The notes beneath the pieces are model-generated. The model had not been told where the DNA came from. It saw only the letters and a list, made by a program, of their open reading frames with translations, and made no database searches. Source: Thermodesulfobacteriota bacterium (GTDB lineage Bacteria; Desulfobacterota; Desulfarculia; JACQYL01). From it: a stretch of DNA of 64,000 nt. The position numbers and the translations under genes are program-made. The DNA lies in assembly GCA_963675595.2 (NCBI GenBank), contig CAXXLZ010000002.1:3680001-3744000 (forward strand), in the 5' to 3' direction. Positions 1-64,000 of the stretch are shown in pieces (within the stretch, counting starts at the first letter, position 1; each line of letters opens with the position of its first letter).

Positions 1-157
1 CCGAGGCTGATAAGCGGGCGAAACAGGGCGTCCGGATCGAACATGGTTCGAGGCCTTTCTTATGATCATGGGGCTATGGGGTTTGGGAAGTCCCGCATCT
101 TGTACGCTCGTTGGGGGCCGACGCCCGGTTTTCCCCATCTATATTCATGGGGTATGC

Positions 158-250
158 ATTCACGGGGGAAGACTTTCGAGAAAGTATTCCCCCGTACCCC
201 GATCCAAACTCCTCAATTAGGCCCCACCGCCTTCGGCGGAGAGGCTGAGG
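158..250 (+). repeat. REP-like composite element, family R (ATTCAC + G-rich/C-rich hairpin + GCCTCACCGCCTTCGGCGGAGAGGC hairpin)
   Basis: Same two-hairpin layout recurs at 21656-21745, 44275-44366, 26705-26796 (rev), 39101-39193 (rev), and split by the IS at 18701-18760/20151-20204. Confidence 0.85.
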
Positions 251-737
251 CGGAAATAATTCTCCTCACGTATCTCCAACGAACTCCCCATCCCCTGACT
301 CGGCAAAGGAATTCCCACTAAAAACTTCCGAATAAGTCCCGCCTTTTGACCCCATCGTGCTTAAATTGTACGATCATAATCAAAATATAGGTTTGGGATG
401 TTGATTAGTCCAGGGGGGCGGGGCTCGAGGGGCTCGGCGGAACCACACGTATTGGTGCCCATCGGCGAGAATATGCTATACTAGTACTTTAGGCTTGACG
501 TCGGGTGCCGCTCTCGAAAGGGGGCCGTCCCGGCTTTTTCGCATCGTGGAACCTCTCCATTACCGGTAAGCGCCGGCCGGTTGATCGGAGCGTGTCACGG
601 GTATGGCCCCGAGGGGGGCCGAGCTCATTTGAGTGCCCGTTTTGAGGATCGGGACGTGAATGAATTTCCTAATGAGCTGCTAAAGCGTGATCGGATTGAA
701 CCATCAAGGCTTCGAATGGACAATCGAGCCTAACCTC

Positions 738-885
738 CCGTTACAAAAAGCCGGTTGCCGCAGGCTGGTGAAAAACCCTGACATGCAAGGCGCGCAAATG
801 CCGAGGAATGAGCCGTGCATTGAGTACGTCTCAGTGACGGGGGATGCGGCGCAACGCCGCAGATCGCGTTTTTCAACGGCCTGCT
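738..885 (-). mobile_element. MITE-like repeat, family M (~145 bp, GTTGAAAAA...TTTTTCAAC ends)
   Basis: Reverse-complement copy of the element at 13345-13490 and 24198-24343; non-coding with terminal inverted repeats. Confidence 0.8.
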
Positions 886-901
886 GAATTTCGAGGAAGC
901 A

Positions 902-2791
902 ATGAAACAAGTACTGATTGCCGTTTTGACCCTGTTGCTCTTGACTTCGGGGGATGACGCGGCCACCGTCGGTCGGATTTGTGATGGTCCCCAGATTTGG
1001 TCGGCTTATCGTTTTTTCGATCCGAGCGCCAACCACTATTTCTACACCATTGACGAGGATGAGAAAAAGATCATACAGGAGATGTGGCCGGATATCTGGA
1101 TTTATGAGAAGGAAGCCTTCTGCGTGTATAACGTTCAGGCGTCCGGCATGGACCTGAAACCGGTGTTCCGATTCTACAGCGACACGCACGGGGTGCACTT
1201 TTTCACCATCTCGGAAACGGAAAAGGACATTATTCTAGAGACGTACCCCGAGGAGGTATGGCGATATGAGGGGATCGCCTGGTATGCGTGGGCCGGGAAG
1301 CCTTCCGTGGAGACGGCATCCACGGCGATGCCGGTTTATCGGTTCTGGTCGGATCGGTATAACGGGCATTTTTTCACCACGGATGAGGATGAGAAATCGG
1401 CTCGTGAGGCCGATCCCAACTGGCGATACGAAGGCATCGCCTATTACGCATTGGCCGGAGAGTCCGAGGTTCCCGAAGGAGTGGAGGTTTCTCCTCTGGG
1501 GTGGGATTTCGGCACGATCAATCCGGGAGCCTATTGCGAACGCACGATAACGCTTACCAACAACGGGGAAGACCTGACGACCGTGTTCGAATTGACCGGA
1601 TTGCCGGCGTCGGGATTCAGCCTGGTGGAATCCCCCTCCCTTCCCTTCCTGATCGAGCCGGGTGGCACGGTTTCGTTGCGGATACGGTTCGCTTCCGAGC
1701 AACATGGGAGAAATTCGGCCAATCTCGGCATTGAAACGGATGATCCGTACAATCCCGTGCAGTACGTATCCTGCACGGGGAATGTACGCTCCTTTAATGA
1801 GTTCGGTTTTCACCTGAATCCCGTGATGCTCAACGGTTCTTTCGAAGGGGGCGCGTACCGGGAGCCGTCCAAGTCCATAGGTGCGGCTTCGAGGGCTCGG
1901 TTCTTCTCTTATGAAACCCCTGTGGGCACCCGTCATGTCAAGCTGCCGCTCGCGGCGAGCCTGAGCAAGGCCTATCCCACGGACGAAGACTACAAACGGA
2001 TGAAGGCCATAGGGGACATCGTCGTGTCCAACATTTGGCTTTCCTACTGGGACGATGCGGGGGATCGTCCGGAAATGGAGAAGATCATAGACCGTTGCGC
2101 CGGGTACGGCCTTCTATTGATCGTCCGCCTTGAGGACCAAAGCCGCATCTCGAACTACCCAACTCCGGGACCTTCCGACGATACGTGGTTCACGGAAGTG
2201 TGGGAGCCGTACGTGCGGTCCATTGTGGAATATGGAAAAGGAAAAGTTTTTGCCTATCAAGTGGGTAACGAAGTGTGGGAACCGTCGCGCTACATGCTGG
2301 GACCCACGGGCGAGAAGATTTCCAACGGGGAATACATCGATTTTCTCGCACGGACCAGGGAGCTGATCCTGTCCATTGATCCCGGTGTGGACGTGTACAA
2401 TTCCGCCCTTACCAGTATCGTGGAATCCGGATATAATCCCAGGGTCAAGGACCTGTTGGATATGGACATTGAAGATTACACCAATATCTTCAACTTCCAT
2501 TATTTTCCCCATGGAGAAGTGGACTTCGATGAATTCCTGAAACTTCTGGAGCTCAGTTTTTACATCGACGACGACGTGATCATCACGGAATGCAACCACA
2601 TCGATCCCGAGGCGAGTGATCAGGACAAATACGAAGCCATCATGGACGTCATGGATGAAGTGTCCGGACTGTTCAGCCTAAGAGGGACATTGGCCTTTGC
2701 GTGGAACGCCGGAACCGCGGATCAAACCCTGCTTCCATGGGTCATCAAGGATACGTCCCTGGAGCAGATGCTTTACGACCATTTCAACTAA
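902..2791 (+). CDS. Secreted multidomain protein: DUF5648-like repeats + Ig-like (ASH/choice-of-anchor D) domain + clan GH-A-like glycoside hydrolase barrel
   Basis: Signal peptide; three PV(F/Y)RF...HF(F/Y)T...E repeats; DFG...ITLTNNG Ig motif; YQVGNE (acid/base), FNFHY and IITE (nucleophile) motifs. Confidence 0.75.
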   Translation: MKQVLIAVLTLLLLTSGDDAATVGRICDGPQIWSAYRFFDPSANHYFYTIDEDEKKIIQEMWPDIWIYEKEAFCVYNVQASGMDLKPVFRFYSDTHGVHFFTISETEKDIILETYPEEVWRYEGIAWYAWAGKPSVETASTAMPVYRFWSDRYNGHFFTTDEDEKSAREADPNWRYEGIAYYALAGESEVPEGVEVSPLGWDFGTINPGAYCERTITLTNNGEDLTTVFELTGLPASGFSLVESPSLPFLIEPGGTVSLRIRFASEQHGRNSANLGIETDDPYNPVQYVSCTGNVRSFNEFGFHLNPVMLNGSFEGGAYREPSKSIGAASRARFFSYETPVGTRHVKLPLAASLSKAYPTDEDYKRMKAIGDIVVSNIWLSYWDDAGDRPEMEKIIDRCAGYGLLLIVRLEDQSRISNYPTPGPSDDTWFTEVWEPYVRSIVEYGKGKVFAYQVGNEVWEPSRYMLGPTGEKISNGEYIDFLARTRELILSIDPGVDVYNSALTSIVESGYNPRVKDLLDMDIEDYTNIFNFHYFPHGEVDFDEFLKLLELSFYIDDDVIITECNHIDPEASDQDKYEAIMDVMDEVSGLFSLRGTLAFAWNAGTADQTLLPWVIKDTSLEQMLYDHFN

Positions 2792-2962
2792 TGCCGGCGG
2801 TAGCCGTTGTCCGGGAATTTCGGGCTCACCGTTTGTGGGACCATCGTCGTTCGAAGGGAAGGGGTTTTCCCCGGAAAATGGGTTGTTGTTTTCGTTCCGT
2901 CGAAAAAGAAGCGCCCGGCGGTTGCGGAATCTCTTTGCGGCAGGGAAGGAAGATGTAGAAAC

Positions 2963-4207
2963 ATGGATGGCGAATGCGGGAAGATGCCCGAAAAAGCGCG
3001 GCTGTTGGCCAAACTGGCGGAAGGGAATTTCAGCGTCCCTCCGTTTGTGTATGTTCCGGCGGAGGATTTCAAAAATAAACGTTTTGATGCTCTCGAAACC
3101 TATCTCAAAGATCATTCCGAGCGCTTCAAGGTGATTGCGCGCAGTGCGCATCCGCAGGAGAATTGTTTTAAAGGAGGTACTTTCGACTCCTTGGAAACCT
3201 ATGCGGATGTGGCGGGAATCACCTATGCCCGCACCAAGATCGTAAATTTGGCGCGCACGGCCAAGCGCCTTTCCATACTCCGACAGCAAAAGTTCAACCA
3301 CGCCCCCGAGATCGACGTGGAAGACATGGGCATCGTGGTCATGCCTTTTGTCGAAGGACGGAACGTCATGGCCAAGGTGCTCGGAAACAGTTGGGAATTC
3401 GGGTACGCGGCGGACCGCTCCCAACGGGTGGGTTCCGAGCCGTATCTCACCAAGACGCCCCATGACATGCGTCTCCTGCAGCTGTCCGAGGAGGTGCAGA
3501 ATTACCTGGGTTTTCGATGCGAGATCGAGTTCGTGGTTTCGGAGGAGGGGGATATCTACATCGTGCAGGCGAAAGACATCTCCCAGGCGGACTCGGTGGA
3601 TTTGCAGGATTCGCACAGGAGTCTCCGTTTGGACGGAGTGCGGAGGACGCGAAGGCGAAGGAACTACCGGGAGCGTCCGTTATACGTCATGGACAATCGG
3701 GAGATTTACCTCAATATCATCAGCGTTTGCGAAGACATGGTTCTCGATGCTTCGGAATCGCGCACCACCATCGACGACGTTTTGAGCCTGATCAACGCCT
3801 TTGAAACCGAACTGGAGGAATTCGCCCTCCGGAATCCCCACTTTGCCGTTTTGGGGATTTCCATAAGAATTCCCCAAAACATCTACCAGATCGCCAACCA
3901 TTATCTGGACGATACTCCGGAATTGCAGAAGCAGCTATCCGAGGCCCTTCGCGCCAACATGTATCGCATCGATCAGTTCATATCCGAAGCCGATACCTTG
4001 ATCGCCAAAGCGCGAATCCGGTTTAATCTGTGCAGTCACGACGCCTACGGGGTGGATACGGTGCGCAACCCGCTCTGGTCGGTCTACTGGCACGTGGAGA
4101 ACCACGACACGGCGATACGGGATATCAGGCGGCTGGGTTTCAAGACGGGGGATGAAATCGGCATCGATATCGACTGTGACGAACGACCCACCATGCAACG
4201 GCTTTGA
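2963..4207 (+). CDS. PEP/pyruvate-binding (PPDK_N-like ATP-grasp) domain protein with unknown C-terminal domain
   Basis: ARSAHPQE..GGTFDS and EIEFVV..GDIYIVQAKDI resemble the PEP synthase/PPDK N-domain motifs; start chosen at ATG 2963 (2984 is possible). Confidence 0.65.
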   Translation: MDGECGKMPEKARLLAKLAEGNFSVPPFVYVPAEDFKNKRFDALETYLKDHSERFKVIARSAHPQENCFKGGTFDSLETYADVAGITYARTKIVNLARTAKRLSILRQQKFNHAPEIDVEDMGIVVMPFVEGRNVMAKVLGNSWEFGYAADRSQRVGSEPYLTKTPHDMRLLQLSEEVQNYLGFRCEIEFVVSEEGDIYIVQAKDISQADSVDLQDSHRSLRLDGVRRTRRRRNYRERPLYVMDNREIYLNIISVCEDMVLDASESRTTIDDVLSLINAFETELEEFALRNPHFAVLGISIRIPQNIYQIANHYLDDTPELQKQLSEALRANMYRIDQFISEADTLIAKARIRFNLCSHDAYGVDTVRNPLWSVYWHVENHDTAIRDIRRLGFKTGDEIGIDIDCDERPTMQRL

Positions 4208-4371
4208 ACAAGGCGGCGGGGTCGCCTCCTTATTCGAGGCTCCGGTGTCCGAGGGGAATCTTCAAGAGAAACAAGCCCGCTTCTTCCCGGCATTGTCGGC
4301 CGGGATGATTCAAGCGGGCTTTGTTTTGCGCGTCGGCGGTGAGGCCGGCATCACGGGGATCGACGAGAACG

Positions 4372-5328
4372 CTATTTTTCGGGAATCAGAACGGACACGT
4401 CCACTCTCCGATTCTGAGCCATGCTCCATTTGGAGTCGTTGGCTTCCGGGGCCCCGTATTCGCCTTTGCTCGTCGCACTGATGTCGGATTCCGGGACTCC
4501 GAAAGAGGCCAGAATTCGAGCCGCGTTCGTGGCCCTGCCCGCGGCCAGTTCCCAGTTGGAGGGATACTTGGACGTCTTTATGGGCCGGCTGTCCGCGGAA
4601 CCTACCAGTTGAATCCGTCCCGAATAAGCGGACGCGACTTCGGCGACCTTTTTCAGAAACAGATGATCGTTTTGAGGGACTTCCGTCTTGCCGGAATCGA
4701 ACAGGATCGGGCGGCTGAATTTGACCAAGAGTCCTTGGTCGGTGGATTTCATGGAAGTCCAGGGGTCGAGACTCTTGTCCTCCAGTGTTTTGGACACGCG
4801 TTTCATCAGCTCGCTCTGTCCAAATTCCGTTGATCCGGCTTCGCCCATATTCATCATGTCCGCGACCCGCTGCCGAAAGCTCCACCAGTCCAGAGGCTTG
4901 CCGGCAAAAGCGTTACGCACTTCGCCATCCAACGCCGTAAGCCGGTCCAAGTGCCCTTTGATCATGGTGACCAAGCGGCTTTTTTCCTGGGCGAGTTGAT
5001 CCCGTCGTGCCTGCAGGGTTCGTTGCCGCTGCAGCAATTCACTGGGCACGGCGTCGGTCCGGTCCCTTACCCGCTCGATCTGTAGGTCCACCCAATCCAG
5101 GTCTTTCTTGACCTCCAGGGCTTCCTTGCCGATCTCCAGAATTCGTGCGTCGTAATCAACAACGGCATCCTCGAGAATCCGCTTTTCGTCCATGGCCACC
5201 ACGCGAAAAGACTCGAGGGAACCCGCGGGGCTTTGGCTCCAGGCGGAAACCACGGGCAAGCCAAGGATCAAGAAACACAATACGACCACTTTCAACGATT
5301 GCTTCCTTGCGTACATGAACACCTCCAC
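4372..5328 (-). CDS. Secreted coiled-coil protein with OmpA/MotB-type peptidoglycan-binding C-terminal domain
   Basis: Signal peptide, heptad-rich middle, ILFDSG...SNWELAAGRA...NRRVD motifs. Confidence 0.85.
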   Translation of the reverse strand: MEVFMYARKQSLKVVVLCFLILGLPVVSAWSQSPAGSLESFRVVAMDEKRILEDAVVDYDARILEIGKEALEVKKDLDWVDLQIERVRDRTDAVPSELLQRQRTLQARRDQLAQEKSRLVTMIKGHLDRLTALDGEVRNAFAGKPLDWWSFRQRVADMMNMGEAGSTEFGQSELMKRVSKTLEDKSLDPWTSMKSTDQGLLVKFSRPILFDSGKTEVPQNDHLFLKKVAEVASAYSGRIQLVGSADSRPIKTSKYPSNWELAAGRATNAARILASFGVPESDISATSKGEYGAPEANDSKWSMAQNRRVDVSVLIPEK

Positions 5329-5381
5329 TAACGCCCGAGCCTTGCCGATGCCGGCGAAAACCGGCTGACGACGGCTCCGGG

Positions 5382-5912
5382 TCAGCCTTTGCCGCCTCGT
5401 TGAGGCGGAGCCGATCTACCGGCGTCGACGCGATCATAAAGGATATGATCCGGAGACACATGTATCCGGGCTCGCATGGACACCTCGGTGATTCCGTTGG
5501 AAAGGCGTTTTGTCTCGAGCACTTGAGCTCCCCGCAACCAGGTTTCCGTTTCCAGCCGAACCCGGTCGTAGTCCACCGCGTTGCTCCCCATGCTCATATA
5601 GGCCTGGACGTAGATTCCGTGGATCTCCTCCGCCAGCTTCCGATAAGCGTCGGCAGTGGCGGCGCGTTCGGCCATGAGCATGGCCTGCGCTTTGCTCGAC
5701 GCCTGGTCGGGCTCGACCCCCTTGCCCACCACCGTTACCGTAAGGAGTCCTTTGGTGTCGGGCTCACCGGGATAATTACCCAGCACGCGGTAAGGGTCAC
5801 CGGGGCTGAGGGGCCTGATATAGCCGCCCACCGGAACCCCTCTGGAGCAGGCGGAGAGCGCCAACCCCGAAACCAGGATCACACCAAGACAGCCAATCCA
5901 AAACTTCCTCAT
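5382..5912 (-). CDS. LPP20/FlgP-like lipoprotein
   Basis: Lipobox LSAC; MAERAATADAYRKLAEEIHG motif; start at ATG 5912 after GGAGG. Confidence 0.75.
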   Translation of the reverse strand: MRKFWIGCLGVILVSGLALSACSRGVPVGGYIRPLSPGDPYRVLGNYPGEPDTKGLLTVTVVGKGVEPDQASSKAQAMLMAERAATADAYRKLAEEIHGIYVQAYMSMGSNAVDYDRVRLETETWLRGAQVLETKRLSNGITEVSMRARIHVSPDHILYDRVDAGRSAPPQRGGKG

Positions 5913-5947
5913 ATCTTCCTCCTTTTTCCCACTTGAATGCACTCCGG

Positions 5948-6754
5948 TCAATCCTTTCGAACCAGGGCCACCTCCACTCGCCGGTTGGTTCGACGGTGAG
6001 CCTCGGTATCGTTTTCGACCAATGGCCGATACTCGGAAAAGCCCTCCACCACGATTCTGCGGGGGTCCACCCCCTGGGAAAGCAGCGCCTTGGCCACATT
6101 GACGGCCCGCGCCGTGGACAATTCCCAATTGCTGGGAAAACGATCCGTGCATATGGGAGCATCGTCGGTATGCCCGGATATTTTAATGCTGTATTCCTTC
6201 ATTCTTAGCAGGAATTGGGCCAAACGTTCAAGAACCGGTTGGAAAGGTTCCAGAACTTCCGCCCGACCCGTCTCGAAAAGCACTTGTTCCCCCAACACCA
6301 GAACCGGACCCTGCCGATCGGACCTCAGGTAAAAGTCTTCGGACTCCGAAAGGCTCAGCGCGCTCAGGATCTCTTCCTTGATTTCGCTCCAATCTTCCGT
6401 AGGCGGCGGGACAACGATGCGATGGGTCACTTCATGGGCGGGCGGATATGACTCGGGACGTTGATCATGTATCGGTCGGATGACGGTAAACGGTTCGATG
6501 ACCGACGCTCGAGTGACGCCCGACGAAACCATGGGCGCCGACGTTTCCTTCATACGGCTGTCTCCCTTGGAAACGCCCACCTGGGAAAGCAGCACGAAAA
6601 ACATCAATAGGATGGTCATCAAGTCGCTGAGACTGATCAGCAGCGAATCCCCTTCGGGTTCGCCCTTGAGCAGCCGTTCCCGCCACCGGGACGTCTTCTT
6701 GCGTTCGACCTGCTCCAGGCGGCGGGTAAGCTCTCGAACGTGAGTCTCACGCAT
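5948..6754 (-). CDS. motB: Flagellar stator protein MotB/PomB
   Basis: SLSDLMTILLMFFVLL TM helix with conserved Asp; GHTDD, SNWELSTARA and NRRVE OmpA motifs; overlaps motA. Confidence 0.9.
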   Translation of the reverse strand: MRETHVRELTRRLEQVERKKTSRWRERLLKGEPEGDSLLISLSDLMTILLMFFVLLSQVGVSKGDSRMKETSAPMVSSGVTRASVIEPFTVIRPIHDQRPESYPPAHEVTHRIVVPPPTEDWSEIKEEILSALSLSESEDFYLRSDRQGPVLVLGEQVLFETGRAEVLEPFQPVLERLAQFLLRMKEYSIKISGHTDDAPICTDRFPSNWELSTARAVNVAKALLSQGVDPRRIVVEGFSEYRPLVENDTEAHRRTNRRVEVALVRKD

Positions 6755-7571
6755 TCTCTCGCCTCAGGTTCATGAACTTGGCTCGATCCATCACTCCGTG
6801 ATTGGACCCTTTACGGCTGAAATCGCCTCCCGATTGTTGTTCGAGAAAATACTTCAGCCGATGTTGAATGCCCCTCGAGTTCTCTCCTTCGGCGATGGCC
6901 GTTATGCCTTCGATCAGCAGTCCCTTGACGGCCAGTTCCGTGCGAATGTGCTCGGAGAGTTTGCGGGATATGGGAAGAAAGAGGACATTGGCCAGAAGCA
7001 GTCCATAGAAGGTGGTGAGGAGAGCCACGCTCATGGCTTTGCCCACTTCCGCGGCGGATGAGAGATTGCCCAAGGCGCCGACCAAACCGATGATGGTGCC
7101 CACAAAGCCGAAAGCGGGCGCCAGTTTGCTCATGGTGTTCAGAACCGCCAACTGGGACTCGAGGCGAGAGGCATGGAATTCATGCTCTCTTTCCAGAACG
7201 TCCCGAATCTCGTATCTCTCGTAGCGATCCACCACCAGCTCGACGCCGAACTTGAGAAAGGGGTTCCCGATTTTCGCGGCTTCCTGTTCGAGGGCTTTGA
7301 TGCCTTTCAGCCGACCGACGCGAGCCAGAGACACGATCTGCCTGACGGTGGCGTTCATGCCCACGGGCTTGGCGGTGAACATGTGGCGCACCGTTCCCCC
7401 CAATTCCTTCACCGTGGAAACGGGGAAAGCGACCAATACGCCCAACAGGGTTCCTCCCAACACGATCGCCAGACTTTTGACGTTGGAAAAGAGAGAGACT
7501 TCTCCGGCGAAGGAGGTGGATACGAAGACGATAAACGCCAGTACGCCCATGATGACCAGTTTCTGAACCAC
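6747..7571 (-). CDS. motA: Flagellar stator protein MotA/PomA
   Basis: IVLGGT, APAFGFVGTIIGLV and ALLTTFYG motifs. Confidence 0.92.
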   Translation of the reverse strand: MVQKLVIMGVLAFIVFVSTSFAGEVSLFSNVKSLAIVLGGTLLGVLVAFPVSTVKELGGTVRHMFTAKPVGMNATVRQIVSLARVGRLKGIKALEQEAAKIGNPFLKFGVELVVDRYERYEIRDVLEREHEFHASRLESQLAVLNTMSKLAPAFGFVGTIIGLVGALGNLSSAAEVGKAMSVALLTTFYGLLLANVLFLPISRKLSEHIRTELAVKGLLIEGITAIAEGENSRGIQHRLKYFLEQQSGGDFSRKGSNHGVMDRAKFMNLRRENA

Positions 7572-7612
7572 GCGTATCTCCTTTCGACCAAACGAATGTT
7601 CACGTTTTGGGA

Positions 7613-7628
7613 TGCATCTATTATGCCA
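7613..7628 (-). promoter_or_regulatory. Sigma54 (-24/-12) promoter of the motA operon
   Basis: Minus strand TGGCATAATAGATGCA = GG-N10-GC, about 40 bp upstream of motA. Confidence 0.65.
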
Positions 7629-7825
7629 ATGATCACCCTTCGCCAGCTTGGGCAGGAAGTCTATTAATATCGATAGGTTATCTTCATCGGATGATTCGGA
7701 ATGTTGGGATTTGGCTTCTCCCCGGTCATTTTTTGCCTATACAGTGGGAAGCAAGGCTTCCCGGTCCTTCGGCCAACTATTTGAATTTAAAATCTATTTT
7801 TGTTGGACGAATGGGCTCTAGTCAG

Positions 7826-7841
7826 TGGCACGGAATATGCT
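7826..7841 (+). promoter_or_regulatory. Sigma54 (-24/-12) promoter of the diguanylate cyclase
   Basis: TGGCACGGAATATGCT = GG-N10-GC. Confidence 0.7.
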
Positions 7842-7936
7842 TGCTCAAAAATCGGGATCGCTTCTATTGCGGCGAGGAAATCCCCCACCCGCCGCGCCGC
7901 ATGATCGAACGGGGATACAGGAAGGAAATATCGTCT

Positions 7937-9322
7937 ATGCAAGCGTTCAGGTCCGTGATCGACCGTCAAGCTCTTGACTCGAACAAAGCCGTCACCCGGG
8001 ACATCCTTAATTTCCCCAGGCTGCTGAGGGACGAATACGACGTCATTATGATCGGATTGACCAAAGACGCGGAATGGAACCGGGACGTGGTGGATGCACT
8101 GAATAAGGACCACGACGGCAAGCGAATCGTTTTGATGACCGATGACTCGGTGCTGGCCGAAGTGGTGCCTTTGCTCCGCAGAGGAGGCTCCAATCTGGTG
8201 GTGTCTCCGTCGTTGTGTGCGGAAGACCCGCTACGGGAATCGAGAACGGGGACGGTGGTCGCCTCTTCTTTGTCCAGCCGTTCCGAAGAGTCGACCGAAG
8301 ACCGATTCAGAGGGCTTTCAAGGGCGGAACCGCCGGGCGAACTTGCCTTCTTACGAGAGTTTACCCGAAACGTGCATCAATCTCTCGATCCTGTCGAGAT
8401 TGTGGATAAGACCCTCGAAATGGTGGGCTGTGCCGCCGGCGTCGAGATGATAACGGTTCTCTTATTGGAAGAGGAACGGAATTTTTTCGTCACATGGCTT
8501 AAAGGCGATCCTTCCATCGAAGAGAAAACCCGCCTCCAAGGGGAAATCCAGAGGAGCCTCGCATCCTGGGTGAACGGGAAGCCTTCCGCCTTCGATTGGC
8601 GCTTGGAACGATACGATGATGGGATAGCTTACGACGGAACGCCGAAACCGGAAGGGATGCAGGCCTTTCCTCTCGAATTCAAGGGAGAGCGAGTGGGGGT
8701 CTTGGCGTATAAGTCAGGTTCCTCCGGGGGAAACAAGGAAGAAATCGATTCGCTGTTTCGGAGTGTCGCCGAGCCCCTGGCTTTGGCTTTGTGGAATGCG
8801 GAAAAGTACGATCGGATGTTGCGGCTGGCCGAAACGGACGAGCTGACCGGTTTGCCCAACTATAGGGCCACCATAAGGCGGCTTAGGCAGGAAGTGGAAC
8901 GGGCGGTTCGCCATAATGAACCCCTTTCCATCATTCTCCTGGACCTGGATCACTTCAAGACCATCAACGATACGCTGGGACATGCGACCGGAGATTTGGT
9001 GCTCCGGGAGTTCTCACGCATATTGGAGGGCAGCCTGCGCGCCTACGATTTGGCCGGAAGATACGCCGGGGACGAGTTCCTGCTGGTGTTGCCCAAGACC
9101 ACGAGCGCCCATGCCGCCCGCATCGCGGAACGCATCCATGCCGAGATTCACAAACATGCATGGCCCGATGCATTGAACGGAAACCAGGTGACCGCGAGCA
9201 TCGGAGTGGCTTCGCGCGAGGACGACGATCCCTGCGCTACCATGGAAGACTTGTTCAGGGACGTGGATGATGCGCTTTATCGAGCCAAACGGGAAGGGCG
9301 GGACCGGACCATGTCCGCCTGA
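7937..9322 (+). CDS. Diguanylate cyclase (GAF-like + GGDEF domain, AGDEF variant)
   Basis: TDELTGLPN, DLDHFKTINDTLGH, RAYD I-site, RYAGDEF; start moved to ATG 7937, downstream of the sigma54 site. Confidence 0.88.
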   Translation: MQAFRSVIDRQALDSNKAVTRDILNFPRLLRDEYDVIMIGLTKDAEWNRDVVDALNKDHDGKRIVLMTDDSVLAEVVPLLRRGGSNLVVSPSLCAEDPLRESRTGTVVASSLSSRSEESTEDRFRGLSRAEPPGELAFLREFTRNVHQSLDPVEIVDKTLEMVGCAAGVEMITVLLLEEERNFFVTWLKGDPSIEEKTRLQGEIQRSLASWVNGKPSAFDWRLERYDDGIAYDGTPKPEGMQAFPLEFKGERVGVLAYKSGSSGGNKEEIDSLFRSVAEPLALALWNAEKYDRMLRLAETDELTGLPNYRATIRRLRQEVERAVRHNEPLSIILLDLDHFKTINDTLGHATGDLVLREFSRILEGSLRAYDLAGRYAGDEFLLVLPKTTSAHAARIAERIHAEIHKHAWPDALNGNQVTASIGVASREDDDPCATMEDLFRDVDDALYRAKREGRDRTMSA

Positions 9323-9480
9323 TCGGACAGCCGTCCATGGCAATTCTTCACGGGGGAAATTCCCGATACGGGGCTTTCCCCCGTTTTGCATTTTCGGGCC
9401 CGCTACAACCCTTCAATGGGCCGGAAAGTATCCTTCCGGGAAAGAATCACTGAAGAACCGCATGAGACTTGGGTTCGGCC

Positions 9481-10122
9481 TCAACGCGGGCCGGGGCGGA
9501 TTTCCGCACCCACACGGTTCATCCAGCGTGTGATCAGCGTGGACAGACGGCCGGCGGATCGCCCCGCTTCCTCGAAAGCTTCTCCCAATTCTCTGGGCGC
9601 GGCGCCGAGCAGCTCGATCCATCCGGCAGCGGGCTTTCGGCCGTCCCAAGGACGCATGGGAACCCTCACCGTGACGGTCATCTCCGCTCCTTCCACCTTT
9701 CGCTCCACAACGGAAAGATCGGGTCCTACCAGATAATATTCCCGTATGTGCGTTTCGTCCAAGGCCACGGCCGCGTCCTGAACCAGGACCCGCTGAGCCA
9801 CGTGGGCAGTTTTTTCCCCTTGGGTGTAGGCGATTCGGCTCAATGCGTCGACAACCGCTCTGCGTTCCACGGCCTCCATGGTTTCTCCGGCCCGGCCAAC
9901 GGCGCAGCCCTGGATGTAAACCGTGCGGGGGGCCTCACCTTCCAAGCCGTCCGGCGGCCTTTCGAAGAGAACTTCACCCTTGTGGAAGGCCCCGTTCCGG
10001 AATCCTTCGGAAACCCGGACGAGCAACACGTCGGCATACTCCGCGGCCTTCACCTCCCGGAGGAGGGGCGTAGCCGCAAGCGAAAGGGCGATAAAGAGGG
10101 ACATTAGGATCAAGGTGCGCAT
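9481..10122 (-). CDS. Secreted hypothetical protein
   Basis: Signal peptide, host-like codon use, upstream sigma54 motif. Confidence 0.65.
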   Translation of the reverse strand: MRTLILMSLFIALSLAATPLLREVKAAEYADVLLVRVSEGFRNGAFHKGEVLFERPPDGLEGEAPRTVYIQGCAVGRAGETMEAVERRAVVDALSRIAYTQGEKTAHVAQRVLVQDAAVALDETHIREYYLVGPDLSVVERKVEGAEMTVTVRVPMRPWDGRKPAAGWIELLGAAPRELGEAFEEAGRSAGRLSTLITRWMNRVGAEIRPGPR

Positions 10123-10240
10123 GGTTTCCCGTTGCAGACTCGGCGCCGTCGTCCGGCCGTGGCCGGCGCCGGATTGCGTCCCGCACGGTCGATACGGCCG
10201 ACAAGTGATGGAACGATTCCACTTTTGCTCTCATTCGTTA

Positions 10241-10256
10241 AGCAAGAAAAGTGCCG
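10241..10256 (-). promoter_or_regulatory. Sigma54 promoter
   Basis: Minus strand CGGCACTTTTCTTGCT = GG-N10-GC with canonical TTGC. Confidence 0.65.
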
Positions 10257-10354
10257 AAGCCGGCCGTTGAAGCGGTTTGGGAAGAGGAGTCCAAGGAAAC
10301 ACTTGAAGGGAGCGGCTCGCCCGGAAAGCGGGCGGAGGAATCACCGGAACAACT

Positions 10355-10876
10355 TCATTCCTCCTCTTCTTGAATCCAGCCTCGATCCACCCAGAGTCCA
10401 TAGTACCTGGGTTCCGGCAGGCAGCAGGCGGGGTCGAAATCGGAAGCTTCCACCGGCCAGATGCCTCCTTGCCGATCGGGAGCGGACCAGCCGAACTCGA
10501 TTTCCTTCTCGCATTCCCCGCAGAACACGTAGAATTCGTGGTCCAGGTCTTCGGTGAACTCGTCAAGGACTTCCCAGTCCGAATCTTCTTCGGCTCTAGA
10601 GGCGCAGCGTTCGCAAAGCACCTGATAGTCCTCGCCCCGGTCCTCGACTTCTTCCAGGTTCTTCGCTTCCCAGGCCCAACCGTGCTCTTCGTCCAGTCGG
10701 CCCCATTCCGCGAATTCCTCCACCACGATTCGGGTCTTGTGAGCCGCCACGCCGTCCGGGCCCCTGCCGCACCGACACCGGAGCATTTTCAGGTTGTTGG
10801 TGACCATCCGGCACCCGTGCACCACGATGAAGACGTGGCCGGAACAACGTTCACACCTATACAACTCTTGCGCCAT
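10355..10876 (-). CDS. Acidic hypothetical protein with multiple CxxC (Zn-ribbon-like) motifs
   Basis: CERC, CRC, CERC and CGEC motifs. Confidence 0.7.
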   Translation of the reverse strand: MAQELYRCERCSGHVFIVVHGCRMVTNNLKMLRCRCGRGPDGVAAHKTRIVVEEFAEWGRLDEEHGWAWEAKNLEEVEDRGEDYQVLCERCASRAEEDSDWEVLDEFTEDLDHEFYVFCGECEKEIEFGWSAPDRQGGIWPVEASDFDPACCLPEPRYYGLWVDRGWIQEEEE

Positions 10877-10967
10877 TTTAATTCCAAAGTCCGATCGTTT
10901 TAGTGGGTGGCCGGAGTTCCCCCGAAGGACTTTTCCGCCACTCCACGATTGTGGTCCGGGATTGCCG

Positions 10968-11171
10968 TCACCGTCTGAACAGCCAGAAAATCAGGCTCAG
11001 CACCACGCTGATGAGGATGCAGGTGCCCAGCGGGAAATAAAACGAGAAATTTTCACGCTTGATCGCGATATCGCCCGGCAACCGACCCAACCAGGGAATC
11101 TTGGGGCCGATCATAAGAAACAGGCCGATACCCGCGATGACCAAACCCGCAATAAGCAGCGTCTTTCCCAT
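10968..11171 (-). CDS. DUF2905 family small membrane protein
   Basis: LGRLPGDI...FYFPLGTCILISVVLS signature. Confidence 0.88.
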   Translation of the reverse strand: MGKTLLIAGLVIAGIGLFLMIGPKIPWLGRLPGDIAIKRENFSFYFPLGTCILISVVLSLIFWLFRR

Positions 11172-11626
11172 AAGGTGCCCGTACCCTTTCCCGAAATCCG
11201 CCTGTCGAGCCGTGAAGGTTGTCTTACATGACGGATTCAATCGCCGGAAATACAAGGTAAGCGAGGGTACCACTCGTGTCAAGGACGGGAGAGAGCGGTT
11301 TACTCCAACCTCGGCCGATGCGTCCAACCGGTCCGTCTCAAAGGCCGGTTCACACCGTCCGGTGAAGCACGATGAGATGCAGGGCCCGTAAGCGCCGAGG
11401 GGTCAACAAGCGCATGGGTCCAAAAGGTCCTCGGTAGCGTGTTCACGGCTCCGAAATTCGTCTTTGATGTGAGCCTCTCCGCCTTCGGCGGGGAGGCGTT
11501 TGGAATGGGCACGGGAGAAGACTCTTTCGGAAGCTCCCCCCAGTGCATTTTCTCGTACGTGGAGTGTGATTCACTGACGAGGCATGAAGCGCAACACCAC
11601 GGATTGCGTTGCTCGACAATCCGGTA

Positions 11627-12685
11627 TCAGGCGTCGCAGTCTTCCTCGACAATGCTTTCCTTCAGAGCCTTGAAGCTCGGTACGGCCACCGGAAACAGCC
11701 GATCCCGTTCCGGGTAATACATGAGGCGATAGGAAAACCCCATGTTGCCTTGCTCGTTCATCACGTCCCATCCCCTTCGGAAATAGCAGCAGTCGTCGTT
11801 AAAGCATACGTACATGAACTCGTTTTCCCACTCCGTGAAGGGATTCTGGGGCACGGCCCATTTCTTCATCCGCTCGCCGCAGTATGGACAGATAAGGGAA
11901 CTCTTGACCTGCGCACTTCTTGCCTCCACCAGGGCCGGGTCCGTTATCTCCACGGAATCCAACTTGGGCAGCGGTCTTTCGGGGCGATCGGGATTTCCGC
12001 CCTTCTTGTCGGCAGACACCGCATAAATCGGATCGCTGGGAATCCCGAGGTAGGCGTATTTGTCGTCCGTCGGTCGCGGCTTTCCCTTGGAAACGAACAC
12101 GCGAGCCGGCTCGAAGTCATTCGTCACGCGGAAGAAATCCTCCACAAGCATGACTCGTTCCGCTTCGTTGGATTCTTTCCAGATTTTCACCGCTTTTTGC
12201 GGAAACATGCGGTTGGAAAAGATCACCAGAAACAGACCCCCCGGTTTCAGTATCCGGGCGATTTCCCGGAAGACCTCCAACGGCCGGGTCATGTAGTCCA
12301 CGGACACGGTATTGAGCACCACGTCAAAGGTTCCATCCTCGAAAGGCAGGATCGGGTCCTCATTGAGGTCATGCAGCACGTATCGAGTCAGACGCGGGTT
12401 CTGCTTCAGTTCGTTGTCGTTGAGCCCCACGCCCACCACTTCGCGAGCGGAAAAATCCTCCGGCAGGTGGGAGTCCCATCCGGCCATGAGGTCCAGAACC
12501 ACCGGGTCCTTCTCCACCGTCAGATTGCCGATGAGTTTTTCCACCGTGTCCAGGGCCAATCGGTCCAGATGGCTGACAAAACGATCCCTCGCGTAAAACT
12601 CGCGGTCGCTGCTCTCGTCCATTCGAGAGAACAACTCGGAGGTATACACGGAAGTCCTCGCTCCGTGAGATTGGGTTTCCATCAT
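11627..12685 (-). CDS. Class I SAM-dependent methyltransferase fused to a C-terminal Cys-rich Zn-ribbon domain
   Basis: VLDLMAGWDSH, LPFEDGTFDVV, ILKPGG, FSNRMFP; C-terminal CPYC...CFNDDC. Confidence 0.85.
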   Translation of the reverse strand: MMETQSHGARTSVYTSELFSRMDESSDREFYARDRFVSHLDRLALDTVEKLIGNLTVEKDPVVLDLMAGWDSHLPEDFSAREVVGVGLNDNELKQNPRLTRYVLHDLNEDPILPFEDGTFDVVLNTVSVDYMTRPLEVFREIARILKPGGLFLVIFSNRMFPQKAVKIWKESNEAERVMLVEDFFRVTNDFEPARVFVSKGKPRPTDDKYAYLGIPSDPIYAVSADKKGGNPDRPERPLPKLDSVEITDPALVEARSAQVKSSLICPYCGERMKKWAVPQNPFTEWENEFMYVCFNDDCCYFRRGWDVMNEQGNMGFSYRLMYYPERDRLFPVAVPSFKALKESIVEEDCDA

Positions 12686-13344
12686 TGCGAACTCCTTTCC
12701 AACATTTCTTCGGAGAGGAAGCGCGATTGCAGAACGCGGCCTTCCACCCCGTGCAAGCGGGGGGCCTTATGGCTCGTCTTCTTTGAATCCGGTGTGAGGC
12801 GCTTTTGAGAAAAACGTCCTACACGCAACCCCGCGGAAGAATTGGACTCAGCCGCGCCGCTCTTCGCGAAGCGGCCGAGGAAGAAATGGGACCCCCGAAG
12901 CCGAGTTGGTGGAACCATTGGTCGACTTCGAACGGCCCGGGTAACGCAACCACGCCGGTCCGATGTGGGCGGTTCGGCTTTCACAAGATTCCGAATTCAT
13001 GGATCGGAAAGCCTGATAAAATGACCTCGCGTGATTGTCCTTTCTTAATACGGTAAGGACGACCGGCACCTTGTCAATGAGACGGCTAGGCGCTCGCCGT
13101 ATAGCCGACCAAAAGTAAAGGAGGGAAACCGACAAGCCGAACCACACCCCGTTCATATTGACTGGGAGCTTCCTTGCCGATTCGGGAGATGCAGGGAACG
13201 TTGAAAATCGGTACGGAAGTCGATTTCCGCCTCAGCCTCTTCGCCGAAGGCGGTAAGGCCTGTTCGGAAAGTTCCCTTCGGTGAATGATTACCGGGCTCC
13301 TATATGGTATGGCAGGGATGGTTGGGGCATGCGGGAGCTTGTGA

Positions 13345-13490
13345 GGCTGTTGAAAAAAAAGCGATCTGCGGCGTTGCGCTTCATCCCTCGGCACTGCGAC
13401 GTATTCCATGTGCGTCTCATTCTTCAGGATTTGCGCGCCTCGCATCTCATCGTTATTCAGCGGCCTGCCCCAACCGGCTTTTTTCAACGG
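13345..13490 (+). mobile_element. MITE-like repeat, family M
   Basis: GGCTGTTGAAAAA...TTTTTCAACGG ends; near-identical to 24198-24343. Confidence 0.85.
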
Positions 13491-13604
13491 GATGTTGAGG
13501 CCGTGCGCACCTCGGGAGATCAAGCGCTTTGCCCTCAACCGGATTTCCGAATACGGCCGAAAAACGTAGGATCACTTCGACTCTGCGAACTGTGGGGGGG
13601 AACC

Positions 13605-14246
13605 GTGTCCGCTCTGGAAGAAATCAAGGCTGCGATTGTGGACGGCGACATTTACGGCGCCGGGGACAAGACGACTCAAGCCGTGGAGCAAGGCGTCTCC
13701 GCGGCGGACGTACTCAACGAAGCCGCATTGCCGGCGATCCGCGAAGTGGGGGACCTCTGGAATCGGGGGCGGTATTTTCTGCCCGAGGTGGTCATGAGTT
13801 CCGAGGCTTTCAACGAAGTCACCGCGCGGCTGCGACCCTACCTTACCGGCGATGAACGGCCCTCTTTGGGGCGGGTGATCATGGGTACCGTTTCCGGAGA
13901 CCTGCACGATCTGGGCAAGAATATCGTCATCGCCCTGCTCGAGGGAGAGGGATTCCAGGTGACGGACCTTGGGGTGGACGTGGCCGTCGAGCGGTTCGTG
14001 GAGCAGGTGGAAGAGCTTCGACCGGACATCCTGGGGCTTGGAGCCTACATGTCCACCACCATGCGGGCCATTCCCGAAGTCATCGAGGCGCTGGACAAAC
14101 AGGGCCTCCGCTCGGGCGTGCGCATCATGGTGGGCGGCATTCCCGTGACGCCCAAATTCGCCGAGGACGCGGGCGCCGACGGCTACGGCGAAGACGCTTT
14201 CGAAGCCCTGTCCAAAGCCAAGGCTCTTGTGAAAGGAGGCGTTTGA
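13605..14246 (+). CDS. Corrinoid (cobalamin-binding) protein, MtaC/MttC-like
   Basis: B12 cap domain plus GDLHDLGKN...VGG base-off motif; GTG start at 13605. Confidence 0.92.
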   Translation: MSALEEIKAAIVDGDIYGAGDKTTQAVEQGVSAADVLNEAALPAIREVGDLWNRGRYFLPEVVMSSEAFNEVTARLRPYLTGDERPSLGRVIMGTVSGDLHDLGKNIVIALLEGEGFQVTDLGVDVAVERFVEQVEELRPDILGLGAYMSTTMRAIPEVIEALDKQGLRSGVRIMVGGIPVTPKFAEDAGADGYGEDAFEALSKAKALVKGGV

Positions 14247-15359
14247 ATGAGCGCGGCTCCCAAGAAGAAACGCATCCGCATCGCGGCCCAGTGTCACGAC
14301 CATTCCGTTTTGCTGGCCGGGGTTTCCTTCAACGATTTCTACACCGACGCGCGGGTGTTCACCGACACCCAGCTCCTGGTGACGGAATACTACGGCTTCG
14401 ACGCGCCCAATGATTGTTGGGACATGTACAACATTGAAGCCGAGGCCATGGGGCAGAAGATGATCTACAGCGGCAAGGCCATGCCGGATATCGACCGCCG
14501 AGAGCCGCTCATCCGCACACACGCCGACCTGGACCGCATCCAAATCCCGGACCCGCACCGATCCGGACGCATGCCCTACGTTCACCAAATCAACAAGCTG
14601 TTCCTCGAACGCACGGGCCGACCGGCGCGCATCTATTTCTGCGCCCCCTTCAGCCTGGCCATGAATATCCGGGGTTACGTGAGCCTCATCAAGGACATGA
14701 AAACCGATCCGGCCTTCGCACACCGGCTGATGGAATTCCTGTGCGAACGGATATTGGCACCCTATATCCAAGCCATGCGCGACGAAATCGGCCAACCGGA
14801 ATACATCGCCTTCGGCGTGGACGCCTGGGCTTCGCCGCCCAATCTAAGTTTGGACATGTTCGACGAGTTCGTGATCCCCTACACGGACCGGCTGCGGGAA
14901 CTCGCCGGCGGCACGGTGGTCACCCTGGGTCAATGGGGCGACGTGAAAAGCCGTGATCCCGAGCGGTTCCTGCTCCAGAAACTCGCCACCTGCCCCATTT
15001 TCGTCAATGTGCTGGACCCGGACCTCAACCAGATGGACGCTCGCTGGGTGAAACGATTCGCCCTGGACCGGAAACTCATGGTGTCCGCCGGGGTCGACGC
15101 CGCCCTGATCATGGACGGTCCGGTGGAAGCCATTGTGCAACGCCTCAAACGATACATCGACGAAATGGGACGCGACGGCGGTCTGATCCTCTACCTCAAC
15201 CAGATTCCCGTGGATACCCCTCCGGAACACGTGCACGCCGCCGTGGCCGTGGTCAAGGCCCTGGGAGAACTCCCCATTCCGGAAAACCTGGACGAGATCG
15301 ATATTCCGATTCCCAAACGGGAATCCTTCGCCGAGTTCGTTCGACGGAAGAATGTGTGA
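14247..15359 (+). CDS. Uroporphyrinogen decarboxylase family methyltransferase (MtaA/CmuA-like)
   Basis: EAEAMG, SGRMP, APFSLA and IPVDTPPEHV motifs; translationally coupled to the corrinoid protein. Confidence 0.8.
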   Translation: MSAAPKKKRIRIAAQCHDHSVLLAGVSFNDFYTDARVFTDTQLLVTEYYGFDAPNDCWDMYNIEAEAMGQKMIYSGKAMPDIDRREPLIRTHADLDRIQIPDPHRSGRMPYVHQINKLFLERTGRPARIYFCAPFSLAMNIRGYVSLIKDMKTDPAFAHRLMEFLCERILAPYIQAMRDEIGQPEYIAFGVDAWASPPNLSLDMFDEFVIPYTDRLRELAGGTVVTLGQWGDVKSRDPERFLLQKLATCPIFVNVLDPDLNQMDARWVKRFALDRKLMVSAGVDAALIMDGPVEAIVQRLKRYIDEMGRDGGLILYLNQIPVDTPPEHVHAAVAVVKALGELPIPENLDEIDIPIPKRESFAEFVRRKNV

Positions 15360-15368
15360 GTGCTGGTT

Positions 15369-15687
15369 GGGGCCTATTCATAGACGTTCCGGTTCATCCG
15401 ACGGCGGCATTTAGCGGGTGCGGATTTCCCCGGCCGCTGACATTCGTTTCCCCTGTGAACCTCTCCGCCGAAGGCGGTGAGGTCCGCCTAAAGGGTTGCC
15501 CAAGCCCCTCAGAAAACTCTGGAGTGCGGGTCATGCGCCTGCGGCGTATGATCGAGGCATGGAACTCCGAGGGGGCCTATTCATAGACGTTGCGGTTCAT
15601 CAGCCGGCGGCATCTAGCGGATACGGATTTCCCCGGCCGGACATTTGTTTCCCCTGTGAACCTCTCCGCCGAAGGCGGTGAGGCCCG
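15369..15687 (+). repeat. Two ~117-bp direct repeats (15369-15486, 15572-15687), each ending in a reverse family-R hairpin
   Basis: GGGGCCTATTCATAGACGTT...CCCCTGTGAACCTCTCCGCCGAAGGCGGTGAGG occurs twice, ~203 bp apart. Confidence 0.85.
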
Positions 15688-15830
15688 TTTATCGGAGCAT
15701 GGCGGCTGGAAGTTGAACTCCCGAGGGCTCGGGCCGAAAGGCCCGCTGCCCACGCTTAAAAGGTTTGGGGAAGGGTGAGGGAAACCCTTTTTCAAAAGGG
15801 TTTCCCTCCTTCAACGATAAAGGAATATTC

Positions 15831-16730
15831 ATGGATTCATTTGAAGCCGAACAGAAAGTCCTGCGTATTGGTGACGTGGTCTTGGGTGGGCGTACGGGGG
15901 AGTATCCCACGGTGCTTATCGGGAGCCTGTTTTTCAACGGCCATCGTATAGTAAAGGATGCGGACAAAGGGGAATTCGACGAGGATGCGGCTCAGGCGTT
16001 GATCGAGAGGGAGGGGGAACTGTCGAGGAGCACGGGCAACCCGCGCATCATCGACGTTATCGGGGAATCCACGAAAGCGTTGCTTCGATACATTCAATTT
16101 ACGGCTCGGACGACGGATGCTCCCCTGCTGTTGGATTCGCCCTTTCAGAAGGTTCGGATGGAAGTGGTGCGGGAATTGGCCGGCTCCGAACTCATGAATC
16201 GCATCATCTACAATTCCATTGCCGAGGATTATACGGAGGAGGAGGTGGCGTGCCTCAAGGAGTGCGGTGTGAAGCACGCCGTGGTGTTGGCCTTCAGCAA
16301 GCGGGCCATGAGGCCCAAAGACATGCTGCGATTGCTGGAAGACCGGCTGCTTCCCGCGGCGGATCGGGCGGGGATTCGGAACCTGCTGGTGGACGTGGGC
16401 GTGCTGGACGTGCCCGGAGTGGGTTGGGCTTCGGAAGCCGTCCATGAAGTGAAAGACAAGTTCGGTTTGCCCGCCGGCTGCGCCCCGGCCAACGCCTTGT
16501 ACCAGTGGCGTGCGAAATCCAAAGGGTGGAAGGAGTTCACCGGAGCCTCCGCCGCGGTGCTCACCGTGCCCCAGTGCTTCGGAGCGGATTTCCTCATGTA
16601 CGGCTCCTTGGCCAATGCCCCATGGGTGTATCCCGCCTGCGCCGCAACGGACGGCTTGTTGGCCTATCGCGCGCGTTTGCACGGTGTTCGGACTCTCGTG
16701 GAAGAGCATCCGCTGTATCGGATCTTTTGA
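15831..16730 (+). CDS. MtrH/MtgA-family methylcorrinoid:tetrahydrofolate (pterin) methyltransferase
   Basis: EQKV..IG...GG..GEYPTVLIGSLF..GH, IYNSI, GLPAGCAPAN and GADFLMYG motifs. Confidence 0.88.
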   Translation: MDSFEAEQKVLRIGDVVLGGRTGEYPTVLIGSLFFNGHRIVKDADKGEFDEDAAQALIEREGELSRSTGNPRIIDVIGESTKALLRYIQFTARTTDAPLLLDSPFQKVRMEVVRELAGSELMNRIIYNSIAEDYTEEEVACLKECGVKHAVVLAFSKRAMRPKDMLRLLEDRLLPAADRAGIRNLLVDVGVLDVPGVGWASEAVHEVKDKFGLPAGCAPANALYQWRAKSKGWKEFTGASAAVLTVPQCFGADFLMYGSLANAPWVYPACAATDGLLAYRARLHGVRTLVEEHPLYRIF

Positions 16731-17196
16731 GACTGGGCGGAGTGCCGGCTTGAAGTCCTTCATCAGGGCGGCCGCAGGGGAAAGCCGCGCCCCTGCACCC
16801 CTGCCGGGGGACCCATGGCCCCCCGGACCCCCGTTGCGTTTTTGCGAATCGCGTACGCGATTCGTAAAATGAGCAGCATTTGTCGTCCAACATATTGAAA
16901 TGACTAAATGGTTTTGGGGGTGTGCCTCGGATACCCCTCTGAATGCTCGCGCTTCAAGAATGTGTGCCGGTGCATTATAAGCCTCTGGGCGCTCCGCCGG
17001 AGGCGGTGCGGCCGAGCTTGAGAGTTTTGCGGGGGGGCTGGGGGGTGCTTTTTCCCAAAAGCACCCCCCAGTGAAATGATTCAAGCGGCTGTAAGAAGAC
17101 CTTGGTTGCCGACTTACAAATTGTTGGCTGAACGAAAAGCAGAAGCAGTTCCGTCACAAATTCCCGAGTCTTCCGTGAATCCTTGGGGGATGCCGA

Positions 17197-18693
17197 ATGG
17201 TTGATAAGGATGTGTCCGGTGTGATGCCGAGAGCTGAAAACTCTCCGGGTCTTTCAAGCCCCGGGAAAGACGAGACCGCCGGCAGGACGAAATGGATTGT
17301 ATTTTCACTGGTGGCCGTTGCGGTGTTCATGTCGACGCTCGACACCAGCATTGTCAACATTGCCCTGCCGGTGATCATGAAGGATCTAAAGGCGCCGCTG
17401 ACCACCATTCAGTGGATTCCCATGATCTATCTCTTGAGCGTGTCGTCTCTTCTGCTCCCTCTAGGGCGGCTCAGCGATATCCAGGGAAGACGCCGGGTTT
17501 ATTGCGCGGGATTTTTGCTTTTTTCATTGGCATCCCTTTGGTGCGGCGTGGCGCCCAGCGCCGTTTGGCTGATTGCCGCCCGATCGCTGCAGGGCGCTTC
17601 GGCCGCCATGCTCATGGCCTGCTCCCCCGCCATTCTCGTGGATACCTTCCCCCCCGCCGAGAGGGGCAAAGCACTGGGGGCGCTGGGAGCGGTCGTCGCC
17701 TCAGGCCTCATCGCCGGGCCGGTCATCGGCGGCCTGATTATTCAGTCGCTGCCGTGGCGGGTCATCTTTTTTGTCAACGTGCCCATCGGCATTGTGTCCA
17801 CCATACTCGCCCTTCGAATTCTTGAGGATGCGGAAGCAACCATTGACGGCAAACAGGGCTTTGACTGGAAGGGAACATTTTTTCTGGTGGTTGGACTCAG
17901 TTTGTTTATCTACGTCATTTCCAACGCTTATTCCTGGAATCCGACATCTCCGCGCACCATTGCGGGGTTATCCGTTTCAATCCTGGTCATGGTGTGGTTT
18001 CTTCGTGTTGAAAAGCGCACGGATTCTCCCATATTTCAAACGTCACTGCTGAGAATTCGTCTTTTTCTTTTTCCGCTCCTCGCCGCATTCATACTGTACG
18101 TCAGCCTGTTCACCATGATTTTTCTCATGCCCTTCTATCTGGTTTATCCCTGCGGTTTATCCATTGAAAAAGCCGGATACACCATGGTGATCCCTTTTGC
18201 CTTTCTTTCTCTAACAAGCCCTCTTTCCGGGTACGTCTCGGACCGGACGGGGTCCCGCACGCTTTGCACCCTCGGAATGCTGGTGATGTCGGCGGCGCTG
18301 TTCTACCTGTCCCGGATTACGCCCGAACACGGATACCTTTCCGTGGCCTGGCCCCTGGCTTTGGTGGGAATCGGAACCGGTATTTTCGTTTCACCCAACA
18401 GCTCAACCCTGATGAGCGCCGTGCCGCAAACCCACAGGGGGGAAGCATCCGGTATGTTCGCGGCCGCGCGAAATCTGGGAATGGCCATCGGCGTGGCTCT
18501 GTCGGGTCTCATCTTCAACAGCATCTTTCATTCGCAGAGCGGAGGCCTGGCGTTAAAGGAATACAGACCGGACCTCGAGACGGTTTTCCTGGCCGCTTTT
18601 CGGTGGGCTATGCTCGCGGGGGGATTCGTGGCCTGCATCGGTGTCGTCGTATCCTTCCTGCGCGGCGGTGAAGCGGCACGAAATAAGGGGTAA
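17197..18693 (+). CDS. MFS drug:H+ antiporter (DHA2, 14 TMS)
   Basis: LDTSIVNIALP, GRLSDIQGRRR and WRVIFFVNVPIG motifs. Confidence 0.92.
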   Translation: MVDKDVSGVMPRAENSPGLSSPGKDETAGRTKWIVFSLVAVAVFMSTLDTSIVNIALPVIMKDLKAPLTTIQWIPMIYLLSVSSLLLPLGRLSDIQGRRRVYCAGFLLFSLASLWCGVAPSAVWLIAARSLQGASAAMLMACSPAILVDTFPPAERGKALGALGAVVASGLIAGPVIGGLIIQSLPWRVIFFVNVPIGIVSTILALRILEDAEATIDGKQGFDWKGTFFLVVGLSLFIYVISNAYSWNPTSPRTIAGLSVSILVMVWFLRVEKRTDSPIFQTSLLRIRLFLFPLLAAFILYVSLFTMIFLMPFYLVYPCGLSIEKAGYTMVIPFAFLSLTSPLSGYVSDRTGSRTLCTLGMLVMSAALFYLSRITPEHGYLSVAWPLALVGIGTGIFVSPNSSTLMSAVPQTHRGEASGMFAAARNLGMAIGVALSGLIFNSIFHSQSGGLALKEYRPDLETVFLAAFRWAMLAGGFVACIGVVVSFLRGGEAARNKG

Positions 18694-18784
18694 GGTAAGT
18701 ATTCACGGGGGAGGGGATTTTTTTATTTATTTATCGGGGGAAACTTTCGAGAAAGTTTCCTATGTGGCCTCAAGTCAAGCCGGA

Positions 18785-18965
18785 ATTGGATAACCGTTTC
18801 CTATTCGCGCCCGAAGCGCCAAGTACACATGCGATGTAGAAGCGAAGATGCCGCCATTTCCCCAGCGCTACCGATGCAGCCAAACTTTATCGCGGCCGTC
18901 TCCGCTTTTTTCTCCCGGCTTGAGGCTCGGGACCCACCTCAAGTATGGGTCCCGAGCCGGTTGGG
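18785..18965 (-). ncRNA. Predicted bridge/seek RNA of the IS1111-type element
   Basis: 5' hairpin (18924-18958); internal loop with AAAGUUU and GGGGAAA matching both target strands; second loop with AUAGGAAA matching the circle junction. Transcript ends are inferred. Confidence 0.75.
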
Positions 18966-18990
18966 TTCTCCTAAACAAGTCCTAACCGGC

Positions 18991-20079
18991 TCATGCTTGG
19001 TCCGCTTGGAGACGAAATTCATAGGTCCGTTTTTCCATGGTCAATCGCCATAGAACAACGGCCAGTTTCCGTGCCAACGCACAAATGGCCTTTTGTGGAA
19101 GGCCCGTTCGCGACAGGAGTTTTCGATAATGCGAATCAATGGCCGGATCCCTGGACTTCCACGTCCAGGCCGCCTCCACCAACAGACTCCGCAGTCGCGT
19201 CTGACCCACGGGAGGAAGCGCCACTCGAGATTTCCGCTCTCCGCTTTGTCTTACCAACGGTGCGAGTCCCAGATAGCTGGTCACTTCCTCCACCCGATGG
19301 AACCGACTCGGGCGAAACAATTCCAGGAGGAAGGTAGCCGCTGTGATGGGACCCACCCCGGGGACGCTTCGAAGGCATCGCATTTCCTCAAAGTGTTCAG
19401 GTTTCTCGCACACACTGGAAGTCCTTTCCTCCATGAAGGCTTTTTCCTTTGTGAGGAAATTCAACTCACGGAGCAAGCTGAGCAGCGTCGCTTTGGCCTC
19501 CTTCGGCAGACGAAGCTTTCGAAGTTGCGCCACAGCGCTTCGGCCCCAATGATTGAGCCCGGGAGGCGCCTCCACACCGTGAAACAGCAGAAGGGATTGA
19601 ATTCTCTGCTTAACGCGTCGAGTGCCGTCGGCCAGATCGTGCCGACGGCGAATTACGCTGCGTTCGGCCTCCTCTTCCTCCGTGGGAACGGCGATGGACT
19701 TCAATATCCCTCGGGCGGCATGGTCCGCCAACCGCATGCAATCCAGGCGGTCGGTCTTGGCCCCCGCAGTCACCGGCCTAGGGACCCGACTCGGCGCCAC
19801 CACGATCACGCTGAACCCGGCTTTGGCCAAAGTGCGCGCAAGGCCGAAGCCGGTGGGCCCCGCTTCGTAGGCTACGGCTCGGATGCGCCTCAAGTGGGGG
19901 AGCAACATGGCCACGATGGCCTCCGGAGAGGCCGAGGACACAAAAGTCTTCACCTCGCCGTCGCTGCGAAGCACGGCCACGTGGTAGCTCTTTTTGTGTA
20001 CGTCGATCCCGACGTGGAAATCACGGTCGATATCCAGCTCCAAAAACTTGGCCAATTCTGTTACTTTCGTTGCTACCAT
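18991..20079 (-). CDS. IS110 family DEDD recombinase/transposase
   Basis: GIDVHK, YEAG, KTDRLD (DEDD); SVPGVG and RQSG catalytic Ser; RBS AGGAG upstream of ATG 20079. Confidence 0.95.
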   Translation of the reverse strand: MVATKVTELAKFLELDIDRDFHVGIDVHKKSYHVAVLRSDGEVKTFVSSASPEAIVAMLLPHLRRIRAVAYEAGPTGFGLARTLAKAGFSVIVVAPSRVPRPVTAGAKTDRLDCMRLADHAARGILKSIAVPTEEEEAERSVIRRRHDLADGTRRVKQRIQSLLLFHGVEAPPGLNHWGRSAVAQLRKLRLPKEAKATLLSLLRELNFLTKEKAFMEERTSSVCEKPEHFEEMRCLRSVPGVGPITAATFLLELFRPSRFHRVEEVTSYLGLAPLVRQSGERKSRVALPPVGQTRLRSLLVEAAWTWKSRDPAIDSHYRKLLSRTGLPQKAICALARKLAVVLWRLTMEKRTYEFRLQADQA

Positions 20080-20144
20080 GTTGGTCTCCTTTCTGTTTGG
20101 GTGATGCTCCATCATAACGATCGAGCACCTGAGGCCAACATGGT

Positions 20145-20286
20145 ATTTCCCCCGGTCCCCTTTCAAAGCGTTTTAAGAGTGCCTCACCGCCTTCGGCGGA
20201 GAGGCTTCGCTGATTTCCCCCGGTCCCCTTTCAAAGCGTTTTAAGAGTGCCTCACCGCCTTCGGCGGAGAGGCTTCGCTGATTTCC
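20145..20286 (+). repeat. Perfect 68-bp tandem duplication bounded by ATTTCC
   Basis: 20145-20212 equals 20213-20280, followed by ATTTCC at 20281. Confidence 0.92.
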
Positions 20287-20403
20287 AGCGTCCTTTGATT
20301 TGCTGAATCGGCAAAAACGAGCGGCATGTGCCGTCCAACCTATTAAAACACCTGAAGGTTTTCAAAAAGGGCTCCCTCGGATACCTTTCTGAATGGTCAC
20401 AGG
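20275..20403 (+). repeat. Intergenic repeat module C (AAACGAGCRGCATGTGCCGTCCAAC...CTCGGATACC..TCTGAATG)
   Basis: Copies at 24494-24648, 16860-16948 and reverse at 26462-26578. Confidence 0.75.
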
Positions 20404-20417
20404 GTAAGCGGTGCCGC

Positions 20418-21635
20418 TTACGGCGTTTTCAAGCCTTCCTCGATGTTTCGGCAGGCCTGGACGAACAGGTCGTTTTCTTCTTCCGAGCAAATGGTCATAC
20501 GGAGAAAATGGTGACCCTGCAATCCATTGACCCGATTGAGGTTGGCCGTGAGAAACCCCTGTTCCGTCAGCGCCTGCCAGAGTTCATCCGCTTTCAGGTG
20601 CGCGTTTTTCAGCATGAGCGTGTTCGTCCGGGAGGGTAGGAAAGAGAACGTCTTCAAGGTTTCCAACTGCCGGTACAAACGTTTCCGGCGGATCACCAGC
20701 TTTTTCCTGGCGCTCTGCACGTGCTCCTCATCAACGGAAGCGATTCCGGCCAGAAAAAGAGAGAACCACGAAAAGGGAAACATGGGCCGGTACAGGGAAA
20801 CGGCCTGCAAAATAGTTTCGCTTGAGCTGATGAGGTACCCGACGCGCAGGTTCGGCAGGGCATGGATTTTGGAAAAAGTCCGCAAGACCATCAAATTCTT
20901 GTATTGTCCCGCAAACCGACTTGCCGACACTATTTCCCGGTCCGTATCCGTGTATTCGCCGTAGGCCTCATCGATCACAACGGCGGTATTCTGCGAAGCG
21001 CATAGGGCCGTCAGGTCTTTCATCCACTCAAGGGAAAGATCCTGGCCCGTTGGATTCACCGGGTTGCTGACCCACAGCAGCTTCGGGCGATGGGCTTGGA
21101 TGAGGTTTCCAAGGCGTTCCACGGTGGCGTCCGTCCACTGAAAGTCGTCCTCAGGCGCAAGGGGTAGATAAACGGGAGTTCCGCCCACGCGAATGGAAAA
21201 ATCGGCGAACACGCTGAAATTGGGAATGGGAACCAAAAAGGCCTCACCGTTTTGCAGAAATACCCGGCTGATGTGATCGATCATGGACTCCAGGCCCGCG
21301 CTCAAGACAAACCGGTCGGGATCCAGTCCGTGCAAATCCGCCAGGCGCCGGCGCAGCAGGCGGTAATGGTTGTCCGGATACTCCACCAGATTCTGCCTGC
21401 ACAGCCCGGCCAGGTCGGCCTCTTCCAAGACCCCGTCGACGAGGTCCGAATAGCCGTCGGAATTCTTCCCGATATCGAACCGGTAGACCTTCTCCAGGTT
21501 ATGGTCCCGTTTGAGCCGGTCGATGAGCTCCTGTTCATCCGTATCCTTGCTGATGTAGTCCTCGGTTTCCGCGCTCAGGGCCACGCGGGTGAGGCAGCTG
21601 ATGATGTCGCGGGTCGTCAAGGGAATCCTCTTCAA
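20418..21635 (-). CDS. PLP-dependent class I/II aminotransferase (HisC/CobD-like)
   Basis: YPD, SNPVNPTG, IDEAY and LRTFSKIHALPNLRVGY motifs. Confidence 0.88.
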   Translation of the reverse strand: MKRIPLTTRDIISCLTRVALSAETEDYISKDTDEQELIDRLKRDHNLEKVYRFDIGKNSDGYSDLVDGVLEEADLAGLCRQNLVEYPDNHYRLLRRRLADLHGLDPDRFVLSAGLESMIDHISRVFLQNGEAFLVPIPNFSVFADFSIRVGGTPVYLPLAPEDDFQWTDATVERLGNLIQAHRPKLLWVSNPVNPTGQDLSLEWMKDLTALCASQNTAVVIDEAYGEYTDTDREIVSASRFAGQYKNLMVLRTFSKIHALPNLRVGYLISSSETILQAVSLYRPMFPFSWFSLFLAGIASVDEEHVQSARKKLVIRRKRLYRQLETLKTFSFLPSRTNTLMLKNAHLKADELWQALTEQGFLTANLNRVNGLQGHHFLRMTICSEEENDLFVQACRNIEEGLKTP

Positions 21636-21655
21636 TAGGAAAATCCGTGGTATGC

Positions 21656-21745
21656 ATTCACGGGGGGGAACTTTTGAAAAAGTTCCCCCCCGGTCCCCCC
21701 CCTCAAAGGCTTCAAGCAGGCCTCACCGCCTCCGGCGGAGAGGCT
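21656..21745 (+). repeat. REP-like composite element, family R
   Basis: ATTCACGGGGGGGAACTTTTGAAAAGTTCCCCCC...GGCCTCACCGCCTCCGGCGGAGAGGC. Confidence 0.85.
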
Positions 21746-21780
21746 CCAATGCGTCCGGCGGTCGGTCTCGTAAGGGCCCC

Positions 21781-21866
21781 TGAATCCGGTTGCGACGCGG
21801 AAGCGAGCAACCCGCTCAAGAAGTTTTGGATGGGGTCCGGGGAAACCTTTTTCAAAAGGTCTCCCC
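21781..21866 (+). repeat. Intergenic repeat module D (CCGGTTGCGACGCG...hairpin)
   Basis: Reverse-complement relative at 42030-42114. Confidence 0.6.
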
Positions 21867-21887
21867 GCCTGTCCTGTGAATAGAGAC

Positions 21888-22008
21888 GTTGAAAGACGCG
21901 ATCCGCGGCGTTGCACTTCATCCCTCGTCACTGCGACGTACTTCTAGGTACGCCTTCATTCCTCCGGATTGGTGCGCCTTGCATCTCATCGTTTTTCAGC
22001 CGGCCCGC
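21888..22008 (+). mobile_element. MITE-like repeat, family M (diverged copy)
   Basis: CGCGATCCGCGGCGTTGCACTTCATCCCTCGTCACTGCGACGTAC...GCATCTCATCGTTTTTCAGC. Confidence 0.8.
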
Positions 22009-22022
22009 AAGGATCCGACATT

Positions 22023-22805
22023 TTAAGCTGGCTTCTTACACAACAGATAAAAGCTGCGCCTCTTTTCATTCACGACTTGAGAAAAGAACGCCTCCGCCGC
22101 CATTTCTCTTCGGTCCATGTATTCTTCAAAAATCGTTCGAGTGTCCATGCGATACGCCAGGGCCGAGGCTGGGTCTTCCGCCTGGAGACGCCGCAGGTCC
22201 GACGGTATTTCCACCAGCACGGCCTCGGCCTCGGGCATGTTTTCCGGGGTGACGATGGGATAGCGGTCCGGAACCCGCTCCGGGGGATGGTCCCCGTCCG
22301 GGGTGAGCACCTTGTTCACATCCAGTTCAACCAGCAGCCGGTCCTGGGGCATGCCGTGGTGCAGGCCCGAATCGATGTAATAATGCGCTTTCTTGTAGAC
22401 GATCCCGCGCCCTCCCATCTTGTTGATGTAGATGTGGGCATTGCGGGATTCCAGGGGCTCAAAGGTCGTGTAGGCCTTCTTGATCCCGTCTCTTTCAAAC
22501 TGTTCAAAATTGCGCCGGAGTATTTGAAGGCCCACGTTGCTGTCCCGATAATCCGGGTGCACGCCGACCATGTGTCCGAGGGCGGCGTGCGGTTCGGCCA
22601 TCCCGAGAGCGATGAGAAACGAGATCATTTTCTGATCATGATAGGCCCCCAGCACCCAGCCGACGCGGGGACGATCCATGGCCAGGGCCGTCAGGGTGAT
22701 CGGCGACATGGTATCCTCGGGCGGCAGGCCTCCGACGATTGCCTGCAGCCGGATCACCTCTTTCAATTCATCCGGATGACGCAGTTCTCTGATTTCAAAT
22801 TCCAC
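22023..22805 (-). CDS. GNAT-family acetyltransferase (COG3375-like)
   Basis: HMVGVHPDYRDSNVG, TFEPLESRNAHIYINKMG and G..QDRL motifs. Confidence 0.8.
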   Translation of the reverse strand: MEFEIRELRHPDELKEVIRLQAIVGGLPPEDTMSPITLTALAMDRPRVGWVLGAYHDQKMISFLIALGMAEPHAALGHMVGVHPDYRDSNVGLQILRRNFEQFERDGIKKAYTTFEPLESRNAHIYINKMGGRGIVYKKAHYYIDSGLHHGMPQDRLLVELDVNKVLTPDGDHPPERVPDRYPIVTPENMPEAEAVLVEIPSDLRRLQAEDPASALAYRMDTRTIFEEYMDRREMAAEAFFSQVVNEKRRSFYLLCKKPA

Positions 22806-24180
22806 CCTTTGTCTCCTTACGCATCAGAAAATCGGCAATGGTTTCCCTGACCCGGTCCGGTTCAATGACGCCGTTGAGAAAGCCTTGCTCCGCCAGGAAC
22901 GTAGGCCGGCTTTCCTCTTCCATTTTCCGCAGAATCTTCGCTTTTTCATCCCGAGGCAGGTCCAGTTTGTCCATAAACCGTGTCGCGGCTTCAGGGCCGT
23001 AAACCGCAATGGATGCTCCCGGCAGTGCATAAACGGCCGTTGGGGAGAATCCGGATCCGGACATGGCGTACAGCCCGGCCGTGTAGGCCCGGCGCAGTAT
23101 GATGCAAAGTCGTGGAATCCGGCTTTGCGCAATGGCCCGGAAAAGCTCGGCCCCGGCGGAGACGATCCCCGCTTTTTCCACCTCTTTTCCGATCATGAAC
23201 CCGGGCGCGTCCGCCAGGAAAACCATGGGCACATTGAAGGCGTTGCACAGGTTTACAAATCGGGTCAGCTTGCGGCAGGTTTCCGGAAAAAGGACCCCGC
23301 CGTTTACCATGGGATTGTTGGCCGCGATGCCGACCGCGTGCCCCTCGATGCGCGAAAACCCGGTTACGGCTTCGCCTGCGAAATCGGGGCCCAGCTCCAG
23401 GAATTGATCTTCATCCACCAGCGAACCCATGACCCGACGAACATCAAAGGGACGATGGAGTTCGGGGGGTACGATTTCCTCGATACCCGGAGCCCCGGCC
23501 TTGGGAGGCGCCGGGATCGTGGGAGGCGGCTGTTCATTCGTGTTGGAGGGGAGATAGCTCAGGAAACGACGGATCCAGGCAAGCGCCTCCTCCTCGGTGG
23601 AGACCACCTGGTGGCAGTCGCCGATCACCCGGCCGTGCACGCGGGCGCCGCCCAGTTCCTCGTAAGAGACCTCTTGATTCAACATGGCCTCCACCGCATC
23701 CGGGCGGGCCACGCTGACGGATGCGTCTTTCAGCATCACCATTCCGTCGCACATCACCGTTGGAAAAGCCTGAGCCTGCGCCATTCGACCGAAAACAGCG
23801 CAAACCAGGGGAACTTTTCCGGAAAGTCGGGCAATCTCATAATATTGCCTTCCCACACTGTTCTCGCCCATCATGAGTTCAACGCCGGTCCCCTGAAAAG
23901 CGGTCCGACCGGATTGATAGGGCGCTGGGGAGTCATGGAGGAAAACCACCGGACGGGCCTCGGCCCCCGCCTGCCGAAGGGCCTCAATATAACGGGATGA
24001 GGATGAAGCCAGGTTTGCGGATTCCGGCAACGGGTCCGGATCCACGGCAATGACCATCACCTTGCGGCCGTTGATTTCGGCCCAACCGGTCACAAAAACG
24101 GATTCAGAGGATTCCAGCGGCGTCTCCGGAGACGTCGAATCGCAAAGTGCGCGGAGCCTTCTTGTCAATACGGGACCCAT
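22795..24180 (-). CDS. Acyl-CoA carboxylase/decarboxylase carboxyltransferase subunit
   Basis: EELGGARVH, VTGFSRIEG, DAPGFMIG and RRAYTAGLYAM motifs; ATG 24180 (the upstream ORF extension is MITE sequence). Confidence 0.88.
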   Translation of the reverse strand: MGPVLTRRLRALCDSTSPETPLESSESVFVTGWAEINGRKVMVIAVDPDPLPESANLASSSSRYIEALRQAGAEARPVVFLHDSPAPYQSGRTAFQGTGVELMMGENSVGRQYYEIARLSGKVPLVCAVFGRMAQAQAFPTVMCDGMVMLKDASVSVARPDAVEAMLNQEVSYEELGGARVHGRVIGDCHQVVSTEEEALAWIRRFLSYLPSNTNEQPPPTIPAPPKAGAPGIEEIVPPELHRPFDVRRVMGSLVDEDQFLELGPDFAGEAVTGFSRIEGHAVGIAANNPMVNGGVLFPETCRKLTRFVNLCNAFNVPMVFLADAPGFMIGKEVEKAGIVSAGAELFRAIAQSRIPRLCIILRRAYTAGLYAMSGSGFSPTAVYALPGASIAVYGPEAATRFMDKLDLPRDEKAKILRKMEEESRPTFLAEQGFLNGVIEPDRVRETIADFLMRKETKGGI

Positions 24181-24197
24181 GACGGTTCCTTTGGCAA

Positions 24198-24343
24198 CCT
24201 GTTGAAAAACGCGATCTGCGGCGTTGCGCTTCATCCCTCGTCACTGCGACGTACTCTATGTACGTCTCATTCCTCAGGATTTGCGCGCCTTGCATCTCAT
24301 CGTTTTTCAGCAGCCTGCCGCACCCGGTTTATTTCAACGGGCT
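24198..24343 (+). mobile_element. MITE-like repeat, family M
   Basis: CCTGTTGAAAAAC...TTTCAACGGG ends. Confidence 0.85.
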
Positions 24344-24440
24344 GTTGGGACGATATGTCGGCGAAACGATTGTCTGTTTTGTGTCCGCATCCTAACAGAG
24401 GCCGATCATGGTCTTCAATGGAAATGAAAATGTCGCAGGC

Positions 24441-24648
24441 ATTCACGGGGGAGGGGATTTTTTTATTTATTTATCGGGGGAAATAGGGTTGCTCGCTGAT
24501 TTCCAGCGTCCTTTGATTTGCTGAATCGGCAAAAACGAGCAGCATGTGCCGTCCAACCGATTAAAACACCTGAAGTTTTTAGGAAGGAGCCCGAGGGAAC
24601 CCTTTTTTCAAAAAGGGTTCCCTCGGATCCCCCTCTGAATGCTCACAA
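24441..24648 (+). repeat. Internally deleted paralogue of the R+C mosaic that flanks the IS110 element
   Basis: 24441-24483 is identical to 18701-18743; from 24494 it matches 20275 onward. Confidence 0.85.
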
Positions 24649-24859
24649 AATGTCTACTGCGCAGAGGGGTATTCATGGGACCATCACGCCCTGTGTTCCA
24701 AGCAATGGATCGACGGGTTCCTTGACCGGATTCGAGAACCTTCTTATAAGCTCTCTTTTGAACTCTCTCTTTCCTTCTTGAGTCCGGCTCACCGGGGGTC
24801 CGCAGTACCGGGTCGCGGGCCCGGACCGCTCTGAAACAACGCTATATGGAAGGCAACGC

Positions 24860-26389
24860 ATGAATCTCACGGATTTGCTTGTTCGATCTCGGGATCGTTT
24901 TCCGGAAAAGCCGGCCCTGATCATAGACTCGGTCTCCCTGACCTTCAACCGGCTGGCCGAAATGACGGAGTCGTACGCAAGCCGCCTCACCGGGCTGGAA
25001 GTGACCCGCGGTGATCGTGTCTGCTTTTTCATGGGCAATCGGGTCGAACTGGCGGGCCTGTACCTGGCCTGCTTCCGTCTGGGCGCGGTGGCGGTCCCCA
25101 TCAGTTGTTATTCCAAGCCCGACGAAGTGAAGTACGCCGTGGAACACTGCGGGGGAAGATTCCTCATCGTCGAGCCGGAACTGGTTTCCGGTGTGGCGGA
25201 TATGGCCTCCCAAGTGACCTCTCTGTTGCGCGTATATCGGATCGGGGCCGGCGGCCCGAATGAAGTTGCCCGTTTCGAATCCGTCACACCCGCCCCGGGC
25301 CCGCTTCCCCCGGCGAAAGTCCTGGAACCCTCTTCACCGGCGGTGATCCTTTACACCTCGGGCAGCACCGGGGCCCCCAAAGGGGTCACTCATACCGTGG
25401 GCTCTTTGACCCACAGCACCGATAACCGCTGCGCGGCCCTTGCCCACTACTGCGACGACGTCTATTTCATGACGGCCTATTTGTGCCACGGCGCTTCCCT
25501 GACCAGTGTCTTTCTGACCATGTTGGCCGTGGGCGGCACCTCGGTATTCACGCGTGAATTCACTCCCCCGGACTTCCTGGAGACCCTGCGGCACAGGCGG
25601 CCCACCGTGGCGGCGACGGCCCCCGCCCAGCTGAAGGCCGTTTTGGAGGAGCCTTCCTTGTCCCGAGAGGATTTCCGCTCCATCCGCTATTTCCACGTGG
25701 GGGGCGATGCCGTGCCCCGCGAGCTGTATCAGGCATTCGAGGACAAGACCGGAATGAAGTTGGCGGTGGCCATGGGCATGACGGAATGCGGCGGGTATCT
25801 GCTGACGCCTCCCGAGGGACCTTACAAGCCGGGCTCCATGGGCCGGCCCATCCCGGGAACTGAAATATGGCTGCTCGATGAAAACGGAGTGGAGGTCGCC
25901 CCCGGCGAGATCGGGGAGCTTGTGGTGCGCACCGGCGCCCTCATGTCGGGCTACTGGAACGATCCCGAGAGTACAGCCCGGGTCATTCAGGACGGCCGGC
26001 TGATGACGGGCGATCTGGCCCGATGCGATGAAGACGGGTTCGCCTATTTCGCCGGCCGAAATAAGAACATCATCATACGCGACTGCGGCAACGTGGCCCC
26101 GGTGGAAATCGAGGATGTGCTCAACTCTCACCCCAAGGTCAAAGCGAGCGGCGCGGCCGGAGTGCCCGACGGCGACCACGGGCAGGCCGTAACGGCGTTC
26201 ATTGTTCCCGTCGACATGGACGATCCCTCCACTGTCGAAGAGCTGGAAGCCTTCACTCGTAAGCTTCTGGCCGACCGCAAAGTACCAAGTCGGTGGCGGC
26301 TGGTTGGATCCATTCCTCTCACCCCCATGGCCAAAATCGACCGCAAGGCCTTGGCACGGATGGCTGAAGGCAAAGCCCCCCTGGAATGA
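24860..26389 (+). CDS. AMP-dependent acyl-CoA synthetase
   Basis: YTSGSTGAPKG, GMTE, TGDL, GR and KIDRK motifs. Confidence 0.92.
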   Translation: MNLTDLLVRSRDRFPEKPALIIDSVSLTFNRLAEMTESYASRLTGLEVTRGDRVCFFMGNRVELAGLYLACFRLGAVAVPISCYSKPDEVKYAVEHCGGRFLIVEPELVSGVADMASQVTSLLRVYRIGAGGPNEVARFESVTPAPGPLPPAKVLEPSSPAVILYTSGSTGAPKGVTHTVGSLTHSTDNRCAALAHYCDDVYFMTAYLCHGASLTSVFLTMLAVGGTSVFTREFTPPDFLETLRHRRPTVAATAPAQLKAVLEEPSLSREDFRSIRYFHVGGDAVPRELYQAFEDKTGMKLAVAMGMTECGGYLLTPPEGPYKPGSMGRPIPGTEIWLLDENGVEVAPGEIGELVVRTGALMSGYWNDPESTARVIQDGRLMTGDLARCDEDGFAYFAGRNKNIIIRDCGNVAPVEIEDVLNSHPKVKASGAAGVPDGDHGQAVTAFIVPVDMDDPSTVEELEAFTRKLLADRKVPSRWRLVGSIPLTPMAKIDRKALARMAEGKAPLE

Positions 26390-26704
26390 AGCATCCGTAT
26401 CCGTTCCCATCGTTTCCGTGGGAACGGGTTCCCCCGGTGACCCTGTGAACAAAAACGGTATCCGTTCAGAGGGGTATCCGAGGGAGCCCTTTTTGAAAAA
26501 AGGGTTCCCTCGGGCTCCCTCCCAAAAACTTGAAGTATTTTAATACGTTGAACGGCACATGCTGCTCGTTTTGCGAATTCCGTAGGTGATTCGCAAGGGC
26601 GAAACGGAGTCCCGTCCCTTCCGGGACGAAGCCGAACTTGGGAGCATCTTTGCCGATTCAGCAGATGTAGGGAACGTTGTGAGTGAGGAACCTGAATTCT
26701 TCAG

Positions 26705-26796
26705 CAGCCTCTCCGCCGAAGGCGGTGAGGCCTGTCCAAGCTGCTTTGTGAGGGGGGTCGGGGGAGGACTTTCTCGAAAGTCCTCCCCCGTGAATA
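26705..26796 (-). repeat. REP-like composite element, family R (left edge of the island)
   Basis: GCCTCTCCGCCGAAGGCGGTGAGGCC...GGGGGAGGACTTTCTCGAAAGTCCTCCCCCGTGAAT. Confidence 0.85.
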
Positions 26797-26807
26797 CATA
26801 CCAAAAA

Positions 26808-27265
26808 CGAACCATGGAAGTCGTCCCTGCGCTTTCATGCCCCGATTCCCCCCGGTCGGGGCCGTCAACGCGGTCCCATCAACCCCACGCGCTGACGGCT
26901 CACCCGTAGGGACGAGCCACAGTGCCCGCCCCGGGCTCGGCGGAACCGAGAAATCCGCCGGGCTGAACCCACGAGGTAGGGGCCACCGGTCTTCAACACT
27001 CATAGAACACGATGGATGTCTCAAAACCGGTTCCCGGCCCTTCCCCTGAAATCGTCCACAAAAATGACGGGAATTACCAATTGACGGTACCCACCTTTTC
27101 GAACATAAGATGAAAATGAGGAAATGCGCTCTTTCCCTGAAGAATCATCCGGACACGGTCAACTTGCCGCAAGACGGAGGCTCTGCCCCCGGTGACCGCA
27201 AGCCCCGATGACACATGGGCTCAAGCCGCCGATCTGCTTGCCCCTCCTTGCGGAGGATGAAGGAA
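26808..27265 (+). repeat. Long non-coding repeat B, copy 1 (~455 bp)
   Basis: Colinear with 28826-29282 over its full length. Confidence 0.9.
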
Positions 27266-27706
27266 GGATCGATTTACGCAGACGGTAGGAATCGAAACGA
27301 GTCCGACGGGAACGGTTTTCGTGCGCAAGAAAGGCCGGACCGGGAAGGGTGCGGCTAGCACGGGCAAGTTGAGCCCCGCGTGTCGTACGGTACTTTACTG
27401 GAAATTGTGTTTTCGGTCGCTTCCGAAATCATGGCCACATAAAGCAACCTGTTGTCGGTTACGAGTCCAACCGTTCCTGTGCAATCAATGCCGCCGATCG
27501 TTAGTTATGAATTCATTTCGTATAGTCGACCAAAGTGTGTATCAACCATAATGCAAGAAAGTTTGAATTAAAACTTTCCAATATCACACAGTCACATTTA
27601 CACCATCAGATAATGGAAGGATTTACAGAGGCGTCTTATACGGACGGAAACAAACAACTCAGAACCTTATGCGGATACATCCAATATTGTAGGCCGGAGG
27701 AAGAAT

Positions 27707-28198
27707 ATGAAGAAACTGATCGCTCTCGTAATTCTGATGTTAGCAGTTACCGCAGTCTGCCTCGCGCAAACCGGAGGGAAGCTGGTGTCCTTCGAACAGC
27801 TTTTCCCGCAGCCGCAACAACGCCTAATGGGACTCCACAAGCTTACAGCGAAAGAGAAGGAAGCCCTACGAGCACGCGTGGAAGCTTTGCTCGTTCAGAT
27901 TGCGGCAAACTCCACGTCGAAGGCAGCTGCTGGAGGAGAAGCAAGCGGTGGTGTTTATCCCGGAGTCGGTGGAGGCCATTGGGTAAACAAAAATGTCGAT
28001 AGCGGAACGTACATGATTTTGGAGGACGGATCGCTCTGGCAGATCGATCCTTTTGACAAGATCGATGCCATGTTGTGGTTACCGATCAGCAACATCACCG
28101 TCACGCAATCGTCATCTGGCTCGCCGGGATATGATTACCTTCTGATCAACACAGATGATGGCGAAAAGGCCCATGCCAAATACATAGGCAAACAGTGA
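27707..28198 (+). CDS. Secreted hypothetical protein (gene-cassette-like)
   Basis: GGAGG RBS, signal peptide, LEDGSLWQI motif; followed immediately by an attC-like site. Confidence 0.8.
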   Translation: MKKLIALVILMLAVTAVCLAQTGGKLVSFEQLFPQPQQRLMGLHKLTAKEKEALRARVEALLVQIAANSTSKAAAGGEASGGVYPGVGGGHWVNKNVDSGTYMILEDGSLWQIDPFDKIDAMLWLPISNITVTQSSSGSPGYDYLLINTDDGEKAHAKYIGKQ

Positions 28199-28199
28199 C

Positions 28200-28284
28200 G
28201 GCCAACAAGAGAATCGACTCGTACTTTTCAGACCGTACTGCTTCGCGTCCCGGCATGAAACAATGGTCATGCTGATCGTTCAAT
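28200..28284 (+). other. Degenerate integron attC-like site
   Basis: GGCCAAC-N5-AATCGACT...GGTCATG-N6-GTT: attC box spacing with an extrahelical C at L'' position 4. Confidence 0.55.
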
Positions 28285-28332
28285 AAATCATCCGATGGCC
28301 GAATATTCATAGCCTGTTCTTACTAAGGATCG

Positions 28333-28765
28333 CAGTGTGAAGCAGGGAACGTTGTTGACTAACATGACAAACGCCTGTAGGCCTTTGGAGTTGTTGATAC
28401 AGACGGGATGTCCCGACTAAAATCCCCTTCAAACGTATTCTAATTTCTTGTCAACACGTCCGTTCCGGATCGAAGACGACACATGACACTCCCGCGCGTA
28501 TGAGGCGGCCGATGGATCGTCTTGGTCGGCTTCCGTGAGCTCCTAATGTCTTCTGAAAGCCGGCAATAAGGTAACGGCAAGGAGTCTTTTTTGTTTTCGG
28601 GCGGTAAAAGAGCTTGGTCTATCGCACAGGGAACCGGCGCGACGTTTGGAGCTGAGTGCTCCCGCGATTGGTTATTCCGTTGAAAGAGGAGAATCCATTG
28701 CCGGTGAAAACGGGTATCGTTTAATGGTGGAGTAGCTTTCTTTTTTACCAGCGTCCCCATTGGCA
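28333..28765 (+). repeat. Long non-coding repeat A, copy 1 (~420 bp)
   Basis: Colinear with 33678-34092 and 38088-38522. Confidence 0.93.
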
Positions 28766-28825
28766 TTTATGCGCTCCAGGGATTCAACAACAGCGCCGGA
28801 TGATCTTCCGTACCCTGGGTACGAT

Positions 28826-29282
28826 CGAGCCAAGGAGGTCGTCCCTGTGCCCTCACGCCCCGATTTCCCCCGGTCGGGGCCGTCGACACGGTCCCATCAA
28901 CCCCACACGCTGACGGCTCACCCGTGGGGCGGGCCACAGTGCCAGCCCCGGGCTCGGCGGAACCATGGAATCTGCCGGGCTGAACCCACGGGGTAGGGCC
29001 CTCCTGGCTTCAACACCCCTAGAACAGGGCGAATGTCTCCAAACCGGTTCCCGGCCCTTCCCTCGAAATCGCCCTCAAAAATGACGGGAATTAGCAATTG
29101 ACGGTACTTCCTTTTTGAACATAAGATCAAAAAGGAGGAAATGCCCTCTTTCCTTGTAAAATCGTCCGGGCACCATCACATCCCCGGCAAGGAAGATGGC
29201 GTCCTCAGGTGACCGGAACCGCCGATGACACATGGACGCAAGCCATCGACCGGCTTTTACCCGCATACGGAGCAGGAAGGGG
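28826..29282 (+). repeat. Long non-coding repeat B, copy 2
   Basis: Colinear with 26808-27265. Confidence 0.9.
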
Positions 29283-29338
29283 CATGGATGTCCATAGACC
29301 GCTTCGGAGGTATTGACCATATAGAACAAACCATTGTT

Positions 29339-31214
29339 GATGAGTTCGTAAAAACCTCTCCGTAAAGGTATCTAGTTGAAAATATGAATAAAAATGGCAT
29401 TTATGGGTTGACCTTTCTTTTGGGTCCTGTATGATAAGTATCTGACTTGATTAATAATATGGTCCTTAGGGGGGTTGTTTTGTTTCGGCCTAAGAGAACG
29501 CAAAAGACCATTTTCGACCACGATATTTGCCTTCCCGCAGACAGGATCGAGGCGTTGGAGAAGACGTGGGCCGGTCCGTTCCGGCGCCTGGTGCTTCCCA
29601 TGATCGATGAGGAGTCTTTCCGGCCTTTCTACTGTGAGGACAACGGCAGGCCCAACAGACCCGTGGCCATCCTTGTCGGAGCGTGTGTTTTGAAGGAAAT
29701 GAACAGCCTGACCGATGCGGAAGTCTTGGGCGCTCTGGACTTCGATCTGCGTTGGCAATATGCCTTCAACATCAACGCCTTTGAATCTCACGTCTGCCAG
29801 AAGACCCTGCACAATTTCCGGACCTTGATTACCGACAACAAGCAAGCGCGGAGCCTCTTTACCGGAATCACGGACGCCATCATCGAGACGGCGGCCCTTA
29901 GCACGGACAAACAGCGGTTGGACTCCACACAGATCACTTCCAACATGGCTCATCTGAGCCGTCTGGGGCTCTTTACGCGCACCATCGAGGCGTTCTTGAA
30001 ACGGCTCCATAAGAAACATCCCAAGTTGTATGAGAAACTGCCCCGACTTTACGACAAGGCCTACTTGAAGCGCGCAGGCTATTTTGCCGATGCAAAATCA
30101 TCGCGGGCCAAGCGTCGTCTGGACAAGTCCGCCCGCCATCTCGCCGACCTGGTGGACCGCTTCCGAGGTCATCCGGAAATCAGCCGAATGAAAGAATACC
30201 GGCTGATGGCCCGACTACTGTCGGAGCAATGCCGTTTCACCGAGGGAGATCCCGACAAAACAGAACTCGAGAAGCCCAAGGAAATCCCTGCGGACTCCCT
30301 GCAGAATCCTTCGGATCCCGACGCCACCTATGGGCGCAAGGGCAAAGGATATAAGGCTTCCCTCACGGAGACCTGCGTGAAGGAAAATCCCTTCCAGGTG
30401 ATCACCGATGTGGACGTGGCCCCTTCCTATGACAGCGACCAGAAAGACGTGATGCCCGTTATCGAACGCCTGGAGGAAACGGGCCGCAAACCCGAAGAGT
30501 TGTTCGCCGACGCAGGCTACGGCAGCGGCGAGAACATCCTTCAAGCTCACGAGCACGGAGTCGAGCTTACCGCTCCGGTGACTTGCGGAAAAGCGCCGGA
30601 TCTCAATAAGATGCAGTTGAGTGACTTTGAAACGAACGAGGACTGCACCCAGGTCGTTTACTGTATCCGGGGGCACGCGCCACTTGAATGCAAGATCGTT
30701 GACCGCGGCAAAGCGGTGGAAGCCGTGTTTTCCCGCGAGCACTGTCTCCTATGCGAATTTCTCCCCATCTGTCCGGTAAAACGGATCAAGGGCGGAAATT
30801 ATCGACTGAAGTACAAGCGCAAGGACATGGCGACCTCCAAGCGCAGACTACAGCAGGAAAGCCATGATTTCAAAGAACGCTACAAAATCCGGTCCGGCAT
30901 CGAGGCCACCATCTCCGAAGCGGATCGGGTCACGGGATTGAAACGATCGTGGACCCGAGGCAAAAAACGGGTCACCTTATCTGTTTTCATGAAGGCCCTG
31001 GCCATCAACATCAAGAGGTTCGTCCAGAGCCGCCTTGATAAGGCCAAGAAGGCCCTTTCCAACTCGATAGAGGGAGGCAGCAACGATAATTTCCGTCGTC
31101 TTTGTAGCCTATGTCACGATGACAGTAACCTTGGCAGTGTTGCAATGGCCGCTTGAACTTCCAATGCTCCAAAAAACAGCCCTGTTCGTAAAGGGGGGTT
31201 CTTACGACGGCATC
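29339..31214 (+). mobile_element. IS1182-family insertion sequence
   Basis: TIRs GATGAGTTCGTAAAAACC / GGTTCTTACGACGGCATC; flanking direct repeat ATTGTT (29333-38, 31215-20). Confidence 0.88.
29480..31156 (+). CDS. IS1182-family DDE transposase
   Basis: DNGRP, RLDST, SDPDA, ADAGY and RYKIRSGIEAT motifs; probable TTG start at 29480 (ORF open from 29447). Confidence 0.9.
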   Translation: MFRPKRTQKTIFDHDICLPADRIEALEKTWAGPFRRLVLPMIDEESFRPFYCEDNGRPNRPVAILVGACVLKEMNSLTDAEVLGALDFDLRWQYAFNINAFESHVCQKTLHNFRTLITDNKQARSLFTGITDAIIETAALSTDKQRLDSTQITSNMAHLSRLGLFTRTIEAFLKRLHKKHPKLYEKLPRLYDKAYLKRAGYFADAKSSRAKRRLDKSARHLADLVDRFRGHPEISRMKEYRLMARLLSEQCRFTEGDPDKTELEKPKEIPADSLQNPSDPDATYGRKGKGYKASLTETCVKENPFQVITDVDVAPSYDSDQKDVMPVIERLEETGRKPEELFADAGYGSGENILQAHEHGVELTAPVTCGKAPDLNKMQLSDFETNEDCTQVVYCIRGHAPLECKIVDRGKAVEAVFSREHCLLCEFLPICPVKRIKGGNYRLKYKRKDMATSKRRLQQESHDFKERYKIRSGIEATISEADRVTGLKRSWTRGKKRVTLSVFMKALAINIKRFVQSRLDKAKKALSNSIEGGSNDNFRRLCSLCHDDSNLGSVAMAA

Positions 31215-31782
31215 ATTGTTGGTTTCGAGTTCTACCGATCTTTTTCGTCAGGTTCATGTGCAGTCGATACAGGAAGCTGTTATTCATGAAATCATTTAGG
31301 ATAGTTGGCAGAAGCGTGCCGCAGATATAATTGAAGTATGCTCAATACAAAGTATTATTCTGAGAACGTAAAAATAACATCATACACCTTTACAGCATCA
31401 GTCCTGACGGCAACAGTGCCAGATGATAATGAGCGACGGTACTATTTAATAGAATGGGCTAATTCCCTTTTCGGAAAGCTTCATGCAAGCTCAAAAAACG
31501 CATATAGAAATAGACTAAATACTTACAACAGGTTACGAAAATCGCAATAACTGGCAAGCATGACTTATTTCAGTAGGGAAATAAGAAGTTTAATCCACTA
31601 TGCGACGGGAAAATATGAAAAGTCTGGCAAATCAAAGCTGTTTAGAAAAACCAACATATTAGTTAAGTATCAATCAGTGCAAGCACATATTAATAGGAAT
31701 ACCATAACGCTAACGCTCTATTATTATAGCATATGCGGTGGGCGTCAGTCTTAATGAAAACCTCAATTGAGGGGATTCAGCC

Positions 31783-33639
31783 ATGTGTAAAATTTGTAGA
31801 CTGGTCTTTTCATTGGTTTGCTGTGTATTACTATTTGCGTGCTGTATGAAGAATAGTATCAAAACTGATAAAATAGCTTTAGTCGAAATAAAACCAATAG
31901 AAAATGAAAATTTGTCTGAAAATATATATGAAAACATGGATGCTATCTCCGAGGTGCGGTCATACCCTTTCTCTGTGCCGATCCTTGTATTGGCAGATAA
32001 CCAAATACATGACATCTTCAATATGTATGCTTTTTTTTATAGGACTAACCTTGCGGATGATATAGCCGGTTGTGCCATAAGACCTCCAATTCTTGATTTT
32101 TTTAATTACAATGGAATATTGCTATCTAAGGCATTAGAAAATTATGATAAGCCAAATAGGTTAATTTTGCATCTTGGAGATGCAGCAGATATGTCAACAG
32201 CTAACGAGCTATATAATTTTTTCGAGTTAATGAATAAATGCGGTTCTACTTGGTTTATGGCACCAGGCAACCATGATGGATTCTACTATGGAATGAGTAA
32301 TCCATTCAAATTCGGAAAAGAATGGGAAAAAGCTTCAACAGATATTTTCAGATCACAAGCAGATGCTGATACTAAGAATAATATCGGAGGTCAGCTAACA
32401 AAAGATAGATTTGTCGCCAGCTATTTAGCCGCCTTAATCCTTCAACCGAATGCTCCTTGGGCTGAAACATTGAAGTCTGAGCTCGATGTAAATATTAAAG
32501 ACTTAAGATTTAATAAGGAAACCTATTGTGACGTTGTGAGTCAGATATATAATAATGACATAAAATATAATAATCAAGAGATATATGAAAAGGAAATTGA
32601 CTTCTCGAAGATCAAAAATTCGAGACTGGATAAGTTAAAGTTTCATATTAATAGAAACGATATCATGCGAGGACAGTCATATATTATGCAATCATTAAAA
32701 ATAAACGATAATTTAGATAATATAAGTCAAAATGTATATATTATAGTACTTGATACATCAAGTTATAAGTCATGGCGAACAGTTTTTCACCCTTTTATCC
32801 CTTGGTCATGGCTTAGTAATGAATACAATGCAGGAGTGTGGGGCGAGATAGGCAAAGATCAAGCCTGTGTCATGAAAAGTTGGACAGACAGCTACTCTAA
32901 AGACTCAAAGTGGATTCTTGCTGGACATCATCCGTATAAAAGCATAAAAATGTCAAAAAACGTGAAAGAAGCATTTAATGTGACCCTTAATAAAGGAAAA
33001 TTACCATATTTCATTTCAGCTCATACCCACTCAGGGAATATTTTTCGGCACGATGATAAGTTTACTGAAATAAATGTCGGTAGTATAGTAGATTATCCTA
33101 TGGAATATAGAGATTTCCAGTTACGAATCGATTCAATATCCAATGTACATATTCAATCTAACCATTACTCACTTATAAATAGTTTTCTTAGTACATACAA
33201 GGATCAACCTAATTACATAATCAACTCGAGTTACTTAGACTACATGAATAGTAATGGCAATTCTCGGGAAATCGAAATTGTTATTAAAACCATGATATTA
33301 GATGTCATTACCGATATTCTAAACCAAATGAAAAACGAAGGGTTATGTGGAAGTTGTGAGAAGGAATTCAAGCTAGTCGAGGATTCGAAGAAAGTTATAA
33401 ATAGGCTAAAAGGCGTACCATCGCATCAAATACGTTTTGATAATGAGCTTGAGGAATTGCAGGCCTATCTGTTAGAGCTAAATGAAATAATACGAGATTC
33501 TAAGTTTCTTGAATCTGAAGTTGGCGAATATTATGCGATGAAGCATTCTTGTTTTGCCAGTAAAGCAGAACATGATGTTAATGGACGAATTAGTAAAAGG
33601 AGAGTCAATAAACTGCGACTTGGTAAGGCAACGAGGTGA
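31783..33639 (+). CDS. Calcineurin-like metallophosphoesterase, probably exported/lipoprotein, AT-rich
   Basis: ADNQIH, HLGD, PGNHD, GHHP and AHTH motifs; N-terminal hydrophobic segment ending in FAC. Confidence 0.85.
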   Translation: MCKICRLVFSLVCCVLLFACCMKNSIKTDKIALVEIKPIENENLSENIYENMDAISEVRSYPFSVPILVLADNQIHDIFNMYAFFYRTNLADDIAGCAIRPPILDFFNYNGILLSKALENYDKPNRLILHLGDAADMSTANELYNFFELMNKCGSTWFMAPGNHDGFYYGMSNPFKFGKEWEKASTDIFRSQADADTKNNIGGQLTKDRFVASYLAALILQPNAPWAETLKSELDVNIKDLRFNKETYCDVVSQIYNNDIKYNNQEIYEKEIDFSKIKNSRLDKLKFHINRNDIMRGQSYIMQSLKINDNLDNISQNVYIIVLDTSSYKSWRTVFHPFIPWSWLSNEYNAGVWGEIGKDQACVMKSWTDSYSKDSKWILAGHHPYKSIKMSKNVKEAFNVTLNKGKLPYFISAHTHSGNIFRHDDKFTEINVGSIVDYPMEYRDFQLRIDSISNVHIQSNHYSLINSFLSTYKDQPNYIINSSYLDYMNSNGNSREIEIVIKTMILDVITDILNQMKNEGLCGSCEKEFKLVEDSKKVINRLKGVPSHQIRFDNELEELQAYLLELNEIIRDSKFLESEVGEYYAMKHSCFASKAEHDVNGRISKRRVNKLRLGKATR

Positions 33640-33677
33640 AAAGGTTTTCTCTACGCACTGGGTCACATCCTATGAGA

Positions 33678-34092
33678 TAGGGCACGTTGTTGACCGACAT
33701 GACAAACGCTGGTATGCCTTTGGAGTTGTTGATACAGATGAGATGTCCCGACTAAGACGCCCTTCAAACGTATTCCACTTTCATGTCAACACGTCCGTCA
33801 CGGATTGAAGACGACACATGACACTACCGGGCGTATCAGGCGGCCGACGGATCGTATTGGCCGGCTTCCGAGAGGTCCTGATGCCTTCTGAAAGCCGGCA
33901 ATAAGGTAAAGGCAAGTAGCCTTTTTTGTTTTTGGGCGGTAACAGAGCTTGGTCCATCGCACAGGGAACCGGCGCGACGGTTGGAGCTGAGCGCTCCCGC
34001 GGTTGCTTATTCGGTTGAAAGAGGGGAGTCTATTGCCCGTGAAAACGGGTATCGTTTAATGGCGGAGTACTTTACTTTTTTACCATCGTCCC
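33678..34092 (+). repeat. Long non-coding repeat A, copy 2
   Basis: Colinear with copies 1 and 3; lies ~115 bp upstream of dsr1. Confidence 0.93.
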
Positions 34093-34208
34093 TCTATTCC
34101 ATTCGATTTGTTATTCGATATGGGTCCAACAACAGGCGGACAACTGGTGATATCCGGCTCGCAACTAGTCGACCGCTGAACCCGAGCGAACTTCTTGGAG
34201 GCAAATTC

Positions 34209-37200
34209 ATGCCCGCCTTCATAAAAGACGGTCCCGATATTCCCGAACGACTATTGCAGGCGCAAGAAGATGGGCGCGTGGTCTTCTTCTGCGGTGCGGG
34301 TATTTCCTATGCCGCAGGGTTACCCGGATACTCGGATTTGGTGAAGAGGCTCTATAAAGAAGCGGGAGTCATCCCGAATCCGGTGCAGCAAACTGCGATG
34401 AAGAAGCACCAGTACGACACAGCCTTTGGTCTGTTGGAAGGTTATGCGCTTGGTAAGCGCAAAAGGGCACGATCATTTCTTTCGCAGATATTGAGCCCGA
34501 ATTTGGATGGTTCACATGCGAAAACCATGCACGAAGCATTGCTAACCCTGGCGAGATCGAGGGAAGGGAAGCTGCGTCTCGTAACCACTAACTTCGACCG
34601 GATTTTTGAGGAGATTCTTGGCGACAGCGAAGAGCGTTTCGTAGCTCCTCTGTTACCCGTCCCAAAAAGTCGATGGTGCGGATTGGTATACCTGCACGGG
34701 CTGTTACCTTCAGAGCCGGATCCAGACAAGCTCAACCGGCTCGTGCTGTCCAGCGGCGATTTCGGTCTTGCCTATCTTACGGAGCGTTGGGCCGCTCGTT
34801 TCGTAGGCGAGTTGTTCCGCAATTTTTCGGTTTGTTTCGTCGGGTACAGCATCGGCGACCCCGTGTTGCGTTATATGATGGATGCTCTTGCCGCTGATCG
34901 GCTGATGGGAGAATCTTCGCCGGAGATGTTCGCTTTCGGTGGCTGTTCCAAAGGAAAGGAAACTGAAACGTACAACGAATGGCAGGCGAAAAACGTCACG
35001 CCCATAATGTATTGGAAGCACCGAGAACACGTCCATCTACGTAGGACCTTGCAGGCTTGGGCCGAAGTCTACCGGGACGGCGCAAGCGGCAAACGGATGA
35101 TCCTTGCCCAGCACGCCGCCAGCCCACCGTTGACCTCGTCTCGGGAAGACTATGCCAACGGCAGGGTCTTATGGGCACTTACCGATGGATCGGCGGCCAA
35201 ATTTTTCGCCGACCTCGATCCTGTTCCTCCACTTGAATGGATTGATGTCCTATCCGTGAATCAGTTCGGGATAGAGGATCTGCCCCGGTTTGGAATCAAT
35301 CCTGATGGCAAAGAAGACAAGAATCTGTCTTTCAGCATGATTCGACGGCCCGCGCTACATAGGTTTGCACCGGAAATGTGCTTGGTTGACACGGGTGCTC
35401 GATTCAGTAGATGGGACGACGTGATGAGACATCTGGCCCGCTGGCTCACGCGTCATCTCAACGATCCCCGCCTTGTACTGTGGTTGGCCGAACGGGGTGG
35501 AAGGTTGCACGATGTATTTGTACAACTTGTCAAAGATCGAATCGACGACGTCGATAGATGGCAGCGGACGGATAACAGGGATGAGATGGAATGCATCCTC
35601 AAGGCCGCACCCAACGCCATCCCAATACCTTTCATGCGTACCCTATGGCGGCTTTTTTTAACCGGCCGCGTAAAGACCTCCGGGGACAGAGCAATCAACT
35701 TATACGCATTGGAGGAATGGATCAGAAGGGACGGCTTTACACCAAGTTTTCGTCTGAGGTTTCTGGAGTTGATAAGGCCGCAGGTGAAGTTGCGCGGTGA
35801 GTTTTTCCCGGGAAACAATCGAGCCAGCGTTTCGTCCCAACCGAATCGTACCGAACCATCGGTTGGGTGCGAAGTGGTCCTGTTCGACGATCATGTTCAT
35901 GACACATTGCAGGAATTCAGGAGGGGAGCACACTGGCAAGCGGCTTTGCCGGGCATGTTGAATGACTTTACCGCCCTACTACGCGATGCTCTCGATCTGA
36001 TGGGGGAACTGGGTGGAGCGAACGACCAAGAAGACCGCAGTTATTTCGACCAGCCTTCGATCAGTGAGCATCCGCAGAACAGGGGATTTCACGACTGGAC
36101 CGCGCTGATTGAGCTGACGCGCGATGCCTGGTTGGCCAAGGCGCAAACGGATCCTTCGCGAGCAAGGCATGTGGCCCAAGAATGGATGAGCGTACCCTAT
36201 CCCCTCTTCAAACGTTTGGCCTTCTTTGCCGCCGCTAACAGCGAAGCCGTGCCCCCTGCCACCGCTCTTGGCTGGCTGCTTGACGACGATCACTGGTGGT
36301 TGTGGTCGGATGAGACCGAGCGAGAGGTCATGCGATTGTTGGTGGCTCTGGCGCCGAAACTGGATTCTGAGAGTCGGGGAAAGTTGGAGGAAGCGATCTT
36401 GAAGGGGCCCCCGCGTGAAATGTTTCGGGTTGGACTCGATACTGATAAATTGAACGACATGTTAGACCATGAAGTATGGCTCAGATTGGCCAAAGTGAAG
36501 AATACCGGGGCAACATTGGGTCCACAGGCGGAAACAGAATTGGGTCGATTGGCGGCCCGAAATCCTGAATGGGTACTGGCCAGAGACGAACGTGACGAGT
36601 TTCCTTTTTGGATAGAGAGCGGGTGGGGCGCCAAAGCGGATGGTTCGGCAGACGAGAAGCCAATTGGTCGAGCTTCACTGGTCGAATGGCTCAGAAAGCA
36701 TCCTAAATGTGACCGTTTCAGTGGAGATGACCTTTGGGGCAGAATCTGTCGAGATGATCTTTCAACCGCCGTTGCTGCTTTGGACGACCTGATGTGGGAA
36801 GACCTAGTTTACGGTGATCGATGGGCTGAGCTGTTACAGGTCGCTACAGAAGAAGACTGTCTTGACCTTTCTTGGCCAAGCGTACCAGCAGTTCTCATGA
36901 AAGCGTCAAACGAGCTTCTCATCCAGATCGACCGCTATCTCGGTCGATGGCTGGCATCTCAAGCGGAGGTATTCAAAGAGAAAGAAGAGGTGTTTTTCGG
37001 CCTTATTCGTCGTCTTTTCGAGCTGGATTATGGGGACGACCAACAAGAGCCAGACCCCGTGATAAGAGCGATCAACCATCCTGTCGGACTCGCAACGAAA
37101 GCCCTATTGAATTGGTGGTATCGCCAGGAACTGAGAGAAGCCAAAAGTCTTGAGGATCAGATTCTCAACCTGTTCACAGAACTATGCGACACCAACGTGA

Positions 37201-37982
37201 ACAAGTTCCACTACGGTCGTGTCGTATTGGCGACCCATGTCATTTCGTTGTTTCGCGTTGATGAGGAGTGGACGCGAAATCATTTGCTACCCTTGTTCGA
37301 CTGGCGGCAATCCAATACTGAGGCCTATGGTGCTTGGGGAGGTTTTCTGCAATCTCCGAGGCTATACGGACCGCTTCTATCCGAAATCAAGGGACCCTTC
37401 TTGGAAACGGCAGCACATTACAGCCAGCTTGGGCATTTCGCTGAGCAATTTGCGGGCCTGCTTGCCTTGACCTCCTTGCTTCTTAGCGAAGTATTCACAG
37501 AAAGAGTACTTGCAGAGGCGACAAACAAGTTGCCTGAAAAGGGCCTGGTAAGTGCATTACAAACGGTTACCCGCGCCCTTAAGGGTGCCGGTGACCAGAG
37601 CCAAAATTATTGGAGAAATCGAGTTGCGCCTTATTTGAAGCAGATTTGGCCAAAAAGCAGCGGAAAGCTTACTTTCGCAGTGTCGGAAAACTTCGCAAGG
37701 CTTTTCATTGCTGCTGGAGAAGCCTTCCCGGAAGCGATGCACGAGTTCCACGATTGGCTGAAGCCAGTGCAGTATCCGGGTTCCATCATTCACGGCTTGC
37801 ACGCAAATCGTCTATGTACTCGGTTCCCATCGGATGCCCTTGCTTTATTGGCTGCCGTGATCGGCGAAAACCCGGGCAGGATGCCTGGTAGGCTCCGGAA
37901 TTGTCTTATCGATATCCGTGAGGCGAACCCCGAGTTGGCTGAGGACCCACGCTTTCAAAGGCTCCAACGACTCACCGAATAA
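34209..37982 (+). CDS. dsr1: Anti-phage defence-associated sirtuin Dsr1 (SIR2_2 + DUF4020-like)
   Basis: GPDIPERLLQAQEDGRVVFFCGAGIS start, VTTNFD, YLHG, FVGYS.GDP and AINHPVG motifs; GGAGG RBS before ATG 34209. Confidence 0.85.
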   Translation: MPAFIKDGPDIPERLLQAQEDGRVVFFCGAGISYAAGLPGYSDLVKRLYKEAGVIPNPVQQTAMKKHQYDTAFGLLEGYALGKRKRARSFLSQILSPNLDGSHAKTMHEALLTLARSREGKLRLVTTNFDRIFEEILGDSEERFVAPLLPVPKSRWCGLVYLHGLLPSEPDPDKLNRLVLSSGDFGLAYLTERWAARFVGELFRNFSVCFVGYSIGDPVLRYMMDALAADRLMGESSPEMFAFGGCSKGKETETYNEWQAKNVTPIMYWKHREHVHLRRTLQAWAEVYRDGASGKRMILAQHAASPPLTSSREDYANGRVLWALTDGSAAKFFADLDPVPPLEWIDVLSVNQFGIEDLPRFGINPDGKEDKNLSFSMIRRPALHRFAPEMCLVDTGARFSRWDDVMRHLARWLTRHLNDPRLVLWLAERGGRLHDVFVQLVKDRIDDVDRWQRTDNRDEMECILKAAPNAIPIPFMRTLWRLFLTGRVKTSGDRAINLYALEEWIRRDGFTPSFRLRFLELIRPQVKLRGEFFPGNNRASVSSQPNRTEPSVGCEVVLFDDHVHDTLQEFRRGAHWQAALPGMLNDFTALLRDALDLMGELGGANDQEDRSYFDQPSISEHPQNRGFHDWTALIELTRDAWLAKAQTDPSRARHVAQEWMSVPYPLFKRLAFFAAANSEAVPPATALGWLLDDDHWWLWSDETEREVMRLLVALAPKLDSESRGKLEEAILKGPPREMFRVGLDTDKLNDMLDHEVWLRLAKVKNTGATLGPQAETELGRLAARNPEWVLARDERDEFPFWIESGWGAKADGSADEKPIGRASLVEWLRKHPKCDRFSGDDLWGRICRDDLSTAVAALDDLMWEDLVYGDRWAELLQVATEEDCLDLSWPSVPAVLMKASNELLIQIDRYLGRWLASQAEVFKEKEEVFFGLIRRLFELDYGDDQQEPDPVIRAINHPVGLATKALLNWWYRQELREAKSLEDQILNLFTELCDTNVNKFHYGRVVLATHVISLFRVDEEWTRNHLLPLFDWRQSNTEAYGAWGGFLQSPRLYGPLLSEIKGPFLETAAHYSQLGHFAEQFAGLLALTSLLLSEVFTERVLAEATNKLPEKGLVSALQTVTRALKGAGDQSQNYWRNRVAPYLKQIWPKSSGKLTFAVSENFARLFIAAGEAFPEAMHEFHDWLKPVQYPGSIIHGLHANRLCTRFPSDALALLAAVIGENPGRMPGRLRNCLIDIREANPELAEDPRFQRLQRLTE

Positions 37983-38042
37983 ACGCCCCTTCTTTCGTTA
38001 TCCCTCCATAATTGCGCAGGGGGCCGTCCTCCATTTCTCCCC

Positions 38043-38098
38043 TCGACAAACCACCGGCCTCCGGTCCCTCCACGGCCGGGCGGTTTCCAGTTGTGAAG
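38043..38098 (-). pseudogene. Duplicated 3'-terminal fragment of the amidase gene
   Basis: Encodes [17 protein letters not shown], identical to the amidase C-terminus (39264-39319). Confidence 0.9.
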
Positions 38099-38522
38099 TA
38101 GGGGACGTTGTTGACTAACATGACAAACGCTGGTAGGCCTTTGGAGTTGTTGACACAGATGAGATGTCCTGACTAACACGCCCTTCAAACGTATTTCACT
38201 TTCTTGTCAACACGTCCGTTCCGGATCGAAGACGACACATGACACTCCTGCGCGTGCTTGGCGGCCGACGGATCGTCTTGGTCGGCTTCCGTGAGCTCCT
38301 AATGTCTTCCGAAAGCCGGCAATAGGGTAAAGGCCAGAAGTCTTTTTTGTTTTTGGGGGGTAAAAGAGCTTGGTCTATCGCACAGGGAGCCGGCGCGACG
38401 GTTGGAGCTGAGCGCTCCCGCGGTTGGTTCTTCCGTTGAAAGAGGGGAATCCATTGCCCGTGAAAACGGGTATCGTTTAATGGCGGAGCAGCTTACTTTT
38501 TTACCGGCCTCCCCATCGGCAC
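38088..38522 (+). repeat. Long non-coding repeat A, copy 3
   Basis: Colinear with copies 1 and 2; fused directly to the amidase-tail duplicate. Confidence 0.93.
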
Positions 38523-38541
38523 CATAAGGATACCAAAATAA

Positions 38542-38667
38542 CTCAAAAAAGGAAGATTGCTGGTCGTAATCCATACTTTTCGAGAAGAAAGTGAAGTGGC
38601 CGTCACTATTAGAAATATTTCAAGCCGAAAAGCAACAATGCAGGAAATCAAAACCTATGGTGAGTGA
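38542..38667 (+). pseudogene. 5'-truncated BrnT-family toxin remnant
   Basis: Translates to KKGRLLVVIHTFREE...IRNISSRKATMQEIKTYGE*; in-frame TAA at 38539 and no start codon. Confidence 0.78.
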
Positions 38668-38669
38668 AC

Positions 38670-38870
38670 ATGAGAAAAGAGTATGATTTTTCAAAAGGAG
38701 AAAAAGGCAAGTTTTGTCATCCGGATATGAAATTGAACATTCCCATTTATCTTGATGATGAGGTTTCAGCTTTTGTCGACAAAATCGCTTCGAAGAAGGG
38801 AATTGACCGATCCTCGGTAGTGAACGAGCTTTTCAAGGGTGATATAAAGCTCGCTGAGGCCATGGAATAA
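38670..38870 (+). CDS. BrnA/CopG-like antitoxin
   Basis: MRKEYDFSKGEKGKF...IYLDDEV...VNE motif, immediately after the BrnT remnant. Confidence 0.8.
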   Translation: MRKEYDFSKGEKGKFCHPDMKLNIPIYLDDEVSAFVDKIASKKGIDRSSVVNELFKGDIKLAEAME

Positions 38871-38879
38871 ATTTCCTTC

Positions 38880-38937
38880 GGAGAACAAAGGCATCCACCG
38901 GATCGCCGTTAAGCGACCGCTTGATGCCGACTGCCGA
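38880..38937 (+). other. Degenerate attC-like remnant
   Basis: AAC-N5-CATCCACC...CTTGATG; terminal GTT is missing. Confidence 0.35.
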
Positions 38938-39100
38938 TGGCTGTTGTTCAATTCAAGTACTATTATCCTATCCTTGAGCCTCGATCGGCGCGTGACACTC
39001 AAGAATACCTGATGAATACACAATTCGATCAAAGGGCCAAAGCCTCGGCTCCTCAACGGCCGGGAACAGGAACAACATCCAGCGAGGACACCTACTGATC

Positions 39101-39193
39101 CCTCAGCCTCTCCGCCGAAGGCGGTGAGGCCCGCTTGAAACGTTTCAAGGGGGGCGCACGGGGGGAACTTTTTGAAAAGTTCCCCCTGTGAAC
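39101..39193 (-). repeat. REP-like composite element, family R (right edge of the island)
   Basis: GCCTCTCCGCCGAAGGCGGTGAGGCC...GGGGGAACTTTTTGAAAAGTTCCCCCTGTGAA. Confidence 0.85.
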
Positions 39194-39263
39194 GATTACA
39201 GATCGGGAACGGGTTTGAAATCCGCCCCTACGGGTTCACTGCCGCGCAGGCAGCCCCCTCCTC

Positions 39264-40694
39264 TCAACAAACCACCGGCCTCCGGTCGCGCCACGGCCGG
39301 GCGGTTTCCAGTTGCGAAGCCACACGAAACAAGGTTGTTTCGTCGCCGTATCTCCCCATGAATTGGATCCCGATGGGCAAACCTTCGCCGTTCCAGAACA
39401 GGGGCACGGTCATGGCGGGTTGTCCGGTTACATTGGCCGCCGCGGTAAAGGGCATGAATTCACCGGACCGGAACAGGCCCTTGAGGGGTTCTTCCGGCGG
39501 GGAGTCGAAGGTGCCCAGCGGAACGGGCGGTTCCGCCAGGGTCGGGGTGAGCCACAAATCATAGGTTTCAAAGAATTGCGCGATTTGTCGGGAAATCCCC
39601 TGCAGCACCGTGAGGTTGCGGACGTGGTCCGCGGCCGTCTGCTTGAGGCCGATTTGGTACCAGGCCCAGGTGAGGGGTTCGAATTCCTCCGGAGACAGGC
39701 TCTTGCCCGAAAGCCGCGCCATGTCCATCATGTCCGCCGTCTTGCCTCCGGCCCACAGCTTGAACAGAGCGCTGCCCATGGCTTTGACGTTCATTTCCGG
39801 GGAGGCTTCCTCCACGTGATGGCCCAGTTCGGAACACAAAGCCGCCGCTTTTTGCACCGCGTCCGCGCAATCGGGATGCACAGGATCCCCCTTGGGGGTT
39901 CGATCCGTGAAACCGATGCGCAGGCGTCCGGGTTCCACGCCCAGTTCCCGGCTGAAGGGGCGCTGCGGAGCCGGCGCATAGTAGGGATCGCCCGCGCCGG
40001 GACCGCTGGTGGCGTCCAGCAGGGCGGCGCTGTCGCGGATGGACCGGGTCACCGCGTGTTCACACACCAATCCGTGCATCACGTCCCCGAAGTCGGGACC
40101 CAGCGGATTGCGGCCCCGCGTGGGCTTGAGCCCGAACAGGCCGCAACAGGACGCGGGAATGCGGATGGACCCGCCGCCGTCGTTGGCGTGGGCCATGGGC
40201 ACGATACCTGCGGCCACGGCGGCCGAGGACCCGCCGCTGGACCCTCCGGTGGTGCGTTCCGGATCCCAGGGATTCCGGCAGGGCCCGAAGAGTCGGGATT
40301 CCGCCGTGGGCAGCAGGGCCAGTTCGGACACGTTGGTCTTTCCCAGGAGCACCAAGCCGGCTCGTTTCCAGCGCAGCACGATTTCACTGTCGTGATCCGG
40401 AATGAAATCCTTCATGAACCGGCTGCCGGAAGTCATGGGAAGCCCGGCCCAGAACGCCTGAAAGTCCTTGACCAGAAAAGGCACGCCCCGGAAAGGTTCC
40501 ACGGGAGCCGCGTCTTTGGCCGCTTCCAGAGCCTGGTCGAACGCCTTGGCAATCACTGCGTTCAATTTCGGGTTCAGTGCCTCGATGCGTTCCACGGCCG
40601 CTTGAACCAGTTCCAACGGGGTGATTTCTCTCTTCTTGATGAGTTCCGCCTGCGCAACGGCGTCCAGGAAAGCCAAGTCTTGGTGATCGACCAT
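39264..40694 (-). CDS. Amidase signature family enzyme
   Basis: VKD, GKTN, GGSSGGS and [10 protein letters not shown] motifs. Confidence 0.95.
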
Positions 40695-40994
40695 GGAAAA
40701 TTCCTTTTAGAGGCTTGAGGGTTGGTTTTGGATCAGGGATGGGCGGGGGGGGAACTTCTGAAAAAGTTCCCCCCCGTTGCCCCCCTTCCAAACTTCCAAA
40801 GCGCGCCGGCCCGCCTTCGGCGTGACGGCTGACGGGCGAGTCCGGGAGAATCGCCGCTGCGAATGAGCCGAAAAAACAGTATAGCCGAGGGGCGTAGGTT
40901 GGATCAATGGATGGAGTTCGCGGAATGAGGGGCCGGAGGGGCGCAGGTGTGGGCTCAATTGGACATGGATGGTGGTTGACGGGCTTGAGTTCGT

Positions 40995-41135
40995 CGTTTG
41001 TGGAAGAGAGCGCGTCGATGTATAATCTGCAGGTAGCTCCCATGGAAGTGCTGCGACGGCGGCGAGGCCAAGGTGGTTCAGGTGCGCCAAGTTCGGGCGG
41101 TGATTCTGAAATATAACATGGGAGGTGATCTGTAG
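40995..41135 (+). pseudogene. Frameshifted HicA-family toxin remnant
   Basis: VEE...NLQ, then in another frame GEAKVVQVRQVRAVILKYNMGGDL* (41061-41135) abutting hicB. Confidence 0.6.
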
Positions 41136-41348
41136 ATGCTGAGATACGAGATCATCATTTATTGGAGTGAGGAGGACGGCGTGTTTGTGGCGGAAGTTCC
41201 CGAATTGCCGGGTTGTGCCGCACATGGCGCAACGGAGGAAGCCGCCCTCAAAAACGTGAAGGATGCCGTTGGGCTGTGGATCGATACGGCTCGGGAATTT
41301 GGAGATCCGATTCCGGAGCCCAAAGGGCGTCGTCTCATGTACGCGTAG
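41136..41348 (+). CDS. hicB: HicB-family antitoxin
   Basis: YWSEEDGVFVAEVPELPGCAAHG.T.E.A...GDPIPEP motif. Confidence 0.9.
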   Translation: MLRYEIIIYWSEEDGVFVAEVPELPGCAAHGATEEAALKNVKDAVGLWIDTAREFGDPIPEPKGRRLMYA

Positions 41349-41477
41349 AACCGTGACGGTAGCGGTACCGATGCGGCCTTGCACGGCCGGACCTCTTCGG
41401 GTACGGCTCGATCATCGGTGGGAGAGGATGAACAGAGAATGTCATTGTCGGGAATCAACAACCCAAAGGAGAACCGA

Positions 41478-41972
41478 ATGAAAATCAGAATGACGGCATT
41501 GATCGCGGTGGTTTCCGTTTTCGTGCTCATGTTCGCAGGGGTGTCTTTCGCGCAGAAAGGCATGGGACAGGGCATGGGACAGGGCATGGGACAGGGCATG
41601 GGACAGGGAGGAGGCGGTTGGGGCAAAGGCGGCGCCTACAGCAGGATGTATGATCCCAACAGTGTGGTGACCATCACGGGTGAAGTGGTGAGCGTGGATA
41701 AGATCACGCCCATGAAGGGCATGTCCCACGGAGTTCACATTACGGTGAAGACCGACACGGAAACCGTGTCCGTGCATCTGGGGCCGGCCTGGTATCTGGA
41801 AAATCAGGACATCTCCATCCAACCCAAAGACGTGGTCACGGTCACGGGATCGCGCATCGACTTTCATGGTCAACCGGCCATCATTGCGTCTCAAGTGAAA
41901 AAAGGTGAAGACATGATCACGCTTCGGGATGAGCAGGGGGTTCCCGTGTGGAGCGGGTGGAAACAGCGGTAA
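41478..41972 (+). CDS. Secreted OB-fold protein with GMGQ repeats
   Basis: Signal peptide; YDP..V.TITGEV, VHLGPAWY and LRDEQGVPVW motifs. Confidence 0.8.
   Translation: MKIRMTALIAVVSVFVLMFAGVSFAQKGMGQGMGQGMGQGMGQGGGGWGKGGAYSRMYDPNSVVTITGEVVSVDKITPMKGMSHGVHITVKTDTETVSVHLGPAWYLENQDISIQPKDVVTVTGSRIDFHGQPAIIASQVKKGEDMITLRDEQGVPVWSGWKQR
41559..41606 (+). repeat. In-frame 12-bp tandem repeat (GGCATGGGACAG)x4
   Basis: Four exact copies encoding GMGQ. Confidence 0.95.
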
Positions 41973-42410
41973 TCAGATTCCGCCGCATGTTGAGGTGAGA
42001 AAGCCAAGCCGTATTCATTTCGTGGTGTGTCCGGGACAACCTTTTGAAAAGGGTCGTCCCGGCCCCTTTCCAAGACTTTCCGAGAGGGTTGCCCGCTCGC
42101 GCGTCGCAACCGGGGTCGGGGAGGCTCTCCGAACAGGTTACCGGATCCAACCCACCGGAATGCTCGACGAGGGCGTGGCGGCTTGAATGCTTTCAATGGA
42201 TGGAGAACCTCATCGGTTCGGCTCCGTGCCCGGCGAGGCGTTGATTTCGTGATCAATGCAGGGTAGGAGTAAGAGAGCCGGCACGGGTCCTGAAACGGCC
42301 CCGAAGGATAGGATTGTCGGCGGGCGGGCAAACGCTCCCATCCAGGCCCATCCCTTGACGCACGTTCGGTCTTTTTCATTGAACCCTCATCGGTATCAGG
42401 AGGTTGCGGG

Positions 42411-43676
42411 ATGTCGAAGAAGAGAAAACTCGGAAGAGGCGTTGCGATCGTCGGCGCCGGTATGTCGAAGTTCGGGATGTTCAAGGACAGAGACTCCAAG
42501 GACGTATTCGTGGAGGCATATAAGGAAATGATGGCCTCCATAGACAAAGGCTTTGATCCCAACGATATCGACGCCTTGTACCTGGGGAACTTCACCAACG
42601 ATTTCTTTATGCACCAGGCCCACTGGGGACCCATCGTCACCGATTTGATCGGCATTACCCCCAAACCGGCGACGAGAACGGAAGGCGCGTGCGCATCGAG
42701 CGCTCTGGCGTTTCGTGAAGGCGTGTTCGCCATTGCGTCGGGCTTCTACGATCTGGTGCTGGTGGGCGGACTCGAAGAAATGTCCAAGCGCACCACCGAG
42801 GAAGTGGCCGAAGGGTTGGCCCTGGCGTCCGTACCTTACGAAATGAAAGTCGGTTTCACCTTTCCCGGCGTGTTCGGAACGCTGGCCACCGCGTATTTCG
42901 ACAAATACGGCGCGTCCCGGGAAGACCTCATGAACGTCACCATCAAGAGCCACAACAACGCGCCTCTGAATCCCAAGGCGCAGTTTCCCGTGACCATCCG
43001 TGACTTGATGGAATCCAGAAAAGCCAAGATGGAGCAGAAAGGCATGCCGGCTCCGGAGTGGCAGGATGAAAAGGATTTCCTCCGGGATCCGGCCATGAAT
43101 CCCGCGGTGGCGTGGCCCATGCACCTGTTCGACTGCTGCCCCATCAGCGACGGCGCGGCCTGCATGCTGCTGGCCTCCGAAGATATCGCCAAGAACTTCA
43201 CGGATACGCCCATTTCCATCATCGGGATCGGGCAGGGCAGTGGTCGCGGGCTCCACGCCGCGGCGGAACTCACCTCCTTTGAAGCCACCAAGAACGCGGC
43301 GGAAGAAGCCTACGGCATGTCCGGACTGACGCCGGAGGACATTCAGTTCGCCGAAGTGCACGACTGCTTTTCCATGGCGGAACTCATCCACATCGAGGAC
43401 CTGGGCTTCTTCAAGGCGGGGGAAGGATACAAGGCCGTGGGCGAAGGGTTGACGCGGCTGGACGGCCCCAAGCCCATCAACACCTCCGGCGGTCTCAAGT
43501 GCAAGGGACACCCGGTGGGCGCCACGGGCATCGCCCAGTTGTATGAAATCTGGACGCAGCTTCGAGGACAGGCCGGCAAACGCCAGGTGCCCATCAAGGA
43601 CCTGCGCATCGGCGGAGCCCACAACCTCGGCGGTACGGGCGGAACCTGCACCTTTACCATCCTGGAGAGGAGATAA
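42411..43676 (+). CDS. Thiolase (SCP2/archaeal-type acetyl-CoA acetyltransferase)
   Basis: EGACASS, EVHDCF, GHPVGATG and HNLGG motifs. Confidence 0.93.
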   Translation: MSKKRKLGRGVAIVGAGMSKFGMFKDRDSKDVFVEAYKEMMASIDKGFDPNDIDALYLGNFTNDFFMHQAHWGPIVTDLIGITPKPATRTEGACASSALAFREGVFAIASGFYDLVLVGGLEEMSKRTTEEVAEGLALASVPYEMKVGFTFPGVFGTLATAYFDKYGASREDLMNVTIKSHNNAPLNPKAQFPVTIRDLMESRKAKMEQKGMPAPEWQDEKDFLRDPAMNPAVAWPMHLFDCCPISDGAACMLLASEDIAKNFTDTPISIIGIGQGSGRGLHAAAELTSFEATKNAAEEAYGMSGLTPEDIQFAEVHDCFSMAELIHIEDLGFFKAGEGYKAVGEGLTRLDGPKPINTSGGLKCKGHPVGATGIAQLYEIWTQLRGQAGKRQVPIKDLRIGGAHNLGGTGGTCTFTILERR

Positions 43677-43680
43677 ACCC

Positions 43681-44097
43681 ATGATCGACAAACCGTTGAG
43701 CGATGTTTCATATGAGCAGTTCCTGAGGGAAGACAAGCTCATGGGGTCTCGCTGCAAGAAATGCGGAGACGTATTCACCCCTCCCAGGCCCATTTGCCCC
43801 AAATGCACCGATTCCGAGCTCGAATGGGTTCAGATGAAGGGAACCGGCAAGCTCGCGGCCTTTACCTGCATTTCCATCGGCCCCGGGTTCATGAACGCGG
43901 AAGGATTCAGCCGCAAGAATCCCTATTGCGTCGGCGTGGTGGAACTGGATGAAGGCACCAGAGTGGACGCCCGCATCGAAGGCGTGGACACCCTGAATCC
44001 GGAGACCATCAAAGTGGGTACGCCCATGACGGTGAAATTCCTCCATCGGGGCGAAGGGATCGACCAGAAGGTATTTCTCGCTTTTGAACCGGTCTGA
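43681..44097 (+). CDS. Zn-ribbon OB-fold protein (DUF35), thiolase partner
   Basis: CKKCG...PPRPICPKC; located directly after the thiolase. Confidence 0.92.
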   Translation: MIDKPLSDVSYEQFLREDKLMGSRCKKCGDVFTPPRPICPKCTDSELEWVQMKGTGKLAAFTCISIGPGFMNAEGFSRKNPYCVGVVELDEGTRVDARIEGVDTLNPETIKVGTPMTVKFLHRGEGIDQKVFLAFEPV

Positions 44098-44129
44098 CGC
44101 CCGGTTGCTTGAATTCGTCGGTTGAACGT

Positions 44130-44168
44130 ACCGGGGGACGCTTTCCATAAGCCCCCCGGTTTTTTTTT
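44130..44168 (+). terminator. Intrinsic terminator
   Basis: ACCGGGGG...CCCCCGGT stem followed by a T run. Confidence 0.75.
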
Positions 44169-44274
44169 CGCGGACCTGCTTCTCCGAAAATCGAAGGGTC
44201 AAGTCCACAAGATTTTTTGACGAGGCAATCCGCAATTCCCTATGATTGATTGTGGATGACGAAATTCCGTACGC

Positions 44275-44366
44275 ATTCACCGGGGGGGAACTTTTTAAAA
44301 AGTTCCCCCCCCGGTACCCGCTCTCAAAAATTTCAACCAGGCCTCACCGCCTCCGGCGGAGAGGCT
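44275..44366 (+). repeat. REP-like composite element, family R
   Basis: ATTCACCGGGGGGGAACTTTTTAAAAAGTTCCCCCC...GGCCTCACCGCCTCCGGCGGAGAGGC. Confidence 0.85.
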
Positions 44367-44541
44367 CCATGCGGCGAGTGGATTTCCGGATTCGGGCGCC
44401 TTTGTCGAAGGCTCCGTTCCTAATGCGTCCGGCAATCGGTTTCCCTACCTACCCTGCGGGCGGCTACGAAATTTCGGATGGGTTCCGGCTCCGTAGGAAT
44501 CGGGGACGACTTCTTGGTTTGACTGCAAGGGAGGAGACGAG

Positions 44542-47487
44542 GTGTTTTCACCGGCGAAGCTTTGGAAAACCCGTTGGGGAAAGGCGGCCGCGGTTTCCGT
44601 CGTGCTGCTTCTGCTCTATACCGTGGTGGGATTTCTCGTGGTCCCGTGGACCGCGAAGTCCATGCTCGCGGAGAAACTCTCCCAAGCCCTCAACCGGCAG
44701 GTCTCCGTGCAACGGGTACGAACCAACCCGTACACTTTTTTCGCGCAGGTGGAGGGGCTGGAAGCCAAGGACCCGGATGGGAAGACTTTCTTCTCCTTGA
44801 AAAGTTTTTCAGTGAACATGGGGTTCTGGTCCTCTCTTTTTCACCTGGCTCCCGTGGTGAGCGAATGCTTGTTGGAGGACCCGTATGTTCGCGTGGTGCG
44901 ACACGCGGATGGGCGGTTTAATTTTTCGGACCTTACCGAAGCCGACGACAAAGAGGAGGCTCCGCCGGAACAAAAAGCCCCGGAAGGCGGGGACGTGCCG
45001 GCCTTTTCTCTGTCGAAGTTCAAAATTTCCGGAGGGAGCATCGACTATCAGGATGAGAAAAAGCACTTCAGCCACGATTTTAGCCGGTTGGCCCTGGATT
45101 TACCCTTTATTTCCACCATGAAGAAGGAGTCCGAAGGCGAATCCGTGTTCTCGTTTTCGGGGGAGACTTCGGCCGAGGAGGTCGTGCTTTCCGACGGGGC
45201 TCTGGAACTGCGGCCGTTTCGGGTGTCGGGAACGATCGAACTGAAGGGCATTCCCATCAAAAAGTATACGCCCTATTTCGCGGATCTGATCCGGTTCGAG
45301 ATTGCGGACGGGTCGTTGTCCGTGAAGTCGAGCTTCCGGTTCGGCGCGATTGCCGAGGATTTGCCGGAAATTCATGACGTGGGATTGAAAATCGATTCTC
45401 TCCGCCTGGTTTCAACGGACAAGGTTCCTTTTGTGGTCATCCCTTCCCTGGCCGTGAAGGACGCGGATGTCCATCTCAAGGGCAGACGCGTGTCCGTGGG
45501 AGAGATTTCGACGGAACAAGGGGAGGTCCGGGTTCTGAGAGATGAAAACGGCGCGCTGAATCTGCAGAATCTCGTGGCCGGCGGTGGTGCGGACACCAAG
45601 GAAGCGCCCGAGGAATCGGAGACGACTTCGGAGGACGCTTGGGTCTTCGAGCTGAAAAACGGGCGTGTGGGTCATTATGCGGTTCACGTGGAGGATCGGG
45701 TTCCCGCCGATCCGGCGGTGGTGGACTTGCGGGACCTTGCCGTGGAAGTGACCGATCTCAAGACGGAGGAGAACGCCGAGGCGAAAATCCGCGTTGCCTC
45801 CAACATCAACGACAACGGCACGGCGGAAATTCAAGGCCGAATGACCCTGATTCCCTTGAGCCTGGACCTTTCCCTGGACGTCCAAAAAGTGGACCTGCCT
45901 CCTTTCCAGCCGTACCTTCCGCCGAACGTCAAGGTGGTGCTCAAGAAAGGTTATGCCCAGACCAAGGGCGAATTCCGGTTGGACGCGAGCGGCTCCTCGG
46001 ATCCCGAAATCTCCTACGCCGGCGATGTTTCGGTGATGGACCTGGCGACCGTGGATGACGTGTCACAAAGCCGACTCATCGACTGGGACGCCCTGGAATT
46101 TTCCAAAATGGACCTGAACGTGCGTCCGTTCCGTTTGTCCGTCAAGGGTGTCGGACTCACGGGAATGCGTTGCCGCCTGATCATCGAGAAGAACGGCGCC
46201 ATTAATCTGGCCGAGGCTTTCGCCTCCTCACCCGCGAAAGACGGCGGGGAGCCGGAGGAACCTTCACCCGCCGAGAAGGATGCGTCGAATTCAGCGTCCG
46301 TCGATGTGGGCGGGGTCACGGTGCAAAACGGGCAAATCGATTTCTCGGATTACAGCATTCAACCGAATTTCAACAGCGCGTTGCAGGAACTCACAGGCAC
46401 CGTTTCCCGGTTGCATACGGGGCAGAAAGAGCCCAGCGAAATCCTGATCCAGGGGAAAATGGGGGAATACGCGCCTCTTGAAATCAAGGGGAAGGTCAAT
46501 CTTTTCAGCAAAGGTCTGTATGCGGACGTGGGTCTGAACTTCAAGAACATCAACCTGGATCCCATGGACCCGTACTCGGGAACCTATCTGGGATACGTCA
46601 TCAAGCGCGGTCGATTGAGCCTGGCGTTGAATTACCAGTTGGTCGAAAATAGACTACAGGCCAAGAACCGCATCCGGTTGGATCAGTTCGAGTTGGGAGA
46701 CAATGTTGACAGCCCCAAAGCCACCTCCCTGCCGGTTCGATTCGCCATTGCGCTGCTGAAGGACAGGGACGGGAACATCGACTTGAACATTCCGGTTGCG
46801 GGAGAAGTGAACGACCCCAAGTTCGACTTGGGCGAGGTCATTGTAAAAGCACTGACCAGCCTGGTGTCCAAACTGGTCAGCGCGCCTTTCGCCGCCCTGG
46901 GCGCGGTTTTCGCCGGCGGCGAGGACCTGAGCTTCGTGGTGTTTCCCTACGGCAGCGCGGAACTGACCCTGGACCAGGAAGAGAAGCTCAACAACCTGGA
47001 GACGGCGCTTTACGAGCGTCCCGAGCTGACCATCGAGATTCGAGGTCGGGCGGTGGAGAATTTGGACTCCCCGGCCCTGAGGGACAACCAGTTCGAGATG
47101 CTGCTCAAAATGGAAAAGAGAAAGGATCTCCAGCAGAAGGGGACTTTCGCGCCGCCCCTGGAAGAGATCAAGGTACTCCCCGGAGAGCGGGAAACCTACA
47201 TCCGGCAGGCCTACGAGCGGTCCGATTTTCCCAAGCCCAAGGATGCCCGGGGCAAAGTCGTACCCATTTCTTTCGAGGAAATTCGGAAGCTGCTCTTCAC
47301 TCACGTGGAGGTGCCGCGGATGGAATTGACCGATCTGGCCGATGAACGGGCCGAGAACGCCAAGAAGTATCTGCTCAGGGACGGAAAAGTCTCACCGGAT
47401 CGAATCCGCGTAGCGGACGGCCAAGTCGTGGCCGAAGCGGAGGGTCGGGACGACGGACTGGTGGGAGTGAATTTCGAACTGAAATAA
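44542..47487 (+). CDS. DUF748 (AsmA-like) protein with C-terminal OmpA-like region
   Basis: N-terminal TM anchor; NPYT, GRFNFSDL, PYSGTYLGY and ALLKDRDGNIDL motifs. Confidence 0.88.
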   Translation: MFSPAKLWKTRWGKAAAVSVVLLLLYTVVGFLVVPWTAKSMLAEKLSQALNRQVSVQRVRTNPYTFFAQVEGLEAKDPDGKTFFSLKSFSVNMGFWSSLFHLAPVVSECLLEDPYVRVVRHADGRFNFSDLTEADDKEEAPPEQKAPEGGDVPAFSLSKFKISGGSIDYQDEKKHFSHDFSRLALDLPFISTMKKESEGESVFSFSGETSAEEVVLSDGALELRPFRVSGTIELKGIPIKKYTPYFADLIRFEIADGSLSVKSSFRFGAIAEDLPEIHDVGLKIDSLRLVSTDKVPFVVIPSLAVKDADVHLKGRRVSVGEISTEQGEVRVLRDENGALNLQNLVAGGGADTKEAPEESETTSEDAWVFELKNGRVGHYAVHVEDRVPADPAVVDLRDLAVEVTDLKTEENAEAKIRVASNINDNGTAEIQGRMTLIPLSLDLSLDVQKVDLPPFQPYLPPNVKVVLKKGYAQTKGEFRLDASGSSDPEISYAGDVSVMDLATVDDVSQSRLIDWDALEFSKMDLNVRPFRLSVKGVGLTGMRCRLIIEKNGAINLAEAFASSPAKDGGEPEEPSPAEKDASNSASVDVGGVTVQNGQIDFSDYSIQPNFNSALQELTGTVSRLHTGQKEPSEILIQGKMGEYAPLEIKGKVNLFSKGLYADVGLNFKNINLDPMDPYSGTYLGYVIKRGRLSLALNYQLVENRLQAKNRIRLDQFELGDNVDSPKATSLPVRFAIALLKDRDGNIDLNIPVAGEVNDPKFDLGEVIVKALTSLVSKLVSAPFAALGAVFAGGEDLSFVVFPYGSAELTLDQEEKLNNLETALYERPELTIEIRGRAVENLDSPALRDNQFEMLLKMEKRKDLQQKGTFAPPLEEIKVLPGERETYIRQAYERSDFPKPKDARGKVVPISFEEIRKLLFTHVEVPRMELTDLADERAENAKKYLLRDGKVSPDRIRVADGQVVAEAEGRDDGLVGVNFELK

Positions 47488-47584
47488 GTGCGACCGACCC
47501 GTTTCGGGCCGGCCGCACTCAAATACTTGACCGGGGGGGCTGGTCGATCGCCCCCGGCCGAGGTGTTTCGGAATAAGCCGGCGG

Positions 47585-48580
47585 CTATTCCGCCTTGATT
47601 TTCTTGATTTCTTCCGTGAGTGCCGGGACGTAGTCGAAAAGGTCTCCCACCACGCCGTAATCCGATTTCTGAAAAATGGGCGCGTCGGGGTCCTTGTTGA
47701 TGGCCACGATGACTTTCGAGGAGGCCATACCCGCCAAGTGCTGGATGGAACCGGAGATTCCGCAGGCGATGTAAAGGTTGGGGGTGACCACCTTGCCCGT
47801 CTGTCCGACCTGATCCCCGTGGTGCCGCCATCCGGCGTCCACTGCGGAACGGGAAGCGCCCACCGTGGCTCCGAGCACGTCGGCCAGCGCTTCGAGAATG
47901 GCGAAGTTCTCTCCGCTCTTCATTCCTCGACCGCCGGAAACGATGATTTCCGCTTCGGTAAGGTCCACCTTGCCGGTTTCGTCCGCCAGGACTTCCACCA
48001 CTTCCGTTTTGAGGGACGCCGCATCCAGGGACACGGGCTTGGTTTCCACCTCGGCCTTCCGGCTTTCGTCCGGGGGCGCCGGGGTCAACACGTTGGGACG
48101 GGCCGTGGCCATTTGCAGGCCCTCACCCTGATACCCCACTTCGGCCATCACCTTGCCGGCGAAAATAGGCCGGGTGGCCACCAGGTTGCCGCCGTCGTCC
48201 AAGTCGAACCCCACGCAGTCCATGGCCAGGCCGGCGTCCAGTGCGGCGGCCAAACGAGCCGAGAGGTCCTTACCCTGGGCCGACGCTCCCAGAAGCAGAA
48301 TCGCGGGGGCGCCTTCTTTTGCCACGGGTACGATGGCTCCGCAGTAGGCGTCCGTGGTGTAGGCGGCCAGTTTGTCGTCTTCCAGCACGATGACGCGGTC
48401 CGCGCCGTAAGCGCCCAGGCCCGCCGCTTTTTCACCGATGCCGGGGCCTCCGGCCAGCACGGAGGTAACCTGACCTCCGGTTCGGTCCGCCAGCCTTCTC
48501 GCCTCACTGATCACCTCGAAGGTGACCTTTCGAATGTCTCCGTTGCGCTGTTCCGCGATCGTCCAAATATCCTTTGCCAT
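47585..48580 (-). CDS. etfA: Electron transfer flavoprotein alpha subunit
   Basis: [23 protein letters not shown] and AINKD motifs. Confidence 0.96.
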
Positions 48581-48643
48581 ATCGGTGATTCTCCCTATGG
48601 TCTGGAGGTCGTTTGTCGCTTGATGAAGAACCGGGCGAACCCG

Positions 48644-49438
48644 TTAGATGACTTTGGCCTCTTCGCGAAGCAGCCTGGCCAATTCGGCGGAGGTTTCCTC
48701 CACCGTTTCCCCGGAAACGATCTTGCCCGCTTCTCGCTGGGGAGGAGGCGTCAATTTGAGCACCCGGGATCGGCTTCCAGCGGCGCCCACGGTGGCGGCG
48801 TCCAGTCCCAGGTCCGCGGCTTTCTTTTCCTCCATCGGTTTCTTCTTGGCTTTCATGATACCCGGCAGGGAGGCGTAGCGAGGCTCGTTGAGACCTTTCT
48901 GGCAGGTAATCAAGGCCGGGAGGGAGGAGCGGATGACCAGGGTCGCGCCTTCCACGGGACGGTTCACCGTAACGGAGGTCGCATCGTCGGCGACTTCCAC
49001 TTTGGTGATTACGGAAAGGTTGGGGATTCCTAAATATTCCGCCAGGGCGGCGCCCACGGTGGTATTGTCGTTGTCGATGGCCCGCTGTCCGCAGAAAACC
49101 AGGTCGTGCGGAATCGTCTTGATGGCCGCGGCCAGGGCTCGCGCCACGGCGAAGGAGTCGCCGCCTTCCAGCGCGTCGTCGTTGAGCAGCATGCCCTTGT
49201 CCGCTCCCATGGCCAGGGCCGTGCGTACGGCTTCCGTGGCCCTCTTGGGCCCCAAGCTCACCACGGTCACCGTTCCGCCGAGTTTCTCTCTAAGGCGCAG
49301 GGCCTCTTCCACCCCGAATTCGTCATAGGGGCTCATGACCCATTTGATGTCGTCCGTCACGATTCCCGTGCCCTCCGCATTGATCTTGATTTGGGTCTCG
49401 GTATCGGGAACCTGCTTGATGCATACCACGATCTCCAT
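48644..49438 (-). CDS. etfB: Electron transfer flavoprotein beta subunit
   Basis: CIKQVPD, ALAMGAD and NEPRYASL..IMKAKKK motifs. Confidence 0.96.
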   Translation of the reverse strand: MEIVVCIKQVPDTETQIKINAEGTGIVTDDIKWVMSPYDEFGVEEALRLREKLGGTVTVVSLGPKRATEAVRTALAMGADKGMLLNDDALEGGDSFAVARALAAAIKTIPHDLVFCGQRAIDNDNTTVGAALAEYLGIPNLSVITKVEVADDATSVTVNRPVEGATLVIRSSLPALITCQKGLNEPRYASLPGIMKAKKKPMEEKKAADLGLDAATVGAAGSRSRVLKLTPPPQREAGKIVSGETVEETSAELARLLREEAKVI

Positions 49439-49522
49439 TTCCGTCTCCTTTCCCTATGGGGAATTGGGGTTGCGGCCATGATGATTCAATCCCCCGCATG
49501 TTCGGGGGGGGATGGCCGCTTG

Positions 49523-50122
49523 TCAGTCGGTTTCGGAATCCCGGCGCAGACCGGCCACAAAGATATCGCTGATTTGCTTCGCAGCCACCTCGGGGGTGTA
49601 GGACCGTTTCGAGGAGAGAACCCAGTAACGGGACATCTCGTCCAGCGCCCCGAAAAAGGCCCTTTGAGCGATACTTGGGACGGCGTCCTTGCGGAAGACC
49701 CCTTGTTCCTGCCCTTCCCGGATGATTTCCGAGATGAGATGGAGGTATTCCCGGAACTGCTCGTTTCTATATTCCTTCATGAACTTGCTGCTTTGGCGTA
49801 TTTCCACTTGAATGACTTCAGCGAGCTCTTTGTCGGATTGCACGAGTTCGAGATGGACTTTTGCGAACCGGCGGATTCTTTCCACAGGATCGTCCAGGGA
49901 AGCGAGCTGCTCTTTCATGCGGTGGAGAATCTTCTCCATTTCCACTTCAAAGAGGCTGATGAGGATATCGTCTTTGTTTTGGAAGTAGAGGTAGATGGTG
50001 CCGTCGGCGACCTGCGCCTCCTTGGCGATTTCGGACACCTTGGCGTTGTAGAAGCCTTTCTTGGCGAAGACCTTGACAGCGGCATTGATGATGCGGTTAT
50101 ATTTATCCGTATTTCGCTTCAT
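49523..50122 (-). CDS. TetR-family regulator (FadR/YsiA-like)
   Basis: IAKEAQVADGTIYLYFQNKDDIL HTH; first gene of the etf operon. Confidence 0.92.
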   Translation of the reverse strand: MKRNTDKYNRIINAAVKVFAKKGFYNAKVSEIAKEAQVADGTIYLYFQNKDDILISLFEVEMEKILHRMKEQLASLDDPVERIRRFAKVHLELVQSDKELAEVIQVEIRQSSKFMKEYRNEQFREYLHLISEIIREGQEQGVFRKDAVPSIAQRAFFGALDEMSRYWVLSSKRSYTPEVAAKQISDIFVAGLRRDSETD

Positions 50123-50146
50123 GGCATTTTGCGGCGGGGAGTGTTT

Positions 50147-50166
50147 ATGAATGATTGTTCATTCAT
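50147..50166. promoter_or_regulatory. Palindromic TetR operator (FadR-box-like)
   Basis: ATGAATGA-TTGT-TCATTCAT perfect inverted repeat overlapping the predicted start of transcription. Confidence 0.8.
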
Positions 50167-50170
50167 GAGG

Positions 50171-50199
50171 AATGTAGCCCAGCGCCCCAACCCTGTCAA
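50171..50199 (-). promoter_or_regulatory. Sigma70 promoter of tetR-etfB-etfA
   Basis: TTGACA-N17-TACATT on the minus strand. Confidence 0.78.
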
Positions 50200-50232
50200 G
50201 TTTTTTTTCCCTTTCGGCATGCCCTTAATCCA

Positions 50233-51114
50233 ATGACTCGTCCCCACAAACAGTGGCATGTCTTCACCGTTTCCGCACCCGCGGAACTGGAAGATGCTTT
50301 CTCCGTCCTCCTCTTGGAGGAAGGATTCCAAGGCGTTCTGGTGGATTCGGGACCCGACGGGAGCGTCGTTCTTACCGTTTATGCCGAAAAAGACGGTACG
50401 GAGGCCCCCCGAAGCAGAGTCCGACGCGTTCTCCAAGCCGTGGCCGATGCCTTTCCCGACTCCCGTCCCGCCGGCCTTTCCGAGTCGAGTCTCGAAGATG
50501 AAAACTGGGCCGAGAACTGGAAGCAATATTTTCTCCCCTTCAAGCCGGCTTCCCGTGTGGTCATCCGACCTTCGTGGATTCCCCATGAGGGCGCTCCGGA
50601 CGAGATCGTGCTCACCATTGATCCCGGGCGAGCCTTCGGTACGGGTCAACACGAGACCACCGCCCTGTGCGTGGAACGACTCGAAATCCTCCAAACCTCC
50701 GGCCCGCCTCGTCGCCGAGTGCTGGACGCGGGTACCGGTACGGGTATTCTCGCCATGGCCGCGGCGCGGTTGGGAGCCTCCCGCGTTCTCGCCGTGGACA
50801 TTGATCCCGAAGCGGTTTCCGCGGCCCGAAAGAACGTGGAGATCAACGGACTGAATGATCGGGTCGAGGTGTCCGATCGTGGGCTCGATACGTTGGATGA
50901 ATCTTTCGATCTGGTGGTGGCGAACCTCGACAAGCGGACCCTGCTGGAAACGGCGTCCTGCCTGACCCGCTTGATCGCGCCCGGAGGCGTGCTTCTGCTT
51001 TCGGGGATTCTGCTGGATCAGGAATCGGATGTGAGAGACGGATTCGGGGGATTCAAGCTGGTGGAAAGGCGGTCCCGGGGAGAATGGGTGTGCCTGGAGC
51101 TATCGGCGGTCTGA
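50233..51114 (+). CDS. prmA: Ribosomal protein L11 methyltransferase
   Basis: ENWAENWK, IDPGRAFGTGQHETT and LDAGTGTGIL motifs. Confidence 0.93.
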   Translation: MTRPHKQWHVFTVSAPAELEDAFSVLLLEEGFQGVLVDSGPDGSVVLTVYAEKDGTEAPRSRVRRVLQAVADAFPDSRPAGLSESSLEDENWAENWKQYFLPFKPASRVVIRPSWIPHEGAPDEIVLTIDPGRAFGTGQHETTALCVERLEILQTSGPPRRRVLDAGTGTGILAMAAARLGASRVLAVDIDPEAVSAARKNVEINGLNDRVEVSDRGLDTLDESFDLVVANLDKRTLLETASCLTRLIAPGGVLLLSGILLDQESDVRDGFGGFKLVERRSRGEWVCLELSAV

Positions 51115-51881
51115 GACGGTTTTACGCGCCCCCGGAGCAGATTCGGGAGGACCGGGCTCTGCTCCTGGACGAGGAGGCTCGTCACGTCCGAGTGACTCTG
51201 CGTATGAATCCGGGCGATGAACTGGCCGTTCTGGACGGTATGGGCCGCGCTTATCGAGGCCGCATCGAGGCCCTGGGCAAAGACCGGGTGGTGGTTCGCA
51301 TCGAAGATTCGGTACGACGTGAAGAAGCGCCCCGTTTTCGTTTCACTCTTGCCTCGGCGCTTATCCGCAACGAAAAGATGAAATGGGTTCTGCAGAAGGC
51401 GACGGAACTGGGCGTCACGTCGATCCGACCCTTTGTCTCCCAGCGATGTGTGGCCCGGAGCGGCGGCCCTTCCTGGATGGAAAGAAACCGAAGAATTTTG
51501 GTGGATGCCGTGAAGCAGTGCGGGCGGTTGGTCTTGCCCGAGTTGTTCGAGCCCGTGGCATTCGAAGAACTCATTGCGGCTCGCAGTGATGCGGATTCGC
51601 GCATTCTTCTGTGGGAAGGAGTCTGCGAACCGTTGAAAAATATCCTGAGTCGGCTGAACCGTCCCGAACACGTCCTGGCCGTGGTGGGGCCCGAAGGCGG
51701 TTTCACTCCGGAGGAGGTTCGGCTGGCGACGTCCGAGGGGTTCGCCGTGGCTAGCCTGGGCGCCGGCGTCCTGCGGGCGGAGACCGCCGCCGTTGCTTTG
51801 GCCGGGATACTAGGGTACGAATTCGGGGATCCGGTTCGGCAGGATTCCACCGAAGACACTGGGCTGGAGGAGGAAACATGA
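51084..51881 (+). CDS. rsmE: 16S rRNA m3U1498 methyltransferase
   Basis: QKATELGV, KQCGR, VGPEGGF and LRAETA motifs; exact start uncertain. Confidence 0.93.
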   Translation: MGVPGAIGGLRRFYAPPEQIREDRALLLDEEARHVRVTLRMNPGDELAVLDGMGRAYRGRIEALGKDRVVVRIEDSVRREEAPRFRFTLASALIRNEKMKWVLQKATELGVTSIRPFVSQRCVARSGGPSWMERNRRILVDAVKQCGRLVLPELFEPVAFEELIAARSDADSRILLWEGVCEPLKNILSRLNRPEHVLAVVGPEGGFTPEEVRLATSEGFAVASLGAGVLRAETAAVALAGILGYEFGDPVRQDSTEDTGLEEET

Positions 51882-53176
51882 AGTGTCCAAAGTGTGGCTA
51901 TACTTCCTTTGATTACCTGGAGTCCTGCAAGAAATGCCATGCGGACCTTTTTGACGCCCGCGACTCCCTGGGGATGACCGATTTGCCTTCCGAAGTTTCT
52001 CCGGATGTGTTGCGGTTTCCCCGTGTGTTTCCCGAGTCTTCGGAAGAACCCGAGCAGGCCGAGGAAATTCGGACGGAGGACCGGGATGAGCCTGGAATTC
52101 CCGAAGAGCCCTCATCTTCGGAGACCCTCGAAGAGGACTGGATCGAACTTCCCGAAAGCGACGTGGTGGAAGCGGTGGGATTTCCCACTGAGGAACCCGT
52201 TGAGTACGTTGGAAAAAGCCCCGTGGAAAACCTCGAACCTGCCGACGTCTCGGTCTCGGCCGTTGCCGTGGAAGGGCTTGACGTCGGATCGCCCTCCGAG
52301 TTTGAGGATGATTTCTTGAACGCATTCCCCGAGGAAGTCCCGGAAGAGGCGGTGGAGGAAGCACCGGAAGAGACGGCCGACAAAGTTCTGGTGGAGGCGC
52401 CCGAAGAAGTCGTGGAAGAGATCGAGCAAGTCCCGGATGAGTTCTCTGCCGTGCTCTTGAACGGGATTGCGGAGGAGCCCGGCGGTCGGCTCGCCGAGGC
52501 CGAAGAAGTCGAGCCTATCAAAGACGAGTTCTCAACGGAAACCGTCTGCCCCTCTTCCGAACCCTCTTTGGAAGGTCCTTCGGCATTTACCCCCGAGATA
52601 TTTTCGGAAGCCGCGCCCGAAGAAGTTTTCGAGGAGACTGAATTTGAGGAGCCTCAAGGTTTCGAGGTCGAGGACGAAACCGGAACCGAAACGGAAGAAA
52701 TCGAGAGGGGGGCCGAGCGCCTACAGGCTTTCGAGGAGATCGATCTGGATTTTGTTTCCGAGGAGGACTTGTTGCTCGAGGATTCCGATGATGATGAGGA
52801 GACGGGCCTGGAAGCCGATTCCCGGGAAATCGGGGATTCCCTGGAAACCGACGACTCCGAAGAAGGGTTCGACTTCATCGAGTATGAGGACGAGGATGAA
52901 ACCTTGGCCGAGCTCAGGGGGTCGGTGATGGACTCGGATGTCTCCCAAGAGATAGCCGGTGCGTCCGAACAAGGTCCCGTATCGGCCGAAGCGTCCGACC
53001 CGGACCTGGCTATGCTGGTGAGTGAGGTCACGGGCGCCGCGGATTCGGAAGTCGAAAGGAGACCGTTCGATCCAGGGAGCGGACGAAAGCCGGCCAGGGA
53101 ATTCGTGCTGGACGATCCTTTCGAGCTGTCCGACGAAGAAATTCTGGCGGTGATTCCCGATCTGGACGACGAGTAA
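51878..53176 (+). CDS. Highly acidic low-complexity protein with N-terminal Zn ribbon
   Basis: MKCPKCGYTSFD...CKKC followed by a long Glu/Asp-rich region; strong RBS. Confidence 0.8.
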   Translation: MKCPKCGYTSFDYLESCKKCHADLFDARDSLGMTDLPSEVSPDVLRFPRVFPESSEEPEQAEEIRTEDRDEPGIPEEPSSSETLEEDWIELPESDVVEAVGFPTEEPVEYVGKSPVENLEPADVSVSAVAVEGLDVGSPSEFEDDFLNAFPEEVPEEAVEEAPEETADKVLVEAPEEVVEEIEQVPDEFSAVLLNGIAEEPGGRLAEAEEVEPIKDEFSTETVCPSSEPSLEGPSAFTPEIFSEAAPEEVFEETEFEEPQGFEVEDETGTETEEIERGAERLQAFEEIDLDFVSEEDLLLEDSDDDEETGLEADSREIGDSLETDDSEEGFDFIEYEDEDETLAELRGSVMDSDVSQEIAGASEQGPVSAEASDPDLAMLVSEVTGAADSEVERRPFDPGSGRKPAREFVLDDPFELSDEEILAVIPDLDDE

Positions 53177-53234
53177 TGGGATCACCGAAGCACCGGCTTT
53201 CCGGAATTGAACAAAGGCTCGAATCCTTGTTAGG

Positions 53235-53714
53235 ATGACATGTATGAAAATATGTAAGCTGCTTCATCCCGAACAGGTGATCCTGGACGCCCGAGCTCCG
53301 GACAAGGAAGCGGCGCTTCGCATGACGGCCGAGATATTGTCCGACAAGGGAGTGGTCGAACACCCCGAGCGGCTCTATGAAGAGCTCAGGGCCAGGGAGG
53401 GGGTCATGAGCACCGGCATCGGGGGAGGTTTCGCAGTGCCTCACGCGGCCAGTGATGAAGCCGGTGAAACGGGTCTTCTGCTTCTCCGCTTGGCCGGACC
53501 GGTGGACTTTCAGTCCATCGACGAGAAACCTGTGGACGTCATTTTGGCCGTAGTCGTCCCACGGGATTACCGGTCCCTACATCTTCAAATTCTTGCCGCT
53601 ATTTCGAGGCTTTGCCGCAAGACGGATTTTTTGGAGGCCGTGCGAAAGGCTCGAGATCCTGAGGCCCTTCTTCGGGACATTGAGGTCCTGGAGGAGCGGA
53701 TCGCGTTTCATTAG
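53235..53714 (+). CDS. PTS EIIA (Ntr/fructose-type) domain protein
   Basis: REGVMSTGIGGGFAVPHA and FQSIDEKPV motifs. Confidence 0.9.
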   Translation: MTCMKICKLLHPEQVILDARAPDKEAALRMTAEILSDKGVVEHPERLYEELRAREGVMSTGIGGGFAVPHAASDEAGETGLLLLRLAGPVDFQSIDEKPVDVILAVVVPRDYRSLHLQILAAISRLCRKTDFLEAVRKARDPEALLRDIEVLEERIAFH

Positions 53715-53751
53715 AAAATTTTTTTCTTTTTTCTCGGACTGGATCCACCGG

Positions 53752-54150
53752 ATGCATTTACTATTCGTGGTGATGAACAACGAAGAACTCCTGGACGACC
53801 TCATAACCGGATGGCTGGACATGGGCATTACCGGGGCCACGGTGGTGGAGTCCACGGATTCGGTCCAACTGATCAGTTCGCATGTGCCCATTTTCGCGGG
53901 GTTTCGGGCCCTGACCAGCGGCGGCGTCCCTCATAACAAGACCATCTTCACCGTGGTGGAAACCGACGAGTTGTTGGAGCGGGCCGTCGAATACCTGAAT
54001 CACATTTGTGACGATGTGTGTGTTCCTCACCAAGGCGTTTATTTCGCGGTTCCCCTGACTCGATTCGGGCGGCTGGGGGAGGAACAGGACCCCGAGGAGA
54101 ACCGGCGTCACCTTGAGAAGAAATTGGGCAAACCCATCAAGTCGGATTGA
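53752..54150 (+). CDS. PII-like small protein
   Basis: GITGATVVES...VPIFAG...NKTIFTVV motif. Confidence 0.7.
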   Translation: MHLLFVVMNNEELLDDLITGWLDMGITGATVVESTDSVQLISSHVPIFAGFRALTSGGVPHNKTIFTVVETDELLERAVEYLNHICDDVCVPHQGVYFAVPLTRFGRLGEEQDPEENRRHLEKKLGKPIKSD

Positions 54151-54242
54151 CGAGTCGCGAAACTTCCGCACTTAGTCGGGGGCGCTTCCCCGAATCTCTC
54201 TGTGTACTTTCCAAAGACGATGTCTTACTTTCCCGGGCCGAC

Positions 54243-55604
54243 TCACCGTTTGTTGGTTTCCTTCACCATGTTCAGCACGGCTTTGAACGTGATGGGCCCC
54301 GCCATCTGGTTGATGGTGATGGCGGCAAGCACAATGGTGGTGAGGTAAAGCCCCATTTCGGGAAACTGCCGTTCCGTAAGCCGGGCCAGTCCGATGGCGA
54401 CCCCCGCTTGGGTGAGATAGGCCATCCAGGCAAAACGATTATGCAGGGGGGGATCCTGGGACAGCGTGCCCGCCAGCCACGATCCTCCCAGCAGCCCCAC
54501 GGTACGAACCGCGGCCAGACCAACGGCCAGCGGCCATGTTTTCAGCAGCGCTCCCAAGTCGAGGGCCGCTCCCGCCAGAGCGAAGAACAGGACGTAGACG
54601 GGCAGGGAAAACCGGTCCAGGCTTTCCAGAAAATCGGGTCCCGTCCTGCTGAAGTTCTGCACCGTGAAACCGGCGCTCATGCAGATGAGCAGAGGCTCAA
54701 GGGTCATGGAAACATGTAGAAGGTCATGAACCCAGTGCTCGAACCAGATGGAAACGCGGGTTACGCTGAAAGCGAAAAGCAACAGGAACAACGGGATGTC
54801 TTTTCCGATGCGGTCGATGTAGAGGGCGATGGCTTTGCCCAGCAGCAGTCCGATGACCAGGGCACCCAGAATTTCCGGGAGAACGGCGACCATGGAGACC
54901 CACATTCCCGGACTTTGGGGCAGCAGCATGGTTTTCGCCGCCGACAGCACAACGGTGAACAGGACGATAATGACCACGTCCATGGCCACGGTCACACCCA
55001 GTACGGTCTCCGTGAACACGCCCTTGGCTCGGGTTTCGCTGATAACGGCAATGGCGGAGGAAGGGGAACGGGCTACCGCCGCCACACCCAGAAGCATGGC
55101 CAGGGCTGCGGTTTGGGACGAGGAAAGCTCGGAAAAGGAGCCGAACAGGGACGCGGTGAGCATGAAGAATCCGCAAGTCAATGCGAAGATAAAGAAGGTC
55201 TGGAACGACAAGTTGAGCAATATGGCCTTCATTCGTTCCTTGAGGAAGTCCCAACGAAGCATGCCTCCGGCGGAAAGGGCGATGAAGCTGAGGGCGAGTT
55301 CGTCGACGAGCTTGAGGTTCTCCACCAAATCTTTGGTGAGCAACCCGGCAACGTGAGGTCCTGAGACGATTCCGGCGAACAGATAGCCGGTGAGCAAGGG
55401 AAGCCCCAACGTCTTGAACATCTGAGCGCAGGCGTATGCGGCCAGGAGCACGAAGCCCAGGGAGAAATCCACCAGGCCGGTGTACTGACGATGGACGGTT
55501 ATTTCGATACCTCCCGCGATCCACCAAGCCAGAGCGACCAGACCGGTCAAGGCAAGAAAATAGGGAATCAAGGGAGCGGGTTTAGTCTTTGCCGGTGTCT
55601 TCAT
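54243..55604 (-). CDS. Cation:proton antiporter (CPA2-like)
   Basis: Multi-TM; TGYLFAGIVSGP, FFALAG and QAGVAIGL motifs. Confidence 0.85.
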   Translation of the reverse strand: MKTPAKTKPAPLIPYFLALTGLVALAWWIAGGIEITVHRQYTGLVDFSLGFVLLAAYACAQMFKTLGLPLLTGYLFAGIVSGPHVAGLLTKDLVENLKLVDELALSFIALSAGGMLRWDFLKERMKAILLNLSFQTFFIFALTCGFFMLTASLFGSFSELSSSQTAALAMLLGVAAVARSPSSAIAVISETRAKGVFTETVLGVTVAMDVVIIVLFTVVLSAAKTMLLPQSPGMWVSMVAVLPEILGALVIGLLLGKAIALYIDRIGKDIPLFLLLFAFSVTRVSIWFEHWVHDLLHVSMTLEPLLICMSAGFTVQNFSRTGPDFLESLDRFSLPVYVLFFALAGAALDLGALLKTWPLAVGLAAVRTVGLLGGSWLAGTLSQDPPLHNRFAWMAYLTQAGVAIGLARLTERQFPEMGLYLTTIVLAAITINQMAGPITFKAVLNMVKETNKR

Positions 55605-56799
55605 CTTGCTTTCCGAAAAGCAGTTGGTTCAGTCCGTAAGGACTCAGGAAGAACGTGAGAATAATGGCCGGAAGGACGACGCTCACGGCGCGGGTCCCGG
55701 CAGGGCCTTGGAATCCCTGAGAGAAGTCGAGGAGTATGGCGAGGGAAAGTCCGCCCATGTCCAGCAGGCCCAATCCCAACTGCGGGGAAATTTCACGAAG
55801 TCCCATGAATAGACGGGGAATCAGAACCCCCGCCGCCACTTTGGACATGATGCGAACCAGGCAATAAGCGCCTCCCAGAGCGAGCCATAAACCGGAGCCG
55901 CTCTTCCACGAAACGCCCAGGAAGAGCAGAATCAACAGGTAGACGGGTTTTTCCACGGTGGTCAGAATTTGATAAATGCGTTCCTTTTCTCGGGAGAGGT
56001 TCACCATGCAGACGCCCACGAAAAAGTTGGCGATCAGTGGGGAAAGGTTCAGCACGGATGCGGCGCCGCTGGTAAGCACCGCCAGGCCCACGGCCGCCAG
56101 GATGAGTTCGCTTTGGGTCATTCTCTTTCCCAGGAGAAGCAGAAAGACCGCGGTCAGTCCCAATCCCAAGCTCAGGCTTACAGCCAGGTCCTTGCCGATC
56201 TGGAAAAGCCAATCCGAGGAGTCCATGGAGGCGGAGCGAAGGGCGAATGCAAGACCGAAAAACAGGAGCGCGACGAACCCGTCGAGGCCGGCGATGGTTT
56301 GCAGCAGACGGACCAGGGAAGTACGGGTCGTTTCTCGGGAGCGGACCATCAGCGAAAGCACCGATTGGCCGGTACATGCGGCCACGGCCGCCAGCGTCAG
56401 CGAGACGGACAAACGGGGTCCCTCCGCCATGGAACGGACCAGGGGCAGCACCGTATAGGCTGCGAGAAACACGGACACCAAGGTGAAAAGAACCTGGAAA
56501 TTGGCGGCGGCCAGATATTCGAAGGGTAAACGACGAAGTTTGGACACTTCGAATTGAAACCCGAACAAGAGTCCCACCCAGCCAAGAAGGAGCGCGGTCA
56601 AAGGGGCCAGACCTCGCTGGGTCTCTTCGTCCACCACGTTCAAAAAGGCGGGTCCCAGGAGCAGTCCCAGGAACAGAAACTCGATGCCGGTGAAATGGAC
56701 ACGGACCGCCGCAAAGGGCAGGCGGAAGCCGCGAAAAGACATCCGATACCCGATGAAGGCGAGACTCACCACAAGCAGAAGCACAAACACGGCTTTCAT
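55582..56799 (-). CDS. Cation:proton antiporter-like membrane protein
   Basis: Multi-TM; GLLLGP, GWVGLLFG and LSPL motifs; overlaps the downstream antiporter. Confidence 0.75.
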   Translation of the reverse strand: MKAVFVLLLVVSLAFIGYRMSFRGFRLPFAAVRVHFTGIEFLFLGLLLGPAFLNVVDEETQRGLAPLTALLLGWVGLLFGFQFEVSKLRRLPFEYLAAANFQVLFTLVSVFLAAYTVLPLVRSMAEGPRLSVSLTLAAVAACTGQSVLSLMVRSRETTRTSLVRLLQTIAGLDGFVALLFFGLAFALRSASMDSSDWLFQIGKDLAVSLSLGLGLTAVFLLLLGKRMTQSELILAAVGLAVLTSGAASVLNLSPLIANFFVGVCMVNLSREKERIYQILTTVEKPVYLLILLFLGVSWKSGSGLWLALGGAYCLVRIMSKVAAGVLIPRLFMGLREISPQLGLGLLDMGGLSLAILLDFSQGFQGPAGTRAVSVVLPAIILTFFLSPYGLNQLLFGKQDEDTGKD

Positions 56800-57377
56800 C
56801 CTTTCATGGATACCTCAAACAGTGAATGGGAATCCAGAACTAAGATGAAAGACGGCTCCTCCGATTCGGAGTCGAGGCCTTCGAGCCGCTCTCGGACGGC
56901 GGAAAATCCGGGAAGCCGAATTCGAGGAACATTTAGGGTGCGTCGGAGGCAAGACGCGACGGAAGGCGGGAGCCGCGCGGAGGTGGGATTTGGCGAATTA
57001 AGGTTTGCACGGTCTGCAACGGATCGGGTATTTGTTGAGGCGGAAAGTTGTCCGGCGGGACACGGTCGCGTCTTGGGGGAGGGACCTTGTGGGAATCCCC
57101 TCGTGGAGGATCCTGCCGCGCGTGACGAGATCAGGGAAGCGTTCACAAAAAGGTGGGCTCGGTTTCAGGCTGTCCGAGTGCCGGGTTTCTTGTCGTTTTG
57201 CAGGAGTATTTGACAGTCAAAAGGCCGTTTGAGAAGAGAGTCCTTTGTTGGGCGCTTAAATTCTCCTAATATCAAGACGATATGGGGTCTTTATGCGCCG
57301 GTGGCGGGCACGAAACTTGCTCTTGTTATAAAAGAGCGCTCTGTCGAAGATTGACTTCCCACCACGGAGGACCCGTC

Positions 57378-57803
57378 ATGAATATGGGTGACGCGCTGAC
57401 CCGGATCAGAAAATTACCCTATCTCACCCTTCCGGGAACCGCGACCATGGAGGAGGCCGTCTGCCGCCTCTCCGAGAATCAGCACCTCCGCGGCATTTAT
57501 GTCGTGGACGAAGACGGAAGATTAACCGGTAATCTTACCCTGGGTGTGCTGGTGAAAAACTTGATCAGCACTTCCGACGTTGTGCGGCATTCCATTCGAT
57601 CTCACAACGGTCGGGCCCACCATGACCAACTCTCGGAAATCGTGAGCAAATATGTGATTTACGCCAAGGCCGAAGACGACTCGGCGAAGATTCTCCAGCG
57701 GATGGTGGACTACGGTCTCAAGGAAATCCCGGTGTTGGACGATACCGGAAAAATCCTGGCCAATGTCGGCATCCTGGACTTGTGGCAGCTGGTGTCTCAC
57801 TGA
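57378..57803 (+). CDS. CBS-domain protein
   Basis: IYVVDEDGRLTG and IPVLDDTGKIL CBS pair; GGAGG RBS. Confidence 0.85.
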   Translation: MNMGDALTRIRKLPYLTLPGTATMEEAVCRLSENQHLRGIYVVDEDGRLTGNLTLGVLVKNLISTSDVVRHSIRSHNGRAHHDQLSEIVSKYVIYAKAEDDSAKILQRMVDYGLKEIPVLDDTGKILANVGILDLWQLVSH

Positions 57804-58223
57804 TCCGAAGGATTGGTGGGTTCCTAAAACACGAGTCGTCCCGAGGTTACGGAACGAGAATCCGGCTGTGGAGCGTCCCAAAGAGACGTGCGGGAAACCG
57901 CAGGTTTCCCGCACGAGGAGGATGGAAGAAGGGGAATTTCGGACGTTTGCAGTATTGCGCCCTCAGACCGGCTGAAACGCCCTGGGGATTATCCGGCCTG
58001 CAGAATCTCAGAGTACCAATCCGACTCATTCGGTTAAATACAGGGAGTGCCCCATTTGACTCTCCTTTGCACTCTAGTCGAGGGGAGACAAAAGTCCCCG
58101 TCTTCAGGAACCCGTCCGATTCAGGAAAGGATTCGACGACTTGCCCGACATTACCGATCCAAACACGTTTTGGCCGCCCGCAGTCCAGGCCGTTTCGACA
58201 TCGGTTGGAACCGGAGGAATATC

Positions 58224-59573
58224 ATGTATTCGACCTTGGTGAAGGGTGCGGCGGTCCTGGTGCTGGCGTGGCTGGGACTTACGGCCTCCGCTCCGAACGC
58301 AACGGCACAGAGCTCATCCCCGGAAACTTCCCATAAGAGCTCCTGGTGGGAGCGCTGGTTCGGCGAAGATCGTTTGGATTGGGGAGGCCACCTGAAGAAC
58401 CGGGTCACCCTTTCTCTACCGTCCGACGACGGTCTTTTGACGGCCGGAGAAACCGATCCTCTTTGGGACGAGCAGGCCGAGCTCCGACTCAAGGCGGCCT
58501 ATCATGTTACTCCGGACATCACTCTGGAGGTCCACAACGAGACTTACTATTTGGCGAGCGGGACCAAACGAGCGCTTTCCTTGCTGGGAGGCTCGGCGGG
58601 TTTGTATCCCGGTGTCGGCCTGAACGACGACAGACGACTGCTGGACCTCACCTGGAACATCGAGGAAGACCGGGACGAGCTGTGGCTGACCCGCTTCGAT
58701 CGCCTGTTTTGCACCCTGGATTACTCCGATGGGTATTTGAGGGTGGGACGCCAAGCCATTACGTGGGGTCACGGCCTGCTGTTCAATCCCATGGACGTGT
58801 TCAGTCCTTTCGCCCCCACCACCTTGGATCGGGACTATAAGCAGGGCGAGGATGCCGTGCTTTTCGAACATCGTTTGGGAGAGAGCCTGGGGGACGTTAC
58901 TCTTCTCCAGGTGTTCCGGCGGGACCCCGATTCGGAAGACGCCGAATGGAGCCAATTTTCGCTGGCAGGGAAATACCATACGTTTATTCCCGGCACACAG
59001 ACCGAGGTGACCTGCATTGCGGGTAAACATTTCGAAGATTTGGTGTTTGGTGCGGGGCTCGTGGGGTATTTGGGGGGGGCGGCATGCAGGTTGGACGCCA
59101 CGCTGACACGGTTGCAGGGTGGAGATACCTTCTCGAGCATGACGGCCAACCTGGATTATGCTTGGATGTGGTGGGGCAAGAACCTCTATGGCTGGGTGGA
59201 AGTTTACTACAACGGACTTGGACAGGGACGAAAGGACTACGAAGACGCCTGGAACCGGGAATCGGTTCGGGAGCGTCTCGATCGAGGAGAACTCTTTGTG
59301 CGGGGTCGTTGGTATCTGGACACTCAGGTGCGCATCGAATTGCACCCCCTGGTGAATCTTTACGTGAACACCATCACCAACCTGCTGGATCCGAGCGGAA
59401 TCGTGCAGCCTTACATCACCTGGGACGTTACCCAGAACGTGGGCCTCCACCTGGCGGGAACATTCTACTGGGGGGCGGAGGAGACGGAATACGGAGGAGT
59501 CCCGGTGCCGGGTACCCAATGGACCGACAAGCCACCCACCACGCTATATTCGTGGGTCGCCTGGTACTTCTGA
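58224..59573 (+). CDS. Outer-membrane beta-barrel protein
   Basis: Signal peptide; GRQAITWG...FNPMD motif; C-terminal aromatic WYF. Confidence 0.8.
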   Translation: MYSTLVKGAAVLVLAWLGLTASAPNATAQSSSPETSHKSSWWERWFGEDRLDWGGHLKNRVTLSLPSDDGLLTAGETDPLWDEQAELRLKAAYHVTPDITLEVHNETYYLASGTKRALSLLGGSAGLYPGVGLNDDRRLLDLTWNIEEDRDELWLTRFDRLFCTLDYSDGYLRVGRQAITWGHGLLFNPMDVFSPFAPTTLDRDYKQGEDAVLFEHRLGESLGDVTLLQVFRRDPDSEDAEWSQFSLAGKYHTFIPGTQTEVTCIAGKHFEDLVFGAGLVGYLGGAACRLDATLTRLQGGDTFSSMTANLDYAWMWWGKNLYGWVEVYYNGLGQGRKDYEDAWNRESVRERLDRGELFVRGRWYLDTQVRIELHPLVNLYVNTITNLLDPSGIVQPYITWDVTQNVGLHLAGTFYWGAEETEYGGVPVPGTQWTDKPPTTLYSWVAWYF

Positions 59574-59622
59574 AAGTGCTTAGGAGAAGTCGGGTAGGCC
59601 GCGCCGGCGGGCCGTCGCCCAT

Positions 59623-60411
59623 TCAAGGATTGGGGTGCGCGGATTTCTTCGCAATAAGGGCGGCTCCCAGGGCTCCCACGTGATCCACCTTGTCGGGAAT
59701 CATCAGCCGCAGATTCAGCAACTCCTCGAAGGCGCGCATTACGCCTTGATTCCGGGCCACTCCCCCGCAGAACATCACCCGTTCTTCCACTCCGACGCGG
59801 TGAAGCATGTTGGCGACCCTCTCACAGACCGCCAGGTGAGCGGCACGGATGATGTCCTCTTTGGCCGCGCCTTGAGAAAACAATGAAATCATTTCCGATT
59901 CGGCGAATACCGCGCAGATGCTGCTGACTCGAAGCTGTTTCTCGGATTTGGCCGAGAGTTCTCCCAGATCATCCAGGCTGATCCCGAAGACGCCTGCGAG
60001 CATTTCCAGAAAGCGTCCCGTTCCGGCCGCGCATTTGTCGTTCATGGCGAAATTCAGGACATTCCCCTTCCCATCCACCGAAATGACCTTGGAATCCTGA
60101 CCGCCGATGTCGATGATCGATCGGACGTCCCTGCTGAGAAAATTAGCTCCCATTCCGTAGCAGGTAATCTCAGTGACCGCCCGTTGAGCAAAACCGATGC
60201 TTTTTCTTCCGTAGCCCGTGGCCACGATAAAGGATATGTCCTGCTGCTCGATGCCGAGTTCCTTTAGAGCGTGATCCAGGACCTCACGACTCGAACGAAG
60301 GATATCTCCTCCGGTGAGAGTCCTGTGATAGGCAAGAACCTCGTTTTGCTCATTGATGATCACGAATTCAGTGGTGGAAGAACCGGAATCGATGCCGCCG
60401 AATATGGCCAT
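59623..60411 (-). CDS. 2-hydroxyacyl-CoA dehydratase activase (HgdC-like ATPase)
   Basis: GIDSGS, ATGYGR, IDIGGQD, MNDKCAAGTG and CAVFAESE motifs. Confidence 0.92.
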   Translation of the reverse strand: MAIFGGIDSGSSTTEFVIINEQNEVLAYHRTLTGGDILRSSREVLDHALKELGIEQQDISFIVATGYGRKSIGFAQRAVTEITCYGMGANFLSRDVRSIIDIGGQDSKVISVDGKGNVLNFAMNDKCAAGTGRFLEMLAGVFGISLDDLGELSAKSEKQLRVSSICAVFAESEMISLFSQGAAKEDIIRAAHLAVCERVANMLHRVGVEERVMFCGGVARNQGVMRAFEELLNLRLMIPDKVDHVGALGAALIAKKSAHPNP

Positions 60412-60647
60412 GCCGTGCGCCTCCTTTGCCGATGACTCGCGTTCTCCGGTTTCAGAGAACGGCGCTCGTCAGCTAAACCACATTGCCGAAGGAATCTCAA
60501 GTGATTGCTCAAACGGATCGCGCGCGTGCGAAGCGTCCCGGGCGCCGGGGCACCGGGCGTCTTGACCTTTTCCGGCGATTGGGTCAGGATGGCCGACGGA
60601 CTACGGGGACCGGCTTGAACCGGATATCCGAACTTGAAGGAATACGC

Positions 60648-61070
60648 ATGAGTTCATACCAAACCGTGAGCAAAGACATTGAATTGCGCCAACGTGACTT
60701 CGACGTCATGAGACATGTGAACAACTCCATATTGTTCACCTACTTCGAAGAGGGAAGGAAGGAATTCTTCTCCCAAGTCTTCGGGATTGTCGATCCGGTT
60801 CAGTATGATTTTATTTTGGCGCACATTCGATGTGATTTCGTACTGCCGATCTTGATCGACGACCCCATCCGACTGGAAATCTGGATGGGGAAGATCGGCA
60901 CCAAGAGTTTCAATTTCAAGTACCGGTTGAGGCATCGGACGGACGCTTCGATCGTCTATGCCGTGGCGGAGTCGGTGCAGGTTGCCTACGACTACGAAAA
61001 GAGTCGGACCAAGGAGGTCTCACAGGAATTCCGTGGGAGGGTGGCGGCATATCAAGAACAGGCCTCCTGA
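60648..61070 (+). CDS. Acyl-CoA thioesterase (4HBT/hotdog)
   Basis: DFDVMRHVNNS...YFEEGR motif. Confidence 0.88.
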   Translation: MSSYQTVSKDIELRQRDFDVMRHVNNSILFTYFEEGRKEFFSQVFGIVDPVQYDFILAHIRCDFVLPILIDDPIRLEIWMGKIGTKSFNFKYRLRHRTDASIVYAVAESVQVAYDYEKSRTKEVSQEFRGRVAAYQEQAS

Positions 61071-61237
61071 CGTGCTTCCTCGGAGGGATGCGGGTCCTGT
61101 TGGTTGTCTCCCTCCGGGTCACACCGGGGCTGATTCGGCAGTGCACGCGGAACCCGGCCCGGACGTTGTTTGACCGTCCCCCATCGTCCCGTTCTCACTC
61201 TGTCGCCTCGTTTTCATACCAATTTCCGGAGTAGGGC

Positions 61238-61666
61238 ATGAACCTGTATGTCGTATCCATCCTGCTCACTATTTTGGCCAACGCTTCCTACCACATCTGC
61301 CAGAAATCCATTGCTCCCGGCGCCAATCCCCTTCTATCCATGGCGGCGACCTACACAACCGCCCTAGCGGCCACCCTCATCGCACTTCCGGTGTTTGGAG
61401 GGGATTCCGTGTCCGTGGAAGGATTTCGCGCGTTGAATTGGGCCAGTTTCGCCTTGGGGTTGGCGATTTTCCTTTTCGAGATCAGCTTCCTGCTGACCTA
61501 TCGCTCCGGTTGGAACCTGAGCATCGCGGGCCTCTATTCCAATGTGGCGGCGGGTATCCTGCTGGTCCCCATCGGACTGCTCTGCTTCAAAGAAACCCTT
61601 ACACCCAGGAATGTGTTGGGTATTGTCCTCGCATTGGCGGGTATTTATCTCATGAGCCGGGACTAG
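61238..61666 (+). CDS. EamA/DMT-family small membrane protein
   Basis: Five TM segments; YHICQK and YRSGWNLS motifs. Confidence 0.8.
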   Translation: MNLYVVSILLTILANASYHICQKSIAPGANPLLSMAATYTTALAATLIALPVFGGDSVSVEGFRALNWASFALGLAIFLFEISFLLTYRSGWNLSIAGLYSNVAAGILLVPIGLLCFKETLTPRNVLGIVLALAGIYLMSRD

Positions 61667-61776
61667 CGTAGAACGGCATGAATTCATCATGCGAGGGATT
61701 GCCGTTTGAGACGGTCTCCCAGTCTCCAGGTTACACTGAAGAGCTGCCGAGATGGGGCGCCCGCCCGCCGCTGAGT

Positions 61777-63225
61777 CTATTCCGTATCTTCTGCGGTCGA
61801 CGAGACGATTTCGACATGAGACGGCGTCAACACCACCACGGGTTCCATGCTGCGGAGGGAACCGAAAACCGTGCGCCTGAAGCGCCCTCGTTTCAGGATG
61901 AGGTGAGCCGTTTCCAAAATGGGGTGGAGTCTTCCCGGGGCGTCGCTTTGATTCAGGAAGGGGATGCGTTCCGCATCCGGAGGGCTGCTTTTGAACAGGC
62001 CCTCGGGATGAGCGGCCAAGGCGGCCGTCGCGTCCGGGGTTACCATGGCGCCCATAGGAATTCCGGATAGACGCGCGAATCGCTCCGGAGCGAAAACCGT
62101 TTCGGCGTCCAGTGGACGGTAGAGGGCGGAGAGTCCCATCACTCCCACAACCAGGCTGGTTCCTTCGGGAACGACGGGCTCGTGTTCGCGGGGGGCTTTT
62201 AGGGACCGCCGCGCCGCGCCGTCGGCCTCGACGATGACATGGGCGTCCTCGGCTTCGCGAAAAAGTCGGCTGAAAGCGGCGGGATTCAACCCCGTGACCT
62301 TGCCCACGGGGAGCATTCGGTCGGCCAGTGTTACATGTCCGTATCGATGCAGGAGGTTCGATAGAAGACCCCTGGAGACGGCCTTACCCTCGAGCAGTTC
62401 AAGGTGCGGGGACTGTTCCGGTTCGGGGGGATAGATGCGCGTGGACGTGGTGGTAATCACCGGGCGGCCCGAATTCACCAACTCCCGGGCCAATGCGTAC
62501 ATGAGAGCGGTCTTTCCTCCCGCCCCTACCAAGGCGACTCGGCGGTGGTGTTGCAGTCCGAACGCTTCTATCAGGTTATCCTTGGGACCCAAAGGTTCCC
62601 ATGTAACGGTGCATCCGGCTTGCTCTTCAAGTCTACGAAGGTCTTCCACCGTGTCCAAATCCATTACGGGCGTTTCCGGGAGGAAAACCGGCTCGATCCA
62701 TTCCGGGTGATTCCGCAGGAGGGAACGCGCTCCTTCGTCGCCTCCGAGTTCGATCAGGCGAGGGATCAGAGTTGCGTCGAAAACCACGGGATGGCTTCTC
62801 CGGGTATGCTGATAGGCGGCGCATACGGGCTTCGATGTGGACCGGAAAGAGTCCAAAACCCGGTTTACGGTTCTTGAGTCCAGGAAAGGCTGGTCGCCCA
62901 GTATCACCATGATGCCGTCGGGACGTCTTTCTCGGACTGAGCGGGCGCCCAAACCCAGGGAACTCCCCATTCCTTCTTGGGGTGCCGGGTTTTGGATCAC
63001 GGTGAGTTTGCTCCGGGCAAGGAAGCGAGCGAGGCGACTGCGGATGTCGGCGGCATGGAACCCCAGCACGAGAAGAACGTGGTCCAGGTCCGAGTCGAGA
63101 GCCGCCTCCAGGGTTATTTGAAGCAAGGGTTTGCCGTTGATCTTCAGAAGCTGTTTGGGGAGGCTCAACCGGCTTCCGGAGCCGGCTGCGAGAATAATGC
63201 CCGCCACTCGAGTTCTTTCGATCAT
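61777..63225 (-). CDS. MocA-like nucleotidyltransferase fused to YqeC (selenium-dependent molybdenum hydroxylase accessory protein)
   Basis: ILAAGSGSR..PKQLL, LGDQP and GDEGAR; then VGAGGKT, TTSTRI and VEADGA...KAP..HEPV. Confidence 0.88.
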   Translation of the reverse strand: MIERTRVAGIILAAGSGSRLSLPKQLLKINGKPLLQITLEAALDSDLDHVLLVLGFHAADIRSRLARFLARSKLTVIQNPAPQEGMGSSLGLGARSVRERRPDGIMVILGDQPFLDSRTVNRVLDSFRSTSKPVCAAYQHTRRSHPVVFDATLIPRLIELGGDEGARSLLRNHPEWIEPVFLPETPVMDLDTVEDLRRLEEQAGCTVTWEPLGPKDNLIEAFGLQHHRRVALVGAGGKTALMYALARELVNSGRPVITTTSTRIYPPEPEQSPHLELLEGKAVSRGLLSNLLHRYGHVTLADRMLPVGKVTGLNPAAFSRLFREAEDAHVIVEADGAARRSLKAPREHEPVVPEGTSLVVGVMGLSALYRPLDAETVFAPERFARLSGIPMGAMVTPDATAALAAHPEGLFKSSPPDAERIPFLNQSDAPGRLHPILETAHLILKRGRFRRTVFGSLRSMEPVVVLTPSHVEIVSSTAEDTE

Positions 63226-63836
63226 GGGACGCACACCACGAAAGGCTTGATTCGGTCGTATTGGGCGGAAGTGAGAATCTTGTCCTCTTTCAGCTGTTGG
63301 AGATTCCGAATCGGACGGTGCGTCCGGAGATATTCCCGTACCCTCCGAAGCCGAGCTTCGGACAAATAGGGGAGAGCCTCCAGCTCTTCATAGGAGCATC
63401 GGTTCAGGTCCAGAGGCATGCCGAGCAGTATTCGGTACCGCGTCTCCATCGTTCCCATGTGCAACTTGGAAACGCCTTCTTCGGAAACCGTGAGCTCGAC
63501 GCGGCTGCCGTGCGGAATCCGGCCGGGAATACCGTCCACGATCACCGGCCGAGTATCGCCGAATCCCGCCGCTTCCAGGAGGGCTTGAGGTGCCGGGGGG
63601 GCGTCGAAAAGGTAGACCCGGGGCTCTTGACGGGGCAAAGCCAATTCCACCGCCACCTTCGGGCCGGGTTCGATTCTTCCGCCGTCGTCGGTCGGCTGCG
63701 GCTGGAACCAGGGAGAAAAGCGATAGGCCAGGAGGAGGCAGGCCGTGAGGATTACGGGTGCACGGAGAGCGGTGTGCGAGCCGGTACGGGATTCCCGGTC
63801 GGTCGGTCTCTTGAAGATGGTGTTCAACATGAACAT
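63222..63836 (-). CDS. ComEA-like helix-hairpin-helix membrane protein
   Basis: TM segment; PLDLNRCSYEELEALP motif. Confidence 0.72.
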   Translation of the reverse strand: MFMLNTIFKRPTDRESRTGSHTALRAPVILTACLLLAYRFSPWFQPQPTDDGGRIEPGPKVAVELALPRQEPRVYLFDAPPAPQALLEAAGFGDTRPVIVDGIPGRIPHGSRVELTVSEEGVSKLHMGTMETRYRILLGMPLDLNRCSYEELEALPYLSEARLRRVREYLRTHRPIRNLQQLKEDKILTSAQYDRIKPFVVCVP

Positions 63837-64000
63837 GTATTATACTAATTTGTTTATATCTTGGGCATAGTATGTTGCCCCGCCTGCGAAAGGGACCCGC
63901 CGCCGTTCGTGAAACGGTGCTTGGTGAACCGGGCGCCCTGCCTGAAGCGCAGATCCGCAGGAATTCGAGGCGATATCCACTCTGAAGGGAGTATTGGGCC

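Follow-up and report, generated by a model that had tools for sequence, protein, structure and literature searches.

A putative guide RNA in an IS1111-group insertion sequence located at REP-like sites of a Thermodesulfobacteriota genome

The DNA analyzed here, a 64,000-nucleotide stretch (the window) of a Thermodesulfobacteriota genome, carries on its minus strand an insertion sequence (IS) that, judged by its sequence, is complete, probably active, a member of the IS1111 group of the IS110 family and RNA-guided at REP-like sites, a reading to which we assign a probability of about 0.88. In the proposed mechanism, a DEDD recombinase would be guided by an RNA of ~105 nt from the 3' non-coding end (18899-18794), whose target-binding internal loop would address the target site. 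Of the donor region, the 3' arm would pair with the right end of the same element (ATAGGAAA), and the 5' side could form a discontinuous pairing with its left end (AAATACC). The excised circle, joined via the common AAA, would insert without duplication at GGGGAAA/C (the slash marks the joint), and the best sites in the genome would be the arms of a REP-like palindrome between convergent genes. Circularization would build a TTGACT-17-TACCAT promoter and remove an arm that masks the ribosome-binding site (RBS), so that recombinase synthesis would be tied to the circular form. From published relatives we infer that the guide RNA is made, binds the recombinase and directs recombination.

The IS occupies 18756-20145 (minus strand, 1390 bp, TACCATG...ATAGGAAA), with ends defined from eight genomic copies with differing flanks. 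The first-pass annotation had placed an intact element at 18756-20150; an intact element is indeed present, but that span counts the common GGAAA twice, the GGAAA at 20146-20150 being the target's copy of bases common to target and IS. Eight full copies are found in the genome, seven at 100% and one at 99% identity, with the 100% identity spanning the full query (one alignment starts at base 3), and in all eight the transposase ORF is open and the protein identical and stop-free. The likeness between flanks goes no further than the repeat family. That there are eight near-identical copies, each with its ORF intact, argues for recent activity, and the earlier description of the element as complete and probably active is consistent with this. 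An IS variant with 10 substitutions and 1 insertion was present in sequencing runs labeled as another organism. The circle junction gave 0 matches in the assembly, an outcome expected for any assembly and hence uninformative. Joints that skip the IS in four contig sets were considered as excision products and rejected, because their sides were only 20-30 nt and came from other repeat copies; they agree with the boundary 18755/20146, and no contig piece spanned the locus. The 18755-to-20146 junction contains five ambiguous letters (contigs of other, empty repeat copies).

The transposase/recombinase gene (18991-20079, minus strand) encodes 362 aa and begins with an ATG at 20079 preceded by GGAG. 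Its product matches PF01548, the DEDD (RuvC-like) N-terminal transposase domain (1.3e-15, residues 23-165), and PF02371, the IS116/IS110/IS902 C-terminal domain (4.1e-22, residues 234-319), both above the curated cut-off, and in the PDB the transposases of ISCro4 (9t56, 4.8e-11) and IS621 (8wt6, 3.9e-10). It contains the motifs VGIDVHK, YEAGPTG, KTDRLDC and GLAPLVRQSG, the last of which fits the GL-P----S(t)G motif of the IS110-family C-terminal domain (PMC11187229). An alignment with six relatives, from which L015 was left out for a frame problem and a right end that was not recognizable, shows D26, E72, D110, D113 and S279-G280 to be invariant, and from these positions we infer which acidic residues are catalytic. 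The non-coding ends measure ~66 nt on the left (20145-20080) versus 235 nt on the right (18990-18756), the longer one lying downstream of tnp. A left subterminal inverted repeat (20127-20137, minus strand) pairs with 18765-18775 over 11 nt at 91%, both repeats being set in 8-9 nt from the IS termini; subterminal inverted repeats of ~7-17 bp, set in from the ends, are given as a trait of the IS1111 group in the corresponding section of PMC11208160. The DEDD domains, subterminal repeats, 3' non-coding end, insertion without duplication and guide order all fit this group, and the assignment is supported at the level of sequence. The claim of an intact IS1111-type recombinase thus holds, given both Pfam domains, the subterminal repeats and the combination of a short left with a long right end.

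All eight copies lie at (G)GGGAAA/N. The left flank ends in GGGGAAA in seven and in GGGAAAA in one, a copy that limits the exchanged core to within AAA, and the right flank starts with CTTTC (five copies), CCTTT (two) or AACTC (one). The only bases recurring at both ends are GGAAA/AAA, common to the target and the IS right end, with no further target duplication. The REP-like palindrome GGGGGAAACTTTC..GAAAGTTTCCCCC houses five copies and a variant palindrome one, whereas two lie in unrelated, non-palindromic DNA in which GGGGAAA is still present. The predictions that further copies would sit in GGGGAAA/CTTT sites and that the target is a multicopy repeat are therefore borne out in part: the (G)GGGAAA half is universal, whereas CTTTC and the palindrome itself are each found at five of the eight sites. 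At the window copy, the right flank (18727-18755, minus strand) is the remainder of the REP-like palindrome (CTTTCTCGAAAGTTTCCCCCG...) and keeps an intact cognate site on the other strand (C2:3698737 = window 18737). The left flank (20146-20286, minus strand) is REP-like repeat, comprising the CTCCGCCGAAGGCGGTGAGG palindrome and the left arm of the target palindrome, and forms a perfect 68-bp tandem duplication ending in GGGGAAA (TRF: period 68, 2.1 copies, 100% matches). The window's other full repeat copies, at 241, 21740, 26711, 39110 and 44361, have variant palindromes; as had been noted at first pass, all five lack the exact sequence GGGGAAACTTT and are empty of the IS.

Folding the 240-nt 3' end gives -102.5 kcal/mol (z = -5.08), a value matched in 0 of 200 shuffles, and the fold reproduces on the minus strand the hairpin and the two loops described for it at first pass. 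The hairpin (18924-18958) stands directly 3' of the stop codon with 13 perfect pairs, or 14 with a terminal U.G in the minimum free energy fold; it is lineage-specific, being present in the diverged copy L009 and outside the family RNA model. As an intrinsic terminator it was rejected, since it is without a U tract and yields no terminator prediction. The predicted bridge/seek RNA core (18794-18899, minus strand) contains a target-binding and a donor-binding loop. The outer stem of the target loop (GCCGC 18896-18892 with GCGGC 18854-18850) encloses GAUAAAGUUU(G) at 18891-18881, the inner hairpin GCUGC-AUCG-GUAGC at 18880-18867 (helix 2) and (G)CUGGGGAAA(UG) at 18866-18855, all on the minus strand. 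On the 5' side of this loop, the candidate right-target guide GAUAAAGUUU (18882-18891) complements the top-strand core and right flank AAACTTTCTC at 9/10 positions at the window copy and at 6-9/10 over the eight copies, and an independent repeat search returned the same complementarity as an 11-nt, 91% inverted repeat. On the 3' side, the candidate left-target guide CUGGGGAAA (18857-18865) has the same sequence as the top-strand left flank and core, matching CGGGGGAAA at 8/9 at the window copy, 9/9 at L002 and 7-9/9 over all eight. The 9/10 and 8/9 matches claimed previously for the two strands of the empty site were thus recovered. In the donor loop, the hairpin GCGC-UUCGG-GCGC (18819-18807, helix 4) is followed by the putative left-donor guide GAAUAGGAAA (18806-18797), which has the sequence of the IS right end ATAGGAAA; AUAGGAAA is identical to that end at 8/8. 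The candidate right-donor guide GUACUU (18821-18826) pairs with AAATAC of the left end at 5/6, with one C.A mismatch. For this loop, which had been matched to both sides of the circle junction, the left-donor side and the 5/6 pairing are upheld, whereas a right-donor role for GUACUU is ambiguous.

No site in the genome matches both target guides perfectly. At the used sites 2-5 positions depart from the ideal 16-mer, with U at guide position 8 opposite C at all five CTTTC sites, and nine empty sites with only 2 mismatches stay unused. When the 235-nt end was shuffled by mononucleotides, 58 of 20000 sequences gave both matches (left and right each a 7-mer or longer, in the right order and within 60 nt), corresponding to a lenient p of ~0.003. 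This chance test is modest alone, and the decisive evidence is family covariation. A search of 18000-21000 against Rfam found no family at or near its gathering score and no bridge/seek RNA family among the matches, which were three of chance level (E 3.5-6.4), one of them tracing the hairpin after the stop codon. No sigma-70-like promoter for the guide RNA was predicted inside the IS 3' end, and we therefore assume that the RNA is part of the tnp transcript.

Relatives of the transposase were sought in several collections. The best annotated plasmid match has 46.8% identity and is labeled "IS110 family transposase"; 4 of 60 related genomes gave a match at E<=1e-40 (best 56% identity); a search of genome contigs gave 15 relative loci at 36-55% identity; and relatives are encoded in 522 of 599 metagenome stretches, of which the best 80, those used here, reach a maximum of 58%. 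Apart from the runs with the near-identical variant, none above 58% was found outside the element's own genome in related genomes, contigs or metagenomes. Searching the genomes of five relatives for the left-end pattern gave only 7 places; the gain was one unrelated element (L043) and, at a similar A7 site, a second copy (L044).

Model R2, a covariance model for which 50 metagenomic relatives supplied every sequence and the element's own genome none, gave a single match in the window, at 18794-18899 (62.5 bits, E 3.6e-12), and a second model (R1) gave 63 matches in 95 sources. Over the stems of these 63 relatives, 96.2% of 1134 cells are paired, versus 85.1% in shuffles and 19-60% in slid controls, percentages that are inflated because the alignments (A4, A5) were fitted to the model structure. 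Compensatory change occurs in 15 of 19 stem pairs, and 0 of 500 shuffles reach any of five measures. The relatives are not independent, so that the permutation counts below overstate significance. Helix 2 is paired in 95.4% of cells with compensatory change in 4 of 5 pairs, and helix 4 in 99.6% with change in 3 of 4. The candidate guides follow the sites of their own elements. The left-target guide matches its own left flank at 4.78/6 versus 2.01/6 for non-self flanks, with 0 of 10000 permutations reaching the sum (45 elements, 18 of the 63 being left out for want of a recognizable left end). For the right-target guide and its own right junction the mean longest exact run is 7.22, the non-self value being 3.97, and 0 of 2000 permutations reach the sum (55 elements, 8 of the 63 having no sufficient right junction). 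In 49 of 58 relatives the left-donor guide is identical at 8/8 to the right end of its own element, seven different 8-mers being represented, and in the seven relatives with AGA or ATA rather than AAA in the donor loop, the target loop carries the same change in all seven. In the 63 aligned relatives the top-strand complement lies 5' of the bottom-strand match, as GAUAAAGUUU lies before CUGGGGAAA here, which is the order described, along with a position downstream of tnp, for the IS1111 seekRNA in the relevant part of PMC11187229. L030, excluded from the seed alignment A3 after poor alignment in A1, has guides that match its single flank poorly (3/6, run of 4). Within the genome itself, the partial copy L009 (82% identical) has a different left guide (CCUGCAAA), and its right guide GCUAAAGUUU agrees over 9 nt with the flank of that copy, AAACTTTAG; on this sequence evidence L009 is a case of natural guide reprogramming. 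The covariance model that had been suggested as a check thus locates the putative RNA and shows covarying stems, and the proposal that the loops are target and donor guides gains support from their covariation with each relative's own flanks and ends.

The right-donor guide is the weakest part of the guide-RNA assignment. The mismatched position is kept in relatives, and right-donor pairing is discontiguous in IS621 too, according to the section of PMC11208160 that deals with it. GGUAC belongs, in most relatives, to a conserved hairpin (helix 3, 93.9% paired) as its 3' strand, which makes the role of GUACUU as a guide ambiguous. The equivalent bases change together with their hairpin partner in L078, L085 and L094, and in L078 and L085, the two of these with a left end available, that end stays TACC despite the hairpin change, a pattern that favors a structural hairpin over a guide at those positions.

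The two termini hold candidate regulatory elements. The left terminus TACCATGUUGGCCUC (20131-20145, minus strand) comprises the putative right-donor half-site (TACC), a -10-like TACCAT and the 5' arm of a predicted RBS stem, and forms a 15-nt, 93% inverted repeat with the RBS and start codon (20088-20074). The segment 20150-20066 folds at -33 kcal/mol (z -5.23) with 20144-20131 paired with the GGAGACCAACAUGGU region, the RBS is free in the predicted fold once the left-terminal arm is removed, and the masking stem also folds in 3 of 3 relatives. The right terminus (18756-18778, minus strand) carries a -35-like TTGACT at 18778-18773, the right subterminal repeat at 18775-18765 and the left-donor half-site and core CACATAGGAAA at 18766-18756; the right ends of relatives keep TTGAC. 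Circularization would place TTGACT 17 nt from TACCAT, and the junction is predicted to form a sigma-70-like promoter. A literature search found no paper on RBS sequestration in IS110 elements; PMC12288879, in its section on ISPpu9, gives a translation-inhibiting 5' UTR in that element. A joint reading of these features, which we regard as doubtful, combines a triple-coded left end gated by the circle, a lost masking hairpin and the 68-bp duplication as a recombinase footprint. Under it, some 15 nt of the left end would serve throughout the clade as right-donor half-site, junction-promoter -10 and RBS/start-masking arm, and circle formation would gate donor recognition as well as recombinase synthesis. 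The GUACC/GGUAC hairpin of the relatives would mask the right-donor guide; the window element has lost this hairpin and may be unusually active as a result. The 68-bp duplication adjoining the IS, with its junction GGGGAAA/TCAG at a GGAAA pseudo-site, could be a rearrangement by the recombinase rather than replication slippage.

We considered whether the protein itself might pick the palindrome, as a hairpin, a cruciform or by direct readout, with the loop matches being coincidental or the relic of a captured repeat. The five insertions in a perfect palindrome, the modest window-only chance test and the tolerance of used sites for 2-5 guide mismatches would all suit such a mode, but the two copies in non-palindromic DNA keep GGGGAAA, the stems around the loops covary, and in 45 and 55 relatives, whose targets are quite different, the loops follow their own flanks. 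Together with the RNA dependence shown experimentally for IS1111 members in the pertinent section of PMC11187229, this makes recognition by protein highly improbable. Least probable of the alternatives is that the 3' end works as single-stranded DNA that pairs with the target, as do the guide sequences of IS200/IS605. The covariation and the G.U (G.T) pairs fit RNA and same-strand single-stranded DNA alike, but the transposase is a DEDD/RuvC-like IS110-family enzyme and not HUH, relatives co-purify with RNA from the non-coding end (PMC11187229, section on those elements), and the target is a duplex of which the guides read both strands, as in the solved IS621 complexes (PDB 8wt6 family).

RNA-guided insertion by an element that is probably active must also be set against the view that the IS is no longer mobile and that its copies are past bursts or segmental duplications of repeat-plus-IS units. 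Either side of the IS, ~55 bp of flank is common to copies L001 and L004, which are alike over a further 169 bp at 84% identity, and the nine empty sites with 2 mismatches have not been taken. However, the L001/L004 likeness is at repeat-family level and ends within ~200 bp, the remaining flanks are unrelated, seven copies are 100% identical with 8/8 ORFs intact, and the variant with 10 substitutions and 1 insertion occurs in the runs labeled as another organism, so that loss of mobility appears very unlikely.

Several characterized elements resemble the one described here. ISPa11 (IS1111 family, Pseudomonas aeruginosa) likewise targets a host REP, has its seekRNA downstream of tnp and shares the guide order and subterminal repeats (PMC11187229, where it is treated); it differs in host lineage, target sequence and core, and the RNA of the window element is a prediction from sequence. 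ISEc11 (IS1111 family, E. coli) also has a short specific target, a circular intermediate, a junction promoter (predicted here), an essential 3' non-coding end and a programmable seekRNA (PMC11187229, in its account of ISEc11), functions demonstrated there and predicted for our element; its target is a linear 12-bp sequence, whereas the window element's is a palindromic repeat. ISPpu9 and ISPpu10 (IS110 family, Pseudomonas putida KT2440) are, in the portions of PMC12288879 concerned, multi-copy and located in REP/BIME sequences, and the hybrid junction promoter of ISPpu10 and the tnp-inhibiting structured 5' UTR of ISPpu9 parallel our predicted junction promoter and RBS-masking stem. Unlike the window RNA, which lies in the 3' end, their bridge RNA is upstream of the tnp mRNA on the same transcript, and they have antisense and Ssr9 sRNAs and an AG core, whereas the core here lies within AAA. 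IS621 and ISCro4 (IS110 group; 8wt6, 9t56) share a DEDD recombinase with a PF02371 C-terminal domain and a two-loop bridge RNA logic, predicted for our element, in which the loops read both strands and overlap on a common core. Right-donor pairing is discontiguous in the bridge RNA (PMC11208160, bridge RNA section), as that of the ambiguous GUACUU would be. The protein similarity to the window recombinase is distant (E ~1e-10). IS621-type RNA is encoded at the left end, and in each loop the left guide precedes the right. The window element has its putative RNA at the right end and the guides in reverse order, which is the published IS1111 arrangement; its subterminal repeats are long, and its core is within AAA rather than CT. 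In the survey portion of PMC11208160, 93.0% of IS1111 elements have a bridge RNA predicted in their right end.

RNA-guided IS110/IS1111 biology has been known since 2024 (PMC11187229, PMC11208160, PMC12288879); the element is a well-supported, ordinary addition to it and leaves the known mechanism unchanged. It adds a natural example with exact ends and eight sites that show which guide positions tolerate mismatch, L009 supplies an in-genome variant with a reprogrammed guide, and the 63-member alignment makes the target, donor and core positions of the putative RNA directly readable. These are of use for genome annotation, and the recombinase is a candidate orthologue for bridge-recombinase engineering. 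For the host, the repeat sites taken by the IS, between convergent genes, are harmless, and some cognate sites are still free.

The minus strand of the window carries, at 18756-20150, a compact mobile element whose only long open reading frame with homologues (ATG at 20079 to stop at 18991, with GGAG ahead of the ATG) encodes a protein of 362 residues. This protein matches PF01548 (DEDD transposase, 1.3e-15) and PF02371 (IS116/IS110/IS902 C-terminal domain, 4.1e-22), and among solved structures only the ISCro4 (4.8e-11) and IS621 (3.9e-10) bridge recombinases were matched. Residues Asp-26, Glu-72, Asp-110, Asp-113 and Ser-279-Gly-280 do not vary between the protein and five aligned relatives (43-55% identity), and the stretch GLAPLVRQSG agrees with the motif GL-P----S(t)G given for IS1111 transposases by Siddiquee et al. 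(PMC11187229). The genome (6.79 Mb in three contigs) contains eight full copies, six of them 100% identical across the entire 1395-base query, one 100% identical from base 3 and one 99% identical, and the reading frame is open and identical in all eight. Comparison of their flanks places the ends at TACCATG...ATAGGAAA, giving an element of 1390 bp at 18756-20145.

The sequence GGAAA is common to the right end of the element and its left flank. The first-pass annotation had proposed checking whether other genomic copies sit in GGGGAAA|CTTT sites. Among the eight full copies the left flank ends in GGGGAAA in seven and GGGAAAA in one, and the right flank starts with CTTTC in five, CCTTT in two and AACTC in one. 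Because one copy has GGGAAAA on its left, we place the core of the exchange inside AAA. Each of the five CTTTC sites is an arm of the palindrome GGGGGAAACTTTC(TC/GA)GAAAGTTTCCCCC. This palindrome forms module two of a REP-like repeat that has CTCCGCCGAAGGCGGTGAGG as its first module, and insertions lie on both sides of it relative to that first module (two with the module to the left, three to the right). Of the other three copies, one is inserted in a variant palindrome and the remaining two in unrelated DNA. The 3' ends of two convergent reading frames, 17197-18693 (+) and 20418-21635 (-), flank the copy in the window. The genome contains 19 GGGGAAACTTT sites, three being the surviving opposite arm of occupied palindromes and three falling by chance in a CRISPR array, with the remainder empty. 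Elsewhere in the window, full copies of the repeat are, as had been claimed, empty and without the exact site; they carry variant palindromes, none containing the 11-mer.

REP-like two-module repeats occur in the window at 241, 21740, 26711, 39110 and 44361 (also 15463 and 15664), and two copies there consist of the first module only. By regular-expression search the genome has 98 copies of the first module. The palindrome of the second module is variable, its two arms changing in concert. The CRISPR array lies outside the window (contig C2, about 4378300-4381600); its repeat ends in ...CCCCGCGTGTGCGGGGGAAAC and, depending on the spacer that follows, creates chance cognate sites, three exact 11-mers and two with two mismatches to the ideal 16-mer, none of them occupied. 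Adjoining the left end of the element is a 68-bp perfect tandem duplication of the REP-like repeat (2.1 copies, 100% matches, 20145-20286), whose unit begins and ends at GGAAA(T) and whose internal junction reads GGGGAAA|TCAGCG. The duplication could have arisen by slippage on 5-6 bp of microhomology or by a rearrangement linked to the recombinase at a GGAAA pseudo-site.

The 240 nt after the stop codon fold at -102.5 kcal/mol (z -5.08), and the hairpin (18924-18958), target loop (18850-18896) and donor loop (18796-18831) described from the sequence in the first pass were all recovered at those positions. The 5' arm of the target loop, GAUAAAGUUU, is complementary to the core and right flank at 9/10 positions here and at 6-9/10 across the eight copies, and the 3' arm, CUGGGGAAA, equals the left flank and core at 8/9 here, 9/9 at the full copy L002 and 7-9/9 across the eight. 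In the donor loop, AUAGGAAA equals the right end of the element at 8/8 positions, and 5/6 positions of GUACUU pair with the left-end sequence AAATAC. Taken in the window element alone, this pattern of guide matches is only moderately improbable by chance (58 of 20000 shuffles). The minimum free energy fold also contains a long-range stem, 18913-18923 with 18775-18785 (UCAAGCCGGGA with UUCCGGCUUGA), that closes round the whole bridge RNA; by eye, the differing sequences at these positions in the loci L009 and L011 are also able to pair, and the 3' strand overlaps a -35-like hexamer and the right subterminal repeat.

Relatives were gathered from species genomes (15 loci), from 4 of 60 related genomes and from metagenomes, where 522 of 599 candidate stretches encode relatives (the best 80 of the 522 being used); none of those gathered exceeded 58% protein identity. 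Many have the same termini, TACCATGTTGG... and ...CCACATA(G/A)GAAA. A covariance model, R1, built from a seed of seven sequences gave 63 matches in 95 sources, which begin 20-60 nt past the protein match on the same strand in the rows compared (for example L046, L049, L057, L058 and L075). In the 63-match alignment, which is fitted to the model itself, 96.2% of 1134 stem cells are paired against 85.1% in shuffles, and 15 of 19 pairs have changes in both partners, in 134 cells where 30.4 would be expected. In 500 shuffles none of the five measures used was reached, and pairing fell to 19-60% when the partner was slid by 1-3 columns. A second model, R2, built from 50 metagenomic matches and containing no sequence of this genome, matches a single place in the 64-kb window, 18794-18899 (-), at 62.5 bits (E 3.6e-12), in which the third helix alone is imperfect.

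Across the family the guides follow the targets and donors of their own elements, a pattern plain by eye in the alignment, although the counts given here overstate formal significance since the relatives are not independent. A left end could be recognised in 45 elements; in these, the six bases of the loop that precede the core on its 5' side agree with the element's own left flank at 4.78/6, against 2.01/6 for the flanks of others. For the 55 elements that have a right junction, the longest exact run shared by the element's own junction and the complement of the loop's 5' arm averages 7.22, against 3.97 for non-self junctions. No permutation reached the observed sums (0/10000 and 0/2000, respectively). 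Among 58 elements, which have seven different 8-mers between them, the left-donor guide agrees with the element's own right end at 8/8 positions in 49, at 7/8 in eight and at 6/8 in one. Where the core triplet of the donor loop is AGA or ATA rather than AAA, the target-loop core carries the same change in 7/7 main-clade relatives (L048, L050, L063, L069, L089, L117 and L118); in L063 and L069 the left junction is still AAAA. The left guide UAAAAAAA occurs in L029, L044 (G007, contigs C2 and C1) and L027/L040 (G015:C55), which are inserted in runs of seven A amid coding-looking sequence (..ATACTAAAAAAA|GCAATAGCC..). As these sites resemble the slippery frameshift site of IS3-family transposase genes, this group may target other insertion sequences.

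The weakest part of this reading is the assignment of GUACUU as the right-donor guide, which is uncertain. Most relatives have the corresponding GGUAC as the 3' strand of helix 3, a hairpin (GUACC-loop-GGUAC, 93.9% paired) that is missing from the window element and L009. This hairpin is altered on both strands in L078, L085 and L094, and the left end is still TACC in L078 and L085, the two with left-end sequence. Between clades the right-donor bases do track the donor, with TACC ends and GGUA in the RNA of the main clade and TAAT ends and AUUA in that of the distant clade, and both clades conserve a mismatch beside the core. The right-donor pairing of IS621 is described as discontiguous (PMC11208160), which this conserved core-adjacent mismatch resembles.

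L009 (contig C1, 339446-339997) is a 3' partial copy, 81-82% identical, broken off within the transposase gene about 3 kb from the full copy L006. It keeps the donor loop and has a different left-target guide (CCUGCAAA); between its right guide and its own flank there is a 9-nt match. L010 (contig C2, 3813470-3813542) is a solo left end of 73 bp, ending just past the ATG; its left flank is ..CACGAAA. A variant of the element in contigs of runs labelled as a second organism differs by 10 substitutions and one inserted base, at window positions 18907, 18910, 18913 and 19246-19441, none in the guide arms or the four helices.

Circularisation would bring TTGACT (18778-18773) to 17 nt from TACCAT (20145-20140), a predicted sigma-70-like junction promoter. 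TTGAC is conserved in the right ends of relatives, and junction promoters are documented for ISEc11, IS621 and ISPpu10 (PMC11187229; PMC12288879). A further promoter-like site, TTGGCC-16-TATGAT, is internal to the element (20138-20111). Over its last 15 nt (20131-20145) the left end is 93% complementary to the ribosome-binding site (RBS) and start region of the gene (20074-20088); in the fold of the complete 5' leader (-33 kcal/mol, z -5.23) the RBS is paired, and a leader beginning after the -10 is predicted to leave it free. The masking stem was likewise predicted in the three relatives folded. An mRNA started at the predicted junction promoter would not include the masking arm, and we infer that the stem would keep read-through transcripts from being translated. 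For ISPpu9, a 5' UTR that inhibits translation is reported (PMC12288879).

The element has all the defining IS1111 features that its sequence can test. Its right-end RNA, with the complement of the top strand first, its REP target and its predicted junction promoter are like those of published IS1111 elements (PMC11187229; PMC11208160), and its departures from the IS621 type are exactly those known for IS1111 elements. It is a new, probably active member of that group, with the RNA and its requirement for movement being predicted. The biology of the element is thus of the already-known IS1111 kind and not a surprise. Its value is as a clean natural data set, with eight sites of graded mismatch, a re-programmed variant (L009) in the same genome and a 63-member guide alignment.

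Follow-up and report, generated by a model that had tools for sequence, protein, structure and literature searches.

Repeat A, a non-coding repeat of about 430 nt present in three copies in an island between an acyl-CoA synthetase gene and an amidase gene, is an internally deleted, pseudogenised, non-autonomous derivative of a TIRtron. TIRtrons are units of roughly 1.1 kb in which a single gene for a Y1/HUH tyrosine transposase (TIRYT, with a C-terminal HTH, corresponding to TnpA-Y1 subclass 2.1) lies between terminal inverted repeats; to our knowledge there has so far been no experimental demonstration of TIRYT transposition. The first-pass annotation of the window, the whole 64,000-nt stretch of DNA analysed, had recognised no family for repeat A and proposed an undescribed gene-capture system in which A serves each module as recombination arm or expression leader. 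It had also named an outcome that would speak against its proposal, that A is a decayed fragment of a known insertion sequence, and it is this outcome that we find: each copy is a decayed TIRtron that carries the family terminal repeat and a remnant of the TIRYT gene's 3' end, detected by HMM at E 2e-9 to 4e-7. The array is a known but little-studied class of element in an ordinary defence and toxin-antitoxin island, not a new gene-capture system.

Repeat A and the TIRtron family

Repeat A lies on the forward strand at 28337-28765 (A1), 33672-34105 (A2) and 38093-38521 (A3, between a pseudo-tail of the amidase gene and a truncated brnT). A repeat finder returned a 300-nt core (28336-28635, 33671-33970 and 38092-38391) which alignment extends to about 430 nt. 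As first described, the copies are real and colinear; they are 88–91% identical in pairs, with sharp ends and unrelated flanking sequence, and flank homology was within the shuffle range for all 13 pairs (300 shuffles each). Private differences are evenly spread (21 sites in A1, 35 in A2 and 18 in A3, with a further 10 at which all three differ), and a site-by-site comparison detected no mosaic blocks among the three.

Each copy is composed of a left terminal repeat with a left end of ~75 nt, about 165 nt of further sequence, the last 45–62 TIRYT codons and a degenerate right end. The left end retains the family terminal repeat (24–28 nt) with 0–3 mismatches, and in every A-lineage copy the right end keeps only about the last 9 nt of the repeat. 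An HMM of TIRYT built from 9 full-length proteins matches A1, A2 and A3 at positions 277-321 (E 2.2e-9, 3.9e-7 and 6.3e-9, respectively) and a longer A-lineage variant at C2:4306375-4307140 at positions 225-290 (E 6.2e-8). An N-terminal TIRYT stub in the first half of A found no statistical support from this HMM (E above 1). The copies had been said to share no open reading frame, which is correct for an intact frame, but all three have in common a decayed one encoding a 62-residue HTH tail. By-eye counting gives 9 amino-acid differences per pair in this tail; its base changes mostly alter the protein, and the tail is therefore not under selection.

The family to which A belongs is present in the same genome. 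Fourteen genomic copies have in common a sharply defined outer limit as well as the motif GGG(G)ACGTTGTTGACTAAC(A/G)TGACAAA, and the terminal repeat occurs at 24 genomic sites with up to 4 mismatches, singly, in pairs or in groups. Inverted copies of the 24-nt motif at 143171(+) and 144232(-) bracket the single intact TIRYT gene (C2:143207-144175, 322 aa; Pfam Y1_Tnp E 1.8e-11, HTH_23 E 1.1e-4, HTH_3 E 1.3e-4). Its product scores 65.3 bits against NCBIfam REP_Tyr_transpos, under the cutoff of 80, and displays an HUH motif (H-I-H) and the Y of ...RYIHLNP... when read from the sequence. This gene is thus of the RAYT-like Y1/HUH type, of which A keeps only the 3' stub, and the terminal inverted repeats around it are, as in TIRtrons, not GTAG REPs.

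Searching with the 62-aa tail of A returned 457 proteins at E ≤0.001. Of the five longest among the matches listed (236–335 aa), two (329 and 335 aa) carry Y1_Tnp, one of these also Bac_DnaA_C; an N-truncated protein of 325 aa has Bac_DnaA_C only, another is a response regulator with Bac_DnaA_C, and the fifth (263 aa) had no match. Bac_DnaA_C was found in the tail relatives P0133, P0083, P0014, P0029 and P0045. The HTH of the intact gene and the Bac_DnaA_C of these relatives correspond to the Bac_DnaA_C/HTH C-terminus given for TnpA-Y1 subclass 2.1 in the pertinent passages of PMC6006769 (Quentin et al. 2018). The terminal repeat begins GGGGACGT, fitting at 6/8 positions the motif GGGGWSAS, which passages of PMC3733652 and PMC6006769 report for the majority of described TIRtron cases.

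Beyond this genome, the terminal repeat occurs at 9 loci of GTDB genomes, every one of them titled a deltaproteobacterial or Desulfobacterota MAG, and in 91 metagenome stretches. A TIRYT match was present at 35 of the 86 terminal-repeat loci examined. Full-length genes were seen at L068, L069 (and L070, same contig), L073 (and L074, same contig), L080, L096 and L097, with inverted terminal repeats ~1.06 kb apart around those of L069, L073 and L080. Internal deletions like that of A occur at L024, L051, L090, L065 and L035, tandem left-end stubs at L095 and L101, and direct pairs of the terminal repeat in four metagenome stretches (L030, L077, L095, L101).

Layout and cargo of the island

The left core flank of the island is the acyl-CoA synthetase gene (24860..26389, +; Pfam AMP-binding E 1.2e-78; NCBIfam long-chain-fatty-acid--CoA ligase subfamily). 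To the right is an intact amidase gene (39264..40694, -; Pfam Amidase E 2.9e-98), with orthologues at 56–66% identity in 3 of 12 relatives. The order of parts given at first reading stands: repeat B1, a 163-aa gene, A1, B2, IS1182, a metallophosphoesterase gene, A2, dsr1, a copy of the amidase tail, A3, and brnT' with an antitoxin-like ORF, all on the forward strand. Copies of REP-R at 26682..26787 and 39081..39186, paired by direct-repeat families D5 and D7, do bracket these parts as claimed, but REP-R is not an island boundary mark because 129 copies occur genome-wide at up to 3 mismatches, 10 of them within the window.

B1 (26808..27570, +) has a promoter-like core at 27064-27087 and a long conserved leader, and its reading frames gave no match in a Pfam search. 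As a repeat it is borne out, being 82–88% identical to B2 over 26808-27263, but it is longer than claimed and reaches about 27570 in an alignment with two further genomic B copies. B2 (28826..29285, +) contains a promoter-like site, TTGACG-18-TAAGAT, at 29098-29127, and the B1/B2 homology stops near 29280, ~50 nt upstream of the IS1182 insertion. The 163-aa ORF between B1 and A1 (27707..28198, +), taken from the ORF list, matched no family in Pfam, PADLOC or NCBIfam; its N-terminus, hydrophobic as judged by eye, suggests a secreted product. The IS1182-family element (29337..31215, +; transposase 29447-31156; Pfam DDE_Tnp_1_6, DDE_Tnp_1 and DUF772; NCBIfam IS1182 197 bits, under the cutoff of 270) is a recent insertion, and the genome holds 21 full-length copies at ≥99.9% identity.

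The remaining cargo includes a 618-aa metallophosphoesterase-domain gene (31783..33639, +; Pfam Metallophos E 1.2e-9; GC 0.32–0.36) that was unmatched in PADLOC and NCBIfam searches. It is followed by the defence-associated sirtuin gene dsr1 (34209..37982, +), which is apparently complete: it matches NCBIfam NF041818 (Dsr1) over model positions 3-1261 of 1263, a full-length match, at 1645.9 bits (cutoff 1400), and PADLOC Dsr1 at 1408.8 bits. The strong contrast in base composition that had been claimed for the cargo was confirmed, with a GC of 0.32–0.36 at 31500-33500 versus 0.51–0.56 in dsr1. Right of A3, brnT' (38542..38667, +) preserves no more than the C-terminal third of a BrnT toxin gene, matching Pfam BrnT_toxin (E 1.5e-5) at profile positions 50-77 of 77. 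The adjoining 68-aa antitoxin-like ORF (38664..38870, +) has weak matches only (NCBIfam MazE-family antitoxin E 1.4e-4, below cutoff; DUF6364 E 0.032) and owes the name brnA to its position only.

The absence of a recombinase from the island, as first reported, is borne out: no integrase or recombinase domain was found in the 15 ORFs of 22795-42733 (island included) or in the 99 stop-to-stop frames covering the non-genic parts. The integrase of a former integrative island may have been deleted from the insert. Two stretches had been described as attC-like, a description that single-stranded folding does not sustain: against 200 shuffles each they fold no better than chance (z +0.86, -1.51 and -0.18).

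A could conceivably be a functional non-coding element (promoter or leader, terminator or small RNA) kept with each module by selection, a reading we hold to be highly improbable. It can draw on a promoter-like TTGATA-18-TAAAAT in A1 (28394-28423, 10/12 matches), a terminator-like hairpin with a T-run in A2 (33908-33924), the ATG of dsr1 at 34209, ~100 nt past the end of A2, and brnT' and antitoxin ORFs that have no upstream region of their own. Over 26400-39400, however, promoter-like sites number 19 versus 12.8 ± 3.4 expected and terminator-like sites 12 versus 14.6 ± 4.2, both at chance level; the -10 hexamer of the A1 site is lost in A2 and A3, and the fold of the A left end is no better than that of shuffled sequence (z 0.06 and 0.23). 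A search of Rfam over 24000-42000 found no family match, its one miRNA hit being at chance level (E 0.96) and outside A, and the 18–35 private changes per copy are evenly spread. The proposed role as expression leader of the modules is supported neither by these scans nor by A3, which truncates brnT rather than heading a complete module.

Junctions, clusters and origin of the array

The genome holds 10 A-lineage copies in four clusters of two or three, each uniform in orientation. Besides the island, clusters lie at 330 kb, with a solute-binding protein gene between the copies, at 592-595 kb, with a methyltransferase gene and IS1182, and at 4307 kb, with an IS fragment between copies and a glyoxalase gene downstream. 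These other clusters adjoin ordinary genes, and A is not tied to defence cargo, contrary to its supposed part as a gene-capture arm. The same-orientation clustering of the ten copies is far from random, and passive accumulation alone does not explain it.

A3 is the copy with the most specific junctions. Its left end falls, to the nucleotide, at the end of a decaying duplicate of the amidase 3' end (37980..38098, -; last 18 codons and 3' UTR, stop codon mutated), and its right end abuts the truncated brnT; because both flanks are truncated, unrelated sequences, A3 is no simple insertion. The duplicate had been noted as 62 nt, and these are present at 92% identity (38037-38098 vs 39258-39319), but the homology runs for about 120 nt with indels (37980-38098 vs 39217-39319). 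The duplicate borders no more than the final 1.2 kb (A3-brnT'A-REP) and is a 3'-end duplication of the kind looked for in integrative islands. The exact coincidence of the A3 left terminus with the end of the duplicate would be the outcome expected if A ends had an active role in joining modules. The ends of A were involved in local rearrangements or are located at them, and the earlier view of A as a discrete unit linked to recombination holds to this extent: its ends are defined, and the left end of A3 is at the duplication junction.

We consider it probable that A is a TIRtron leftover which multiplied in this genome's lineage and landed three times in an ordinary accessory island. One deleted ancestor would have multiplied by transposition-like events, perhaps with an intact TIRYT, for instance that at C2:143207-144175, acting in trans as the catalyst, and three of its copies would have come to rest between the acyl-CoA synthetase and amidase genes, a stretch that would also have gained IS1182, the Dsr1 gene, the brnTA module and the low-GC phosphoesterase gene. 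The position of A at module borders might reflect the tendency of such elements to accumulate in dispensable DNA, and they may also cause or mark local rearrangements. For the amidase-tail duplicate, candidate origins are the integration of a circle carrying a copy of the tail and a tandem duplication at a G(Y)GAAG microhomology between the amidase tail and the A left terminus. Mobilisation of A by an enzyme that recognises the terminal inverted repeats is not assured because the right ends keep so little of the repeat.

The same junctions could be read as cassette accretion, in which TIRYT cuts at successive A left ends (the right ends being degenerate) and circles of A plus cargo up to the next A re-insert at G(Y)GAAG-like sites to build direct arrays; the amidase-tail duplicate would then have been left behind when a unit [A3-brnT'A-REP-tail] inserted into the amidase tail. 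We regard this as unlikely. It would accommodate the common orientation of A1–A3 at borders between compositionally different modules, the same-orientation clusters elsewhere, the direct terminal-repeat pairs in metagenomes and the intact TIRYT in trans. The Dsr1 and brnTA units also both end in the amidase-tail sequence ...CCAGTTG(T/C)GAAG, with an A left end or the amidase body immediately after it, and the amidase junction GCGAAGCC resembles the A terminal GTGAAGTA. Yet nothing of the amidase tail remains to the left of A1 or A2, no A-to-A joint is among the 15 joints listed out of 90 (four runs, from contigs, which drop rare forms), A-lineage DNA was found in none of 60 relatives, and the 86 terminal-repeat loci gave no A1 match of at least 45 nt. 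Between copies in the other clusters lie ordinary genes, in part on the opposite strand, or an IS fragment, and the star-like private changes fit one old burst rather than serial module import. The general form of the idea, that TIRtron left ends are cassette borders at which a TIRYT in trans builds defence and toxin-antitoxin arrays without an integrase, the amidase duplicate being the footprint of the last insertion, appears a little less likely still. If true, such borders would be a single-strand-transposase analogue of ISCR and integron gene capture, and left-end cutting would be the first activity assigned to the TIRYT class.

A local duplication, segmental or tandem, of a [B-cargo-A] or [A-cargo-tail] block whose cargo was later replaced, with no element-specific mechanism, is similarly doubtful. 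B1 and B2 alternate with A1 and A2 (B-cargo-A, B-cargo-A) and have a left boundary in common that other B copies lack; identity within the amidase-tail pair (92%) is close to that among the A copies (89–91%), compatible with one episode, and G(Y)GAAG microhomology is found at both candidate end points. These points are set against flanks of A1–A3 without homology past the element ends on either side (all scores in the shuffle range), cargo that is entirely unrelated between copies, and the copy at C2:4307 kb, which at 92% is as close to A1 and A3 as these are to each other.

Likeness to known systems

The arrangement resembles described TIRtrons in its master unit, where inverted repeats beginning GGGG enclose a RAYT-like Y1/HUH gene whose product has a C-terminal HTH, and in the left repeat and 3' gene end retained by A. 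Its 24 sites are also in keeping with terminal-repeat families that are 'moderately abundant' and single, dimeric or grouped, as the relevant part of PMC3733652 puts it (Di Nocera, De Gregorio and Rocco 2013). It differs in that A derives from an internal deletion, has no gene and ends in a degenerate right terminus, a form absent from the descriptions in the relevant passages of PMC3733652 and PMC6006769, and in that A copies cluster in a single orientation, separated by kilobases of unrelated DNA.

Like an integron cassette array, the island has same-strand, promoter-less genes with a recurring non-coding element between them and no recombinase inside, but the element is a 430-nt transposon remnant rather than a 60–140-nt attC hairpin; this candidate was rejected on the chance-level folding of the attC-like stretches and on the lack of intI in the island. 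An integrative island with its own integrase fits only in part: the 3'-end duplication is present, but no tyrosine or serine integrase was found in the ORFs and frames of the insert. IS200/IS605 elements have subterminal hairpins instead of inverted repeats and a Y1 transposase of about 130–150 aa. The ends here are inverted repeats, A left-end folding is unremarkable, and the protein has 322 aa with an extra HTH, and this family was likewise rejected.

One-ended capture of the ISCR/IS91 type and IS26 arrays yield units of element plus cargo in direct repetition, with a segment of the target duplicated. Here too, direct repeats of an HUH-element derivative alternate with unrelated cargo. A duplication of the 3'-CS flanks ISCR1 units, and a duplicated piece of a neighbouring gene similarly flanks the last unit here. 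The enzyme, however, is a Y1 TIRYT, as opposed to the Y2 enzyme of IS91 and the DDE enzyme of IS26, the array contains no transposase gene, and no evidence of movement of an A-cargo unit was found.

REPINs with their RAYTs, and MITEs, are non-autonomous and depend for their movement on a single-copy transposase acting in trans. Unlike these, A is 430 nt long with one good end only, and has neither a palindromic doublet nor a GTAG-type REP hairpin. What it has in common with them is a lone intact enzyme gene accompanied by numerous short non-coding derivatives that bear its ends; in other genomes, two inverted copies of the terminal repeat also lie directly against each other (L021, L026, L055, L094 and L106).

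Identity of repeat A

The repeat finder picked up a 300-nt core of repeat A three times in direct orientation (28336–28635, 33671–33970 and 38092–38391; 88–91% identity), and a MAFFT alignment including the flanks extended the homology to ~430 nt with sharp ends on both sides (A1 ~28337–28765, A2 ~33672–34105, A3 ~38093–38521). The copies had been described as having no shared ORF, but a common decayed reading frame is present in all three, and translation revealed a 62-residue, stop-terminated helix-turn-helix (HTH) tail in the same frame in each. BLAST against the organism's own genome found more copies of the first 200–240 nt of A at three loci on contig C2 (near 330–334 kb, 592–596 kb and 4306–4308 kb) and additional ~28-nt matches elsewhere. 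A sharply bounded motif, GGG(G)ACGTTGTTGACTAAC(A/G)TGACAAA, is common to 14 aligned genomic places, and a fuzzy scan located 24 sites of this terminal-repeat motif genome-wide. An inverted pair of motifs (C2:143171 and C2:144232) brackets an intact 322-aa gene (C2:143207–144175), the only full-length copy in the genome. Its product contains Pfam Y1_Tnp (E 1.8e-11) and a C-terminal HTH, and reaches 65.3 bits, short of the cutoff of 80, with the NCBIfam model for REP-associated tyrosine transposases.

Passages in Di Nocera et al. (2013, PMC3733652) describe TIRYTs and TIRtrons as RAYT-like tyrosine transposase genes with terminal inverted repeats (TIRs) at their flanks, with GGGGWSAS common to many TIRs and TIR families occurring singly, in dimers or in groups. 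Part of Quentin et al. (2018, PMC6006769) places most TIRYTs in TnpA-Y1 subclass 2.1, with a Bac_DnaA_C/HTH-like C-terminus.

A phmmer search of 1.84 billion representatives with the A tail returned 457 matches at E ≤0.001. Among the five longest listed matches, which were scanned for domains, two (329 and 335 aa) contain Y1_Tnp, one of them together with Bac_DnaA_C, and a third, N-truncated protein of 325 aa has Bac_DnaA_C only. A TIRYT HMM built on nine full-length proteins matched A1 (E 2.2e-9), A2 (E 3.9e-7) and A3 (E 6.3e-9) at positions 277–321, and a less deleted copy at C2:4306375–4307140 at positions 225–290 (E 6.2e-8). In the 14-copy alignment the left part of A consists of the terminal repeat plus ~75 nt of the TIRtron left end, while at the right end just the final ~9 nt of that repeat survive. 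Since the shared motif brackets an intact Y1_Tnp gene and the tail searches lead to proteins of the same kind, A starts as the left terminal repeat of such a unit and finishes as the 3′ end of a TIRYT gene. Judged by its sequence, A is thus a defective derivative of a TIRtron, an element class already in the literature. The ~165 nt between left end and tail had been guessed by eye to be a decayed N-terminal TIRYT stub, a suggestion that the HMM does not support (E above 1).

The first-pass annotation saw in A part of a candidate undescribed system. The motif, the Y1_Tnp gene and the HMM matches point instead to a TIRtron remnant in an ordinary accessory island, and this assignment removes the candidate. 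An Rfam search of 24000–42000 at E up to 1 gave zero matches in A or repeat B and one chance-level miRNA match elsewhere. Readings of A or B as a Tn7-like end, a group II intron or an integron attC were dropped in view of the Y1/HTH identity, the empty Rfam result and chance-like folds.

Island content and the junctions of A3

The ORF list, repeat finder and family scans bore out the order of parts proposed for the island: B1 (the first of two copies of the non-coding repeat B), a 163-aa ORF, A1, B2, an IS1182-family element (29337–31215), a gene for a 618-aa protein with a metallophosphoesterase domain, A2, a complete dsr1 gene (1645.9 bits for NCBIfam NF041818, whose cutoff is 1400), a duplicate of the 3′ end of the amidase gene, A3, a remnant of brnT (Pfam BrnT_toxin positions 50–77 of 77), a 68-aa antitoxin-like ORF and the intact, convergent amidase gene. 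Module GC ranges from 0.32 to 0.56. Other parts of that description fared less well: the stretches called attC-like fold no better than shuffles, and REP-R, a short repeat on either side (26682–26787 and 39081–39186), has 129 genomic copies, 10 of them inside the window, and is therefore not an island-border mark. ORF family scans and intergenic frames yielded no integrase remnant at the island. At the amidase 3′ end, accessory genes, IS copies and transposon remnants have accumulated into an island of ordinary kind.

The 62 nt left of A3 (38037–38098) match the final 18 amidase codons (39258–39319) at 92% identity, and with indels allowed the similarity extends across the 3′ UTR up to immediately behind the dsr1 stop (37980–38098 vs 39217–39319). 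This duplicate has lost its stop codon and ends exactly where A3 starts (...CCAGTT, then GTGAAGTAGGGG). Past the same junction the intact amidase gene continues as GCGAAGCC, which resembles the A terminal GTGAAGTA; the 8 outer bases move along with the element, as nested copies at an outside locus (L095) indicate. On its right side A3 abuts the last third of brnT. Because a truncated brnT lies on the right and the amidase-tail duplicate ends at the left terminus, A3 is not a simple insertion. Two routes could give this arrangement: insertion into the amidase tail of a unit comprising A3, the brnT fragment with its antitoxin-like ORF, REP and the amidase tail; or a tandem duplication, or an adjacent deletion, with its end point at the A3 terminus. 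No amidase-tail remnant was found left of A1 or A2, and no flank is duplicated in this fashion at the other genomic motif sites (24 outer flanks), where the other repeated flanks are IS ends, REP-like or A-lineage sequence only.

Four public sequencing runs contain the stretch, all contig-level and from one study with no RNA run listed; they were compared over 23500–42500, with partial, low-depth coverage in X3 and X4. Contigs from X1 and X2, which may represent the source sample, confirmed cargo-to-A junctions at 27070–28473, 31191–33746 and 34038–38122. Joints that seem to skip 26669–39101 could be taken for island-less alleles; they hold 24–37 other letters between sides of only 33–52 nt and fall within the 129-copy REP-R, and we read them instead as other REP loci. 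Three relatives (G001, G002 and G006) share no neighbours at the amidase locus, so the pre-insertion locus cannot be reconstructed from them.

Several features of the cargo and its surroundings were recorded. The 618-aa protein (31783–33639) carries a calcineurin-like phosphoesterase domain at its N-terminus and gave no PADLOC or NCBIfam match; its gene, in a segment of 0.32–0.36 GC adjoining dsr1, is a possible defence gene outside the known classes. The IS1182-family element is present in 21 full-length copies at ≥99.9% identity. Its right end is joined to its left end with four letters (AGTA) between in contigs of 4/4 public runs, an indication of circular or tandem forms and so of ongoing activity. 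The acyl-CoA synthetase gene is bracketed by 108-nt inverted repeats (24532–24639 and 26465–26572; 91% complementary). A joint skipping 24235–26458 occurs in contigs of three runs, with 34 letters between its sides in X4, the only run for which letters are listed, and may reflect merely other copies of the 108-nt repeat.

Spread of A and of the TIRtron family

A1, A2 and A3 have 21, 35 and 18 private differences, respectively, plus 10 sites at which all three differ, spread lengthwise. The 4307-kb copy mostly sides with the majority at sites differing among them, and the pattern is star-like, with no mosaic or gene-conversion blocks seen. Flank homology on either side of the A copies is absent (13 pairs, all inside the shuffle range). 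The sharply defined ends, the unrelated sequence around them and the dispersal of the copies favour multiplication as an element over segmental duplication. Ten A-lineage copies form four clusters, at 330–333 kb (2), 592–596 kb (3), the island (3) and 4307 kb (2), an odd distribution with uniform orientation inside each. In the other clusters the copies are separated by a solute-binding-protein gene on the opposite strand, by a methyltransferase gene with another IS1182, and by an IS fragment; these ordinary genes and IS link A to dispensable DNA generally, not to defence cargo. Beside the 4307-kb cluster, C2:4308043–4309440 holds a 349-aa ORF without Pfam match and an 88-aa ORF that is HicB-like by eye, and may be another small accessory island.

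The earlier idea of a gene-capture system does not hold as the main account, A being a TIRtron remnant. It persists only as a minority reading, in which A left ends, predicted to be cut in trans by TIRYT, would delimit movable A-cargo units; we consider this improbable. The 15 joints listed for the contig-level runs, beside which there are 75 more, include none from A to A. We know of no bench test of the TIRYT/TIRtron class; should TIRYT indeed cut these ends, this locus would make a handy natural setting for learning what TIRYTs do, combining a single intact enzyme gene with ten defective substrates.

Beyond this genome, the motif was found in exact form at 9 loci in GTDB species genomes, all titled deltaproteobacterial or Desulfobacterota MAGs, and in 91 metagenome stretches; the exact 24-nt end is common to Desulfobacterota MAGs and sediment-type metagenomes. 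Intact TIRYT gave a tblastn match in 35/86 loci examined. Full-length genes with 78–87% identity (L068, L069 with L070 on the same contig, L073 with L074 on the same contig, L080, L096 and L097) are enclosed by inverted motifs ~1.06 kb apart. Other loci carry internal deletions joining the first 28–80 residues to the last 35–130 (L024, L051, L090, L065 and L035), 300-nt miniatures with the HTH end only (L044 and L054), or tandem left-end stubs (L095 and L101). Given these deletions, miniatures and stubs, the architecture of A is a recurrent TIRtron-family product. Among the 86 loci none matched A1 over ≥45 nt, and DNA of 60 relatives gave no match to A, the nearest genomes among them being related at family level only. 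What is gained for TIRtron natural history is the shared 24-nt end, recurrent gene-start-to-HTH-tail deletions, tandem left-end stubs and same-orientation clusters with foreign DNA between copies.

A metagenomic protein, P0007, represents the internal deletion in frame, as a single 124-aa ORF. In P0007, L024:2081–2421 and L051:2088–2631 the N-terminal 63–76 residues run directly, or with little in between, into the HTH tail. Such forms recur in unrelated samples and might be small regulatory proteins, not debris. At L021, L026, L055, L094 and L106 inverted terminal repeats are abutted head-to-head (e.g., L021:2001–2055), ~7–21 nt apart, in palindromes of ~55–67 nt that resemble REPINs as minimal derivatives of this TIRtron family.

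Repeat B and its promoter-like core

Repeat B, a conserved stretch of non-coding DNA, spans up to ~750 nt (26808–27570 and 28826–29285 in the window; C1:509352–510000 and C1:120179–120900 elsewhere in the genome) and has no Rfam or Pfam match; what lies downstream differs from copy to copy, being a gene, an ORF or an inserted IS. Its promoter-like core reads AAAAATGACGGGAATTNCCAATTGACGG, then ~18–19 nt, then TAAGAT or TATAAT, and is followed by a ~480-nt leader that is ~80% conserved in three copies. RNAalifold, applied to only these three sequences, gave a positive covariation term (+1.93) and thus no support for conserved structure. Core sites number 17 genome-wide (e.g., C2:1203679, C1:1024823, C1:1026677 and C1:160944). 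Four elements of ~280–430 nt, one split by an IS21 insertion, combine a TIRtron terminal repeat at one end with a B-core promoter at the opposite end that faces inward to the repeat; they may represent a miniature element equipped with a promoter, or else a gene for a small RNA.
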